A stretch of 64,000 nucleotides of DNA from Naegleria gruberi (taxonomy: Eukaryota). Below the pieces are notes generated by a model. That model was not told the origin of the DNA, made no database searches, and saw nothing but the letters and a program-made list of their open reading frames with translations. The DNA is taken from the NCBI GenBank assembly GCA_000004985.1, contig GG738848.1, one strand, 5' to 3'. A program made the translations under genes and the position numbers. Shown here piece by piece: positions 1 to 64,000 of this stretch; the first letter of the stretch is position 1; every line of letters begins with the position of its first letter.

Positions 1-138
1 GAAAATCATGCACTTGATGTGCTCTATCAAGCTTCCAAACAATTGAATGATTCCAGTAAGAATTAACATTCTAATAACAAAAATCTAATAAATTTCAATA
101 ATTTACAAAAATATTTATTTCACAATTTTTCAAATAAT

Positions 139-2097
139 TTAAGGAAGTGAACGAATCAATTCTTCTCTATTTACATTATATTGAGGGAATTCCTTATTTT
201 CCTCTCTGACGAATTGATCAGTAGCAGTTGAACTTGCATACAAATTTGGAGTTGGTTCATTAATTGCACTTTCCATTCTATTCGATTCTTCTTCAATCAA
301 ATCTGAAACATTTTCAGAAATTCCTTCAACTCTCTCAACAAATTCCAACTTTAATTCCTCACCCAAACTAGACAATGGTCCAGCACCTATCATCAAGTGT
401 GCAAATTCTCCCAAACCAACCTTTTCTTTCATTTGATATTCTTCTGGCAATTTAACTAAATATTTCGAAAGTAAATGAACAATGAAAACTTTCTGTTCGA
501 GAATGGAAAATTTGGAACCGAGACAACTTCTAGCTCCCAAACCGAATGGAAGGAAGGAGCATATTGGATGGTGACTTGAAACGTTTTCTTCTTCATGTCT
601 TTCAGTACTGCTATAATTGGCAAATCTTTCAGGATAGAATTCGTCTGATTTCTCACCCCAAAGTTCAGTATTGTAATGAATGGATTTGATAGAGAGGGCA
701 ATAGATTGGTCCTTTGAGATCTTTACTCCATCAATAATGTGAGACTTTTTGGAAACTCTATTTAACACGCCAACTGGAGGTGAAATTCTCAAATTTTCAT
801 TAATGACACAATCTAAATATGGAAGTTTGTGAAGAGTTGCCAAATCATCTAATTGTTGAATGATAAATTCACAATATTTTCCTTCTCTAATCTTGAATCG
901 ATCTGGATAGGCCTCTTTCAATTCCTTATATAGAGTGTCTTGAACTCTTTCATTCAATGCCAAATTAAGTAAAAGGAATGAAAGTGCATCTGCTGTGGTA
1001 GCATGTCCAGCAAGGAATAAAAGTAAAGTATTGTCTTTCAAGTTCTTGTCAGAGATTTTCAATGGTTCAACTTGTTCTTCTTCCTCTTCGTGAGCTGGCT
1101 CAAAGTTTGATGGGATGGCAGGTTTAGTTTCGCTTGGTTTAGGTTCATGGAATGCTTGGTTAGCTTCAATCATTAAATCCATGGCACTTTCCATGCTAGG
1201 ATGGACTACATCAATGACTCTTCTATCAACATGTTCGATTCTCTTCTTTTCAATGATGGAAGAAACAAATTCGTGCATAATTCGAATAGATTTTTCCATT
1301 CTGTGATTGTCAATAATTGGCAAGCTGGAATAAAGTTTACCACCGAGCATTCTTTCCCAACTATTGATATTCTTAAATACGAATCTGAATGCTTGAAGAA
1401 CTTTCTCATTTTGGGACGAATCTTGTGATTGACTTGTATCTGAAAGACGGAAATTTGGATCAAGATAATTAAAATCACAATCAAGAGCTGATTCACCAAT
1501 TACATCGAGTGCCATTCTACTGATAACATCTTTAATCTTGAGAGGAAACTTATTCTCAGATTGACCTTCTTTCGAATACTGTTGCAAATTAGAAACACAA
1601 TAATTGACCTTTTCTGAAAAGATATTCCAATACTTGTCTACATGTTGGAATGGAGGATTCAAAACACTTCTATTCACTTTCCATTCAGTGCCATTCATGA
1701 AAACTAAACTCTTTCCAATAAATTCTTCTTGCTGTGGAGTCCTTAATTTGCCATCCTTTGGAAAATCTTTCCAATTATCAATGAGAATGGATTTGGCAGC
1801 ATGTGCACTCGAGAATACAACAATTGGCATGTATCCTCTATAGAAAAAGACGAAAGGTTCATTATTAAACTTGTTTCTACTCAATTCGAATAGTTTTTCA
1901 CCAAGTGGTTTCTTACTCTCATAGAAAATTAATTTGATAGATTGCCAGATGGATAAATGATTCTTGAGTGCTTTTCTCGTTCTTACATCTCTAACGTAGG
2001 CATAGCAAATAGCTTCATAGAATTTTACTAAAAATAGTACTGCTATTGGGAAGACCACAAACACATTAAATACTGTTGACCAATTGATAATCATCAT
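139..2097 (-). CDS. Cytochrome P450 monooxygenase (652 aa)
   Basis: Uninterrupted ORF with ATG at 2097 (verified) and TAA stop. N-terminal membrane anchor, I-helix AGHATTA, K-helix ENLR, heme-binding FLPFGLGARSCLG (FxxGxRxCxG). There is an acidic insert before the I-helix and a ~60-aa acidic C-terminal tail. Confidence 0.85.
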   Translation of the reverse strand: MMIINWSTVFNVFVVFPIAVLFLVKFYEAICYAYVRDVRTRKALKNHLSIWQSIKLIFYESKKPLGEKLFELSRNKFNNEPFVFFYRGYMPIVVFSSAHAAKSILIDNWKDFPKDGKLRTPQQEEFIGKSLVFMNGTEWKVNRSVLNPPFQHVDKYWNIFSEKVNYCVSNLQQYSKEGQSENKFPLKIKDVISRMALDVIGESALDCDFNYLDPNFRLSDTSQSQDSSQNEKVLQAFRFVFKNINSWERMLGGKLYSSLPIIDNHRMEKSIRIMHEFVSSIIEKKRIEHVDRRVIDVVHPSMESAMDLMIEANQAFHEPKPSETKPAIPSNFEPAHEEEEEQVEPLKISDKNLKDNTLLLFLAGHATTADALSFLLLNLALNERVQDTLYKELKEAYPDRFKIREGKYCEFIIQQLDDLATLHKLPYLDCVINENLRISPPVGVLNRVSKKSHIIDGVKISKDQSIALSIKSIHYNTELWGEKSDEFYPERFANYSSTERHEEENVSSHHPICSFLPFGLGARSCLGSKFSILEQKVFIVHLLSKYLVKLPEEYQMKEKVGLGEFAHLMIGAGPLSSLGEELKLEFVERVEGISENVSDLIEEESNRMESAINEPTPNLYASSTATDQFVREENKEFPQYNVNREELIRSLP

Positions 2098-2243
2098 TCC
2101 CTTTGCTTTTTTTATGTGGAAATTTTTAGAAATCCATCAATAAAACTTTTTCATTTAAACACATCATGTTTCAAATTTGGAAAATATTCAAAAATGGAAA
2201 TTATAAAAATAGGTAAATTGGTTCTAGTAATTTTCCAAATATT

Positions 2244-2855
2244 TTAATATTTCAAAAATACTCCGAAAGGGAACGCTAATAGGGATAATAATGCAACATG
2301 TCTTTTAGCATTATCCCTTCCAATCACACTCAAATATAAAATTACAATACAAATCAACTCTATCGATGCAATAAACCATCCAAACATGCAAAACCAAACA
2401 AAATTACTCAAAATCATTAATAAACTCGTCTTTTCTCTCATAAACATTTGATCTTTGATAAATCCAATCGATCGTTCCTCAATTGACTTGTATTTTCTGT
2501 AGGGTTTCGATTTCTTTACGTTGAATAGAAGAAACTTGGCAATTTTCATCAATTGTAACGAACAAGGTAAACAAATCAATAGACAAGATAATATCCAACA
2601 CACAGAACACAAACCAAAAAAGATGAATGTAATAAATCCTAATCCTAAACTCAACCATCGACAATCCACTTGTGCATCTTGTTTTTGATGTTCTTCTTGT
2701 TGTTGTTGTTCTTTTTCTGACGATGGTTGAGGATCTTTTGTGTGATATTCAATGGTGGTGGACATTTCCTGCAATTCAATCTTGTCTTCATCAACATCCA
2801 TCTCCGAAGAAGAGGCATGTTGATCAACGTGAGCTGTATCTGATGATGCGGCCAT
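2244..2855 (-). CDS. Hypothetical polytopic membrane protein (203 aa)
   Basis: ATG at 2855 verified. Acidic/Q-rich N-terminus followed by about four hydrophobic, Cys-rich segments. No recognisable catalytic motif. Confidence 0.4.
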   Translation of the reverse strand: MAASSDTAHVDQHASSSEMDVDEDKIELQEMSTTIEYHTKDPQPSSEKEQQQQEEHQKQDAQVDCRWLSLGLGFITFIFFGLCSVCWILSCLLICLPCSLQLMKIAKFLLFNVKKSKPYRKYKSIEERSIGFIKDQMFMREKTSLLMILSNFVWFCMFGWFIASIELICIVILYLSVIGRDNAKRHVALLSLLAFPFGVFLKY

Positions 2856-2973
2856 TTTTTTATTCTACTTGTTACAATCATATCCATTATCATCCACAGT
2901 TTCATTGTTCGATTCTAATTGATGTGGGAGGGTTTATGACAATATGTTGGAGACTGTAAAGAGGGAATGTGAA

Positions 2974-5900
2974 CTAGAGTCGTAATGAATCTTCATCATC
3001 GACTCGTTCTGCATTTTCAGAATGTTCTGAGGGTTCTGATTCGAGCATTCCCATTTCCATTCTCATGTTTTTCACGAGCATTGTTTCATCTTCTTCATTG
3101 AGGCGTGCTCTCAAGTGGTACATGTCATTGAGTAGGTAACCAAGCATGGATCCTTTTCCTTTAACTTCAAGCTTTCGTTCCTCAAATTCCATTTGTAAAT
3201 GTTTAACTCTTTCGTAGGTTGATTGTGATACTTGAATTCTTCCCTCCTCTGAATTTGATTCCATTCTTGAAGCAACATTGATGGTATCTCCCCATAGATC
3301 GAATGCAAACTTTTTGAAACCAATTACACCACCAACAACTTGACCAGTATTGATACCAATTCTGATTCATAATTGAAATTAATGAACAGTAATAAGAAAA
3401 CTAATAATTATTAACAAACTACTTACCTAACATTCAATTGTTGAGTAGAAATTGGTTTTGGATCATCTCTGCAAAATATTTGAAGAGCTTCTTTGTATCG
3501 ATTTGTGTTAATGTCTCTCACCACTGAGAAAGTTTCCATAGCAAATTGGAGAACAACTTCTGGGTGAGTCACTCCTCCATCCAATCCACCACAACAAAAG
3601 TAAGAATCACCTATAGTTTTGATCTTTTCTATATTGTACTTTTCAGTCAACTTATCAAATCCGTTCACAACATTTCCAAGTAACAAGACAACGTCTTGAG
3701 GGTTGAGAATAGAAGAAATTTCTGTAAATCCAATCATGTCCGTAAATAAACAAGTAATGTCAGGAAGCTTCTCTGCAATAAATGTTTCTCCCTAGTATTA
3801 TTATTATTATTATTAAATATTGAAAAACTAGTATAACAACTTACATTCATCAATCTTTGGGCAATCTTGGTTGGGAGAATATTTCTCAATAAATTTTCAG
3901 AAGTCTTTTTTTCTTCAGCAAGTGCAATTGCTTGCTTTCTCTCAAGTGTTATATCCTTAATGATAAATAAAAAAAAAACTTTCGAATCAATCATGGCCCA
4001 CGATATATTCACTTTGGCTGGAAAACATGATCCATTCTTCTTCACACAATCCAATTCTAAAGTTTCTCCTCTGATTGTAGTACTGGCTGTTATAGAAGTC
4101 ATGGCTTCAAAGATATTGCCAAGCTTTTCCTGACTTGCCGTATCAAATAAATTGAAAACAGACAAACCAACAACGTCATTGACATTTCTCAAGAATAAAA
4201 GTCTTGCTGCAGGGTTGTAAATCTCAATATCAAAATCACTGTTGCAGTACAACACTCCATCTACTGCAGTGTTGAAAATACTCTTTACCTTATCCTTTTC
4301 TTCTTCTTTTTGTTGTTGACTGCTCTTATTCTTCTTACTCTTATTTATCTGATTGTAGAGAACGAAGTCACGAATTTCATCTTTGGCATCCAAATATTCA
4401 ACTTTAACATAGTTCAACATCATTCTCAAAGTTTGAAATTCATTAAAGTGAGCATCAAGTGATAGGAACAATAAATATGCAGTGAATGGAATTGTTAGTA
4501 AACCAAGAACTCCAAATATAATGCTAACCAGAGACGACGTATTGTTTTGAAGTGCCTCAATATAAATATTCAAAAATATTTCAATATCATCAGTAAGCTG
4601 GCTACAAATTGAGTATATTCCTGTGTAAAATTCACTAAATGTTTTGAGAGGGTCTACTGTAGTTGTTCCAAATACTTGATTAACTATTGACAACTCAACC
4701 AAGAACAAATTCACCATATCATTCAAACTGGAACAGGCTGCATGAGAAGTTGAGGTTCTATTGGAGCAGTTTCCAGTACCGCTTATAATTTCATCAACCT
4801 CAGAAAACATGCCTATGAGTGGTTTTTCACCATTTTCCTTGTCTCCATATATCAGCTTGTTCCACAACACATTCAAATTCAACCCAATCTCACCAATGCC
4901 ATCGTGCAGTTTTACAAGATCTGCATTGGAAAGTAGTGCAGGGTTGTTTGCAGTGGTATTCGGAAGTAACTTGAATGTTATCAATTCCCCAATACTAAAC
5001 ACTCCTTTCTGTGCATAATTTGAAATTTTTACAGACTTGGCAATACTCTTCATAATTAATTCTGATTCTGAAGAAGTGCTGAAAGCCTCCAGGTAAAAAA
5101 TAGATACACAGAGTGCGGATAAAGCTATCAATAATATAGAGAGGAATGTGAAAGTATAGGATGGATTGCTAAGGTAATCAGATATTGAGCTGCCACTGTC
5201 GACTGATTCTTGATTTTTGGTTGTCAATTGTTGGTAGAGTTTGATAATAACATCTTTTGGAATGTTCCTCTCCACCAGTTTGATTGCTTGTTTAAGTGAA
5301 CGCACAACTACGAAAAACATAACAATAGAAAATGCAAACACCATTAACATTGCAATCAGGCAAGATATGTAGAAATATCTAAATATCAATTCCGTTTCAT
5401 AAACAGTGGCATAATTTCTATCAACAATGTGTAAGCAGTATTGTTGGTAATTTTGAAGAATGGTATCTCTATTGAGCCACAAGTACATGAACTTAAAGTT
5501 GGTAACTGTGGCATTAAACTCTTCAAGACCGTACTTTTTGAATTCTCTTGCTATTTGAATTAGAAGATTAGTGTTGAGGGCAATTGAGGAATTAGATACA
5601 TCTACACCAGTAAATTCGTCATTATTAGTATCTAAAATATGTGGAATGTTAAACGTATGGCTGTCTGAAGAATAATCATGGAAAATATCATTAGTAAAGG
5701 AGCCATCAAGAGCCATTTCCTCTAAAACTTTGAGACCGTGAATAACTTTGTCCAATCTTTCCTTGTGAATATGGTTGTAGCTAGTGTAGTTGTAAATTCC
5801 TTTTGCTTCCAAAGATAAAGTACTAAGTTTTGTGTTGCCATCAATAGTTGCCAAGACTTGAAACATTTGCTCTATTCTATTTTCAATCAATAAATATGAA

Positions 5901-8242
5901 ATATCAACACTAGGAAGACAATTAGCAATAATTGTAGGCATATCTTTTGTGGAAGCCACAAGAGCATAATATCCAAATCCAAAACAAGCAACAAATGTTA
6001 AAAAAGAAACTACTACAAATATCAGTACCACTATATACGTTGCCTTGTTATCCCCTGAGGTAGCCAAGGCCATTCTGAACAGACCCTCCTTCCTTACTTC
6101 TGGATCTTCTGAAGCTTCATTAATCAAGTTCAATATTTCAGGAGTCTCTTCCGTCATTTCTTTTGTGGTAGAGTTTTCTGCAGTAAGTTTGTTAGTGCTC
6201 TCCATGACAGACTTTCTAAATGATATGAGTTTTGATGCTGTTGACATGGAAGACAAGGGGCTTTTGGCATTAGAGGGAACAGTTGATGCTGGGCTTTTCA
6301 CTGGTGATGAGATGGTTCCTATTACTTTTCCTTCCTTCCTTTCTTCTTCATCTTCAATCTCATTGGCTTCTTGATACAACTCTTGAGCTCTGATATTGTT
6401 AAATATTACCAGTTCAAGAAATCGTGCATATAATCTTAGAACTGATTTATCGCCACCAAAATCTTTCATCAAATTCTCAAAGGTTATTTCTGACTCAACA
6501 GTTAGTTGGGTAATTCTTCTGTTGATTGTAATAACAGTACCAAAATTGACCATTTCATTGGTCATTTCCTTCCAAAGCGCTTTGTGCCAAGATAGGATTG
6601 TATGGTGTTGTCTTTCCAAGTTGGCTAAAATATGCTTCACATCCACAAAACTAATACCAGAACCTTCACCTGATTTTTTGTGCAGTAAGGTTTCCATTTC
6701 TTTCAATTTTTCTTTCAAAATAAATTCTGTTATAATATTGAGTTTGTGTCTCTTGATTTTCTTCAATAAAGCGAGAGAATATTCATAACAGTTGGTGCCT
6801 TCATTCCAGAAATAAGCGGTTGTCATTGCTGCAGCAACGATATTTTCAGGATAGGAGAAGGAACGATGTTGAGCCACTCCTTTGATGAATGAGATGCAAA
6901 TCTCATTGTCACTTAGACCCAAAGCATCATTTAAAAGTTTCGTCTTTCTACTTGATAATCTAAAGAAAATGTATAATTGTCTAATTCTTTTTTGATCTTC
7001 CAATTCCTTGAAGAAAGAGTAACTTTCTCTTTCAAATAAATGCCTCAATTCTGATATTTGTTCCTCGCTGGCAGTATATTCGACTCCATTTTCCAAAAGT
7101 TTTACCAATGAATTCTCCAAGCAACCAATGAAACCCCTCCTTATGGAATAATATGATACACCAAGATAAATGGTCATTGCTGCAAAACCAATAAAAAATC
7201 CAATTATTGCCAGTCCAATTGATGTACTAATCATTCCTAGTCCAATTTCTAAATCTTGTTTTTGATTAATGAAAGAGGAAATGAGAGGACCTAAACTTGT
7301 ACCAATTTTAGAAAAGACAATACCACTCATAAAACCATTCTCTGATAGAGAATAGTGAGGTATGAGGAAGAAAATAGATGGAACCAAAGTTGTAGAGAGA
7401 ACAATATGAACTATAGCCCTCACAAATACCATATCATTTGGAATAGCATACATGACAATTACTTGCAACTGAGATGTTGCCATAAAGTGAGCAATAAAGA
7501 ATGGACTCTCTGAAATGAATACAGATTTGCTTTTGAGATGGGTATTTGTAATGATGAGATTATACATTGCAGTTACTGGTACCAGTACAACTGCCATAAC
7601 AATACAAGTAACCAAAAGTGCAATATTAGTTGGTGAGTAGCACATTTTGGTTGGAAATCTAGAAAGAGCATACTGATCTATTGTGTATCCTTCAAAGAAC
7701 TTCTTTCCTGACACTCTATCACAATCCACAAATGATGTCAGCAAGTACGGTATTGTAAGATGACCAAAAAAGCAAGCAAAAGCAACAATCTTCAACAAGG
7801 TTCTAAAGGTTTTCATATTCCTACTAGCTGTCATGGCTGCCTTTGCAGTTGTAATAAACAAAACCAAAGCAGCAAGAATAAACACCATACAAACAACTGT
7901 TATTGCAATCATTGCCTCATACGTAATCAAATCTAAGGAAAAAGTAATTGGATAATTCAAAGCTTTTGAAATCCATAATCCATATTCTCCCCATCCATAA
8001 TCACCCATTACTGATATGCTAACGGCTCCATAACATGAATATAATACAACGAGCAAGTTGAGGATGAAATTCTTCCATGATTTCTGAGGTGCTTTGTCAG
8101 TCATGACAATTATTCTATTCAGCAAGGCATCCTTAACTTTGACAATATTCTGTCTCCTCGATAAATAACCTGAAGATGAGGAGGAGCTACTAGAATTATG
8201 AGAAGAACTCTGATAATCGGAGTGATGCCTAAAGTCAATCAT
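2974..8242 (-). CDS. Polytopic membrane protein with PAS domain and class III adenylyl/guanylyl cyclase catalytic domain (about 1720 aa; 3 exons: 8242..3845, 3791..3427, 3361..2974)
   Basis: ATG at 8242 verified, TAG stop at 2974. Exon 1 encodes roughly 10 TM helices, a long cytoplasmic region and a PAS-like fold just upstream of the cyclase. Two introns with GTAAGT donors and AG acceptors (3792..3844, 53 nt; 3362..3426, 65 nt). The spliced product reads LMN|GETFIAEKLPDITCLFTDMIGFTEI...KTIGDSYFCCGG...NV|R|IGINTGQVVGGVIGFKKFAFDLWGDTINVASRMES, the canonical cyclase metal-binding Asp, transition-state N/R and dimerisation motifs. Confidence 0.8.
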
Positions 8243-8730
8243 GATGTAATGGAGGCTTTTTTAAAGTTTTATGACTCTAGAGCAGATTTAACTAACCACC
8301 AATTAAACAACCAATCACTGGCCATCATCTTGTGAGCTTCTCTGTTTTTTAAGCAAGCTTGACATGAGTTGATGGCTGCTGTAAATTATTATTCCCGCTA
8401 TAAAATAAATATAAAATTAAACATCAAAAGTTGGAGATAATTAACAGCAGTACAATTGGAAGTTTGGTTGGCCAAAATGGTCAGGCACTAATTGTGGCAA
8501 AATTGTTCCGAACTGACTCTGTTTTTATATCGTTTTAACATTTTTTTTAATTATTTAATCATGGTATATTTAATATTTAATATTTTAATTTCAATAGATT
8601 GATTTATATTAAACCTTAAATCAATTAATCAATTACTTGTGTCTAATTACATAATTTAATGTTAAATTGAAAAAGCGAATCAACATCCACCTGTCTTACA
8701 TGTCACTAATCATAAAAACACACAAAAAAA
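8243..8730. promoter_or_regulatory. Shared divergent promoter region between the cyclase (-) and the NLR-like gene (+)
   Basis: 488-bp AT-rich intergenic segment between two head-to-head ATGs. A-rich tract immediately 5' of the + strand ATG (cacaaaaaaaATG). Purely positional inference. Confidence 0.3.
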
Positions 8731-11700
8731 ATGTCATCCTCAAATCTTGCTGAAACTGATGCAGCAGCAAGTGACACATCAAAATCATCGTCATTAACAT
8801 CTAACCTCCTTCCTCTCCTGGACCAACTTTCTCAATATGCCCTCGATCTCTCACAAAACAAAATCTTTACCACCTCACTCTGTGATTACATTCAAAGTGC
8901 CTCACAACAAGTTTTCCTCTATGAAAAACTTGTTCAAACCAATCCAGATAATCCCTTCATTGCAACAATGAATTATTCCGATGTTCAACGTGTAGCCGAT
9001 GCCCTTCATGAGGCTTGCATCTACTTGATGGAAGTTCTCGGCAAGGATCCACAATTCTCTCGAAAGGAAGACGCTCAAAACGATTACATGTTTGAGCGGG
9101 AAGATCGTGAACAAGTGGGAATGATGAAGGTGCGTACCTTAAATATCATTGAAACGACGCGAAAAGCCAATACCAACTCGCTCAACGAGGTGCAAAAGAG
9201 AAAAAATTTACAGGCGCAACAAGTCTTTCAATTCGATTTGCACGCTCGTTTGTATAACTCAAAGAATGGTGTTGTTCAACCTGAGGAATTGACCAATGAT
9301 TCGAGAACATTCCACACCATCGGAAATGAAAATAGTGGAGGAAGAGATTCATTGATGAAAAAATTGTTTCACGTCTTGAATAATCAAATTGCTCAACAGA
9401 AGGAACATCAGGCTCAACAACAAGCTTTGGCTGAGAAGGGAAAGGCTGTTATTAGTGCAGCTGATAGTTTGGCTAGAAATTCTGCTCAGAGATTAAAGGT
9501 TATTCTTGTGAATGGTGTTACTGGTGTTGGTAAAAGTAATTTCTGTAATACCATTTGTAGAGAATTATGTGATCAAAATCCTGATACCATTCAAAGAAAA
9601 TTCCATTTGAGATTGAGAGCAAATACTAAATTTTCTCTCACTGTAAGTTTTCAAAGATATTCACAAGTTTTAAATTTATTCTATTTCTAATAACTATTGT
9701 ACTTAACTGATAATGAACTGATTGGATAATTTATTGAATTGTAATAATACTATTTTGGAATTTTTCAAAAATTAGACAACAGAAGCCATGCAATATGTTG
9801 TTCAAACATGGCACGTTGGACCATTGCCAATTCATGAAAAACAACTTCGTGAATTGTATCAACAATCTTTTATTGGTGTGACAACAATTCTCTATTTGGA
9901 AGATCCAAGTAATATCCATCAAATTTTGGCTCTCTTACCAAATATTAAATATTCTCCATCCAGTCGTGCATTTGTTGTCATTAGTTCTAGATCACAATTG
10001 AAATTGGAATTTGATAGATTCTCAAAGGGTTATATTGACCTTGTAACTGACTCTGGTGTCAAACAAATTAGAGATAGAATTGTTGAGCTCGATACTGCCA
10101 ATACTGAAGGTAGTATTGCTGCTGATCAACATGATTTGGATAATTTTTCTGATCACGAATCTGACTTTGAAAGTGATGATGAAAGTAGTGGAGAAAGTGA
10201 TGAGGAAGAAAAGCCAACCAAAGCAGGTAAAAATGACAAGTATCACATTAAAAAGACTCCACAACAGAAAAAGATGGAAAAGGAACTCAAATCAATCTTT
10301 GGTAGTACCAAGAAGAAGACATTTGCCATTCACATTGGTATCAAGGATGACGATGAAAAAATTCCAGTCTTCCAAAGACACTTTGATGTTATTTATTGTA
10401 CATTGGAACCACTAAGTTTTGATGGAGGTGCTGAAATGATGCAACACCTCAACCCACAACTCCAAAGTGACGAGACAAGATCTGTCTCTGCTTTGGCTGA
10501 AAATTTACCAATATTTATCAAAGTTCTCACCAGATCTCAAATGCTCTATGGGGGTGACCTGTCTGATTACTCATTTGCTATTGGTTCATTCATGGATAAG
10601 TATGGCAACACTGATTTCCCACAATTGAGAAAACTTTGTCAAGGTTTCTTTATTGGTATCTGTGAAAAGTGGGACAAACAACTCAGAAATTTTGCACTCA
10701 AACTCTCAATCTTCCCATTCTCTTTTGATGCTGTCAGTGTTGGACTCGTATTGGAAACTCCTCTCAATGAAACATTACGCTACCTCCAATATTTGATCTT
10801 CTTTGGTTTGATTGTTCAGTGTGAACCTGGTAGATTTAGTATGCATGACTTGGTCAGAGATACCTTCCAAATTTACAAGGATGAAGAAATGAGCGATAGA
10901 GATCCACTTAAGAATGATATTGCCGAATGTGAGGAAAGATATGTCCAACACTATTTCAACTTGTTGAGATTATACAATATGCAACATGAATACTCTGGTA
11001 TTATTTACATGCCTGGTCCTGAAAGGTATGACATGGATATTGAAAATATGAAATATGTTGTTGAATTTTTGAAAGATTTGGGCAATACTGACTATGTTGA
11101 TGCTCTTAACACTGGTAGATATATTTTCAGAAATTCAATCTATGCTATTGATAGAGGTCGTCTCTACACATTCCTTGAGAGCAGTGCCGCAGTCGATAAA
11201 CTCCCTGATGATTTTGGAAAGGCCAACTTTTTCGAAGGTTTTGCCATGATTTACTTTGATTTGATGGATCACAAGAATGCCTACATTAAGGCAAAGAAGG
11301 CCCTCGATTTATTAGAGAATGCTTGTATTTTGAGTGATGTACCAAGTGACGAACTCAAACAATTACCAGTACTTCTTCTTGCTGGTGAAATTGCCTTTAG
11401 ACAAAATCAACAAGATATTGCTCTCAGATTCTTTGAAAAGATGGTTACTCTTGCCAATAAGTATGCTCACGACTGGCAAAAGATTACAGTGGAAAAGAGT
11501 AGTGATCCGTTTGCTATCGTACAAGGTTTTGAGGAAAATGAAGTAATTGTCAAGGATATTTTTATTGGAAAGTCTTATATTTGCCAAGCCAAGATTTACA
11601 TGCAAAGAGGTGATGTCAAGAATGGTAAAAAGTTCTTTGAAAGAGGTCTCACCATTATGCAACGTATTTACCATCGTTACCATCCATTTATCAGTGATGC

Positions 11701-13093
11701 TTTTGCTTCCTATGCTCAACTTCTTCGTGATTTCAAATCAAGTCAGTACTATGAAGACATTTGCAAGTACTATAAGGATGCTATTGAAATTGATACCAAG
11801 ATTTTTGGTGAAGATTCATTCTCTGTTTGTGAAAAGTTGGATGGCTATGCTGTTGCTCTCTTGATGCAAAACAATTACGAAGCTGCCGAACCAATTTTCC
11901 AAAAGACCCTCATTACTAGAAAGAGGTTCTTTGGTGAGAATGACATTACTGTCAGTTCAACCCATAACAACTTGGCTGTCTGTTTAAAGCACTTGAGAAA
12001 GGCCGATGAAGCCAAGATTCATTATGAAGCCTCTCTCAATATTTTGACTGACTTGTTTGGTCCAAATGACTCTAGAGTTGCTACTATCAAGACCAATGTT
12101 GCCAAACTAAAGTTGGAATTCTCAGAATCATATGAAGACGCTGAAAAGACTTTCCAAGAAGCTCTTGAAACATTGAAAGATGAGAATATCCATGAAAAGG
12201 GACGTCAAATGGCCAGTACATTGAACAGTTTGGGTGATGCTTCTCGTCAAAGGCAAGACTATACAAAGGCTCTCGAATACTATGAACAAGCTATGGCTAT
12301 ATTGGAAGAAGTTAAAAAGAAGGCCAATACTGAGAGTACTGAATATTCTGAAGTTATTTCTGAGAGTGTGAAAATTCTCCTCAGTATGTCCAACTTGCAC
12401 TACGACAAACAAGAGTACAAACAAGCTGAAGAATTATTGGAACGTGGTTTGGAAATTATTCAGAAACATCTTGGTGGCGAGAACCATCCTCTCTATCCAA
12501 ACTATCTCAGTTTGGCAGCCAATACCAAACTTAACAAGAAGGATTATTCAGGCGCTGAAGAATACTATCATAAGGTTATTGAAATGAAGATTAAGCAAAA
12601 GTTACCTCCAACAGGTATTATGCCAACAAATCAATCTTTGGCTGTCTGTTTGGATCGTCAAGGTAAATATGCTGAAGCTATTGAACAATACCAAAAGGTC
12701 TTGAACATTCTCAATGAAAGCTTTAAGGATGATTTGGATAAGCAAATCTCAGTCATTAGAGCTATTGCAAGTGCCAGTACAAAGAAGGAACCAAAGGATT
12801 TTGCTACTGCTGAAAAGTACTTTGCCGATGTTGAAAAGTTAATTGTTAAAAAGACTGGCTCTGACAATAATATTGAATATGGTGAAATTATGAGTGATTT
12901 GGGAGCTTGTAGAATTCAATTACAAAAGTATGAAGATGCCATTCTGAACTTTGCAACCTGTGAAAGAATCTTTTCTGAATTCTTTGGAGACAATCATGAC
13001 AAGACCATTACTGCCAGAGAAAATGTTCAAAACTTGAGAACTCTTATGCAACAACAAAACATCAAGCAAGGATGCCCATGTACATTAATGTAA
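8731..13093 (+). CDS. NB-ARC/STAND P-loop NTPase with C-terminal TPR array (NLR-like; about 1409 aa; exons 8731..9642 and 9776..13093)
   Basis: ATG at 8731 verified. Exon 1 ends in phase 0 at ...FSLT|gtaagt. A 133-nt intron leads to acceptor attag|ACAACAGAAGCC, in frame with ORF 9788. Motifs: P-loop KVILVNGVTGVGKSNF, Walker-B-like TTILYLEDP, TTR-like FVVISSRS, MHD motif GRFSMHDLVRD, then repeated kinesin-light-chain-type TPRs (e.g. NLAVCLKHLRKADEAKIHYEASLNI). The ~250-aa N-terminal domain is of unknown type. C-terminus is ...QGCPCTLM, a CaaX-like box. Confidence 0.8.
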
Positions 13094-13397
13094 ACATTAT
13101 TAATAATAATAAAATGACAATATTTTGAGATCCAAAAAAACTGTAGATGATTATGGAGGTGAAATATTTCACATTCATATCGCCGTTGATCTATTTCTTA
13201 CTACTCTCCAATGACGGCTACACGAGTAGTGAAAGCTTCAAAATAAACTGTTTTTTGTAATCTCTATCTCCTCAGCATCCAACAACAGTAACGACCAACA
13301 AGAGTGAAGATCCATATAGACAACGCGGAGTAGCTGTTAATACAGCGTTTTGATGTGAATGAACCAAACCCATTAGAAAAAACAACTTGAAAAAAAA

Positions 13398-15426
13398 ATG
13401 TTCAAGAAGATCAACACTCCACAACTCATCAACAAGACCGCTTCCACTGGTGCTCGTTTGTTCTCTACCAAGATGAACAAGCAAAGTGTCAAGAAGGTAC
13501 CAATGATCATCAATGGTGAAAAGAGAATTTCCCAATCCAAGGAATGGTACGAAATTCACAATCCAGCCACCAATGAAGTCATTGCTATGGTCCCACAATC
13601 AACTGATGCTGAAATGGCTGAAGCTGTTCAAAACTCAAAGCAAGCCTTTGGTGAATGGAGAGATTGGAGTGTTTCTCGTAGAGTTAGAGTCTTGTACAAA
13701 CTCAGACAAATGCTCGAAGATAATACTCAAGAATTGGCTCAAATGATCACTGAAGAACAAGGTAAAACTTTGAAGGATGCTGAAGGAGACATTTTCCGTG
13801 GTATTGAAGTTGTTGAACATGCCTGCAATATGTCTGTTCTCCAAATGGGTGATACTACTGAAAACATTGCCAAGCACATTGATATTTACAGTTATAAGCA
13901 ACCTTTGGGTGTTACTGCTGGTATTTGTCCATTCAACTTCCCGTAAGTGTTTTTATTCACCATGTGTTTTAATTCTTATTCTAATATCCAATGATGATGA
14001 TGATTTGTAAATTTTAAATTATTATAATTTAACGAATTGATGATGATCAAATATGCATTATGCAAACAATTAAAATGCATTATCAAATAATGATCTATCT
14101 GATGATGATCCTATTTCTATTTGGCTTGTTTGGTGATTCTTTCCCTTCATCATCATGACCAAATATATTTTCATCATGATGCTAACCGACAAAATATTGG
14201 ACCGATAATATTATCTCCTTGATGATTCACACTATTATCTATATTTGTGTATAATTATTATCCATCCAACAAACAATTATTTGTTGTTAAATAATAATAA
14301 TTTTAACACACACTTGTTGATCAACAACAAATTCACACAACAATCAATATCATCATCATCCTGCTTGTGAATACATAATAATAGAGCCATGATTCCATTG
14401 TGGATGTTCCCAATGGCTGTTGCTACTGGTAATACTATGGTTTTGAAGCCATCTGAACGTGACCCAACTACTGGTGTCAGAATTGTTGAAATGGCTTTGG
14501 AAGCTGGTTTGCCAAAGGGTGTTGTCAACGTTATTCATGGTAAGAAGCAAACTGTTGACTTTATCTGTGATGCTCCAGATATCAAGGCCATCTCATTCGT
14601 TGGTGGTAACACTGCTGGTGAATACATTTATGCTCGTGGTACTGGTAATGGTAAACGTGTCCAAGCTAACTTGGGTGCCAAGAATCATGCTGTCGTTTTG
14701 CCAGATGCTAGAAAGGAAGATACTATTAATGCCTTGTGTGGTGCTGCTTTTGGCGCTGCTGGTCAAAGATGTATGGCTTTAACTACTGCCATTTTGGTTG
14801 GTGAAGCTAAGGCATGGCTTCCAGAAATTGTTGCCAAGGCCAAGACTTATAAGGTTAATGTTGGTTCTGATCCAACTGCTGATGTTGGTCCATTGATTTC
14901 ACCTCAATCCAAGACTCGTGTTGAAAGCTTGATTGCTTCTGCTCAAAAGGAAGGTGCCAAGATTGATTTGGATGGTCGTGGTGTCGTTGTTAAGGGTTAT
15001 GAAACTGGTAACTTTGTTGGTCCAACCATCATTTCAGGTGTTAAGAATGTTCACACTTGTTATAAGGAAGAAATCTTTGGTCCAGTTATGCTCATCATGA
15101 CTGCTGAAAATTTGGATGAAGCTATTCAAATTATCAACTCTAATCCATACGGTAATGGTACTGCCATCTTTACTAGATCTGGTCCAGCTGCTCGTAAATT
15201 CCAATTCGAAGTTGATGCTGGTCAAATTGGTATTAACTTGCCAATTCCAGTTCCTCCACCATTCTTCTCATTCACTGGTTCAAGAGCTTCAATTAGAGGT
15301 GATTTGAACTTCTATGGTAAGGGTGCTGTTCAATTCTACACTCAAACTAAGACTATCATGTCTAACTGGAGAGAAGATGAAAGTGGTATGAGCTTTGGTA
15401 CTGTCATGCCAACTTATAAGAAGTAA
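13398..15426 (+). CDS. Methylmalonate-semialdehyde dehydrogenase (ALDH6 family), mitochondrial; exons 13398..13942 and 14385..15426
   Basis: ATG verified. mTP-like N-terminus. Exon 1 ends ...GICPFNFP with donor gtaagtg (phase 2); acceptor aataatag|AGCCATGATTCC restores ...[15 protein letters not shown] motifs throughout; C-terminus [20 protein letters not shown] is typical of MMSDH. TAA stop. Confidence 0.9.
13943..14384 (+). other. Unusually long (442-nt) intron of the MMSDH gene, rich in TGATGA/TCATCA motifs in both orientations
   Basis: GT...AG bounded. Repeated aatgatgatgatgat / ttgatgatgatc / ctgatgatgatcc / cttcatcatcatgacc / atcatcatcatcc units. Every other intron in the window is 43-176 nt. 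Confidence 0.6.
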
Positions 15427-15517
15427 ATTAATGTAAATTAGAAAGAATGCGGATTATTTATTAAATTATATCAATTTCATTGTAATTATATTTTCAATTA
15501 TTTTGTTGGTCATCAAT

Positions 15518-15534
15518 GAGCCTTGTCCGAAAAC
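15518..15534 (+). repeat. Left terminal inverted repeat of the Harbinger element
   Basis: GAGCCTTGTCCGAAAAC is the exact reverse complement of 17685..17701. Confidence 0.7.
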
Positions 15535-15598
15535 ACTATTTTCTCTAATTTTTTCGAAATAAACAACTTGCGATTCTTTTTGACTTTCGAAAAGTTTT

Positions 15599-16615
15599 TT
15601 ATTTAAATAACACTGTTGGAAGTTCCTTTCGCACAGGTTGGAAATCGAGTGACAAGTTTGCGAATTTAGCACACACTCTTACAATTCGTTGATGTTTCCA
15701 AAGCGCGCCTCTGTATGTTTGCTTTAAAATTGCGAACTTTTTGATTCTTCCAATAATCTGTTCAACAACAACTCTTCCTTTACCTAAGACTTTGTTGTAA
15801 ATTTCGCTTTTTGCCGAAAGTTGTTCACCTTTTGGTGCTTTGTCAGGAGAAATACAAAATTCTGCGTTTTGATAAGCTTTGTCGCCTAATACTCTTTCAT
15901 TTTCAGAGAAATGCTCTTTGTTCGTTTGTAACCATTCATCCCACATCTTCTTATCGTGCTTTCTTCCTGGGAACGCATGCGAAATGTTTGCAATTTTTCC
16001 TGTTACTAAAGTAGTCACAACTTGATATTTGAGTGCATGCATTCTCTTTTTGTAAGAATAATACATTTTTTGCTTTTTCCACAAACCTCTTTTTTGCTCA
16101 CGTGACAACCCTTTCTTTTTTCTTCCTGAAGGGTTTTGAATCCTACATTCCATTCCATCAACAACAGCACGAACACGTTGAAAAACACCACTTGCGCCTT
16201 GATTTTCTTCTTTCAACCGTTCCTCTAACTTTAACTCAGGTAATTTTTCATCAACAATTTCTAAAGTTTTGTCAATATTTTCGAAATAACTTGATCTTGA
16301 TACATTCCAGTAAACATTATGAACCAAACTTTTAGGATAACAATTTAAATATTCCATAAAAATAAGAAACCACATTGGTTTAATATCATCAACTAAGTAA
16401 TCATCGTACACACGTTGTAGAATCCATGGCTTGAAGCCAAATGATGCAATAAATGACTTCACGTTGCCAACACGAAAACGAGCTTTGTACTCTTGAAATA
16501 AAGATCGCATTTTTTCGAAAGTACTTTCGAAATTAATTTCGTTCACTTTCTCATTTTCGAAACTAAAAAAAAAATGGCAAAGAAGAAACAAGCTGTAAAG
16601 GAACCATCTTCGCAA
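15599..16615 (-). CDS. Harbinger/PIF DDE transposase (DDE_Tnp_4 family)
   Basis: Conserved blocks ...VVDGMECRIQNPSG..., ...VLGDKAYQNAEFCI... and ...KGRVVVEQIIGRIKKFAILKQ... The tool's start at 16615 is TTG. The first in-frame ATG (MRSLFQEYKARF...) lies about 105 nt downstream, near 16510, and is the likelier start. TAA stop at 15599. Confidence 0.75.
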   Translation of the reverse strand: MRRWFLYSLFLLCHFFFSFENEKVNEINFESTFEKMRSLFQEYKARFRVGNVKSFIASFGFKPWILQRVYDDYLVDDIKPMWFLIFMEYLNCYPKSLVHNVYWNVSRSSYFENIDKTLEIVDEKLPELKLEERLKEENQGASGVFQRVRAVVDGMECRIQNPSGRKKKGLSREQKRGLWKKQKMYYSYKKRMHALKYQVVTTLVTGKIANISHAFPGRKHDKKMWDEWLQTNKEHFSENERVLGDKAYQNAEFCISPDKAPKGEQLSAKSEIYNKVLGKGRVVVEQIIGRIKKFAILKQTYRGALWKHQRIVRVCAKFANLSLDFQPVRKELPTVLFK

Positions 16616-17569
16616 GAAGATGAAGAAGAAAAACCTAAGAAAGCAACCAAAAGATTTAGAGAAGAGGATTATGCTAAATTACAAAAGTATTACTCTGAAC
16701 ATTACGATACTAAAGAGGGAAATCAAGAAGATGTCTTCCGTTCGTTTGGCAAGTTGCATGGTTATTCCGTATCGCAAGTTCAACGTGCACATTACAGAAA
16801 ACAAAAAAAAAGTAATAACAAAAAGAAGAAAAGCAAAACTTCTGATAATGTAGAAAAACAAGAATTTGAGGACAGATTCACAATTTATGCACAAGAAATG
16901 GATGATGAAGAAAATAAGAAGAAGAAAAGAAAAACCGACACCAATCATGAACCGAAAGCAGATGATGAAGATAGCGAACATTCATACGAGACTGAGTCAT
17001 ATGAAACCGATTATTTATCCGATGAAATGATTGTGCGCACACCTTCGAAATTAACAAAAACAGTCAATATCAACGATGAGACAACATCTTTATTTCGTCC
17101 CTACAGATTCGAAAACGCTTCCTATTGTTTTTTTGTCTACAGATACCCAACTTGGACCTCTTTTCTGTTCGATGGTATTGACATGTCAAAGAAAGTGAAG
17201 ACATTTTCCATCATTGTTACAATTCATTCAAGCATTGACAAGAAAGTAATTTCTGATTCTTTCCCGAATTTCGCAAGTGGTTTGGTAGAATTAACTGAAA
17301 GAAAGGATGAAAAATTCACAATTTACGAACCGATTCCGAAAGGTGTTGATGTTAAATCTGTGAAAAGTGGTCTATTCGAATTGCAATTACTAATTGGTGA
17401 TAACAGAGTGTTCATGGTGTTCTTTGAAAAGAAAGTACAAAAGTTCCAACCATCCACAAGTCAAGCTGAGTTTTCGAAATTCTTACTCTCTTCCGGGATG
17501 GCACCAGTTTCTGCCAGAAGTAACACTTTCAGTGCGCCAACACAAGACAAGAAGGATTCTCAAAAGTGA
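16574..17569 (+). CDS. Harbinger second ORF, putative Myb/SANT-like DNA-binding partner protein (331 aa)
   Basis: Divergent to the transposase inside the same TIR-bounded element. Basic/acidic, with N-terminal segment KATKRFREEDYAKLQKYYSEHY...FRSFGKLHGYSVSQVQRAHYRKQKK loosely resembling a Myb-like helix-turn-helix. Harbinger elements canonically encode such a second protein. Confidence 0.5.
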   Translation: MAKKKQAVKEPSSQEDEEEKPKKATKRFREEDYAKLQKYYSEHYDTKEGNQEDVFRSFGKLHGYSVSQVQRAHYRKQKKSNNKKKKSKTSDNVEKQEFEDRFTIYAQEMDDEENKKKKRKTDTNHEPKADDEDSEHSYETESYETDYLSDEMIVRTPSKLTKTVNINDETTSLFRPYRFENASYCFFVYRYPTWTSFLFDGIDMSKKVKTFSIIVTIHSSIDKKVISDSFPNFASGLVELTERKDEKFTIYEPIPKGVDVKSVKSGLFELQLLIGDNRVFMVFFEKKVQKFQPSTSQAEFSKFLLSSGMAPVSARSNTFSAPTQDKKDSQK

Positions 17570-17684
17570 CAGAAAGCGAAAAGAGCGACAAAGAAGAAGA
17601 ACAACAAGATCAACCATAAAGCGGCTTTATTAAATGCGTGTACTTTCGATTTTACATATTTACCACGAAAATTCGAAAAAACAG

Positions 17685-17701
17685 GTTTTCGGACAAGGCT
17701 C
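17685..17701 (-). repeat. Right terminal inverted repeat of the Harbinger element
   Basis: GTTTTCGGACAAGGCTC is the exact reverse complement of the left TIR and is followed by AAT, matching the left flank. Confidence 0.7.
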
Positions 17702-17923
17702 AATATCTAGATATTGAATTATAAAACCAAATGGAATCTAATTATTATTCAGATAGTCTCACAGATAAATGATAAATAATAAATATTATTAAACATTCAG
17801 AATCTTGTTAAATAAGCCATATCCTAATCTATTGAGGATGAAAAGAGCACATGAAAGGAGCAAAAATTCCTCACAAGGATGAACCTTTTACAAATACTGA
17901 TAATTGACACTTAACAAAAATCA

Positions 17924-18328
17924 TTGAAAAAAAAAATGTCAACAACAATAGATAGAAGACAAGAACTCGCTGCCAAGGAATCCAGGGCATCAAAGGAAGA
18001 AATTGATACTCTCAAAACTCTCTTTGACAAGCATGACACTAATCATGATGGTAAACTTGACAAGAATGAATTAAAAATTCTCATGAAAACTTTTAATGAA
18101 GAAATGACAATGGCCGATATTGAAGATATGATCAAACAGGCTGATTGGGATGAAGATGGTCACATTGACTGGGAAGAGGTTTGTGTTTATTTTATTCGAA
18201 TGGTTTATTCTAATTATTGTTTCGAATAATAACAAATAACAATAACAAATAATATTTTAACATTGGATAACTATTAAAACATCATCATCATCATGGAAAT
18301 ATAGTTCAAATATCAAATGTTGGATTAA
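17924..18328 (+). CDS. Small EF-hand calcium-binding protein (about 92 aa, probably 2 exons)
   Basis: Two EF loops (DTNHDGKLDKNE and DWDEDGHIDWEE). Tool ORF ends at 18229. A likelier model splices after ...DWEE (donor gtttgt at about 18179) to acceptor atatag|TTCAAATATCAAATGTTGGATTAA, giving the canonical ...EEFKYQMLD* helix. The alternative is read-through to 18229. Confidence 0.5.
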
Positions 18329-18407
18329 TTGTAAATAAAATTGTAAGATATTGAAAAATATCAAAAATTCATCTCACAAAATTTATTTAAACCTAAAAAA
18401 CACAAAA

Positions 18408-20210
18408 TTAACATAACTGAAGACACTCCTTTTCAATACAATTCAAAATATCATCTTTCCATTGTATAGCTTCTTCCTCATTTTTGAATCGAATGCAAAG
18501 TTTAGTTTGTTTACATTCGAAATCACCTCTAATGAAAACTAATTCACTACTTTTAGGAGATTCTGATCTGATAGAATGCATAGGAAGTCCATGTCTATTA
18601 ATTTCATCTAGATGGAATTTTAACACTTTCATTTTGAACCATCTGTATTTCCTTGGATATTTAATTAGAAACATGTCATGGAAAAGGAATAATTGACATG
18701 GTGTGATATTTCCGCAATCTCTGATACGTTCTGCCATGAAATAGGAATGGATTACTTTACGTTTGTGAGTTACTAGACCATCCAGTGCTAAATTCTTTGA
18801 AATATCTAGTAATTGTCCTAAATCATTCGAAACTTCCAATTTGGATTTGGAATACTTGTTCAAATCTCGAAGAATTATCACTGATTGACCTAATTTCGCA
18901 TAATTCTCCAAACCAATATAGAATTTGTCAGAAGATTTCAATACCTTTTCACAGAGAGCTGAAATCTTTTCAACAAATTGATTTGGAATTGAGAGAAAGG
19001 ATTCGAATTTCCAAAATATTGTCTTTCTTTCGACTAGTTCCTTTTCTACCTTTCTAATGGCTTGTTTCAACTCTGAAGATTTTCTCTTTTCACTCTTGAA
19101 CACTTGAATGATAGAGAAATATTGATCAAAATAGGAAATGTAATTGGATTGAGTCAATTCGAATAATTGGTGAACTAATTGAATGAAAAATTGTTCCTCT
19201 CCCACCAGAATAATTCCATTCCTTGATAATAACGTCGAAAGCTCACTAATCACCTTTGCATTCTGCTCTGAAATTACCTTTAAATGATCAAATGCCACAT
19301 GTCTTTTCAAACTCACTTCATCACTCACATTTTCAATAACCTTAATGTAATTTTCTTGGAAAATCTGAAGTAATAACTGATACTCTTTCAAGGAACATAG
19401 AAACTGTTTGTAAAGATACTGTCTCTTGTCAAGTAGAACTAGAGAATCCTTGGATGATTTTTGTAAAGTCAACTCGACAGGTTTTGGAGGTGGAATTGGA
19501 ATTGCATTTCGATCCAGAATTTGAGATCTGGAAGAATCTAGTTTGATTTCGGATAATTCTTCAGAAGAAGATCTGATAGTGTCCAATGAAGTGGAAATTT
19601 CACTCACTTCGTCCAATGTTGAGCTTCGAATAGATGAATTTTTGGAACTCAAAGATTGAGAGGAAAGTGGACTAATTATTGATGATGAGGAAGATGCATG
19701 TTTGAGAGATGATGAACTTCCGGTAGAATCTTCATTAATTGGAAAGGAAGAAAGCTTTCTCACTAGATTCGAATCAAGTTTTGGAATTGAATTATTCGAA
19801 TTTTCTTGAATTCCTGCAACTCGAACAATGGAAGATTGATTATTCGAAAGCAAACCTTGCATACTTGATAATAGACTTTCGGAATGTTTCTCAAACAATA
19901 CCTTGTTAAGCAAATTTTCCTTCATTTCCCAAACTTGCTTTTCTAATAACAATATTCGATTCTTTTCCTTCTCAATTTCTAATAACTTTTCAAAGTTATT
20001 ATTTGATTTATCCATTCCATAGTTATGATTCTGGTAATACTTGAACGAATCAAACTGACTTGAAGACGAATTAGATTTGACTAGTGTAATTTTAGGAGAA
20101 TCTATTCGATAGTCACTTGTCTTTCCTTCTCCCTTTCCGAAATCCTGTTGTTTATTCTCCATTCTTCTAAGATCTACTCCCGAGAGCACTCTTTTGTTTT
20201 GAAAATTCAT
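18408..20210 (-). CDS. RhoGEF-like protein (DH domain followed by PH-like domain), Ser-rich/coiled-coil N-terminus
   Basis: Tool start at 20225 is TTG, preceded in frame by TAG. First ATG (MNFQNKRVLSG...) is at about 20210. Central helical bundle consistent with a Dbl-homology domain, followed by ...CQLFLFHDMFLIKYPRK...LVFIRGDFECKQTKLCIRFKNEEEAIQWKDDI, a typical PH-domain C-terminal strand/helix pattern. TAA stop at 18408. Confidence 0.55.
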   Translation of the reverse strand: MNFQNKRVLSGVDLRRMENKQQDFGKGEGKTSDYRIDSPKITLVKSNSSSSQFDSFKYYQNHNYGMDKSNNNFEKLLEIEKEKNRILLLEKQVWEMKENLLNKVLFEKHSESLLSSMQGLLSNNQSSIVRVAGIQENSNNSIPKLDSNLVRKLSSFPINEDSTGSSSSLKHASSSSSIISPLSSQSLSSKNSSIRSSTLDEVSEISTSLDTIRSSSEELSEIKLDSSRSQILDRNAIPIPPPKPVELTLQKSSKDSLVLLDKRQYLYKQFLCSLKEYQLLLQIFQENYIKVIENVSDEVSLKRHVAFDHLKVISEQNAKVISELSTLLSRNGIILVGEEQFFIQLVHQLFELTQSNYISYFDQYFSIIQVFKSEKRKSSELKQAIRKVEKELVERKTIFWKFESFLSIPNQFVEKISALCEKVLKSSDKFYIGLENYAKLGQSVIILRDLNKYSKSKLEVSNDLGQLLDISKNLALDGLVTHKRKVIHSYFMAERIRDCGNITPCQLFLFHDMFLIKYPRKYRWFKMKVLKFHLDEINRHGLPMHSIRSESPKSSELVFIRGDFECKQTKLCIRFKNEEEAIQWKDDILNCIEKECLQLC

Positions 20211-20849
20211 TCTTCCTTTCCACAATGAAAACTAAACCTATTCGAAAAGATATCCTAATTTGAATATTGTTTCAAATAAAATCATTTACAATAATTAATC
20301 TAAAACCTTACTAGTAATATCAGCGTTTCGTTCAGTCGTTCATAAGGAAAAATTTATGTAAATTTTATCAACTTTCGAACCAAATGTCTGAAATTTCTTT
20401 TTATGAAAATCACGACGTTTGGTTGTGTAGACTGTTTAGGATAAAAATTAAGGTGATTCGAATGGACAGTGGTTCCAATTCATAGTTTAAATATCCCACT
20501 AAACGTTCGATATTCATGATTAGAACTTTCAAATAGTTTTGTTTCCATTAATAGTTAGGACCAAGTTGCCGTCATGAAACAACATTAACCCGTTATCAGT
20601 TTACTGTAGTTTATAATCCAAACGAAAACAGATTAATAATAAACGAAAACAGTTTAACATTGAAATATTGTTGCTTAGATTCTCCATCATCATTTGCCAC
20701 TTGTCTTTCCTTTTTTAAAGAAACAGAGAGCTGAAAGGAGTGAAACAGCCTTAAAGATTATATTTAATGTATGAGCAAGAATAACACAATAGAACAACAC
20801 ATATCATTTTGATTGTTTTAAGGTAATAGAAATTTATCTTTAATTGAGT

Positions 20850-23800
20850 TTATTCATCTTGAGGCTTTTTCACTTTTGCTTCAGTTTTTGATTTAACATT
20901 AACAACATGCTCACTTTCATCATCCACATTTGGCATATCTGGACGATCCTTCTTCTTCCTATTTACATAAACAGGACGTCCATAGATAATTTCTGATAAT
21001 ACTCTAATGACTCTGTCCAAGGATTTCATGAATGGATGACGGAATAAACTGCCAAGGATTTTAAGGAACTTTTGATATTTGTAGGTTTGGATGAAATAGG
21101 AATCGAATACGGAATTCAAAGTTTCCTTTCTCCAACAATCATATAGAGCTTGATAGTTTTGAGCCCATTGAATTCCAAAGTCATCGAGTAATGTCTTGAT
21201 TGAGGAATCCATATATGGATGATAGAATGTTGATTCCTTAAAACATTTCTCAACTATCAAACTTGAACGGATCTTTTTCAAATCCTTGACAATTTGCTCA
21301 ACTTCACGAGTTGCTGCATGTTTGGTGGAAAATCCATTTTCAGCTTTCAAAAGTTTGATGTTTTTGTGTTTGTACAAGTCAATGAGGAAAGAATTCAATT
21401 TGGAAAATTCCAAATCTTGAAGTGGAATAGTTGTCTTGTTAAGACAAATGTTGTGGTTGAGTGTTTGGAGGAAGTGATCAACACTCTTGTAATGACCATC
21501 CATGTTACCACTGAGAGCAGCGAAGGATGAAATGGAAAGGTTGTTTCTAATACAGTGGGATGATAAGTGCTTGATGAGTGGAATATTGTGTAAATCAGAT
21601 TCGAATTCACTTTCGTCCAAGACGAATTTCTTAGTGACTGGTTCATTCACTTGCTGTTCAGATTCAACTGGTTCAGTTTCTTCAACATCAAAAGATTCCC
21701 AATCGTCATCTCCACCTCCAACATTCTCTTCCTTGGTTTCATTTGAACTGTTAGCATTTGATTTCAATATTCTCAACTTTTTGAAATTTCCATGATTACT
21801 CAAAGGCAAATGAACATCCTCCAATTCATCTTGCTTATCTACAGCATAAACAGATGCAAAATTACTAAAGATAGAAAGTGCCATGTCGTTGTGAGATTTT
21901 ACATGCTCAGCCATTTCTCTGAAAATTGATCCCTCTTCCATATTTTCCTCTCCCAATTGAATGGTATGTTTCTTATTAAAATATGATCCCACAACACTTC
22001 TATACATTAAATAGGTGACTATCTTTAACAATAACAAATCTTGTTCAGTATCACTGTAAACTTGCTTAAACTGTTCAAAGAATTTGAATTTCACTAAATG
22101 TGGAATTGTGAATGCCTTCTCATTGAGATAGAATAAATGAGTTACCAATCCACTCAAACTCAAAGGTTCACAATTTCCATTCAAAAACTCAGTTTGGAAA
22201 AGGTACTCAGAATTGAAAAGGAATAAATGTTTCATCTGCTTGGCAGCTCTATCGACCAAATTCTTATCCAATGAGAAGAGAGGTTTATCTAACAATCTCT
22301 TGATTCCTTCCTCGATTGAGGAATTGTTTCCTTGTTGAGATAAACTGGAGAATAATCTGAGAGTGAAACTTGTTGGGAAACCTTGAGATCCATTGACAAG
22401 GACTGGAGGGGAGAGGAGGTATCTTCTTTGCAATGGAGTATTGAATCCACACAGAATGACTCTTCCCTTATTATCAAATCCTCTTCTACCAGCTCTACCA
22501 CAAGCTTGTTTGAATAAACTATTTGAATAGAAAGGTGAGAAACCACAAATTACTACAGTCTTACAAGGCATGTTAACACCCAAAGCTAAAGTTGAAGTGG
22601 AGAAAATAAGTGGAATATCTCCAATTCTAAACAATCTTTCAACTTCAATTTGATAATTTTCGTCCATAGCTGCATAGTGACATGCCAAACCAACTTTTAA
22701 TGCTCTAAAGTGTAGTTCTTCAACTTCAAAGTCACAGTTTCCCTCTTCAATGGATGAAACAAGTTGTGAGATTGTTTTTGGGATTTTCCCATCTTTCCAC
22801 AAGTTAGTTTGGTTAGTTTCTAAATAATTGACAAGATATTCTAAATAATCATTGATCAGAGTTCTGTTGAATGCAAAGGAAATAGAAGGGAGCATGTTTT
22901 CATTCTTCATTTGCATGACAAGGTTGATAATTTCCTCTTCGTGAAGCTTCTCTGATCTTTCGGTTGTTGAAATAAGCGATAAATGGTAAAAGTGTTGAAT
23001 AATCTTGCAGATATTATCATGATTATTATCGTCTTGTCCCTTTTCAATCAAATATTCATGAACCTTTCTTCTATAATTAATGGAATCTGCCCATTTGAAT
23101 GGTTCTAACAAATCTGATTTCAAACCAATCTGTACAATCTCTGTAAACCATGAAGGTATTTCCTTCTCTAAATATTGAGTCAATTCGAGGCATTCCTTCA
23201 TGGACATACCATTCAACAACTCCAATTCTTGTTTCAAATTATTTACATTTACCAAAGCCAAAGGATGGACATGGATACACTTGCCTTCATTATCGTTATT
23301 AAAATTATAATATTCCAAAGGATTGAAACGTTTGTAATCTTCAAGATGGACAGTTTCAACAATTTGTCTCTTTCCATGTTTCATCCATTCTGCCAATTCA
23401 TTTCTGTTATCCAAAGTTGCAGATAAACCAAGAATTGGGCAATCCAGGAATTGAATAATATGTTCATAGTATTGAGACTGATCACCATCAAAAGCTGAGT
23501 GGATTTCGTCGATAATTAAATACTTGATCCTTGATTTCCAATTATTTTCCTGACTGCTCATCAAATAAATTTCCAACATGGCAGGTGTGATAATTAATAC
23601 TTGAGAAGTGAATTCATTAATTCTCTTGGAAGCTGTTGCCATGCCTACAAGATTATTTCTTTCAAATCGACTGGAAATTTCACAATAAATTTGGTTGACC
23701 AATGCTTTGGTTGGAACAATGAAGCAAATAACATCTGTTGAAGATTCTCTCAATACTTTCTCGATTAAATAGAAGCAAATGAATGTTTTACCTTGTGAGG

Positions 23801-25976
23801 TAGGTACATTACATAAAACTGAGACATTTTCCTTGTTGACATGGTTGATGAGTTCTTCTTGCCACTCATCAGGAATAAAGTCCATATCTTCTCTCATTCT
23901 TTGACGAATCTTGAAAGCTCTGTATTCCTCTGGTGTCATTCTACTTAAATCTGTATCATCTTCAAGTGCATTCAATACTCGTTGCAAGGAAAATTGTTGA
24001 GGATGTGGAATGAAAAAGGAATTCAATTCACAAGTTTCCTTGTACATTTGAATAATGTCAATAGAATCCTTTTCACTTCTTTGTTTCAATTTCAAAGACT
24101 TTCTTTGGATAATTTCATTTCCAGATGAGAAGAGCTTGAATCTGAAGCATTCATTGACAAGCTTTTCAAATAAAATACCAACCTTGACCTTTGGCAAGTT
24201 TAAGGAATATTCTTCAAGGAACGAGTAGATGAATCTAACCCAAATACCAACTTGAATTAAATCGTCCTTGTTGGCTTGAATTAATTCCAATTGAGCAAAT
24301 AAAGTCAAGGAAAGCAACTCAAAAACTTGCTTGATTCCATTATCAACATCTGAAGCTTCAGTCTTAACAATCTTTCTTTCCAATCTCTTCAAATAAACAA
24401 GTTCTTCGAATATGCTACTTGACAAAGCCAACATGGCTTTGGAAGAATTGATCTGTGACATTTCTTCTTTCCATCCATCAATTCTCTTTGGTAGAGTAGC
24501 TTTAAAGTAGTTAGCTTTCTTTTGAACTGTTTTGATTTCTTCCTTGATATCCTTAGATGTGTATTGCTCAGCAACAACAACTCTCTTCTTTGGTCTATCA
24601 AAAGATGCAATTAATTTGGCAAGTGAAGTTGATGTTTCATCAGATTTTCTAGGTTCTGGAACTGATGAAATCTTTTCAGTGTTGTGGTAATGATATTCAT
24701 CTTTGAAAACTTTCTTGTTGGAGTTTCTTTCAATAATAGATTCTGGAATGTCAAATAACTCGCTCATGAAACGATTGCTGATTGGTAAAACTTGATGATC
24801 GTTCTCGAATTCATATTGGAATGAGGAAGAGGTTGGAATTTGTTGCATGGTTTCTAATAAATTGGCCTGGCTTTCACCTAATCCTAATCTAGAAACAATT
24901 TCCTTATATTGGCTTTGAAGATGCTCTGGAAGAGTAAATTCATTTTGCTTTGTTTGAATCATCCAAAGCAAGATTGAGTGTGCCAATCTACCATCCAACA
25001 AATCATCACTTCCTTCAATATAATCTTCATGATGATAAGCAATTTCGAACAACTTTCCATAAAATCTTTGAATAAACTCATTCAATTCAGCAACTGCAAA
25101 GTCAACTTTTTGATATCTATAATTGAGTGGCAAGTATCCTTGCAATAATTTAGTAATCACTATAACCTTGGCAAGTAAATGATCCAAATTACTGGACAAG
25201 CTATCAGTAATTGCTTTTTCGAACAGTTGGATGACTGACATTTTACCAATTTCCATAGGAGTAGAATTAATTACAAGACCGTCAATATCAAAAGTGATTC
25301 TTCTTCTTTCTTTAGTTCTTAAGTAAAACATTCTTCCATTAATTGCTGAACCTTCTCCTGTAATACCAGAAACCAATGGAATTGAACAATAATTCAACAG
25401 TAAGGCCAACAAGTCTCTATTGTAAGATGATATTACAATAGAATTAACATTCACACTTTCGCTTAACTTTCTAAACTCTTCAAAATTTTCATAAATATTT
25501 TCATGCATTACAAAACAGGAATGTCTCTTTTTAAGTTCTGGATTTTCATCAATGGACTTTTTCAAGTGGTAGAATAACAAGTGACGAAGCAATCTCTTGG
25601 AATTCAATTCTTCCTTTCCTCTGGCAATTGGATCATTACCTTTCAGATAAAGTAATTGAAAACCAACTCCACTCTTTCTCCATTCTCTCAATTTAGCTTC
25701 ACAATAAAAGAACATATGAAGCCATTGACCACCATGATCATTCCAATCAATACCACTTATTTCGCTTTCATAAATTGCTTGATCAATTAAACTATCAATA
25801 TCGACCAATACAAAGCTCGAACCACACTCATCCAAGAATCGAACATTTCTCTCGCCAATGACGCCAAAAACATCCTTTCTATCTTGATTATTGCCATTTC
25901 CTTCATAATCATGATCCTTAATTTTCTGAGCATCTTCCGAAGGTTGTTGTTGATTATTATTATGATTGGGTAACAT
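20850..25976 (-). CDS. DDX60-like Ski2-type DExH-box RNA helicase (1708 aa, intronless)
   Basis: ATG at 25976 verified. Helicase core begins about 715 aa in: motif I VPTSQGKTF, Ia FIVPTKALVNQ, Ib TPAML, II LIIDEIHS, III LGLSATL, V STSTLALGVNMP, VI QACGRAGRRG. The long N- and C-terminal extensions and overall length match the DDX60 family (human DDX60 about 1712 aa). Confidence 0.8.
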   Translation of the reverse strand: MLPNHNNNQQQPSEDAQKIKDHDYEGNGNNQDRKDVFGVIGERNVRFLDECGSSFVLVDIDSLIDQAIYESEISGIDWNDHGGQWLHMFFYCEAKLREWRKSGVGFQLLYLKGNDPIARGKEELNSKRLLRHLLFYHLKKSIDENPELKKRHSCFVMHENIYENFEEFRKLSESVNVNSIVISSYNRDLLALLLNYCSIPLVSGITGEGSAINGRMFYLRTKERRRITFDIDGLVINSTPMEIGKMSVIQLFEKAITDSLSSNLDHLLAKVIVITKLLQGYLPLNYRYQKVDFAVAELNEFIQRFYGKLFEIAYHHEDYIEGSDDLLDGRLAHSILLWMIQTKQNEFTLPEHLQSQYKEIVSRLGLGESQANLLETMQQIPTSSSFQYEFENDHQVLPISNRFMSELFDIPESIIERNSNKKVFKDEYHYHNTEKISSVPEPRKSDETSTSLAKLIASFDRPKKRVVVAEQYTSKDIKEEIKTVQKKANYFKATLPKRIDGWKEEMSQINSSKAMLALSSSIFEELVYLKRLERKIVKTEASDVDNGIKQVFELLSLTLFAQLELIQANKDDLIQVGIWVRFIYSFLEEYSLNLPKVKVGILFEKLVNECFRFKLFSSGNEIIQRKSLKLKQRSEKDSIDIIQMYKETCELNSFFIPHPQQFSLQRVLNALEDDTDLSRMTPEEYRAFKIRQRMREDMDFIPDEWQEELINHVNKENVSVLCNVPTSQGKTFICFYLIEKVLRESSTDVICFIVPTKALVNQIYCEISSRFERNNLVGMATASKRINEFTSQVLIITPAMLEIYLMSSQENNWKSRIKYLIIDEIHSAFDGDQSQYYEHIIQFLDCPILGLSATLDNRNELAEWMKHGKRQIVETVHLEDYKRFNPLEYYNFNNDNEGKCIHVHPLALVNVNNLKQELELLNGMSMKECLELTQYLEKEIPSWFTEIVQIGLKSDLLEPFKWADSINYRRKVHEYLIEKGQDDNNHDNICKIIQHFYHLSLISTTERSEKLHEEEIINLVMQMKNENMLPSISFAFNRTLINDYLEYLVNYLETNQTNLWKDGKIPKTISQLVSSIEEGNCDFEVEELHFRALKVGLACHYAAMDENYQIEVERLFRIGDIPLIFSTSTLALGVNMPCKTVVICGFSPFYSNSLFKQACGRAGRRGFDNKGRVILCGFNTPLQRRYLLSPPVLVNGSQGFPTSFTLRLFSSLSQQGNNSSIEEGIKRLLDKPLFSLDKNLVDRAAKQMKHLFLFNSEYLFQTEFLNGNCEPLSLSGLVTHLFYLNEKAFTIPHLVKFKFFEQFKQVYSDTEQDLLLLKIVTYLMYRSVVGSYFNKKHTIQLGEENMEEGSIFREMAEHVKSHNDMALSIFSNFASVYAVDKQDELEDVHLPLSNHGNFKKLRILKSNANSSNETKEENVGGGDDDWESFDVEETEPVESEQQVNEPVTKKFVLDESEFESDLHNIPLIKHLSSHCIRNNLSISSFAALSGNMDGHYKSVDHFLQTLNHNICLNKTTIPLQDLEFSKLNSFLIDLYKHKNIKLLKAENGFSTKHAATREVEQIVKDLKKIRSSLIVEKCFKESTFYHPYMDSSIKTLLDDFGIQWAQNYQALYDCWRKETLNSVFDSYFIQTYKYQKFLKILGSLFRHPFMKSLDRVIRVLSEIIYGRPVYVNRKKKDRPDMPNVDDESEHVVNVKSKTEAKVKKPQDE

Positions 25977-26315
25977 TTTCAGTACTATTCTTTTTGAATA
26001 TTTTATAATTTGTATTATTAATTATTTAATTTGTTGTTGTTGTTGTTGTATTTTTTTTAAAGTGAATAAATCGAGTGTTTGCTTTTTTTTGAATATTCAG
26101 AGATATTTTTAGCTTAGGAATTCATTTCAATGAAGAGTTTGAATCAAAAATAAAAAATTCGGATCATTGATGGATTGGATGAATTTTGAGATTGAAAAAC
26201 GAGGTCCCTCTAACATGGTGGCATCTATTTATGTTGTAGCTGGAATTACTTGAATATTTACACTCACAATTCAAATGGTTTATTTCAAAATCGAATGGAT
26301 ATTAATATCATAATA

Positions 26316-27776
26316 TTATTCAGAATTATTCTCACTATCATCTCTGATATCATACTTAGTTGGCTGTTCAATGTTTGGATAAAGTGCAGCAATTTTCTTG
26401 TTTAATTTTGGATTATCCTCGAGCCAATCAAAACGTTTCAAGTTGGGAGCAACAATTTTCAAAGATTGAGCTAATTTGTCCATTTGTTCTTCATTTTCAA
26501 ATTCATACGAGTTACCAATTCCAACAAATTCCAATCTTTCATTTGAATTTCCGCCAAAATACAAATCTTCATGTTGCGCTGTAACACCAACATAGATATT
26601 GTTTCGTCCAACATTGAAATATCTCAAATTGGGGAAATTTCCAAGTTTTTGAAGGCAAGATCCTGAAATTTCACACGCAGCTGGAATATCTATATATTCC
26701 AAATTTGGTAGTTTCTCTAAAAAATTGATTATTCCACTATCTGAAATAGATGCTTCAAAAGATGAACCAGAATCTGAACATTTCAAAGAAAATTTCTTCA
26801 ATTTTGGACAAGTTTCTGCCAAAACCTCTAAATGTCTATCAGTGAAATCATCTTCATAAATAAAATGAAATTCTTCCAAGTTGGGACAAAGTAAAAGAAA
26901 GCTCAATAAGTAATCTGCATAGTCATAATCTAAAACAAGACTAATACTTTTCAAATTGTTTAGAATTGGAACTTTGGCAATCTTTTCATCAAAACTTTCG
27001 CCCTTTTCAATTTCAAGCGTTTTTTGATGCATGTCATTAACATGATAATTTTGTGGAATTTCCAAACTTTGTAAATCTCTAAAATTCGTCAATATTTTCA
27101 ACATTGATTTTGGATTTAAACACCAATGAAGCACAATGCTTTTCACATTGAAACCATTTGCTGGACCACTGAGAGAAATTCTCTCTTTCTTCACATTGGA
27201 AAGAGATTTAAAATCTTTAAATGAAACTCTATTCGAAAATTCGATTGGAATACTTTCTATTTCAATGGGTGTGAGTTTTCCATCAGAATTTAACATTCTT
27301 GTATTGGTAATTTTGAATAGCGTTTCCCAATCTTCAGTTGAATCGATCAAATCAGATAATTCACCCAAAGAAACATTATTAGAAATACAATATTCCTTCA
27401 CTTGTTCAGAATTTTCCGAATTTAACACCAATTTGTTTTTTTGTCTATTAATTTAACATCCAGTCAAGCAAATGTAAACAGTGTTAATCCATTGTATATC
27501 CATTGATTGAACTTACTTGAGAGCATTCACCAAAGAGAAAGGTTTCGTTTTAGTTTCAATAAAATGTTTACAAACAACTTCCTTCACATAACTAATCATC
27601 CAATCAAAATTTTGCTTGGAAGTCAAAGCCCACATTAAAATACTTTCCGTTGGTAAATATTCAATAATAACAGACCATTCATCCATTGAAAGATTAGTGT
27701 TGAAAGTTGATGGTAAAGTTTTGACTTTTTTCGCTGAGTGAAAGCTTTCGTCCAGTTTATCTTGTGATCTTTTCAT
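26316..27776 (-). CDS. F-box/LRR-repeat protein (exons 27776..27517 and 27444..26316)
   Basis: ATG at 27776 verified. Exon 1 encodes an F-box (MDEWSVIIEYLPTESILMWALTSK). Donor CTCAA|gtaagt (phase 2), 72-nt intron, acceptor taatag|ACAAAAAAACAAATTGGTG. Exon 2 encodes leucine-rich repeats (LPNLEYIDIPAACEISGSCLQKLGNFPNLRYFNV...). The tool's 'M' at 27431 is a TTG inside this exon. Confidence 0.7.
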
Positions 27777-28016
27777 TTTTTTTAAATATCAAATCCTTGT
27801 TTACGTGGAAATTAGTAAAACATTGTTTTTTTCGTTTGTGAAAGTTGGAAGATTATAATAGCGCACAACACACTATGGTTTTTGTAAAGTTTAAAAGGCC
27901 AATTTTGGAACACCTCAGTCCCTTCTTCAAAAAGTTGTAAATCTTTCCCCCTTTGATTGAGTTGATTTGTTAACAATGAAAATCCAAAAAAAAATACTCC
28001 AACATTTGTTTTTAAC

Positions 28017-29231
28017 ATGGGTCAATCACAGAAACCAATAGCAGCTCCACAATCTGCAGAAACCACCCATCACCACAACTCCAAGGATCCTCCTAAATAT
28101 TCATTGTGCACTCGGAAAGAACATGAAAATTTCATCAAATTAATTGCAATTAAATCTTCCACTACTACCACCATAGAAAACAATTCCTTCAAGTTAAATG
28201 ATGAAGAAAATTCGCAATTTTACCTCCGAACAGTGCTGATCAGAGAGGAAAATAAATCGTGGTTGGAGAGGGAGCTACCCATTGAAATAATATTCGAAAT
28301 ATTGAGATATTTGCTACCTGATGATTTGATAATCTTGTCGGGAGTGAGTTGGAATTTCAGAGAGGTGTGGACAGAGCATCCATTCTTGTGGTTCTCTCCA
28401 TTGGAAAGTGGTGAGAATTATGGGAAATCACTCATGTCCAGAAAGTTAGTGGAAGATTTCATCAATAATTCAAATAATCTTGTTGCAAATTGGAAACAAA
28501 TATATCTTCAGATTGGAAATGTAATGATGTATCCGAAAAGTTTCTCAAATTTTGCAGATCAATGTGTCTATGGAAGAATCTATGGAGAATATAACACCAT
28601 TCAAAAAATTGGATTTATTGGAATGAAAGGATGTGGAAAATCAACTTTTTGTAAATTACTGGCCACTAACAAGTTGGATTTGCAAATGAAATCGACAATT
28701 GGTTGTGATTTTTACATTCAATATTTGAATCTGGACTTGGAGGAGAATAATCAACTTATCAAGTATTGCTTCAAGCTCGAAATTTGGGATGTAAGCGAAA
28801 TGTTCAGATCAGTTTACAGAGGTTTGCATGTAATATATTTTTGTTTTGATCTTTCGAATGAGGAGAGCTTATATCATATGATAAACATGTTCAAGGATTG
28901 CTGTACCAATGATTTGTACATTAATGACCTATCCAATCTTGAGAATGAATTGGATACAGATATTGTATTTCTAGGACTGAAGAAGGATAGCAAAACAATA
29001 TCGAATCATACCATTAACAATTGTATATATCCTTTCATTGACAGGAATGTGCCTTATCATCAAAGACGAGTTTCATATTTTGAGGTTAGTGCCAAAGAAC
29101 AGGATAGGACAACTTTCTATCCAGTATCTCACATTGGATTTTTACCATCAAAGAGAGAACATTGTTTCCCACTCACTCCACTCACAAAGGATAATGAAGA
29201 AAGATTTAGGAATTATGGAGCTTTGGATTAG
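28017..29231 (+). CDS. F-box protein fused to a degenerate Rab-like small-GTPase domain, N-myristoylation motif (404 aa)
   Basis: ATG verified. Begins MGQSQK (Gly2). F-box ELPIEIIFEILRYLLPDDLIILSGVSW. GTPase motifs: G1 GMKGCGKST, switch-I TIGCDF, G3 degenerate EIWDVSE (no Gly/Gln), G4-like LGLKKD, G5 EVSAKE. Confidence 0.65.
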   Translation: MGQSQKPIAAPQSAETTHHHNSKDPPKYSLCTRKEHENFIKLIAIKSSTTTTIENNSFKLNDEENSQFYLRTVLIREENKSWLERELPIEIIFEILRYLLPDDLIILSGVSWNFREVWTEHPFLWFSPLESGENYGKSLMSRKLVEDFINNSNNLVANWKQIYLQIGNVMMYPKSFSNFADQCVYGRIYGEYNTIQKIGFIGMKGCGKSTFCKLLATNKLDLQMKSTIGCDFYIQYLNLDLEENNQLIKYCFKLEIWDVSEMFRSVYRGLHVIYFCFDLSNEESLYHMINMFKDCCTNDLYINDLSNLENELDTDIVFLGLKKDSKTISNHTINNCIYPFIDRNVPYHQRRVSYFEVSAKEQDRTTFYPVSHIGFLPSKREHCFPLTPLTKDNEERFRNYGALD

Positions 29232-29975
29232 TTCCAAATATTTGGAAAATTTAAATATCCTATGGAATTCTATCAGACTATTCCAGAAATTTTGGCACAA
29301 GGAAAAGAGCTATCAGACAAAGAAATAACATCAATTTAATTTTTATTTAATTATTGATGTATCTTAAAGAATTTTCCTTGAAATTTACAATTGGTGGAAA
29401 ACTCATTCGTATATTTGATGATAAAAAGCTGTGATGAAGTGAAAGATCCACAACTCTATAGACAGTTGTAGGTAGATAAAATTTTGTCCCCAAAAATTTT
29501 TTGGCCAAGTCGAAACTCCAGCCATTTTTCGCTTGCGATTTTAAAAAATGTTACAAGTCGAGAATAAACCGTTACATTAGTTGGCGCCACGAAAGAAGAC
29601 GTTACACTTCATCAAAATAAACTTTAGTTTCATCAAACAAAAAAAACCAAACTACTTCAACAATGAAGTACCTCTCTTCACTTTTTGGTTGTTTTCCAAC
29701 ACAGGATTTCACTATTGGTGCAACAACAACATCTTGAGAAATAACATTGTCCTCCAACAATTTTCTTCATGTCCCGTTTTGTTGTCCCCAAGCCAAGCCT
29801 TTTAGACTTGTAAAAATTTTTGGTCAGAGCAACAAATGTCCATTACCTACAACTGTCTACAACTCTATGGAAGTGTTTGCATTTGTGTTTGATTGTGGTA
29901 GAACATTCAGTCAACATGATTCAATCATTCTTGATACATTTCTCTTTTGAGGTTCAAATTTCCAATTTTGAATAT

Positions 29976-30520
29976 TTACATAATAGCACATGTTTTTCTT
30001 TGCTTTTTCTTTTCTTGTTTTGGTTCTGGTTTAGTTTTTCTAATTTCTCTAATTAATGTTCCAAATGCTTCATCCACATTCAATCTCTGTCTTGCTGAAG
30101 ATTCCAATAGTGGAATACCAAGCTCTTTGGCATACATTTTGGCCTTCTCCACTTTTACTGACCTTTCGGATTCCAAATCACATTTGTTTCCAACTAATAC
30201 CATTGGACACTTTTCACAATCTTTCACTCTGAGAATTTGTTCGTAGAATTCGTGAATTTCCTCAAACGACATTTTATCAATGATAGAATAAACCATGAGG
30301 AAACCATCTGCAGATCTCATATATTGATCTCTCAATGCTTGTATNNNNNNNNNNNNNNNNNNNNNNNNNNNNNNNNNNNNNNNNNNNNNNNNNNNNNNNN
30401 NNNNNNNNNNNNNNNNNNNNNNNNNNNNNNNNNNNNNNNNNNNNNNNNNNNNNNNNNNNNNNNNNNNNNNNNNNNNNNNNNNNNNNNNNNNNNNNNNNNN
30501 NNNNNNNNNNNNNNNNNACA
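29976..30520 (-). CDS. Ras-family small GTPase (Ras/Rap-like) with CaaX box CAIM; N-terminal about 58 codons lost in assembly gap
   Basis: Read after the gap: ...IQALRDQYMRSADGFLMVYSIIDK...VLVGNKCDL...ESSARQ...KTCAIM*. An ATG (aaaaaaaATG) sits immediately 3' of the N-run on the minus strand at about 30518-30520, consistent with G1-G3 lying inside the gap. Confidence 0.75.
30345..30517. other. Assembly gap (173 N)
   Basis: Run of N characters in the sequence. Confidence 0.98.
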
Positions 30521-30987
30521 TTTTTTTTGTATTGTTGTTTCGAATAAATTTTGCCTAGTTCCGCACTTAAATAGGTACAAGGAACTTGGAAGTGAGTTGC
30601 TACCATGTTCAGATAGTTCTTAAACAATAAGAGAAATTTGTTCAACAGTTCTTTTGTTATTATTCAGAGTTCCCGAACCAAGACCCTAATATATTTTCCA
30701 ATGACAACTAGCACATTCATATTATTGTCAGTGGTGGAATCTAACAAACGAATGAGAATGTGAACAACTCTGAAATGATTCGTTCAACACTACAATCTAT
30801 TCGCACCCAAAGCAAGGATTAGGAAACGATTCTTTTTGACTTGCTTTTCTCGTCGCACATGTTTTTTGTTTCACACTAATTTTTTGTTTTAGCTTATTTC
30901 TTGCTTTAGTATCTTTCTGGGGTGTGTAGTTTGTAGTGCAATTGAAAATCAATAAATTAACAATTAATTACAACTCAATTTATCCAA

Positions 30988-31503
30988 TTAAAGCAAATCA
31001 GGACACTTTTCCTTCAAACATTTAACCGAAGTAACAGCTCCAACAATATAATTAATCACCAAAAACACCCAAAATACCAAACTCAATGAAGGATTCAAAA
31101 AAGACATCATACTCTTATCAGCCATTAAAGATAACAATTGTACATAAATAACAGTTAAGGAATATTGATGAGCCCATCCAATCAAGTGAGAGAAGACAAC
31201 AGCCAAAACTCCGAATACTGAAGCCAAACAATGGAAATATTGCAATTGTTTTTGTCTCTTCTCATTGATACATTTAGGTGAGGCAAATACAAGAATTCCA
31301 ATCATTCCGACCACCATCAGTAAGCAATCAGGGAAGATGAGAAATAAATCGGAAATTGCATACGATCTAACATTTTGATAACTAGAATCGCTATATCTAA
31401 TAAACCATGCGACCATCATTGCAATATGAGCAGTCAAATAAATTAAACTCATCAGGATGAGACAAACATTGGAGGTGAGTAAGAGTCCACGCATTAACCC
31501 CAT
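30988..31503 (-). CDS. Small 4-TM membrane protein, paralog A (171 aa)
   Basis: ATG verified. Four hydrophobic helices. Shares blocks with the divergent neighbour (LIYLTAHIAMMVAWFI vs MALYHLATIIPWYM; SLTVIYVQLL vs SLTVLYSKVL). Confidence 0.5.
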   Translation of the reverse strand: MGLMRGLLLTSNVCLILMSLIYLTAHIAMMVAWFIRYSDSSYQNVRSYAISDLFLIFPDCLLMVVGMIGILVFASPKCINEKRQKQLQYFHCLASVFGVLAVVFSHLIGWAHQYSLTVIYVQLLSLMADKSMMSFLNPSLSLVFWVFLVINYIVGAVTSVKCLKEKCPDLL

Positions 31504-31995
31504 TTTTTCCTTTCCCTTAATAATGAAGATATGATGATGAAGATATCTGGCGACTTTTTTAATAAAAATAAATTAAAATTTGTTGATGATGATCATCTTC
31601 CAAGGAAAATTGTGATCTTTTAATTGTGTTGGAGGTTGAACAAGGAAGAAGCATTCATTTTCCTATTTAGAAGCAAGGATAATTTCCTCACATAAGATGA
31701 TTTTCGAATATGATGTATGTGAAATTAATCTTAATGTATTAAGGGAACGAAAGAAATCTACACCATTTCAAATAGATCACCCAATACAGCCATTTCTATT
31801 GAATTGTATCTGTATTTTCCAACACACCAATTCCTTATTGTGAGATTTGAATTTCCCTATCAAAAAAATAGGAAAAAAAACGGCAGAATTGTTCATTGCG
31901 AAGATTGTGAGCCTTATTGAATTATCTTCTTAATCACAATACCTATTTTAATATATTACATTTTACATCAATTGGATTATTAGAAAAGCAACATC

Positions 31996-32571
31996 ATGTT
32001 ACTCTTAACTAAAATTACTAGTATTTTCCAAATCATTCTCGGACTCTTCATGGCCTTGTATCATTTGGCCACAATTATTCCTTGGTATATGAATTCATTG
32101 AGTGTTTATGGTACTCATAGTTTGTTCTTAGTGGCGGGAGATTTGTTCATTCTTGGGTTGGGAATATTAGGTGTCTTGATCGGATTCCAAGTTGGAAAGA
32201 TTAAGAATGATGAGAGAACAGCAACTTTCATGTACACTGGTGGATGTCTATTTGTCATTCCAACCATTGCTTGGATTTTAGCTGCTCAAGGTGCTGTTGA
32301 ATTTTCCTTGACAGTTCTCTATTCAAAAGTTTTAATATTCCCAAAGACCATGACAGCACAAACAAAACTTGCTCTCCTCTATTTGGATCCTGCTTTTTCT
32401 TTTGCTTTCATGCTCTTGACAGCTATTGTTGCAATTATTTCACTTGTGGCTGCTGTCAAGAATGTTAAGAGAGCTGTTCCACAACTTTTTGACGGATCAG
32501 GTGTATCAAAGAATGTGGAAACATCTGAAGAACATCAAACATCCTATGTTGCCTTTAACAATAAGCAATAA
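31996..32571 (+). CDS. Small 4-TM membrane protein, paralog B (191 aa)
   Basis: ATG verified. Paralogous to 30988..31503, arranged head-to-head with about 490 bp between starts. Confidence 0.5.
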   Translation: MLLLTKITSIFQIILGLFMALYHLATIIPWYMNSLSVYGTHSLFLVAGDLFILGLGILGVLIGFQVGKIKNDERTATFMYTGGCLFVIPTIAWILAAQGAVEFSLTVLYSKVLIFPKTMTAQTKLALLYLDPAFSFAFMLLTAIVAIISLVAAVKNVKRAVPQLFDGSGVSKNVETSEEHQTSYVAFNNKQ

Positions 32572-32742
32572 ATTAGATTTTAAATTATTGTATTCAACAC
32601 TGATGAGTAATTGTGAATTTGACATTTAAAATAAAAATTTGGAGTGATGACATTCCATCAGAAAATTAATGAAATTTGGAATTAAACCAAATGGACAATA
32701 AAATGTTATTAAATTGAATTGAATTTATCAAACTGGCCTAAT

Positions 32743-33785
32743 TTATTTGAAATTATTTTCAAAATCAGCAGCAACCAAATCAGCCAAAGTTCTGGCAGAG
32801 GTTGAGCCCAACTTGGCACGAGTTTGAAGCTTCAATTCAATTGGATAGTGATCACTAACTTCAGCAGCTTGAGCTCCAGTGAGAGAAAGAGCAGTATCGA
32901 ATCTATAAACACTAACAGAGTTGATTTCAAATGCAGCACCATCGGCAATCTTCTTATCAGCCATACCCTTTGAAACAATAAATCTATCGTATGGACAAGA
33001 AGAAGAAGCAACAGTGGTATCCATATCATCAGTAATCAACCAAGTATACTTTCCATTTCTAAATTTGAGAGCAGCAAGTTGTTTACCAGAAACATATCCA
33101 CATCCAGCATTAAAGTCTCCCATCATGATTGTGTTTTCATAGAACTTTTCATTCTTGAGTTGTTCATAAACTTCTTGCATGTGATTGAGTTCGTTAACAG
33201 CATCAGATGGTTTGATGTGACAGCCCATAATTGCAAATTGGACATTCTTCAACTTGGCATCTGATGTGACCAATTGATAAACAAAAGTGAAAGGAGCACG
33301 TTCAAACCAATTGTTACGTCCTTATATTGCACAGTCTTGCCCATCTTGATAAGATTACTATTGAAAATGACACCATATTGTTCCTTTTGAGTTGGTTCCT
33401 ATCTTTCGCTCAAAACATAACTATAACGTTTATCACCTTCACCCAACAATCTAGCCAAAATGTGGAATGCTTGATCAGAGGAATCTCTCACTTCTTGAAC
33501 GAGAATCAAGTCGTATTGAGATAGAATTTTGGTGAGAGCAGAGGCAACATTTTGCTTTTGCATCTTTTTAGTTCCCAATACTTGAATATTGAAAGAACAA
33601 ATACGAATGCCATTGGAAGTTTTACTCTCCAACACTGCAGTATCTTGTAAGGAACTAACTGAAGTCAATGAATAACCATGATAGTGTCTTTGATAGAGAG
33701 CTTCAGTTGATCCGAACATGAATGAGATCATCAAGGAAGCAATTAAACATGCAACAACTACCAATAAAATGTTTCTTCTCATCAT
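32743..33785 (-). pseudogene. DNase I-family secreted nuclease homologue, apparently disabled
   Basis: Signal peptide MMRRNILLVVVACLIASLMISFMFGSTEA (ATG about 33785). Strong DNase I similarity: ICSFNIQVLGTKKMQKQNVASALTKILSQYDLILVQEVRD..., ...MMGDFNAGCGYV..., ...SDHYPIELKL. However, an in-frame TAG (33399..33401) interrupts ...YVLSER*EPTQKEQYGVIF, where homologues read ...SEPLGRNSYKERYLFVY. About 80 nt downstream the homology switches reading frame (...TVQYKD / GRNNWFERAPFTFVYQL) with no plausible intron. Confidence 0.55.
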
Positions 33786-34786
33786 CTTGATGTATGGAGT
33801 ATGAATCACCTATTAAAAATATATAATAATATTGTATGATGCGTGATGATAATCCGTTTACAGAAAAGACGATAAAGACTTGTCTGTGTCGCTGTTTTTT
33901 TACTATGATGAAATTAAGCGTTGTTGTTTTTGCCTTCCAATAATAAAAAGATTGTAATCGAAAGGCATGTAACAAAGATTCGGAACATATTGCGAGTTGT
34001 TTCTAGTTTAAAACTGAACAAAGATGACTCACCTAATATTATTGCAACTGTGGTTGAAAGATAATGGTGTAAATAAATATGAGAAGATGATTGTGCTTTC
34101 CGAAGGTGAGCTTTGCAATGAGGAAAAACTTTAACTGAGATTTTTTAAATCTGGACTGTAGATGGATTGTCGGTTTTTTCAAAATATTATATTGAGGCTC
34201 AAGTTGTGGTAATAATTCATTTTATGCAGGTTGGGCAAATGTGATGATTATAAACCCCGACTGAGCTTACTGTGTTTTCCCTCCAAGTAAGGTTCATGGA
34301 AACTTGAAGGTGAATACGACCTAGAAATTAGTTGCCTCATCAAATGGGTTGCACTCTATAATCCAAATCTCAAAATACAATTGAATAGATTAGATTATTA
34401 TCCAATTTTCTCTCAGGCCTGTTTCTACTTCTTACTGCTTGACAAAGAGATTCTTTGCTGCCTTGTCATCATTATTATCCTCACTCAAATTTTTAATACC
34501 CAACATTCCGAGCAGTGTAAGGAACAAGAAATCTTAAAATAGATCAAGAATAAACGTTTACTATCGATATTATCAATTAAAAAACAAAAAAAATCTATTC
34601 ACCACCACTCTTTTGTTGGATTGTGTGATTGACAAATTTTCTCTCAAACGTTCAAGTTGGATAATTCGTGTTTTTGGAAACAATTTATAGTAATATTACG
34701 AGACTATTTGTACGTTTTTTAATTCGACAACACTTGATATTGATTATCGGATTGTATTATTGGATTATAGTTGATTATAAATTACA

Positions 34787-36388
34787 ATGAAAGTAAATAT
34801 TAGATGCTCTAATGGTGATACTTTTGCCGTTAATGATGTTGATCTTAACCAAACTGTTGCTGAATTCAAACAAGTTGTTGCTGACCAATCACAAATTCCT
34901 GCCAGTGACCAACGTTTGATTTATAGAGGTAAGGTGTTGAAGGATCAAGCTACCCTGAAGAGTTATGGAGTTGAAGATGGTCTAACTGTTCACTTGGTGA
35001 GAGGAACACCAAAACCAGCAACAGCCACACCATCAACTACTACTACTAGTACAACAGCCACCACCACTCCTACAACCACCACAACTACAACACCAACTCC
35101 TACAACCACAACACCAACCACAAATACAACTACCTCTACACCAACCTCCACTCCATCAAATAATACTACAAACCAACAACAACAACAAAATCCATTTAAT
35201 ATGTTTGGAGGTATGGGAGGTATGGGTAATATGTTCGGAAATATGGGAAGTGGTGGAATGCCAAATATGGATCCAAATACAATGCAACAAATGATGAATA
35301 ATCCTATGGTTCAAAGCTTAATGAATAATCCTGATTTTATTCGTGAAATTATGGGCACTAATCCACAAATTCAAGAAATTATGAGAAATAATCCTGAAGT
35401 TGGAAGAATGCTCCAAGATCCTGAAATGATCAGAAGAGCTATGGAAATGTCAAGAAATCCTGAACTCATGAGAGAAATGATGAGAAATACTGATTTGGCA
35501 CTCAGCAATATTGAAAATCTTCCTGGTGGATTTGATGCTCTCAGAAGAATGTACAGTGATGTTCAAGAACCTCTTCATGAAGCCACTAGTGAAATGTTGA
35601 GACAACCAAATCAACCAAACACTACTCCAAATCAACCAACAAATAATGTTCCAAGTGGACAACCATTCAACATGTGGGGAAATAACCCACCACCAACAAC
35701 TGGAACTACTACTACCAACACAAATACAACTAGTAATAATAACACTACCACTGGTACTAATCAAAATACTAATCCATTCTCAATGTTTGGAAATATGGGA
35801 GGAATGGGAGGTATGGGAGGAATGGGTGGAATGCCAAATATAAACCCACAACAAGCCCAACAAATGATGAATAATCCATTCATGCAACAAATGATGCAAC
35901 AAATGCTCTCAGATCCTAACACATTGGATCAATTGATTGGTTCTAATCCAATGCTTCAACAAATGTCACAACAAAATCCAATGCTGAGAACCATGTTGGG
36001 TAATCCACAATTTATTCAACAAGTCATGCAATTGCAAGGGTTATTAAATCAAAATCAACCTCCAAATACAACCACTAATACTGGTACAACGCCAACTGGT
36101 ACACCTAATCCATTTGAAAATTTGCAACAAATGATGCAAGGAATGAATTTGGGAGGAAATACAGGAGGTCAAAATCCATTTGCCATGTTTGGTAATCCAT
36201 TTATGGCACCTCAACAACAAACAAACCAACAACCACCTAGAGAACGTTTTGCTACTCAACTGACTCAACTTCAAGAAATGGGCTTTTTCGATGAACAATC
36301 AAACATTGAAGCTTTACTTGTGGCTAATGGTAATGTAAATGCAGCAATTGAATATCTCCTTTCCAATCCTCCTCCAAGCAGAAACTAA
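34787..36388 (+). CDS. Ubiquilin (Dsk2-like): N-terminal UBL, STI1-like Met/Asn-rich repeats, C-terminal UBA (533 aa)
   Basis: ATG verified. UBL MKVNIRCSNGDTFAVNDVDL...LIYRGKVLKDQATLKSYGVEDGLTVHLV. Long Thr/Pro/Asn linker. Repeated NPxxMQxMMxNP and GGMGGMG motifs. UBA FATQLTQLQEMGFFDEQSNIEALLVANGNVNAAIEYLL. TAA stop. Confidence 0.85.
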   Translation: MKVNIRCSNGDTFAVNDVDLNQTVAEFKQVVADQSQIPASDQRLIYRGKVLKDQATLKSYGVEDGLTVHLVRGTPKPATATPSTTTTSTTATTTPTTTTTTTPTPTTTTPTTNTTTSTPTSTPSNNTTNQQQQQNPFNMFGGMGGMGNMFGNMGSGGMPNMDPNTMQQMMNNPMVQSLMNNPDFIREIMGTNPQIQEIMRNNPEVGRMLQDPEMIRRAMEMSRNPELMREMMRNTDLALSNIENLPGGFDALRRMYSDVQEPLHEATSEMLRQPNQPNTTPNQPTNNVPSGQPFNMWGNNPPPTTGTTTTNTNTTSNNNTTTGTNQNTNPFSMFGNMGGMGGMGGMGGMPNINPQQAQQMMNNPFMQQMMQQMLSDPNTLDQLIGSNPMLQQMSQQNPMLRTMLGNPQFIQQVMQLQGLLNQNQPPNTTTNTGTTPTGTPNPFENLQQMMQGMNLGGNTGGQNPFAMFGNPFMAPQQQTNQQPPRERFATQLTQLQEMGFFDEQSNIEALLVANGNVNAAIEYLLSNPPPSRN

Positions 36389-36977
36389 TTGTAAACTTAT
36401 CTTGTTCAATAATAAAATTAAAAATATTTGTAAAATAAGATGTGAATAAATGAAAGATTTAGTGAAGACATCAAATTGTAATATTTATTAAAGTTCTTGT
36501 ATCGTAAAGACTTAGAGACGAAATGAACTAATAAACATATATGTTAAATAGAATGAAAAAAAACATTGTTTCAAATAATTAGAAACTCATTCAGTGATTT
36601 TGAAAACACTTCAACATATTCACCAAATAAGGAAGCTTTCAAATTAATTAACAGTTATTTTATTAAGATATTAAGGGATATTCAATATGAATACTAATCA
36701 CTGAATTTTACAATGATCATGATGGAAGTTGTGAACATTATTGTTGGGATGATTGTTTGTTAGAAGGATATGGTTCATGGTCAGCATATTGGCTTTCTGG
36801 TGCAGAGTGGTGGGGATGCTATTCACTAACTTCATACGATTTCATTAAGGAGAGATTTGTTGTGGCCATTGCTTCTACTAGTGATTAAAAGTTTTTTAAA
36901 AGTTTGCATGGAAGAGAATGAAGGGTGTATAAAATTGGGATGCTTAGTAATAAATCTTGTCTGTCCATTATTAAAAA

Positions 36978-37098
36978 GACTACAGCACCACAGGTTCCCA
37001 AGTTGTCTCCAACCTCAGTACTGATGTGGCTCGAAGATGCTTAACTTCTCAAATCGGACGGGATGAGGTGCATTCATCGTGATATGGCCGTAGCCAAC
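36978..37098 (-). rRNA. 5S ribosomal RNA gene (dispersed, single copy in window)
   Basis: Minus-strand sequence GTTGGCTACGGCCATATCACGATGAATGCACCTCATCCCGTCCGATTTGAGAAGTTAAGCATCTTCGAGCCACATCAGTACTGAGGTTGGAGACAACTTGGGAACCTGTGGTGCTGTAGTC matches conserved 5S blocks (GCGGCCATA..GCACC..CCCGTCCGAT..AGTTAAGC..GAGCC..AGTACT..GGAGAC..GGGAA.C..GGTGCTGTAG). It is followed by a TTTTT Pol III terminator. End coordinates are +/-3. Confidence 0.85.
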
Positions 37099-37183
37099 AA
37101 TATTCCTTTAATCTTTAATATTAAGGTAACATTAGCCTAATCATGATTAGATAAAGGTTTAGTATTCTGAATAAATAATTTAA

Positions 37184-38213
37184 TTAAAACTTTCTATTGA
37201 TAATCCAATTCTTATACATGTGACCTGCCACAACCTTAATTTGATGATAGAATGAATAAAAATCCAATGTTGTAAAAAGTGCAGAAACGAAAGGATACAT
37301 GGCTCCACCAATAACACCAGGGAAACCTCGTCCATATTCCATCATGTAAGTATGAGGTTGAGATCTGTATGTACAAGCTTCAAATCTTGGCAAGAATGTC
37401 ATATCACCTGGTGTATAATGCAATCCTCTAATATTACCTGGTGTATAAGTTTCGTGATGTCCTGAAATTATATAATCATAAACATCCATCATGTATCTTC
37501 CTGAAAATCCTCCAGCTCCAACAGGTGATCCATAAAGCTGTTTCGAATAAAAAATTATTAAAATTTTGGTTTGGTTAACATACCAAAATATATTCAGTAA
37601 AGGAAAAGTGGAAAATTGCAATTTGTCCAAGAGCTCCCTGTTAATATTATTCACAATAAATAGATTAAATTTGATAATAAAATTACAATAAATTATCCTA
37701 AATCAATTTAAAACTTACTCCACACATATTAAACATCCATTGTTCCTTCATCTTTTTCGAATCAAAAAAGTCCATACTCTTCATGTCTGCACAATATTTT
37801 GGATACTTTTCATGTAATTGTCTCAAAATTTCCTCACATCTCAACTCGAAAATTGCATTTGGATTCTCAGCAGGCTCATTAAACTTTCCATCCATATCAG
37901 GAGTTTCTCGTGTCCATTTTCTTTCTTTGCAACCATCATATTTCAATGTACAAACTGTTGTTTCATCAGAGTGATTTATCTTCATTTCTCCAACTTGGTC
38001 AACTTTGAAATTATCTGGGTACTTTTTGACAGCACTTTTCACAATCTTGTCCAATTCCTTCGGATCAAACACAAATTGTGAAGCAAACAATTTTTCAAAG
38101 AACTTATTCTTGGCAGCCACGTAAAAGAAGAGGAATGTGGCCACGCAAGTGGTGAGGATAAGTGTGAGTGACATTTTTTTGTTGTGAAAAAGATTCTTGA
38201 TGTGGTTGGGCAT
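37184..38213 (-). CDS. Hypothetical secreted/type-II membrane protein, Cys- and His-containing (2 exons: 38213..37719 and about 37537..37184)
   Basis: ATG at 38213 verified. Signal-anchor MSLTLILTTCVATFLFFYVAAK. Exon 1 ends ...WMFNMCG|gtaagt. About 180-nt intron to aaacag|CTTTATGGATCACCTGTTGGAGCTGG, which continues ORF 37184..37654 (...HHETYTPGNIRGLHYTPGD...). No family recognised. Confidence 0.5.
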
Positions 38214-38793
38214 GCAGCAATCATTGATTTACAGTTTCGATAGGATTCGTATTCCGATGAGTACTTCCTGTAGTTAAGTGCTCGGTATTAACATTGTTAA
38301 GGTATGATGTCAAGTTACTTTCGACTAATTTTGTTTTCCTACTATTACAAAGCTGTATTCAATAGGAATCATGAAGTAGATTATAAGCTTTTTTCATCAT
38401 CCAGACGATGAATATTAAATTTCACATCAAATAGTCACTCGCTAATTCATCTAGCTTCCTTATCCATCTAATCTCCAACTTCTTGCAATGATCATTTCTT
38501 CCTTCGCTATGTGTTATCAATTCTCCATTTTTTTTGTAAATTTGAAAACAAATATTGGCGGCAAAGTCATCAAGGCACCAATTTAGAAATTAAGTAATGG
38601 CTAAAAAAGTTCCCGTTCAACATCCAAATAATAATAATAATTTTTTAATATATTCAGAAAAAAAAAGACAAGACACAGACTTGCAATTTTTTGTAAAGTA
38701 CGTCTCTGATAATTCGTAGGACTTGTTTTTTAACATTTATACAATATTTCTTATCTACTATTGAAAACAGATAACAACAACAATACATTTAAA

Positions 38794-39492
38794 ATGATTA
38801 GAAGAGGATTAAATTTATTGATTAGTCATCAATCATCATCATCTTTAATACAACAACAACAATACATTAAAAGATTTGCTAGTGTAGCTGCCTCTAAACT
38901 TGCAAATTCATTCTATGAATTAAAGGCTCAAGATATCAAAGGAAAAGTAACAGAATTTAAATCATTTGAAGGAAAAGTTTGTTTAATTGTCAATGTTGAT
39001 GAAGATGAATTGATCAGAATGAAGGTCAAGCATCAAATTACACATCCAGAAGAATTTAAACAATTGATGGAACTCAGAGAATTAATTCACAAGTTTGAAA
39101 ATAAGGAATTTTCTATTATTGCCTTCCCAACAAGGGAAGCTGAAGTTACCCATGAACATGTTGCTCCAGAATATACTCTTGATGATGTTTTATTGGATAA
39201 TGACAAAAAAGCTTCAAAAATTATCGGAAAGGATGTTTTCACAGTAATGAGACCTGTTCACTTGAACACAATGAAGGAACACCAAGTTTATGCCTATTTG
39301 AAGTATCAAGCTGAAGAATTAGAAAAGAAGATTGTTAAACATCCAGAAGAATTGAAGGGTGAAGATATTTCAATCAATGAAATGTTTACCAAGTTTTTGA
39401 TTAATAGAAAGGGAGAAGTTGTTGCAAGATTCGGAAAGAATGTTGAACCACAACAATTGGCCTTCTTGATTGAACAATTATTAAAGGAATAA
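38794..39492 (+). CDS. Glutathione-peroxidase-family protein lacking the catalytic Cys/Sec, with mitochondrial-type presequence (pseudo-peroxidase)
   Basis: Tool start at 38761 is TTG; first ATG (MIRRGLNLLISHQ...) is at about 38794. GPx fold signatures: SFYELKAQDIKGKVTEFKSFEGKVCLIVNV..., ...FSIIAFP..., C-terminal KFLINRKGEVVARFGKNVEPQQL. The VASxCG active-site stretch is replaced by VDEDELIRMKVKHQ, and the conserved Q (NQF) and W (WNFEKF) positions are TREA and NEMFTKF. Confidence 0.65.
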   Translation: MIRRGLNLLISHQSSSSLIQQQQYIKRFASVAASKLANSFYELKAQDIKGKVTEFKSFEGKVCLIVNVDEDELIRMKVKHQITHPEEFKQLMELRELIHKFENKEFSIIAFPTREAEVTHEHVAPEYTLDDVLLDNDKKASKIIGKDVFTVMRPVHLNTMKEHQVYAYLKYQAEELEKKIVKHPEELKGEDISINEMFTKFLINRKGEVVARFGKNVEPQQLAFLIEQLLKE

Positions 39493-39581
39493 ATTTATTA
39501 TTATTTATTTAATTATTAAACAATTACTACTCATTAAAATGTGAAATAGGTTTCAATTTTGATGGGTGAAATTTAATGTTG

Positions 39582-40479
39582 TTACAATTCAAAGACAGTA
39601 TCTTCTTTGTACATGTTATCTGGATCAGTACCTTCAAAAGCAGCTGAAATATAACCCAATTGATTACTCGATATTGGAATTCCATTAAAATTTTGATTTG
39701 AACTATAGTGGGTATGTCCAAAAATCCAATACTTTACAGGATCTTTACATAATTGACTCAAATCTGAGGAGAATGCATGGTTACACAACTTGGTATATTC
39801 ATCCAAATCATCTTTTTCATAAGTTGGTGAACTAACCCCTTTCAATAATGGAGCATGATGAGTGACAATGACAACATTTTTTCCTTGATGCTTTTCCAAT
39901 TCTTCAGTAAGCCATTTCACTGATTGTTCATAAATATTGGCAGTATCATCCACAACTAACTTTCTCTTCTTTTCATTTTCCATAATACTTATCATTTCAT
40001 AATCATTCATGGACTTTCGAATATTTTCATTCAACAATTTCATAATCTCTGTAAAAACTCACCTCTTGAACGACCACTCTAGCCCCCAATGGTACATGAC
40101 TCCACAACAAACATCCAATAAACACAACCTTAACTCCATCAATTTCCACCTCAACCGATCTCTGTTCCAGAAAATGCACATTCTCAAACTCTGCACTCAC
40201 ACTCTCCATTTGCTTCATCACTGTCCAATATTCATTATTATAACACTCATGATTACCAGCCACTACAATTACAATTCTATACTTTTCCGAACACTTCTTT
40301 AGAAAATCCCGATAACTATCCTTCATTGGATTTCCAATATCTCCCGCCAAAACTAAAACTTCTCGTGATGAAGATTTTTCTAGAATGGAGTTTCCGAATT
40401 TGCTCTTGTACTGACTCTCAAAATCATCCAGGTTTCGAAAGTGCTCAATGTGAAGATCACTCATGTATTGAATTTTCAT
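39582..40479 (-). CDS. Calcineurin-like metallophosphoesterase (about 282 aa; exons 40479..40063 and 40013..39582)
   Basis: ATG verified. MPP motifs SDLH (DxH), AGDIGN (GDxxD/N), AGNHE (GNHE), VTHH, GHTH. The two tool ORFs overlap in different frames. Donor ...VVQE|gtgagt and acceptor cgaaag|TCCATGAATG (49-nt intron) join them in frame. An alternative 14-nt 'intron' was rejected as too short. Confidence 0.7.
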
Positions 40480-40680
40480 TTTTTTTATTTTAAAAATCTT
40501 TGCAATATTTGGAAGTTTGAACTTGGTTTACAACACTTTTGTGAGAAACCATAAATGCAAATACGAAACTGAATCCATTATCCTTACAAATTGAAAGACA
40601 ATTTTAACAAGTTAACCATTATTTTTCAAATAATATATCATTATATTTCCATTTTAAGAATAATAAATTTATTAAAAAAA

Positions 40681-42171
40681 ATGAAAAGATCTCTAACAGA
40701 AGAAGTCACTTCCTCACCCACAACTTCCAAGCAAGCAAAATACAATCACGATGAAAAAATTGGAAAATACAAAAATGTTTTTTGCCCTGATGTGTTGAGT
40801 GTCATATTTTCATTCATTCCGGTCATGGATGAAACCTTACTTTCCATAAAATTAGTCTGCCATCTGTGGTATGATAGTTTGAAAGGAGAATTCAGACACA
40901 ATTTGATTCATTCGATTACTGATTATTTGCAAAGTCAATTTGAACTTGATGATGATAGAGAAACCATGACAAGATTGTTGGTTTTGGTAAAGCAGTGGTT
41001 GGGAGCAAGACAATACACAATTAATTTGTTGCAAGAAACTGGTGTGGAAATGGATAAATGTGTACAGAAATTATACAAGAAGAAGAGTTTTCCAAATATT
41101 CAAGTCTTGGCATATGATTCAATAGAGGAATATGAGGATTTTGTGGTGTTGCTTGTTCATTTAGACGCGGACGTTTATATGAAAATGACAATTCTTTACT
41201 CAACTGCTGAGGATTGTTTTACATATGTTGATGTTTTTGGAAATTATGATTGGAAAACTAAATTGAATATTGATCCTTCAATTAAGAGGAATACAGTATT
41301 CAAAATGAATCCTAGTGATGACATGTTTATTACATCTTATGAAATGAATAGAGAGTTTTTCACTTCGCTATGTGAATTACTGGAAATTACTGGAATATCA
41401 GAAAAAGACCTACTGTTCAATATCTTGTGGGGTCCAAGAACTGAATATAGAAGTGTTGAAGGAGGTGATATACCAATCAAAGATGTAGAATTTGAAAAGA
41501 ATGTTGAGATTTCAGACGAAAGAATGAACTATTTATATGAACGATTCAACTTGAAATTATTGAACGAGCCTGAGGTTATTAAAATGGCTTGGAGAAATGC
41601 CACAAAGGCATTTACATCTGTCATGGAGAAGAAACTAACTAGTAGAGAAACTATTCCAGAAATACTAGTCTCGAACGTTACAGGAAGTTTCTGTTCATTC
41701 GATTTGACAGCTAATCCCAGAAGATGTGTGGAATCAACATTTGATTTGCTATATAAGGGTCATGAATTTGAAGTTACCTTTTTCCTTGTTCAAAGCTTCT
41801 TCTATGGTCATGATTCTATGGATGAACCTCCAAGGTTTGAGTGCAAATCCAAAACGAATGGTTCCATCTTTGAGTTTATGTGCTATGTAGACGATTCTTA
41901 TCTTCATTTTGATGAAATGCCTTTTCATCAAATGGTGCCACCAGATATTCCAAAAACATACCACACCTTTAAGGAATACAAACCAGATCTACTCTGTATT
42001 TTTTCTCAGTGGTTAGAGTTGGTTCCTAGATATCATTTATTGAGTGGCAGTGCTACTCTATTTATTGAGGATGATAACTCTCTGAAATTCCTAATTGATC
42101 ACAATAATAATAGATGGCATCAAGGAGAAGTAGATAGGATTGAGGAAACTAAATGTGATGATGAGTATTAA
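40681..42171 (+). CDS. F-box-like domain protein, otherwise uncharacterised (about 496 aa)
   Basis: Tool start at 40591 is TTG; first ATG (aaaaaaaATGaaaagatct) is at 40681. F-box-like YKNVFCPDVLSVIFSFIPVMDETLLSIKLVCHLWYDSLK. Remainder has no recognised domain. Confidence 0.5.
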   Translation: MKRSLTEEVTSSPTTSKQAKYNHDEKIGKYKNVFCPDVLSVIFSFIPVMDETLLSIKLVCHLWYDSLKGEFRHNLIHSITDYLQSQFELDDDRETMTRLLVLVKQWLGARQYTINLLQETGVEMDKCVQKLYKKKSFPNIQVLAYDSIEEYEDFVVLLVHLDADVYMKMTILYSTAEDCFTYVDVFGNYDWKTKLNIDPSIKRNTVFKMNPSDDMFITSYEMNREFFTSLCELLEITGISEKDLLFNILWGPRTEYRSVEGGDIPIKDVEFEKNVEISDERMNYLYERFNLKLLNEPEVIKMAWRNATKAFTSVMEKKLTSRETIPEILVSNVTGSFCSFDLTANPRRCVESTFDLLYKGHEFEVTFFLVQSFFYGHDSMDEPPRFECKSKTNGSIFEFMCYVDDSYLHFDEMPFHQMVPPDIPKTYHTFKEYKPDLLCIFSQWLELVPRYHLLSGSATLFIEDDNSLKFLIDHNNNRWHQGEVDRIEETKCDDEY

Positions 42172-42367
42172 CATTGATTCCCATTTCGAAAACAACTATG
42201 TACAACTATGTGAGTTTCTGTTTGGTTGAAAGAACCAGAATTGAGGAATAATTTGCTGTAAACGATTAACATTTGTGCGCGCAAGGATTAAATTACAAAT
42301 GCACATTTTTTTGACTTGATAAAATTGGCGCCAAAATAGCAAGTTCATTTTTCAAAATTGAAAAAAA

Positions 42368-43951
42368 ATGTTCCACTTGCTGGCAAATCTCGTCTTGTTG
42401 AATCGGATCATTCCCTCATTGATTTTCTTATCGGAATCAGTGTTGGGAATTTTAATCCCTCACCTCTATTATAAATATGTAAAGAAGGAAGAGTTGTCTA
42501 GGTTTTTCTATGCAGTGTTTATTATTCAGATCATATTTTCGAATGTTTATTGTAATTTTGTGGGGAATTTTCCAATATTTCCGTTTATTGTACATTGTTA
42601 TTTCAATTTGACTTGTATTGTGCATAATTGTGTGTTAATTCGTTGGCAAGAGTTGAAACCAAAGTGGTATTTGTACTTGATTAGTTTGCCTTCTGCTTGG
42701 TATTTGGGATATTCTGCTATTGGAACAGTTGTAGCAAGTCCAATTCTTATTATAACAACAAGTACATGGAGCGCAGGATTGCAAGATTATGTTCTTTCTT
42801 GGGCAAGGATGGATATTTTGGGATTGAATTTAATAGTATTGATTGTTTCAATTCATTCGTTTTATATTTCTTTGAAGAGTCCTACTTTTTGTAAGGAAGT
42901 TGTGCATTTGGATTTGACAGCCAATAGAGAGGATTGTGGCGATCAAGTTAAGGAGTTGGAATCAAAAATTGAGATACATCAAGATGAAAGCAAAATTTTA
43001 AGAGTTTTCCAATTGACTGGTAGGTTGATTTTTCAATGTAAAACTGAACTCAAACAATTCAGATGTACATTTGGGACCATTCATGTCCAAACAAAAACTC
43101 TTTACCTTATGTGAAAAAATTGCCAAGGATCCAAGAATTGATCTTGTACTGATTACTGGAGATATGGAAACGTGAGTATTTATTCTTTATTGGAATAATT
43201 AATTGTTTTTCATAGATTTGACTGTGCAGAAGATATGAATGGATTGAAGGAAGCTCTTACACCTCTAAAGGAAATTTCAAATAGAGTTGTGGCATGTTTG
43301 GGAAAGTATGTACATTTTATTCTTGATGAATGAATTAAAAAAACAAAATTAGTCACGATTATGAGGTTTATGAAAAGGTTAAGGAAGCATACAGAGAGAA
43401 TAACATTCCTTTACTGGAAGATGAGGAAATGCTTGTCACCATTCCTCGTTGGTCAAAACTATTGAACAAGACAGTTCAGGTTCAAGTGGTTGGTTCTCTC
43501 TTCTCTTACAATCACGATCAGGCAGCCAACATGACAGATGCTTTATTCAAAAAGTATCCAAGAAAGGCAGCCGATGTAAAGAGAATATTCCTCATTCACA
43601 ACCCAGCCATGTTATCTTGCATTCCTTTGGCTGATTCTTGTGATATTGTATTTTCTGGACATCTTCATGGAGGTCAGATCAGAGTGGGTTGGAAGAGAAG
43701 ATGGACAATTGTAAAGTTTGCTCAAAAATTGCTTAAATTACTGGGAAGAGAAAAGAGATTCTTCAGAGTGCCATTCCCAGATCAAGGCCTTTATGGAAGA
43801 GGTATGATACGGTTGTATAGTCATAGAGGAACTGGTCATTATGGTTTTCCATGTAAGTAGTGAGATTTGTGAAACTTGAAACATTGAATTTAATTAATCA
43901 GTGCGGATTGGAATTCCATCAGAACATTCTTTAATTCAATTATATTTTTAA
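42368..43951 (+). CDS. TMPPE-like transmembrane metallophosphoesterase (YkuE/YaeI family); 5 exons: 42368..43019, 43063..43171, 43216..43293, 43353..43852, 43902..43951
   Basis: ATG verified. Exon 1 encodes about five TM helices and ends ...KILRVFQLT(G/). Four tiny GT-AG introns (43, 44, 59, 49 nt). The spliced product gives motif I ...QLTDVHLGPF, motif II RIDLVLITGDMET, motif III VVACLGNHDY, then ...VFSGHLHGGQIRV...GTGHYGFP|LRIGIPSEHSLIQLYF* (YkuE-like C-terminus). Confidence 0.7.
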
Positions 43952-44378
43952 AAACATTGGCTTTCATATTGCAATTGGAGAGATTTATGAAGAATGGGAT
44001 TTTGACAACGGTTTATTATCAAGTTATGACCTAGAATATTCAACTAATGGATTATTATTTAGTGTTCAAATAAGTGTAATTCAATAGGTATTCCTTCGCT
44101 TTTTGATTTAGTGTTGATTGGTTTTTTTCGAAAAAAGATCAGAAACGCAACAACACTGGACTTTAGCGAGTTCTATATACTCCAACACCTTATTTTGGAA
44201 TGCCTATATTAGTATCAAGTTAAACGCACAGTAATGTTCACAGATGGAACAAGGTTACGACCACCCAAATAGTGCCACACAACCACCACTTCTACAGTAT
44301 TGCTTGTTTAACAAGGGCGTTAAAAGTACACACAACATTGTCTTAGTAACTGTAGTGCATTAATTTGAAAGAAAAAAT

Positions 44379-45034
44379 ATGACCAGTACAAAAGCTAAAG
44401 CTTCCTTAATTATTCTCAGGTAGGTTTGTGAATTTTTCACATTTCAATTCACCACCAAGGTTCATAGCTCTATCGGAATTGTTTCAGCTGCCACATTCTT
44501 GTTCAATCTCGGAATGGGAATTTGGGGATGTAAGTTTTCATATTATTAAAATATACTTAAATTTTAATAACATCAGTTGTTGTCCAAAGTGAAATTAAAT
44601 CTGAGAAGAATGATGAAAAGTGCTCAGCCTCTCTTGTGTCTGATTTGATGCTCACCTATTCAATTCTATTGATTATTTCTGCTGTTGGTGCAGTTTGTCA
44701 TTTCCTTGCTGCCAGTACTGACCAATGCTTATTCCACTTGAGTGAATCTTCTACTCCAAACAAAGCAAAACCATGCTATTCCCTCTCACAGTGTTGCTTC
44801 TCTGTTATTGGAGTTGCTGCTATTGGAGTTTTGATTGCCATGACTGTCTATCTCTATAAGGATTCATGTAAGGATTTGAGAGGGACAATGTATCAACTTG
44901 CAAGTCCCTATGTGATTACTCAATATGTTGCATTTTTCATTTTCAATTTGTGTTCTGTCTGTATCATGTCATGCATTCAATGTTGTGGTATTTTTGGAGT
45001 TACAATGTCTGACAGTAGATTTGAAAAGGTTTAA
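44379..45034 (+). CDS. Small Cys-rich multi-TM protein (about 186 aa; 3 exons: 44379..44419, 44468..44529, 44577..45034)
   Basis: aaaaaatATG start. Donors gtaggt and gtaagt, 48- and 47-nt introns, frames consistent with tool ORF 44636..45034 (whose 'M' is GTG). Three hydrophobic helices. CC, CCG and CxxC clusters. Family unknown. Confidence 0.4.
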
Positions 45035-45424
45035 TAAATTTCCAATACTCTAAAAACTCTGAGCAACATGAAATAGCTACATGTAACAAGTGAGCATAAG
45101 GGAATCCCAAGGTTCACATGCCAACATTAACATATCAACATGCACATGGTGATGAGTAATTGTGGTGAGTGGGGTTGATATGCGCCTTGCCAATGTGTCA
45201 TATACAAGATTTCTTGCGTGGTGCATTAGAAAATGGCTTCCAAAGTTTTTAAATTGGAGCTTAATGACTGTTTGAAATTCTTATTAATCTATTGCAGGTT
45301 TCAAGGACTAGAGTTTGAATTTGATGAGATTTGAATCATACTCATTCGTTATAAAGAGGAATATTGTTGTCAATTGTAATTTATTAAGAATATCGTTATT
45401 GTTACATAATCAGAAAGGTATTAT

Positions 45425-46885
45425 TTACAATCTTTCAGACCAAACACCACCAGAAAATTTAAAGCTGTCTCTTTGAACCTTTTTAGAAAAGTAAGTTCCA
45501 TAATCTTCTTCAGTTAATTCTTCACATTCACTGATTTTAGTGCACTCATTCAATAATGTTAAGGACATGAATGGAAGATCGTCCAAAAACAATGCTTCTA
45601 CTTCTTGATATTTATCAATTCTCCAATTTCCAGAGCTCTTCTTGTATGAAACTCTTGGATAACCAGCATCATAATCTTCACTTATATCACATTTCAAATA
45701 TTTGAAAGAATTATTTTCTCTCAAAACCAAATCGTACAATTCTGTATCATGATTGTATTTTGAATGCTCACCAACATCCAATGCTAATCTATAAGTACCA
45801 ACCAATTTACTTTCTGCGCCCAATTTTGAGAGAACCACGAATGCTTCTTGATCATTCAATAGAGCTGCCTCAATAACTTGTTCGTCGTGTCTCAATAACT
45901 TTGAAGCATATCTAATTGATTTACCAGTATGGGACACAGCTTTCATTACTACTTGCTTATCATCTCTCAACTCTTCACTTAACAATGACAAGTTATTACC
46001 GTCCTTCATTGCTGCCAATGCAATTTCTTTTTCCTTTCTTTGTTCGACAGGTAATAACCTGAACAAAGATGGCACAAGCTCCAACATCTTACCAATAAAG
46101 TCCACATTATTCTTTAAGGAATCATCGATAAATTGATACTTTTCACAGTCTCTACACAAAACTTGGGTTACAATTTCTTCATCAGCTGTGAAACTCTTAT
46201 CGACAAGATTAAACACATTATATCCAGAATAGTAAGTCAAATGAGCTTTCACAATATCTCTATCCATTTTCAAATATTCTGGAAAAGAGTAGCCACTACT
46301 CTTTTGAGTATGAATGATCTCTAAACATAATTCCTTCGATAAAATTCTTGGAGCTGTGTGGGCAAATAAATAGATATCTGAAGCAGCTGCTAACATTAAT
46401 AATTCATCATCCATTTTCAATCTTTCTGAAATAAATTGAAATTGTGATCCATCAGAAGAGAGAATTCTCTTTACAATTTCCTTATCATCCCTCAATTCAA
46501 GTGGAAAATGTTCAAGACTTGGACGAAGTGGAATTATTCCTTCTATAAATTCCTTATCTTCCCAAAGTTCCTTTGCTACCAAACGAAGCATGGAAATTCT
46601 CTTCTTACAAACAGCCAAAACAAATTCCTTATCATTCTTTCGTAAGGTGATCAATTTTTCTTCCGGACAATGCTTGGAGAGTGCAAGTAAGGCCAAATCA
46701 CGATCCCTCTCAAACACAACGGAAGGAATCTTATTAAAGATGTAACTTCCCATCACATTGAGGGCCATTCTAACAATATCGGCATCTTCCTTCAATTCAT
46801 CAGAAATGTTGGAAAAGACAGCATAGTTGGACTTTTGTATCGCTGCGAGAGCTGTTTCCTTATCCATTGTTGGTGTTGCTTGCAT
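45425..46885 (-). CDS. DUF4116-repeat protein (about 486 aa)
   Basis: Tool start at 46978 is GTG; first ATG (MQATPTMDKE...) is at about 46885. Tandem about 35-aa repeats: ALAAIQKSNYAVFSNISDELKEDADIVRMAL, VLAVCKKRISMLRLVAKELWEDKEFI, IALAAMKDGNNLSLLSEELRDDKQVVMKAV, ...RYASKLLRHDEQVIEAAL. Confidence 0.55.
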   Translation of the reverse strand: MQATPTMDKETALAAIQKSNYAVFSNISDELKEDADIVRMALNVMGSYIFNKIPSVVFERDRDLALLALSKHCPEEKLITLRKNDKEFVLAVCKKRISMLRLVAKELWEDKEFIEGIIPLRPSLEHFPLELRDDKEIVKRILSSDGSQFQFISERLKMDDELLMLAAASDIYLFAHTAPRILSKELCLEIIHTQKSSGYSFPEYLKMDRDIVKAHLTYYSGYNVFNLVDKSFTADEEIVTQVLCRDCEKYQFIDDSLKNNVDFIGKMLELVPSLFRLLPVEQRKEKEIALAAMKDGNNLSLLSEELRDDKQVVMKAVSHTGKSIRYASKLLRHDEQVIEAALLNDQEAFVVLSKLGAESKLVGTYRLALDVGEHSKYNHDTELYDLVLRENNSFKYLKCDISEDYDAGYPRVSYKKSSGNWRIDKYQEVEALFLDDLPFMSLTLLNECTKISECEELTEEDYGTYFSKKVQRDSFKFSGGVWSERL

Positions 46886-47315
46886 TATGGTTGGGTGCAG
46901 TGGTGTTGTTGGATTTTTTTCTAGTTTAAATAAGGGTTGTTTGGAGTTGGAGTGTACTTGTGTACTTGTGATGTGCACAGCTGTGGTTTGCGCCCTTAGT
47001 AAAAGAGTTCTCTACCAAGAACCACAGTTAATTCTTGCTCTCTCTTTTTATTTCTATTCTTGGATAGATAAAGTTGGGATGATGTTGCGCTTGTGTAGAT
47101 TAATGAACACCATTTTCTTTCAATACCATCGTTCAAGAAAGACATTTCTAACTCAATTCTGAACTTTTAGGTCAGGTTATTCAGTTGTGGTGATGATTTG
47201 AATATCGGTCAATAATTCCCTCAGATATATGTTATACAGAGTTGTTGCCATCCTATTTATAATAGGAATTAAACAAGGAGAAATAAAAGGAGTGGTAATC
47301 TTATCAAATATTAGT

Positions 47316-47480
47316 TCAACAACTGATCTTACTTCCTCTTCTGAAGTTTCTGGTTGTAATTCTTTGAACAGATCGTAAAAATGTTGATTTAGCAGAATGG
47401 GACGATCCTAGTATTAGAATCTTGTTGAGAGTTGCATCATGATGTTGTCCTCGCTTGTAAATCGATTGGAATAAACCCAT
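47316..47480 (-). pseudogene. Orphan first exon of an Arf/G-alpha-like P-loop GTPase (N-myristoylation motif + Walker A); no downstream GTPase body found
   Basis: ATG at about 47480: MGLFQSIYKRGQHHDATLNKILILGSSHSAKSTFLRSVQRI... (Gly2, beta-strand + GxxxxGKST). None of the three frames between this exon and the next gene (about 46980) contains switch, DxxG or NKxD motifs. Confidence 0.3.
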
Positions 47481-47600
47481 TTTTATGATTAATATTTTGA
47501 TTAGTAGGTGGTTTATCATAAACTTTAGTTCTACCTGGAAAATGCTATCATATTGAAAAATAGTTTAGAATATTGATTTTATAAGATCTATCTTGTTTTA

Positions 47601-48836
47601 TCAGAGTGTTGAAAGGAAAATATCAGACAACCTCTCTGAATTAATCATTGTCAAAAGTTTAGTTTGACTCTCGCTCAAATGATACAAATCATTGAAATGT
47701 TTACATTGAAACCTTTCATTTCCTACATTCAATTTGAATGTCAGAGTTGAGTTTCCATTAACTAGTCCACTCATTGCAATCATAAATTCATTAGAATTCG
47801 AAACTCTACAATTCGTCTTGTAATCTATAAATTGTCCATTCTTTGTAAAGTATACCATTCCACTTTTTGTTGAATTCAAATCCCAATAAACTCCAATCGT
47901 ATCTCCCTTCTTAATTTGTGGACCTCCAACTCTATACGAAGAGTTTCGTTGTGAGTTTCGTAATCTTTGGTCGTCCGTATGGAATGCAACACTCTCACAG
48001 AACCATCCAATATGATTTTGCAAGTCATTGTCAGCTTTACCAAATCCTAAACAAATGGTAGGATTCGAATTGTTTTCAGTTTCTAATAGTGTCACTTCAT
48101 AATAACAGGCATGATTCATTGCAGAGATTGGTAGGGAACTGTAGAGATGGAAATTTGAGGAGTCATTGTCTTGATTCTTCAGTGTGAACAAATTGCTGGA
48201 ATAGTTTGCATTCCCAATTAGTTGTGTTTCCAATAAAATCGATTGCATACATCGGACCATTGTCGACGATTCGTCCACAATATAAGTATTTACATGATGA
48301 GGATTGAGGCTTCCAAATTCTTTACTATTTAGCAAGGAAAAATTCCTCTTGGAAAATTGTTTTCTTTTTTTTAATACAAAACTAGTAATATCCCTGTTTG
48401 GTTGCATACTATTTATGGAAGAATGGTCAACCTTGTAGGTCCTCCACTGTGGAACCATTTCACTACTTGAAGAAACTTGTTGGTGTGTTGAATGATGATC
48501 AAATGTAGTTATCACATCTTCAATGGAGGAAACAAGTTGTAGATTATTTCTTGGTGAAGTTGATGATTGATTATTAGAAAGGTTTCCAATAGTATTTTCT
48601 ATGGATTGTGTTTTTAGTTGAGGCAGTTGCTGTTGCTGCTGCTGTTGTTTTGTACTGTCTGTCATGGATTCATTTAAGTTATTTTTGTCTCCACCAGCAA
48701 TCCAAAAGGCAAAGAGTGAGCTTACTATCGAGTTCATATTATTAGTGTGATGTTGTTTTTTTTGTTTCGAATAAGAGCTTGCCTCTTCGTTTTGTCTCTT
48801 GAAAAGGAAAAGACAGTCTTCATGTAGGAAATACAT
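47601..48836 (-). CDS. SPRY (B30.2-like) domain protein with N-terminal hydrophobic anchor and poly-Q tract (411 aa)
   Basis: ATG verified. C-terminal about 170 aa: YYEVTLLETENN...ICLGFGKADNDLQNHIGWFCESVAFHTDD...GPQIKKGDTIGVYWDLNSTKSGMVYFTKNGQFI...FMIAMSGLVNGNSTLTFKLN matches SPRY beta-sandwich consensus. Confidence 0.65.
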   Translation of the reverse strand: MYFLHEDCLFLFKRQNEEASSYSKQKKQHHTNNMNSIVSSLFAFWIAGGDKNNLNESMTDSTKQQQQQQQLPQLKTQSIENTIGNLSNNQSSTSPRNNLQLVSSIEDVITTFDHHSTHQQVSSSSEMVPQWRTYKVDHSSINSMQPNRDITSFVLKKRKQFSKRNFSLLNSKEFGSLNPHHVNTYIVDESSTMVRCMQSILLETQLIGNANYSSNLFTLKNQDNDSSNFHLYSSLPISAMNHACYYEVTLLETENNSNPTICLGFGKADNDLQNHIGWFCESVAFHTDDQRLRNSQRNSSYRVGGPQIKKGDTIGVYWDLNSTKSGMVYFTKNGQFIDYKTNCRVSNSNEFMIAMSGLVNGNSTLTFKLNVGNERFQCKHFNDLYHLSESQTKLLTMINSERLSDIFLSTL

Positions 48837-48923
48837 TTATTGGACGAATTGTAAACAGTGCGCTCAAACAAGACTAAAAATACACAAACAGAAGTAAACA
48901 TTACATTTGGAAAGCACATTAAT

Positions 48924-50195
48924 TTAATGATTATTTTCTGTAGATGATGGAGCAATGGTCGAAATAGTTTCCTTCTCATTCAGTCCGACATGGAGTTCTG
49001 TAGAATCACGATTGTTATTCGAATCAACTACAGTTGCAGCATTTTGTAACTTTTCCACCTTATCCTTATATTGCTTTCTGTGTGAATAGTAAATAATTTG
49101 ACAGAAAATAAAAGTATCCAAGCAAACATTCAAATGAGTTTCGGCTAACCAAGGTAATCTAGTTAATAAATATTCACCATCACTAGAAAAAAGCCAAATT
49201 GAAATAAGGTAGAATAAATTACCAAAGATTGCCAAAATGAAAAAGACCTTTGAGAGACCTTCTGTGGATTGTCTCTTAAAGTTTTTGTAAATTTGAGGCC
49301 ACCTAGAGAACATGTACATGACTGAACAAATGCAACCAATAATGAAACCAACCATGGAAATGGTAGTGTTTGGAGGAAAGACAAAATCATTATGTTTTGG
49401 AACACCTTCTTGACCCTTAACAATCATCATGTGTTCTGGTTTGAGTGATTGTAATTTTCTACCAGTATTTTGATGAACAATTTGATTGTTGAGCTCATTT
49501 CTATTGGAAAGAACAAGGAATGAAATAACAAATATAACACTTGCCAGAATGGTAATGGTTGCAACTTTCAGCTTGGACTTGCTTTGACTATTGGGTAATA
49601 GGGAAACTTGATGAGAGGCATGTGAATCCTCATGATGTTGTTCATCATCGGAAAATATGATATGTTCCTCATCAGCAGCAGCATGGGTATCATTCAATTC
49701 AATAGTATTCACAAGATTTTCATCCTTCTTCTTCTTTGAAAACCACTTCTTCCAAAATCCCATATGCAACAGTGAGTAAAAGATGTATTGTCCAATAATT
49801 ACAACATCAACCATGACAAAATAAGTAGCCACAAATATCTGTGTCATTAATTGTCCAGACAATATACAAGCAATCATATTACAAGTATCTCCTATCGTTG
49901 ATGGTATCAAAAATCCAATAGAAAGCGAACTGGCATCCTTGTTTTTAAAATTGGCTATTATTTGTGGTAAAAGTGCTAAAATCCAACAAAATAACGATAA
50001 CATTCCAATGTAGAATGAAGCCTGTTCACGAGCACTATGTACACACTCTCCAAAAACAATGTAAATCCACTTGATGTATTGTATTCCTTCGGGATCAAAT
50101 TCTAAACATGATGCTGTTTCATTCAGCACGGATGATGAATTTTCGGCTATTGTTTGTTGGAGCCATGTTAGTATTGGTTCTTCAAGATGATTCAT
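48924..50195 (-). CDS. PQ-loop repeat (cystinosin/LCT family) lysosomal-type transporter (423 aa)
   Basis: ATG verified. Two PQ-loop repeats: ...LSLFCWILALLPQIIANFKNKDASSLSIGFL... and ...YMFSRWPQIYKNFKRQSTEGLSKVFFILAIFGNLFYLISI... Seven predicted TM helices. Confidence 0.75.
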   Translation of the reverse strand: MNHLEEPILTWLQQTIAENSSSVLNETASCLEFDPEGIQYIKWIYIVFGECVHSAREQASFYIGMLSLFCWILALLPQIIANFKNKDASSLSIGFLIPSTIGDTCNMIACILSGQLMTQIFVATYFVMVDVVIIGQYIFYSLLHMGFWKKWFSKKKKDENLVNTIELNDTHAAADEEHIIFSDDEQHHEDSHASHQVSLLPNSQSKSKLKVATITILASVIFVISFLVLSNRNELNNQIVHQNTGRKLQSLKPEHMMIVKGQEGVPKHNDFVFPPNTTISMVGFIIGCICSVMYMFSRWPQIYKNFKRQSTEGLSKVFFILAIFGNLFYLISIWLFSSDGEYLLTRLPWLAETHLNVCLDTFIFCQIIYYSHRKQYKDKVEKLQNAATVVDSNNNRDSTELHVGLNEKETISTIAPSSTENNH

Positions 50196-50423
50196 TTCTT
50201 TTCAGCTACTATTAATGAAAATTTTGGGTATTGAAAATATCAGCAAATGCTCAAAGATATTTTTTTTAAAGAATTTAATGAATTGTCTCATTTTGGAAAG
50301 GTAAAAAATCAATACGGGAATTGTTGAGAGGACCTTTTTTGGAGAATGGGTTTATTTTCGTTAGCCAATTGCTTTTTTGTTAATAATTAAATAGATTTTA
50401 TATACAGATAAAAATGATTGGAT

Positions 50424-53400
50424 TTATTTATTACTACTAATTTGCATACTTAAATGTCGATAAACTTCAAATAGATGGCATGTTTTGAATTCATCTGATA
50501 ATTGTAGTAACCATTCATAATCGCCTAATTTGTTTCCTTCTTGTGATTTGGCTCCTATGGCAGGAGTGATTTCAAGCATTTGTTTGAGAGGAATTTCAGA
50601 ATCGAGAGTTTCACTTGTAAAGTAGGAGAGAAGTAATTCTTTCATGGATGAAACTAGCATTGAACAATCGTCTGGAGAGAGGATATTCTTGAATTCATCG
50701 AGTTTTTGAACTAGCTCAGCAGGTAGAACCTTCTTGTACTTGTTGGCAATGGAGGAAGATTCAATAGAAGCACCTGGTGAGAGTTCATTCTCTAAGAGGG
50801 ACCACAAGGATACCAAATGGCATAACTTGACATGGACAATGATAGTATAACTCTTGGCAAGTGTTTGCTTTGTTACTTTTGGATCTACTAGAAGAATATT
50901 TTGAAGGTAGTCAATAATTGACATCTTTTCAACTTCCTCCAAATTGTTGGAACCAGAGATTGCTTGTAAGAATGAAATACACTCTTCAATTTGTCTAATG
51001 CAAGATTGGAACAAATCGAGTGAAGTCTCTCCACCTCTTAACTCTGAAACTATAGCTTGTTTCATATCTGTTGGTAATTCAACTTGTTTAATCTTGGACT
51101 TGAGCTCAGAAACTGGTCCTCCTACTTGGCCAAATCCACTTGAATATCTAGTTTCGTTAAGGAAGGTGAAATTCTCCAATTCCAATTTGATTTTCGGTTT
51201 TCCAGAAAGGTACTTGTTAACAATAAATTGTTCCACTCTTTGATAGTCAAACTTGTAAGAATTTTGCTTGTTGGTATCTTGGTCGAGTTCTGAATCAGTA
51301 ATGACAGGCATCACCTCTTCTTCAATATTAAAACTCACAAGATGATGTTTGCTAATGAAACGGCTAGAAATTTCAATTGGAGAAGATTCAGTGGACGTCT
51401 TGTTCAATAACTTGCCAGCTCTATCAATAATATCATTGTGCTTATCGACTAGGAATTGAATGAGAGCCAATGCACAAATTCCTTCATCTTGCTCATCTGG
51501 AATAGAGAAGGAAAGAGGTGTATCCTTACTCATACTAACATTCTTACACCATGCAGGCAGAGGTAAACATTGGTATCTTTCAATATATTTCCAACTGTGA
51601 TTGAATGATTTAGCCCAACCATCAAAGATCTTTTCAATAGATGCCTTCTCAGCTCCAAGTTGGAAGTGAATTGGTGACAAGGAAAGTGATGACATGAATT
51701 CTGAAAAGACATCTCTAACAGTTCTTGTTCTAGCATAGTGACGATCGATTCTTCTCGAGAAGGTATTGGTTACCAATTTTTGCCATTTCACAACATGAGG
51801 AATATATCTTGTTGGATAGAGTAAATGTTCATTTCTAATAAAGAGGCTCAAAATTGGATACTTTCTTTCTGCCTTATCTGCAATAAAGTATGATTTGAAT
51901 TGATCATAGGTAATTGGTGGCTTGATATTCCAAATTTGACTAATTGGATCAGAAAGTGGGAGAATAGGTTGTTTCAATTCTTGAGGTGCACCAGCTGAGG
52001 AAAAGAGTAGAATATTGGTTATTACATCATTGCCCTTCTTTTGGATGGAATCAAGTTGTTTGTAGTAGAGTTGATATTTCTTTGCAGCATTTTCTGTTAT
52101 CATTGTTACACATCCATTGAAGTGAGTTTCCCATCCAGATCTTCCTGCCTTTGTAGAAATGTCACGACTTGTGTATGGAAGTTTTGGATTGGTTCGTTTC
52201 TTTGTCTCCAACTGCTTGGAAGAGTAACTAAAGAATTCCAAAATATTAAACAAGAGAACACTGGCTTTCTCTTCATTTTGTCCTCCCAACAATTCACACA
52301 GAATACTCCAATCGTTCTTGATATGCCCGAGTAAGAATTCATTGAGATTGTCAACACTTGACATGGTCTTGTGGAAAACTTGTCTGTATTCCTCTTCTCT
52401 TTCTGGGAAGATTGAATTACCAACCAGTAAGAGGGAATGAATAATAAGTCTGATAATTCTGAACGATACTGGAGAAATTTCTCTTACTGTTGCAGCCAAG
52501 TCTCTTTCCTTAAAATGCTCATAAACAGCATAGCCCGTAGGTGCAATATCCTCATCCTGTTTAATCTTGTCGTTGGAGAAGTGAGGAACATGGTCAAATC
52601 CACCAATAGGTAATCCACACTCTGGACACATTGCAAATTCAGTTGGATATCCACAAGAATCGACTACATAAACATGGTTATTTGCACACTTGTACCAGGA
52701 GACAGTGCCATTATCAATTGTATTGATGACTTGTGTTCTGGCATCATCGGTAACACTTGGTAAGTATTTGTCTTTCAATGAAGATGGGTCGAACAATAAG
52801 AGCCACCAAAATTGATCTGTTACATAATTAGATAAGGCAACAGAACAAATGTGGTGAATAACGTGGACGAGTGTCAGATTTTCCAAAGTAGTATTCTCAT
52901 TAAGGAAGAAGAAACTATCCTCATTGAATGCATTGGAGGCAAACTTGATGGTCATGTGTACTTCCTTATCATCCCTCAAGACATGTTTGAGAAGGAAATT
53001 CTTGAGTTTGGTAATATCGATTGGACATGACTGAGTATTGACTTCATCCTCGGAGGTTAAAATCTTGGTGAATTTGTCCTTGTTAGAATTTTCAGAACAA
53101 TAGGACAAGTAGCACTTATCAACTACAGCAAGATAGCACAACTTCTTCAACGAATGAATATCTATTTGTTGTCCAGTATTGATGATTGCTTCTAGGGAGG
53201 CCTTGAGTTTGATAATAGACTCAGTCTTACTGTTGTAATCTCCTTGTTGTCTGAGACTCATAATCATGTCTACACAAGAGGCTAATTCTTCCAATCCATT
53301 CAACACGTGCATGAGTACATTTTGTGGAATATTGTCAGTGTACTTGAAACCTTGCAAGAGTGAAGAGACCCAAGGGAATTGTGGAGAAGCTCTAGAACGG

Positions 53401-56400
53401 AAAGTCTTGAGCAGGAATACTCTACCCTTTCTCTCAACAACTAATCTCAAAAGAACCATTTTGAGGAAGGAAAAGTTTGGTCTCTCAAATAAAGATAATA
53501 ATTGACGAGCTATTGGGCTAGATGAAATAAAATCCCTAATGGAATCACCTCTCTCCACTACTAGAATCAGTCTCTTTGAGAAGGTAGACATGGCACATCG
53601 TATTGCTGCTAGTAAATGGACATCCTTGATAATGTCTTTCCAAGAGGCAACGTCAACAAAATTGTCAGAGACAGATTCTAAAAGTTTAGATAATTGTTCT
53701 TCTGGTATGTTTTGAAGCACGGACTCATAAATAGACAAGTAGCTGATGAGTGTGCTTTGATCCAGAGATTCTGTCTTTGGACTGAGTTCTACTTTGAAAA
53801 TTTCCTTCAACTCTTCATTAACAAGTGGCTTGGTATTCTTATTGAGTAGGAGCTTTTTGAGAATGCTAACTTTGAGGTTTTGTGTTGCCTGCTTCATTAA
53901 TTGATTGAATTTTTCATTCTCTCCCTTGATAAGACCCATCAGTGCTCCAACAAGAGGTTTTTCAATGTCATCCTCTTTTCCAATTCTCCTCACAAGGAAT
54001 TTAGCTGTGAACATTTCAAAGAATCTAGTAATGTTGGTCTTTTTTCTACTTTCATCTGATTGGTTGGTTTTGTCGTTTTGAATATTATCTCCAATCTTGT
54101 TAACCAAATCTAAAAAGTATAATATCAAATCCAAACTACTTTGAGATGACAAACTCTTGGTTTTCATATTTTGCCATAAAATCATGGATATTTCCCTTAC
54201 AATACCGAGAGGAATTGCAATTTCTTGGAGGTACTCCTTGTAGAATTGAAGTTTTTGCCATTTTTCATGAATGTATCCAATATTCTTCAACATTGAACTT
54301 CTTGGGCCACCTGTCAAGTTTATAGTAGTACTGTGAATGAGAGTGATGAGTACTTCTACTGGGCTCTTAATATCTGTCAGTGTTTTGACCCAAATATTTC
54401 TTCTCTGGTTTGCAACAGTAATATCATGAGAGGTTTCAATATTTCTTGGATCCAAGTTATGATAAATAACACTAAAGAGCAGCATGTCAATCTCTTCAAT
54501 GGAAGATATTCTCAATGAAGGAACAAGAAGTTTTTGAAGGAACTTTCTCTGAAGAACAGACTTTGGGAAGGTTTCAAACAAGACATAATATGATTGAAGT
54601 CTTCTCTCCTGTCTCCAATAGAATGAAAGTATTTTAGCAATATTTGATCCTTCAGAAGGGTCTGCATCTAACATCTTTTTGATAATCTCATATTGTACCT
54701 CATTAGTTAACACTGTACACTGAACACCACAGATACACATGTAATCATAGAGGAAAAATTCAGAATATTCTCTTGGCAAGTTGTTCATGAAAGGATAGAT
54801 CATGTCAATATGCTTTTGTAAGGCCTCATAAACTCCCAATCTAGAACTTTCACATACACTTCTCCAGCTATGTAGATTTCTACAAACTTCGTAACTGAAA
54901 GGATATCTTGCTTGGAAAATTCTATTGTTATTACCATCACTCTTGACTTCTATTGGTTTCCATCTGAGTAGCTCAGCCATCGAAGATATTGTCTGTTCAT
55001 TTCGTGTTAACATGTGATTCACTGAAGGTCTCTTCAGGTCATCCAAAAGTTTAATCCACAAGTTTGTGCCTTCAGTTCTGTTGGTACTCTTGTATTCAAA
55101 GAAGAGTCTCAAATTGTCGTTTCTATCAATTTCAGCCAAAAGGAATGTAAATGATTTGATTAATATTCTCTCGACACAGTATTGAATAGCTGAGTGGTAT
55201 GTATTCACAACAAGGAAGTATTCGTTAATGTGGTTGGCTACATAGGTTGAGTAGAAGTTAATTTGATTTTGAGAAAAGTAGTCATGACAAATCTCCAAAA
55301 CCTTCTTGTTAATAACTTTCCAACATTCATCAGAATCAATGAGTTCGTTTGTTCTTGAAATTAAAAGAGTAATGTCATTAATTTTGGTATTGAATTTTCT
55401 TAGCATTGCCAGAGAGGTACGGAAGTTACTCTTAATAACTTGTCTCACATTAGTAGTTTGAATTTGTTCGGTGAATGGTCTGTTCAAAATTTCATAAATT
55501 GTAGTTTCTGTTGGTCTTATTTCATCAATAAATGCAAACTTCCATGGAATGTCAAATTCAATCAAGTGCTGACTGTTAATTGATTTTCCTGGAACAACAT
55601 TGATTAAGAGTAAAATGTTCTTTCCGACACTCTCACTAGGTGAGATACACTTTCTGTGCTTTTGGATTATAAACTTGGTTTGGTTCAAAAGGTCCAAATT
55701 CATATTTTCACATTGCAAAACAAGCAAGTGTTGTCCATTTGCTGAGGTAATTTTCTTTCCAAAGAATTGTTTTACAAGCTCTATTAATTCCATCTCTGAT
55801 TTGAGCTCAGCCATAGAAACAACAGAATGGTATTCTATGCTTGCTCCAATCTCTCTGGATGCCTGAATCAAGTTATCAATATTAATAGATACAGATGAAT
55901 AGGTAAGTAAACAAAGTTGGAAATATCCATAATAAATTAAGGAATTTGAAGACAGACCATTTTGAGATTGCTCTTGCAAAGAACCGAGCAAGAAATGAAG
56001 TAAATGAGGAAGGTCTCTGTGCTCTTGCTTTTCAAAATATGTTTTCAGATATTCCCTTGTTCTACTATTGTTGATAGAGGACATTCTAACCACAGCATCT
56101 GCAGTTGTAATCCACAATAGAGCATTCTTACAAATATCCAACAAGTAGTCATGGAGAGAAGGATCCTCAATTTGCTTGGTATCTAGTGATAAAACAAGCG
56201 ATTGAAGGAGTGATTTGTGAGTATTAACAAATGGTTTTTCATCATCACCAAAGGTTGTCTTGACCCACGATTGCAATCTACTGCACAAGTTCTTTACATT
56301 AACAGAGGCAGATTTGTCAAAGAGATCATCTCTGTGAAGTGTTTGCTTCTCAAATCTGTTGAGGAGTGGCTTGGCAAGTCGTGAGTAGGCATCGTCCTGA

Positions 56401-59400
56401 TCCACAATAACAATAACTCTAAAGTTCTTGTGAACAGAACAAATTCTACTGTATGTACCAAGTGAAATACCAACCACTCTATTCTCATCATACTCTATGT
56501 ATTGCAAATTGAACAAGTCGTAGAGACTTTCATATAATTGTTCACAATTTACCAAGACTACTGTTTTACCAGTTGACATGGCATTCTTAATTCTTTGAAT
56601 ATCCATACAAACCTGAAGTTCTTTAGTACTGTTAGGGAAGTTTGGACCAAAGACAACTTCTGCTTTATCATATGCAAGTAATTGTTTAAATTCTGAGAAG
56701 AGAATAGAGAGGGCAGCATTATTCTTTGTGAGTAGCATTAAATGTCTTGCCTTGGTATCGTTCAAATTTTCAGAAATATAATCCAACTTTGACTTCCTAT
56801 TGCTGATAATATTCATACCAACACAGGAGAAGAAGATATTCAAAACTCGAAGGAACTCTTCATTATTTGATCCTCCAAAGTTTCTGGCAAGAGCATCTGT
56901 GAGTAGCTCTGGTGAGAGTGTACCGTCAAAGTTTCTGTTAATAAACTTGACAGTGTGGTAAAAATCTCTCAATCCGAAAAAGTCCTTTCTTTGTTGACCA
57001 TTATATACATCATGGTAAGCCTTGGCCAAAGAATAGAGAGTACTGTCTAAATGCACAGAATTTACAATACCAGACAAGGTAGTTTTGAGTTCAAATGTTG
57101 AAGGTGAAGGTCTGGTCAAATAGACTGCTCTATTGATAAGGTTAGGATCCAATGTCCAGTTAGAAAGACCAATCACAGAGACAGAGCAATCCTCTTCCAA
57201 TTCCTTATTGACAACTTTGAGTGGATGGGAAGAACTATGTTCTAACAAGCCAACCTCGTTCAATAAAACTATGGCAATAGAATTTGGAGAATTCTTCTGA
57301 TATCTCTTGGCAGATTCAAAGCAACTCTTGACGCTCTCAGGTGTGGAAATTTGTGAACATTGATAAGTGAATATTTCAAGAGAAGGCAATGAGCGTAAAA
57401 AACTATTGACACTGGCTGTTCCATTGAGATTAGTGCTCAAAATCTCTAAACTCAATGACTTGGAAGAGCCACTCTTGCCATTGATGAATATTGGAATCCT
57501 ATTCAGTACACAAACAAGGGTCATGAAAATATTTTCTCGCAGAGCATGATTAAGTGCCACTCCCTTTGGAATGTTCAAGTGCATCGTGTAGTATCTTTGT
57601 TCTTCTGTGAGAGTATTGATAAAGTCACCCTTTTGATAGGAAAAGTAGGAAGCAATTTTGCTTCTTGAAGAGGTGAATAAATCTTCCAACTCCTTCACAA
57701 ATTCATCACGCTTGGAACTCAATCTGTGGTAATAACAATGTCCAAGAGAAAGTATGATAGAGTTCTTGATAATAAAGTTTGATTCCTCTAGGAAAAAGGT
57801 AGGATCAATACCATTTCTCTTTGAGAGTGATTGATAAAAGCTCTTGAATAAGTTAATGCAACGTTTAACATCTCTCAGATTCACAGCACTTCTTTCCATA
57901 TAAACCTTTCTAATGAATGATTGAGAGGCAAATATGAGCTCTGTAAAGCAATCAAAGAAGAGTCCAGACTTTCCGATATCCTCAACATTGATTTCCATGA
58001 GTAGAATGGCTCTAATGTATAACTGTTCAATAATAGGATTCAAAGAGCCAAAGTTAAATACATGATCCAAAATAGAGACAGGCATTGGATATACCTTATA
58101 GATAAGACATTGTGAAAAAACTTGAATATCCAAACCTGTGGTTCTTTGGAGGGCTCTAATATTGTCTTTCAAAATATCAGATTTTTGACCAGAGGAACCA
58201 TATTCAATGTCTGTTCCAGCATATCTTCTCAGTCTGTATGGATTACAGGAGGCAACAATCTTCAAATTTCTAGGTAGCACCTTATTATGAACACAATTGT
58301 CACAAATTAATTCTTTAAATAATCCTAAATTATTAGAGGTGTTTACCTTGTCAAAGAAGGCTATAATCTCCTTCTTTGGATTGAGTCTGGCTTCTGCAAT
58401 GAGCGGATTCAACCAATTCAAAATATCATTAGATGTGTGACCTTCATTCACAGCAAATCTCTTCAACTTTATACCAAGAACAGAGCACAAGTATTTGGTT
58501 AGTTCTGATTTACCAACACCACTATCACCACAAAGAATTGTAGGTAAATTGTATTTCATCTTGTGATAAATCATCAATACCTTGCTCAAATTATCTACAG
58601 TGAGAACGTAATTATTGCTGATTTTCTTTTCATTGGTTTCATCCTGTTTCAAGCCAGCAACATTTCTAATAATTTCTTGAGCCCTATCATGAGATAAATC
58701 TCTTGGGGTCTCCAAGTCTATACCATTACATGAAAGAGAGTATTTTAACTCTTCATTAAGTTCGAGCTTGTCAGTATTGATACCAATAAGATCAATTCCT
58801 GTTATTTCATTAATGTTACTTCTATAGAAAACAACTAGAGGATGTTGAGATGCTTGCTCCTCCCACTTGCTTAATCTATGTTCAAACATTTCGACATATT
58901 GGAGAAGTAAAATCTCAGTGTATGGTTTTCCTTCATACTTCTTAGCAAGCGAAATAATAAAGTCCTTTTCAACAGAAATAGCTGTTAAATCCCTTGCTGA
59001 CTTGATCATTAAATCAATCATGGCGTGTTTGAATAATTGCATGCTTCCTTCCATAACACAATTTTTAAAGCAAACATATCTAGAAGTGCTCAAAAATTGC
59101 CCATACAAGAATCGTACAAAATTGTTCACCACAGAGAAGGAGGCATTGTCAGGTTTGAATCCAGTGTACTTGCACAACAGCTTGAAGCAAGCTTTCAGAC
59201 TCAAGTCTGGTGCCTTTACAGGATCAAAATCTGGTACGCTAGGAGCTGCATTCTTGAATACATTCTCCTCGAAGGCTTTCAAAAATTTACAAACATATTG
59301 TACCTTATTATCATCTGTGCACATAATATCAATACTATCATCTTCCATGTTAATAAGTTCATAGTTTACCAATTCCAGACTTGATTCATCTGTAGTTATT

Positions 59401-62400
59401 TCTTCAATTGGCAAAGCAGTGCAAAAGTAAACAAATTCACTCAAAATTGGCACACAAAGACTATTTGGAATCTCGATATAGAATTGGATATTTGGAACAA
59501 TATGGAAAACACTTGCAGTTTCTCTGTCTCTAACACAACCAAGATAGAACAATTCAAATAACAAGGAATTCATGTGCTTTGGTATTATGTTACAGAGAGC
59601 AAGATGGAAAGCAATTTCTTTTCCTTGATTTTGATTTGTTGTTTTCCAGAGTAGGCCAACTATTTCTTTCACTGTTGAATCTTCTAATACAGTTACTCTA
59701 CTGTATTTCTTCTTATTCAAATAGATATCCTTCAGGATAAATCTAGACTTTCCTGCACCAGTTCTATTGGAGGTAACACATTTGACATTGGATCCTTGGT
59801 ATGATTTCATTATATTTACAATATACTTCTTTGGAAGAGTTTTGAAGGACTTGTCAACATAGTTTGAAAATTCCAACAAGAGACGAGCATTGTTGTTATC
59901 TGAACCACCAATAAGAACTAGTTTTCCAGTATTTTCCTTTTTAGAGAGGGATGAAAGAATTTCCTGTATCTTGAGAAGCATTTTAGATTGAACAATGTAT
60001 GGAAGTTCTTGAATATTGGCAATGCAATACATGTTATCACGCTTTTCTTTCACCTTGGAGTTTAACCATCTATTCAAAATCAACTCGATATCCTCCATAT
60101 CAGTGCTAAAAGAGTTGCACAGCAAAACTTCCTCACTCAAAGGAAGTCTTCCACGTAGTGAGTATAAGGAAATGATAGCATCCATAACTTCCTTCTCCTT
60201 TTGAAGTTTGATAATCTTGAAAACTCCATCAAATGTATTTAACGAATATTTAGATTGGACATTGGTTGGCAATTCATACTGCGATTTTCTATAAGAATTT
60301 TCTCTTCTAGAAAAGATGCTTTCAATAAAGGAGCATAACTTTCTCATCTTCTCTTCAGCTGCACAATCGGTAACAAAGTCCAAATTGAGAACGGTAATGC
60401 AGTTTTCAATGTCAGACAGCTCTAGGTTATGATCACCAAGTTTAAGAATGGATAACAAATCATAGATGGATGATCTCTCAGAATCTTGTTGATATTTCTT
60501 AAGTAATTCGTAGACTCTCAAAGATTCCTTTGCTCTAAAAAGATTCATATAGTAATTTCCATTCCTCGAGTTCTCTGTTATCTTCTTCCATTTTTCTAAT
60601 TTTTCTAGTAATTCAGCATGATACTTTTGAATATATTCAGGAGAACACTCTGAAGCTCTTATGGCCTTGAAGTAGTTTTCTTGGAATTCAAAGTGAGCTT
60701 GTTTGCATAAATCCAGCAAGGATGCCTTGATATCCAACATTAGAGTAATACATCTTACAAAAAGATTAATCCTAGAATTAACATCATCCAACGTTTTGAT
60801 ATTGTCTGGTATTTCGCTCAACATTAACTTATTTCTCAACTCTACAAGTCCATCAATAGTCATAACCTGTTGTTGTAAACTTAATCTTCTTATTTGGGAG
60901 GTATTCATAATTGGATGTGATGGCATAATCTTACATAGAATGACACTAGGATCAGCCAAATTAAATTCATACTGTCCTCTTTCTGTAATAGCTGCAAGAT
61001 CGTAGAGAGCCTGAACACCTCCACTTCTTGTTTTCTCTTCAAACATGCTGAGGAGAAGTGTGAAATTCTTCTTCAAGTTACTCAACTGAGACAAGTCATC
61101 ATTACTAATTTCCAACTTGGTCATTGAATTCTTAAAATTTTCCAAGCTAATAAAATTAATATTTGCATGGTCAACTTGATTCGAATAGATAAAGTCAGAA
61201 ATACAATCCCTGACAACCACCAAACTTTTCAAGGATTGTAAAATCTTTACCGAGTCAGTATAACTCTTACAAATCTCTACAAGGTTATCAAATTCAGAAT
61301 TGGATTTGTAATTTAATAGCCAGTCTATAATAGAAAATCCTGTACTATCACATAGTAATTTCATGAAGGAAAGTTGATTATCGTTAAATCCTTTAAAAAA
61401 TCTAGTAAACAAGAGTAGGTTAAAGTTACTCTTTTGGTCTTCAAACATTGCCAATGTTTGGCTTTCAAGCATACTTTGTTGATTGAGAGTGTTGGACTCT
61501 TTCTTTAATTGAATATAATCAGTGTCTTTCTTTAAATCAATAGTAAAGTACGGCTCAAAATGTTCAACTAATAAGAGAAGAGAAGGTAAATAGGATCTAT
61601 AGAGATTAATCTTTTCGAAGCTATTGATAATATTCAACCTCTTGGATACCCATTCAAGATCTTCCTTGTTAGGAGTTCTATCTGACGATTTTCCATTAAA
61701 GGTCATTCTCACACTCAGCAACTCTTCTTGATATTGGACATTAGTGCTGGATAGTAAACTGTCAACTCTATTCTCATATCTACACTTTCTCAGGATTGAA
61801 TAAAACTCGTTCAATTTGATTGAGAGAGAATCGATTGACTTGTAAAATCCCAGCCACTTATTCTTTACATCTGGAACCAACTTATTCTTGATAGAATCGA
61901 TGGTGTGTTTTTCATTATTGGAAGCTTTTGTGTAGAGATCCCTCCACAAAACAAGGAAAAACTCTGAGGTTCTCAACTCGTAGAAGAAAGCCAACTCTTC
62001 AAATCCAAATGGAATGAGCTCGGATACTTGCTTTTGAATCTTTTTAAATACCATTTCTCCCATATTTCTTCTAATTTTGATGATGGTATCTAACACTAGA
62101 CTAGTATCAAAAAAGTTTGGATCATCAGCAAACATGGTCAAGAAATTCTGGGCTGCATCAAGAGTAGTCTTGAAAGAAAGCAACTCTTGTCTCAATTGTT
62201 TTACATGAGATTCATTGAATCCAACATCTCCCATCAAGTATACCAATTTCATGAACTGAGCTTCGTGTTTCAAGACCATGTGAAGAGTTGATATGGTGCA
62301 TGTCTTGTCCAATAATTGGAACACAAGTTTGAAGTAAATGTCCATCAGGGCGGAAACTTCTGTTTGGATCTTGGTAAAGTTCTCATTGCCCGAATTCTTT

Positions 62401-63965
62401 TCAGTATTCTTGATAAACTTGAAAAAGTGGTAGCACAGAGGATTTTTAACGATGGTCTCATAGCTTTGTTGTAAGTTAGAAGACAATAGCAATGTCTTTA
62501 GGAAAACCAAACTAATGTCCTCATCTACAACATGAGTAATAATCTCGAACAGTAGGACGGCCTCCTTGCTGGTTGCACTCTGAGTGATGAATTGGCAACA
62601 CTTATCAATAATGTAACTCTTCAGAGTGTTGGAAAACATGCTTCCCTTGAATCTTCCCATAAATTCTATATATTCAAAAGCAGAGAGGGAAACAAAGAAT
62701 GGTGTCAACATTAATTCGTCAAGCAAGACATGTACATATTCCTTCAAAAAGTTTAACTTGACCAATCTATCAATAAAGAGTAGGAAATTCTCTAACTTCA
62801 TTGTGTTCTGTTGACTTTGAAGAAGGAACAAGAGTGAGGTGGAATTTCTTTTTGATTGGCTGCTGGTGACTTCTTTAGAATCACTTGACTCCACAATTCT
62901 GATGTTGTGGGTAAAGATGTGAATGAGCCAACGTTTTGTTCCATCAAATAATCTGAAGTATCCTTGGATTGAATTGGCTTGATTGATGTTCATTTGAATA
63001 TTTTCTAATAGATTGGCAATCTCATTCAAATCATTTTCGGTATTGATTTCTGCAACCACTGGAGATTGAATCATACAATAAATAATCTCTTCATTTGGGA
63101 GCAAGTTACACATTTGAAATATGGTATCCAAGTCTCTTCTAGTGTTAACCAAATCTGAATTAAAGCTCTGAAGTTGATACCTGTTATTGAGTTCCTTGAT
63201 CTTTTTCTTTAAACATTGAAAAACTGTTGATCTGATCTTTTGTGAATTGTCATGATAAATTAATGAATGGTCCTTCATCTTCTTTATCAATGCCAAGAGA
63301 GATTGGAAGCTTGGAGCATTTGAAATTAATCTTTGAATATCTAGAGAAATTTTCTTTTCCTTCTCTGAATTAAAAATTTCCTTCTCAAAAACTTCATTCA
63401 TTTGCTCAATATTTTCACAACTTGTATAGTCAATCATGTTTTCAGAGGAATTCTTTTCAGAGCTGAATAATTCTTCGTCAGATGAAGAGTTTGAATCAGA
63501 TGTTACAACATCTTCCTCTAGAATAGGTTTTGATTTGACTTTTGGAAGTTGTTTTGGAGAAGCTGTAATCATTCTATCCCTTGAACGAGCATCCTTCTCA
63601 GAGGGAGAACTTGGTGGAGTATTTGGCGATTGATATCCAGTCGTGTTATTATTGTTATTGGAAGGAAATGGATGAAATTGATTTCCAGCCACTGTAGTTG
63701 GTGTATTAGATCCAAAATATCCACTATAATCCTCCATAGATGTACTAGTTGTGTTGGTAGAGATGGATCCAGTTGTGGAAATTTCAATTTCCTCCTCACT
63801 TGTTGTGTAAATAAATGGAATATTCATATCTAGGTTATGAGTGAAAGAACCCTTAAATGATCCACTACTACTCGTTGATGAGAACATTTTGATTGGAAGT
63901 GTCGATTGTTGATGGCCACTGTGCAATAAGCTGTCTCCAAAAATACCCTCTCCACTGTGTTGCAT
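50424..63965 (-). CDS. RNF213-like giant AAA+ ATPase with C-terminal RZ-type zinc finger (at least 4513 aa, single exon, 5' end probably beyond window)
   Basis: 13.5-kb uninterrupted ORF, TAA stop at 50424. ATG at 63965, but the frame stays open upstream to the window edge. S/T/N-rich disordered N-terminus. At least three Walker-A modules (SNRTGAGKSRF, CGDSGVGKSELT, INGKSGSSKSLS) in a dynein-like AAA core. About 600 aa from the C-terminus: YKCANNHVYVVDSCGYPTEFAMCPECGLPIGGFDHVPHF, the RZ-finger signature shared by RNF213/ZNFX1. No RING finger found by eye. Confidence 0.8.
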   Translation of the reverse strand: MQHSGEGIFGDSLLHSGHQQSTLPIKMFSSTSSSGSFKGSFTHNLDMNIPFIYTTSEEEIEISTTGSISTNTTSTSMEDYSGYFGSNTPTTVAGNQFHPFPSNNNNNTTGYQSPNTPPSSPSEKDARSRDRMITASPKQLPKVKSKPILEEDVVTSDSNSSSDEELFSSEKNSSENMIDYTSCENIEQMNEVFEKEIFNSEKEKKISLDIQRLISNAPSFQSLLALIKKMKDHSLIYHDNSQKIRSTVFQCLKKKIKELNNRYQLQSFNSDLVNTRRDLDTIFQMCNLLPNEEIIYCMIQSPVVAEINTENDLNEIANLLENIQMNINQANSIQGYFRLFDGTKRWLIHIFTHNIRIVESSDSKEVTSSQSKRNSTSLLFLLQSQQNTMKLENFLLFIDRLVKLNFLKEYVHVLLDELMLTPFFVSLSAFEYIEFMGRFKGSMFSNTLKSYIIDKCCQFITQSATSKEAVLLFEIITHVVDEDISLVFLKTLLLSSNLQQSYETIVKNPLCYHFFKFIKNTEKNSGNENFTKIQTEVSALMDIYFKLVFQLLDKTCTISTLHMVLKHEAQFMKLVYLMGDVGFNESHVKQLRQELLSFKTTLDAAQNFLTMFADDPNFFDTSLVLDTIIKIRRNMGEMVFKKIQKQVSELIPFGFEELAFFYELRTSEFFLVLWRDLYTKASNNEKHTIDSIKNKLVPDVKNKWLGFYKSIDSLSIKLNEFYSILRKCRYENRVDSLLSSTNVQYQEELLSVRMTFNGKSSDRTPNKEDLEWVSKRLNIINSFEKINLYRSYLPSLLLLVEHFEPYFTIDLKKDTDYIQLKKESNTLNQQSMLESQTLAMFEDQKSNFNLLLFTRFFKGFNDNQLSFMKLLCDSTGFSIIDWLLNYKSNSEFDNLVEICKSYTDSVKILQSLKSLVVVRDCISDFIYSNQVDHANINFISLENFKNSMTKLEISNDDLSQLSNLKKNFTLLLSMFEEKTRSGGVQALYDLAAITERGQYEFNLADPSVILCKIMPSHPIMNTSQIRRLSLQQQVMTIDGLVELRNKLMLSEIPDNIKTLDDVNSRINLFVRCITLMLDIKASLLDLCKQAHFEFQENYFKAIRASECSPEYIQKYHAELLEKLEKWKKITENSRNGNYYMNLFRAKESLRVYELLKKYQQDSERSSIYDLLSILKLGDHNLELSDIENCITVLNLDFVTDCAAEEKMRKLCSFIESIFSRRENSYRKSQYELPTNVQSKYSLNTFDGVFKIIKLQKEKEVMDAIISLYSLRGRLPLSEEVLLCNSFSTDMEDIELILNRWLNSKVKEKRDNMYCIANIQELPYIVQSKMLLKIQEILSSLSKKENTGKLVLIGGSDNNNARLLLEFSNYVDKSFKTLPKKYIVNIMKSYQGSNVKCVTSNRTGAGKSRFILKDIYLNKKKYSRVTVLEDSTVKEIVGLLWKTTNQNQGKEIAFHLALCNIIPKHMNSLLFELFYLGCVRDRETASVFHIVPNIQFYIEIPNSLCVPILSEFVYFCTALPIEEITTDESSLELVNYELINMEDDSIDIMCTDDNKVQYVCKFLKAFEENVFKNAAPSVPDFDPVKAPDLSLKACFKLLCKYTGFKPDNASFSVVNNFVRFLYGQFLSTSRYVCFKNCVMEGSMQLFKHAMIDLMIKSARDLTAISVEKDFIISLAKKYEGKPYTEILLLQYVEMFEHRLSKWEEQASQHPLVVFYRSNINEITGIDLIGINTDKLELNEELKYSLSCNGIDLETPRDLSHDRAQEIIRNVAGLKQDETNEKKISNNYVLTVDNLSKVLMIYHKMKYNLPTILCGDSGVGKSELTKYLCSVLGIKLKRFAVNEGHTSNDILNWLNPLIAEARLNPKKEIIAFFDKVNTSNNLGLFKELICDNCVHNKVLPRNLKIVASCNPYRLRRYAGTDIEYGSSGQKSDILKDNIRALQRTTGLDIQVFSQCLIYKVYPMPVSILDHVFNFGSLNPIIEQLYIRAILLMEINVEDIGKSGLFFDCFTELIFASQSFIRKVYMERSAVNLRDVKRCINLFKSFYQSLSKRNGIDPTFFLEESNFIIKNSIILSLGHCYYHRLSSKRDEFVKELEDLFTSSRSKIASYFSYQKGDFINTLTEEQRYYTMHLNIPKGVALNHALRENIFMTLVCVLNRIPIFINGKSGSSKSLSLEILSTNLNGTASVNSFLRSLPSLEIFTYQCSQISTPESVKSCFESAKRYQKNSPNSIAIVLLNEVGLLEHSSSHPLKVVNKELEEDCSVSVIGLSNWTLDPNLINRAVYLTRPSPSTFELKTTLSGIVNSVHLDSTLYSLAKAYHDVYNGQQRKDFFGLRDFYHTVKFINRNFDGTLSPELLTDALARNFGGSNNEEFLRVLNIFFSCVGMNIISNRKSKLDYISENLNDTKARHLMLLTKNNAALSILFSEFKQLLAYDKAEVVFGPNFPNSTKELQVCMDIQRIKNAMSTGKTVVLVNCEQLYESLYDLFNLQYIEYDENRVVGISLGTYSRICSVHKNFRVIVIVDQDDAYSRLAKPLLNRFEKQTLHRDDLFDKSASVNVKNLCSRLQSWVKTTFGDDEKPFVNTHKSLLQSLVLSLDTKQIEDPSLHDYLLDICKNALLWITTADAVVRMSSINNSRTREYLKTYFEKQEHRDLPHLLHFLLGSLQEQSQNGLSSNSLIYYGYFQLCLLTYSSVSINIDNLIQASREIGASIEYHSVVSMAELKSEMELIELVKQFFGKKITSANGQHLLVLQCENMNLDLLNQTKFIIQKHRKCISPSESVGKNILLLINVVPGKSINSQHLIEFDIPWKFAFIDEIRPTETTIYEILNRPFTEQIQTTNVRQVIKSNFRTSLAMLRKFNTKINDITLLISRTNELIDSDECWKVINKKVLEICHDYFSQNQINFYSTYVANHINEYFLVVNTYHSAIQYCVERILIKSFTFLLAEIDRNDNLRLFFEYKSTNRTEGTNLWIKLLDDLKRPSVNHMLTRNEQTISSMAELLRWKPIEVKSDGNNNRIFQARYPFSYEVCRNLHSWRSVCESSRLGVYEALQKHIDMIYPFMNNLPREYSEFFLYDYMCICGVQCTVLTNEVQYEIIKKMLDADPSEGSNIAKILSFYWRQERRLQSYYVLFETFPKSVLQRKFLQKLLVPSLRISSIEEIDMLLFSVIYHNLDPRNIETSHDITVANQRRNIWVKTLTDIKSPVEVLITLIHSTTINLTGGPRSSMLKNIGYIHEKWQKLQFYKEYLQEIAIPLGIVREISMILWQNMKTKSLSSQSSLDLILYFLDLVNKIGDNIQNDKTNQSDESRKKTNITRFFEMFTAKFLVRRIGKEDDIEKPLVGALMGLIKGENEKFNQLMKQATQNLKVSILKKLLLNKNTKPLVNEELKEIFKVELSPKTESLDQSTLISYLSIYESVLQNIPEEQLSKLLESVSDNFVDVASWKDIIKDVHLLAAIRCAMSTFSKRLILVVERGDSIRDFISSSPIARQLLSLFERPNFSFLKMVLLRLVVERKGRVFLLKTFRSRASPQFPWVSSLLQGFKYTDNIPQNVLMHVLNGLEELASCVDMIMSLRQQGDYNSKTESIIKLKASLEAIINTGQQIDIHSLKKLCYLAVVDKCYLSYCSENSNKDKFTKILTSEDEVNTQSCPIDITKLKNFLLKHVLRDDKEVHMTIKFASNAFNEDSFFFLNENTTLENLTLVHVIHHICSVALSNYVTDQFWWLLLFDPSSLKDKYLPSVTDDARTQVINTIDNGTVSWYKCANNHVYVVDSCGYPTEFAMCPECGLPIGGFDHVPHFSNDKIKQDEDIAPTGYAVYEHFKERDLAATVREISPVSFRIIRLIIHSLLLVGNSIFPEREEEYRQVFHKTMSSVDNLNEFLLGHIKNDWSILCELLGGQNEEKASVLLFNILEFFSYSSKQLETKKRTNPKLPYTSRDISTKAGRSGWETHFNGCVTMITENAAKKYQLYYKQLDSIQKKGNDVITNILLFSSAGAPQELKQPILPLSDPISQIWNIKPPITYDQFKSYFIADKAERKYPILSLFIRNEHLLYPTRYIPHVVKWQKLVTNTFSRRIDRHYARTRTVRDVFSEFMSSLSLSPIHFQLGAEKASIEKIFDGWAKSFNHSWKYIERYQCLPLPAWCKNVSMSKDTPLSFSIPDEQDEGICALALIQFLVDKHNDIIDRAGKLLNKTSTESSPIEISSRFISKHHLVSFNIEEEVMPVITDSELDQDTNKQNSYKFDYQRVEQFIVNKYLSGKPKIKLELENFTFLNETRYSSGFGQVGGPVSELKSKIKQVELPTDMKQAIVSELRGGETSLDLFQSCIRQIEECISFLQAISGSNNLEEVEKMSIIDYLQNILLVDPKVTKQTLAKSYTIIVHVKLCHLVSLWSLLENELSPGASIESSSIANKYKKVLPAELVQKLDEFKNILSPDDCSMLVSSMKELLLSYFTSETLDSEIPLKQMLEITPAIGAKSQEGNKLGDYEWLLQLSDEFKTCHLFEVYRHLSMQISSNK

Positions 63966-64000
63966 TCCCTGTGATGATGTTGGGAATATAAATCCACTAT

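Follow-up and report, generated by a model that had tools for sequence, protein, structure and literature searches.

Structure of the locus

The stretch analysed here (the window) comprises 64,000 nucleotides of contig GG738848.1 of Naegleria gruberi (GCA_000004985.1), and its end is occupied by a single giant gene on the minus strand, NAEGRDRAFT_56792 (Table 1). Read from base 63998, the gene contains 4524 sense codons followed by a TAA stop, with the frame open to the window end; counted from the first ATG, the listed ORF (50424..63965) encodes 4513 amino acids. A stop-free run of 4524 codons has a chance probability of about 1e-147 at the base composition of the window, and no ORF in the other five frames exceeds 171 codons. 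The frame is also kept in an independent metagenome contig (L001) that shares 98.8% DNA identity over window positions 45888-56149, in agreement with the initial annotation, which had described an uninterrupted giant ORF.

The initial annotation had also placed the true N-terminus outside the window, and the public record shows this to be correct. The window translation exactly matches the C-terminal 4524 residues of N. gruberi XP_002682051.1 (4882 amino acids), so 358 residues fall past the window end. The in-window part forms one exon; the first 358 codons come before it, past base 64000, and the ATG at 63965 is an internal codon, not the initiator. NAEGRDRAFT_56792 is already public, under the automatic name 'RZ-type domain-containing protein', and the 4513-residue ORF lacks an exact database match because the real product is longer. 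Residues are numbered below by the translation begun at base 63998 (prefix t), the corresponding full-length residue of XP_002682051.1 being t + 358. Two ORFs of the window match N. gruberi proteins exactly. No tRNA genes were found within the window, and none of the neighbouring genes hints at a function for the protein.

Table 1. Features of the NAEGRDRAFT_56792 locus, with window coordinates and the basis of each assignment.
Feature	Residues (t)	Position	Strand	Basis
In-window part of NAEGRDRAFT_56792		50424..64000	-	XP_002682051.1 residues 359-4882 plus TAA stop at 50424-50426
Ser/Asn/Thr-rich low-complexity N-terminal region	1-400	62799..63998	-	Composition; 61% identity to Naegleria sp. 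orthologue
N-arm and linker	401-1267	60198..62798	-	jackhmmer; alignment to P0011 begins at t408
Dynein-like core, six AAA units (AAA1-AAA6)	1268-2830	55509..60197	-	Collinear phmmer match and profile A1
AAA2 P-loop TGAGKS	1413-1418	59745..59762	-	Aligned to human AGVGKS
AAA3 Walker A GDSGVGKS (Lys t1830)	1824-1831	58506..58529	-	Aligned to human GETGCGKT
AAA3 Walker B IAFFDK	1879-1884	58347..58364	-	High-confidence phmmer columns against human FFDEAN
AAA4 Walker A GKSGSSKS (Lys t2180)	2174-2181	57456..57479	-	Aligned to human GKPGSSKS
AAA4 Walker B IVLLNE	2243-2248	57255..57272	-	Aligned to human VVLDEV
Hinge and E3 module (E3 back, shell, core scaffold)	2831-3725	52824..55508	-	Profile A1, AF2, Foldseek
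Empty RING slot, linker KIGDNIQNDKTNQSDESRKK	3301-3320	54039..54098	-	MAFFT with RING- and U-box-bearing homologues
RZ finger	3763-3809	52572..52712	-	Pfam PF20173, E=3e-15
Rest of E3 module and CTD	3810-4524	50427..52571	-	phmmer; CTD is the E2-docking domain in mouse RNF213

All domains of the encoded protein are under purifying selection. Compared with the Naegleria sp. orthologue, which shares 90% identity with N. lovaniensis XP_044552988.1, pN is 0.20 and the saturated pS is 0.82, in every domain, and both Naegleria species keep the frame open through about 4900 codons.

Domain architecture

By sequence and profile comparison, the giant ORF is assigned to the RNF213 family as its N. gruberi member, with the full architecture of that family. 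The protein, of approximately 560 kDa, had initially been called RNF213-like, and a phmmer search of the PDB returns human and mouse RNF213 alone (E=6e-166 to 5e-153). The low-complexity region at t1-400, which carries on from the approximately 358 residues outside the window, has no PDB or Pfam match. In a jackhmmer search of a small sequence set, t544-1299 aligns with residues 927-1756 of fish rnf213-beta as well as with N-arms from protist homologues; neither the CBM20 domain that mammals carry on this stalk nor any other Pfam domain was found in t1-1270, and the region likewise has no PDB sequence match. The AAA core is recognized through a single collinear phmmer alignment of t1268-2668 with chain positions 1799-3259 of 7oik_A and 1879-3341 of 9g08_A (domain E=5e-120), corresponding by an estimated construct offset to about native mouse residues 1786-3246. 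Profile A1 carries this match on through AAA6; in mouse RNF213 the AAA borders are 1775-3405 (PMC7311170).

The C-terminal half is homologous to the E3 region of RNF213. Searched against the PDB, profile A1 matches the hinge and E3 module collinearly to human RNF213 (E=4.5e-73), and an AF2 model has a pLDDT of 73.5 overall and about 80-93 over most of the scaffold. The top seven Foldseek matches to this model are all RNF213 (E=3e-17 to 6e-13, TMq 0.48-0.52), and RNF213 is the only protein matched at E<1e-12. Beyond the scaffold, t3733-4441 aligns by phmmer with human 9g08_A chain positions 4507-5165 (E=2e-43), and the last 324 amino acids alone match human RNF213 (E=6e-7), indicating homology of the CTD. 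The residues that contact UBE2L3 in mouse RNF213 (F5093, W5097, D5101, Y5106 and E5108) sit in the final ~80 residues, which phmmer leaves unaligned, and protist homologues have I, S or A in the W5097 column of a MAFFT alignment. As the mouse contact residues are not recognizably conserved, the E2-docking mode of the Naegleria CTD is only putative.

Walker motifs of the AAA units

Multiple Walker A modules had been noted initially, and three P-loops are indeed present, at t1413, t1824 and t2174, aligning with those of human AAA2, AAA3 and AAA4. The Walker B motifs of AAA3 and AAA4 are both altered. In AAA3, Lys t1884 stands in place of the catalytic glutamate (human E2488); the orthologue has DR (FFDR), and the metagenomic homologues P0011, P0012 and P0013 have DQ. 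In AAA4, Asn t2247 replaces the aspartate, and the resulting NE pair is shared with the orthologue, P0009, P0011 and P0012. The canonical DE is found at AAA3 in 14 other homologues and at AAA4 in 25 other homologue sequences, counting those with a detectable motif. As judged from the aligned motifs, the Naegleria clade has lost the canonical Walker B in both 'active' units and has kept both Walker A lysines. Given this combination, of retained Walker A lysines with Glu-to-Lys and Asp-to-Asn changes in Walker B, the AAA core is predicted to bind ATP as a switch and to hydrolyse little or none of it.

The RZ finger

The RZ-finger motif reported in the initial annotation, CANNHVYVVDSCGYPTEFAMCPECGLPIGGFDH (t3771-3803; window 52590-52688), lies within an above-threshold match to PF20173 (55.9 bits, cut-off 27; E=3e-15). 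Its predicted zinc ligands are C3771, H3775, C3791 and C3794, and its predicted catalytic dyad is C3782/H3803. The spacing of ligands and dyad (+4, +7, +9, +3, +9) equals that of mouse C4451/H4455/C4462/C4471/C4474/H4483 and recurs in 109 of 111 RZ matches. Across 42 RZ domains, these residues are invariant or at least 90% conserved, with C46, H50, C57, C66 and C69 of alignment A2 invariant. The domain is modelled with a pLDDT of 91-97.

An empty RING position

The RING of RNF213, from which the family takes its name and which is described as a C4HC3 motif (PMC7311170), is inserted in this family between the last two helices of the E3 back, the human RING forming an insert between positions 620 and 621 of profile A1. 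In the Naegleria protein, the two helices that flank the mammalian RING are joined by a linker of 20 residues free of Cys and His, a slot delimited by MAFFT alignment and anchoring on the upstream flank. Regular-expression, Pfam, multiple-alignment and structural evidence agree with the initial impression that no RING is present. A C3HC4-like pattern is found nowhere in the in-window protein, and t3244 to t3461 contains neither Cys nor His. Pfam detects no RING or U-box in the protein at E<=0.01, with a fish RNF213 as positive control, and in the AF2 model the slot is a short loop of low confidence that connects helices 627-647 and 654-676. A U-box in place of the RING was also considered and rejected, there being no U-box match and a linker of just 20 residues. 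Two potential cryptic zinc sites elsewhere, one in the Cys/His-rich stretch t3039-3094 and one at C3621/C3629/C3634/C3658, do not fit the RING pattern and were likewise rejected; of the second site, the fourth cysteine is missing in the orthologue and all four are missing in P0011.

The homologue set, from an exhaustive HMMER search, places RNF213-family members in Heterolobosea, dinoflagellates, Rhizaria and animals, including molluscs. Full-text literature searches found no paper on RNF213 relatives outside animals, including protists, nor on NAEGRDRAFT_56792. The content of the slot varies across these sequences. A RING is present in P0015, P0022 and P0056, a tandem RING in P0121, and a U-box in P0035, P0019, P0043, P0116 and P0030; these RING- and U-box-bearing members have the canonical DE Walker B. 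Nothing occupies the slot in the Naegleria clade, the Hematodinium paralogues P0021 and P0145, Amorphochlora P0047, P0040 and others. It is also empty in P0011, P0012 and P0013, all three of which lack the AAA3 Walker B glutamate as well; the alignment of P0011 to the Naegleria protein forms a single stretch that covers t408-4486. Since RING-less relatives are common in the family, absence of the RING is not unique to Naegleria. Separately, the frog 'RNF213-like' model P0100 is uninformative on the RING, as the sequence preceding its RZ finger, in which a RING region should lie, appears transposase-like by eye.

Comparison with known systems

The closest known system is mammalian RNF213 (mysterin; 6tax, 7oik, 8s24, 9g08), with which the Naegleria protein shares module order along the whole chain, P-loops in AAA2, AAA3 and AAA4, identical spacing of RZ ligands and dyad, and an E3 scaffold without other structural relatives. 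It differs in lacking a RING, in having DK and NE at AAA3 and AAA4 where mammalian RNF213 has DE and DE, in having no detected CBM20 and a long, low-complexity N-terminus, and in an E3-module sequence identity of just about 12-14%.

ZNFX1 carries an RZ finger of the same type (matches P0163 and P0164), but belongs to the SF1 RNA helicases and also contains NFX1-type zinc fingers and a Miz domain, none of which Pfam finds in the Naegleria protein, where there is a six-unit AAA core instead. Membership of the ZNFX1 family was rejected, given that Pfam finds no helicase or NFX1 domain in the Naegleria protein whereas true ZNFX1 proteins carry PF13086 and PF13087. MYCBP2 (RING-Cys-relay) and the RBR and HECT ligases use transthiolation via an E3 cysteine, as would the Naegleria protein, but have no kinship with it in sequence or fold; MYCBP2 and RBR ligases, moreover, recruit the E2 through a RING, which the Naegleria protein lacks. 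Dynein and midasin/Rea1 resemble RNF213 in fusing six AAA units in one polypeptide (PMC7311170), and weak Foldseek matches to dynein trace to AAA6 in the model. Unlike these proteins, the Naegleria homologue has no microtubule-binding stalk and no MIDAS, and its C-terminal half is made up of the E3 module of RNF213.

Proposed mechanism

By analogy with its mammalian relatives, the Naegleria protein is probably an ATP-binding-gated, RZ-dependent transthiolating E3 ligase that operates without a RING. In mammals, the RING of RNF213 is dispensable for both autoubiquitination and lipid A ubiquitination, and the catalytic residues are the Cys/His dyad of the RZ finger (PMC12075652). The E2 docks on the CTD (PMC12075652, PMC7311170). 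Walker A mutants of AAA3 and AAA4 lose E3 activity (PMC12075652, PMC7311170), and mouse Walker B Glu-to-Gln mutants retain it (PMC12075652).

The protein is pictured as running from a disordered N-terminus through a helical N-arm, six AAA units fused into a ring, a hinge and the E3 scaffold to the RZ finger and the CTD. E2~ubiquitin would dock on the C-terminal part of the E3 module, as in mouse and human RNF213; ubiquitin would then be transferred to the RZ cysteine t3782 (C4140 of the full-length protein), with His t3803 assisting, and from this cysteine to substrate. In the absence of a RING or U-box, E2 engagement would occur wholly via the non-RING route that is already sufficient in mammals. 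Nucleotide binding by AAA3 and AAA4 would gate E3 activity allosterically, with the AAA core acting as an ATP-binding switch that performs little or no hydrolysis. Formation of the pathogen coat in mammals requires ATP hydrolysis (PMC11549300). As hydrolysis may be lost through the altered Walker B residues, the cellular behaviour of the Naegleria protein may differ substantially from that of its mammalian counterpart.

Alternative interpretations

Mis-assembly or a collapsed region could in principle create a long ORF or remove a RING, but the chance of such an artefact at this locus is negligible: no point in its favour was found, the 98.8% identical metagenome contig retains the frame across the RING slot, and the orthologues in Naegleria sp. 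and N. lovaniensis share both the architecture and the empty slot. The protein might instead be real and inert, an inactive ATPase and possibly an inactive E3 that serves as a large nucleotide-bound scaffold or adaptor. The non-canonical Walker B motifs (DK, NE) in the only hydrolysis-competent units, the missing RING and the lack of recognizable conservation of the mouse E2-contact residues all lend themselves to such a reading. It is nevertheless judged quite improbable, because the RZ zinc ligands and Cys/His dyad are strictly retained at exact spacing, both Walker A lysines are kept, purifying selection acts on all domains, and in mouse Walker B Glu-to-Gln mutants are E3-active and the RING is dispensable.

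The history of the slot bears on what its emptiness means. It is conceivable, though on balance doubtful, that the RING-less state is ancestral, with an AAA-RZ ligase arising first and a RING or U-box being inserted later in some lineages including animals, in which case Naegleria never lost anything. Such an origin accords with the empty slot of many homologues from several branches and with a catalytic route that needs no RING. Against it, RINGs and U-boxes occur at exactly one slot, between the same two helices, in both animals and protist-like sequences; the slot-filled P0015, P0022 and P0035/P0019 are scattered across the neighbour-joining tree; and repeated loss is simpler than repeated insertion at one site. 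This tree, in which P0015 groups with a Pharyngomonas sequence, is unrooted except at its midpoint and has no support values, and so does not distinguish gain from loss. A RING-independent, RZ-dependent ligase remains the preferred interpretation of the Naegleria protein.

Implications

[quoted passage not shown] It has been described as a vertebrate protein (PMC7311170); its whole architecture is present in a heterolobosean amoeba. Within the family, the RING position behaves as an evolutionarily exchangeable slot, which may hold a RING, a tandem RING, a U-box or nothing, and the RZ finger is constant, a pattern that provides independent support for the RZ route as the core mechanism. The Naegleria clade, in addition, offers natural equivalents of the Walker B mutations made in the laboratory, and hence a comparative test of ATP hydrolysis versus binding.

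Amoebae, Naegleria among them, naturally host Legionella and chlamydiae, which makes an amoebal RNF213 an obvious candidate for ancestral antibacterial ubiquitylation. By analogy with the mammalian protein, a role in defence against intracellular bacteria or viruses would be the leading guess as to its function. A broader proposal, which is unlikely to be true, is that RNF213-type ligases constitute an ancient, pan-eukaryotic, cell-autonomous defence, of which the Naegleria protein would be a minimal form, without RING or hydrolysis, that marks intracellular bacteria, chlamydiae or giant viruses in amoebae. The marking would be RZ-mediated and possibly directed at non-protein (lipid or glycan) targets, with the AAA ring acting purely as an ATP-binding sensor. 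If this proposal is true, RNF213-style immunity would be older than animals, with both the RING and the ATPase cycle added later as dispensable elaborations.

Gene identity and conservation

Window positions 50424-64000 on the minus strand form a single uninterrupted reading frame, listed as an ORF of 4513 aa from the first ATG (63965); translation from base 63998, used here for residue numbering (t; t + 358 gives the position in the full-length protein), yields 4524 sense codons and then TAA. A stop-free run of 4524 codons has a chance of ~1e-147 at local base composition, and the longest ORF in the other frames is 171 codons. The gene is NAEGRDRAFT_56792 (XP_002682051.1/EFC49307.1, UniProt D2V1H3; 4882 aa), whose product, located via the 90% cluster of the C-terminal fragment P0001, already has public database entries carrying the automatic name 'RZ-type domain-containing protein'. 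The window translation is identical to the last 4524 residues of this protein, placing the true start 1074 nt past the window end and making the ATG at 63965 internal, as anticipated by the initial annotation, which put the N-terminus probably outside the window. Two further window ORFs are exact N. gruberi NEG-M proteins (XP_002682041.1, XP_002681903.1). A full-text literature search found no paper on protist RNF213 relatives or on the locus tag NAEGRDRAFT_56792. The structural literature terms RNF213 a vertebrate protein (PMC7311170), and only the ZNFX1 RZ domain has been traced back there, to choanoflagellates.

A metagenome contig (ENA ERZ929261, run ERR1078381) is 98.8% identical in DNA across window 45888-56149, and its sample thus contains a very close N. 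gruberi relative. A contig of a second Naegleria species (L002) encodes a collinear orthologue of 4928 aa, 67% identical to the N. gruberi protein and 90% identical to N. lovaniensis XP_044552988.1. Judged from sequence, a 54-nt GT-AG intron has been gained or lost between these congeners inside a 14-kb gene: it interrupts the orthologue (L002 8910-8963) at VINHFV/ELLYGQ, and is absent from the continuous VVNNFV|RFLYGQ of N. gruberi (window 59114/59115; t1628|t1629). Because pN is 0.20 against a saturated pS of 0.82, with similar values in every domain, the comparison points to purifying selection throughout the protein.

Domain architecture

Among all PDB sequences, phmmer matched RNF213 chains only (human, E = 6e-166; Table), in agreement with the family first proposed for the ORF. 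The AAA-core alignment starts at about mouse residue 1786 by our own offset estimate, near the AAA1 border at 1775; in mouse, AAA 1775-3405 is followed by the hinge (3406-3588), the E3 module (3589-4926, with the RING at 3940-3999) and the CTD (PMC7311170). The N-arm (t544-1299) aligns with fish rnf213-beta 927-1756 in jackhmmer, and the last 324 residues on their own match the human CTD region (E = 6e-7). The low-complexity N-terminus (t1-400 plus 358 residues outside the window) gave no matches in Pfam or PDB sequence searches, and CBM20 was not detected there.

The hinge and E3 module are barely detectable by single-sequence search. A profile of 11 relatives, taken from an exhaustive HMMER search (706 matches at E<=1e-3), matched human RNF213 collinearly across both regions in a single alignment (E = 4.5e-73). 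An AlphaFold2 model of t2660-3850 (mean pLDDT 73.5, reaching 80-93 across most of its first 890 residues) retrieved seven RNF213 cryo-EM structures as its top Foldseek matches in the PDB (E 3e-17 to 6e-13; TM ~0.5 over ~1250 columns, identity 12-14%), with the next match at E = 1e-3.

Table. Segments of the giant protein aligned with human RNF213 by phmmer, and neighbouring genes
Feature	Location	Strand	Remark
AAA core	t1270-2668		human chain 1879-3341
RZ finger onward	t3733-4441		human chain 4507-5165
PQ-loop transporter	48927-50195	-	immediately downstream of giant gene
SPRY-domain protein	47604-48836	-	immediately downstream of giant gene, with PQ-loop transporter
DUF4116-repeat protein	45428-46978	-	
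Ubiquilin (UBL-STI1-UBA)	34787-36385	+	
F-box plus Ras/Roc GTPase fusion	28017-29228	+	
DEAD/H helicase, 1708 aa	20853-25976	-	

RZ finger and RING slot

The predicted RZ finger is confirmed at t3763-3809 (Pfam PF20173, 55.9 bits against a cut-off of 27, E = 3e-15). Its residues C3771, H3775, C3782, C3791, C3794 and H3803 have the mouse spacing exactly (+4, +7, +9, +3, +9), a spacing shared by 109 of 111 RZ matches among homologues; among 42 aligned sequences the first five of these residues do not vary, and H3803 is >=90% conserved. In mouse, C4451/H4455/C4471/C4474 are zinc ligands and C4462/H4483 the catalytic dyad (PMC12075652). The domain model (pLDDT 91-97), one helix then five short strands, fits the published description of the RZ finger; fold searches with it against structure libraries were uninformative.

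The suspected lack of a RING holds by pattern search, Pfam, MAFFT alignment, profile and model. No C3HC4-like pattern occurs anywhere in the protein, and Cys and His are both completely missing from t3244-3461. No Pfam RING family was found at E<=1 in N. gruberi, the orthologue, metagenomic P0011 and P0012, Hematodinium P0021 or P0040; the positive control, fish rnf213-beta, gave RING families over the corresponding region. The RING position, or slot, is flanked by conserved W-x-n-m/l ... L-x-x-L upstream and RFFE-x-F downstream (MAFFT); in relatives with a RING an insert of 70-100 residues separates these flanks, and N. gruberi has a 20-residue linker, KIGDNIQNDKTNQSDESRKK (t3301-3320), modelled as a short low-confidence loop joining two long helices. 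The profile alignment places the human RING within an insertion at precisely this position. Elsewhere the slot holds a RING (P0015, P0056, fish, bird and bivalve, and P0022, whose C4C4-like motif was read by eye, without a Pfam match), a tandem RING (P0121) or, at the exact site of the vertebrate RING, a bona fide U-box (P0035, P0019, P0043, P0116, P0030; PF04564, E 1e-17 to 1e-9); a fourth state is empty.

About 250 residues upstream of the slot, the E3 scaffold carries a Cys/His-rich stretch (t3039-3094, window ~54717-54884; CRNLHSWRSVC...CICGVQC). Its first Cys is common to the orthologue and metagenomic P0011, P0012 and P0013, and is not found in more distant homologues. The stretch matches no RING pattern and was rejected as a RING.

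AAA motifs

P-loops are present in AAA2, AAA3 and AAA4. At the AAA3 Walker B, N. gruberi has FFDK, the orthologue has FFDR, P0011, P0012 and P0013 have DQ, and the remaining 14 homologues in which the motif could be detected have DE. At the AAA4 Walker B, N. gruberi, the orthologue, P0009, P0011 and P0012 have LLNE, and the remaining 25 homologue sequences in which the motif could be detected have DE. These columns carry top posterior probability in phmmer. Mouse AAA3/AAA4 Walker A mutants lose E3 activity and Walker B E->Q mutants keep it (PMC12075652); pathogen-coat formation is reported to require ATP hydrolysis (PMC11549300). From the Walker B changes and these results combined, we infer that the Naegleria AAA ring would bind ATP and hydrolyse it poorly or not at all. 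The protein is an RNF213-family member missing two nominal features, the RING and canonical Walker B motifs, and keeping the six-unit AAA core with its P-loops, the hinge and E3 scaffold and the RZ finger, along with homologous N-arm and CTD regions.

Distribution of the family

Members occur in Heterolobosea (Naegleria spp.; Pharyngomonas kirbyi, TSA GECH01), dinoflagellates (Hematodinium sp., TSA GEMP01, two paralogues), Rhizaria (Amorphochlora amoebiformis) and animals (one bivalve, fishes, a frog, a bird). Hematodinium P0021 and P0145, full-length and RING-less (4837 and 5019 aa) in one transcriptome, show that the family has duplicated in protists. A crude neighbour-joining tree built on AAA4-6, unrooted and without support values, groups N. 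gruberi, the orthologue, P0011, P0012 and P0013, all RING-less, with RING- and U-box-bearing sequences scattered elsewhere. Because the RINGs and U-boxes share exactly the same position, they seem more likely to have been lost repeatedly than to have been gained repeatedly, on a tree that is unrooted and unsupported.

Two homologues have unusual structures. Frog P0100 (XP_068089245.1, 'RNF213-like') has, ~800 aa ahead of the RZ finger in the expected RING region, a stretch that reads by eye as hAT-transposase-like (e.g. VIDVSTRWNSALAMLERLLEQW), which may reflect a chimeric gene model or an inserted transposon. In Pharyngomonas kirbyi P0007 (GECH01011079.1) an RNF213-like AAA/E3 fragment runs into a Cdc73-like domain at the C-terminus (precomputed PF05179); this transcript was probably assembled as a chimera.

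Proposed role and mechanism

Several neighbouring ORFs are ubiquitin-system genes. A search for tRNA genes across all 64 kb of the window (1-64000) was negative. RNF213 is reported to be induced in activated cnidarian immune cells, and an antibacterial or antiviral defence role might be guessed by analogy for the N. gruberi protein; the SPRY, PQ-loop, DUF4116 and ubiquilin neighbours lend this role no real support.

In mammalian RNF213 the RING is dispensable, docking of the E2 involves the CTD and E3 shell, and ubiquitin is carried by the Cys/His dyad of the RZ finger (PMC12075652). The weakest link in extending such a mechanism to N. gruberi is the E2-docking surface: the residues that contact the E2 in mouse belong to the final ~80 positions, which phmmer leaves unaligned, and MAFFT shows no conservation of them. 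When the mammalian data are combined with its anatomy, the N. gruberi protein is most likely an ATP-binding-gated, RZ-dependent transthiolating E3 ligase, in which ATP binding would gate E3 activity and ubiquitin would be transferred by transthiolation through the RZ route, the RING route never being used.
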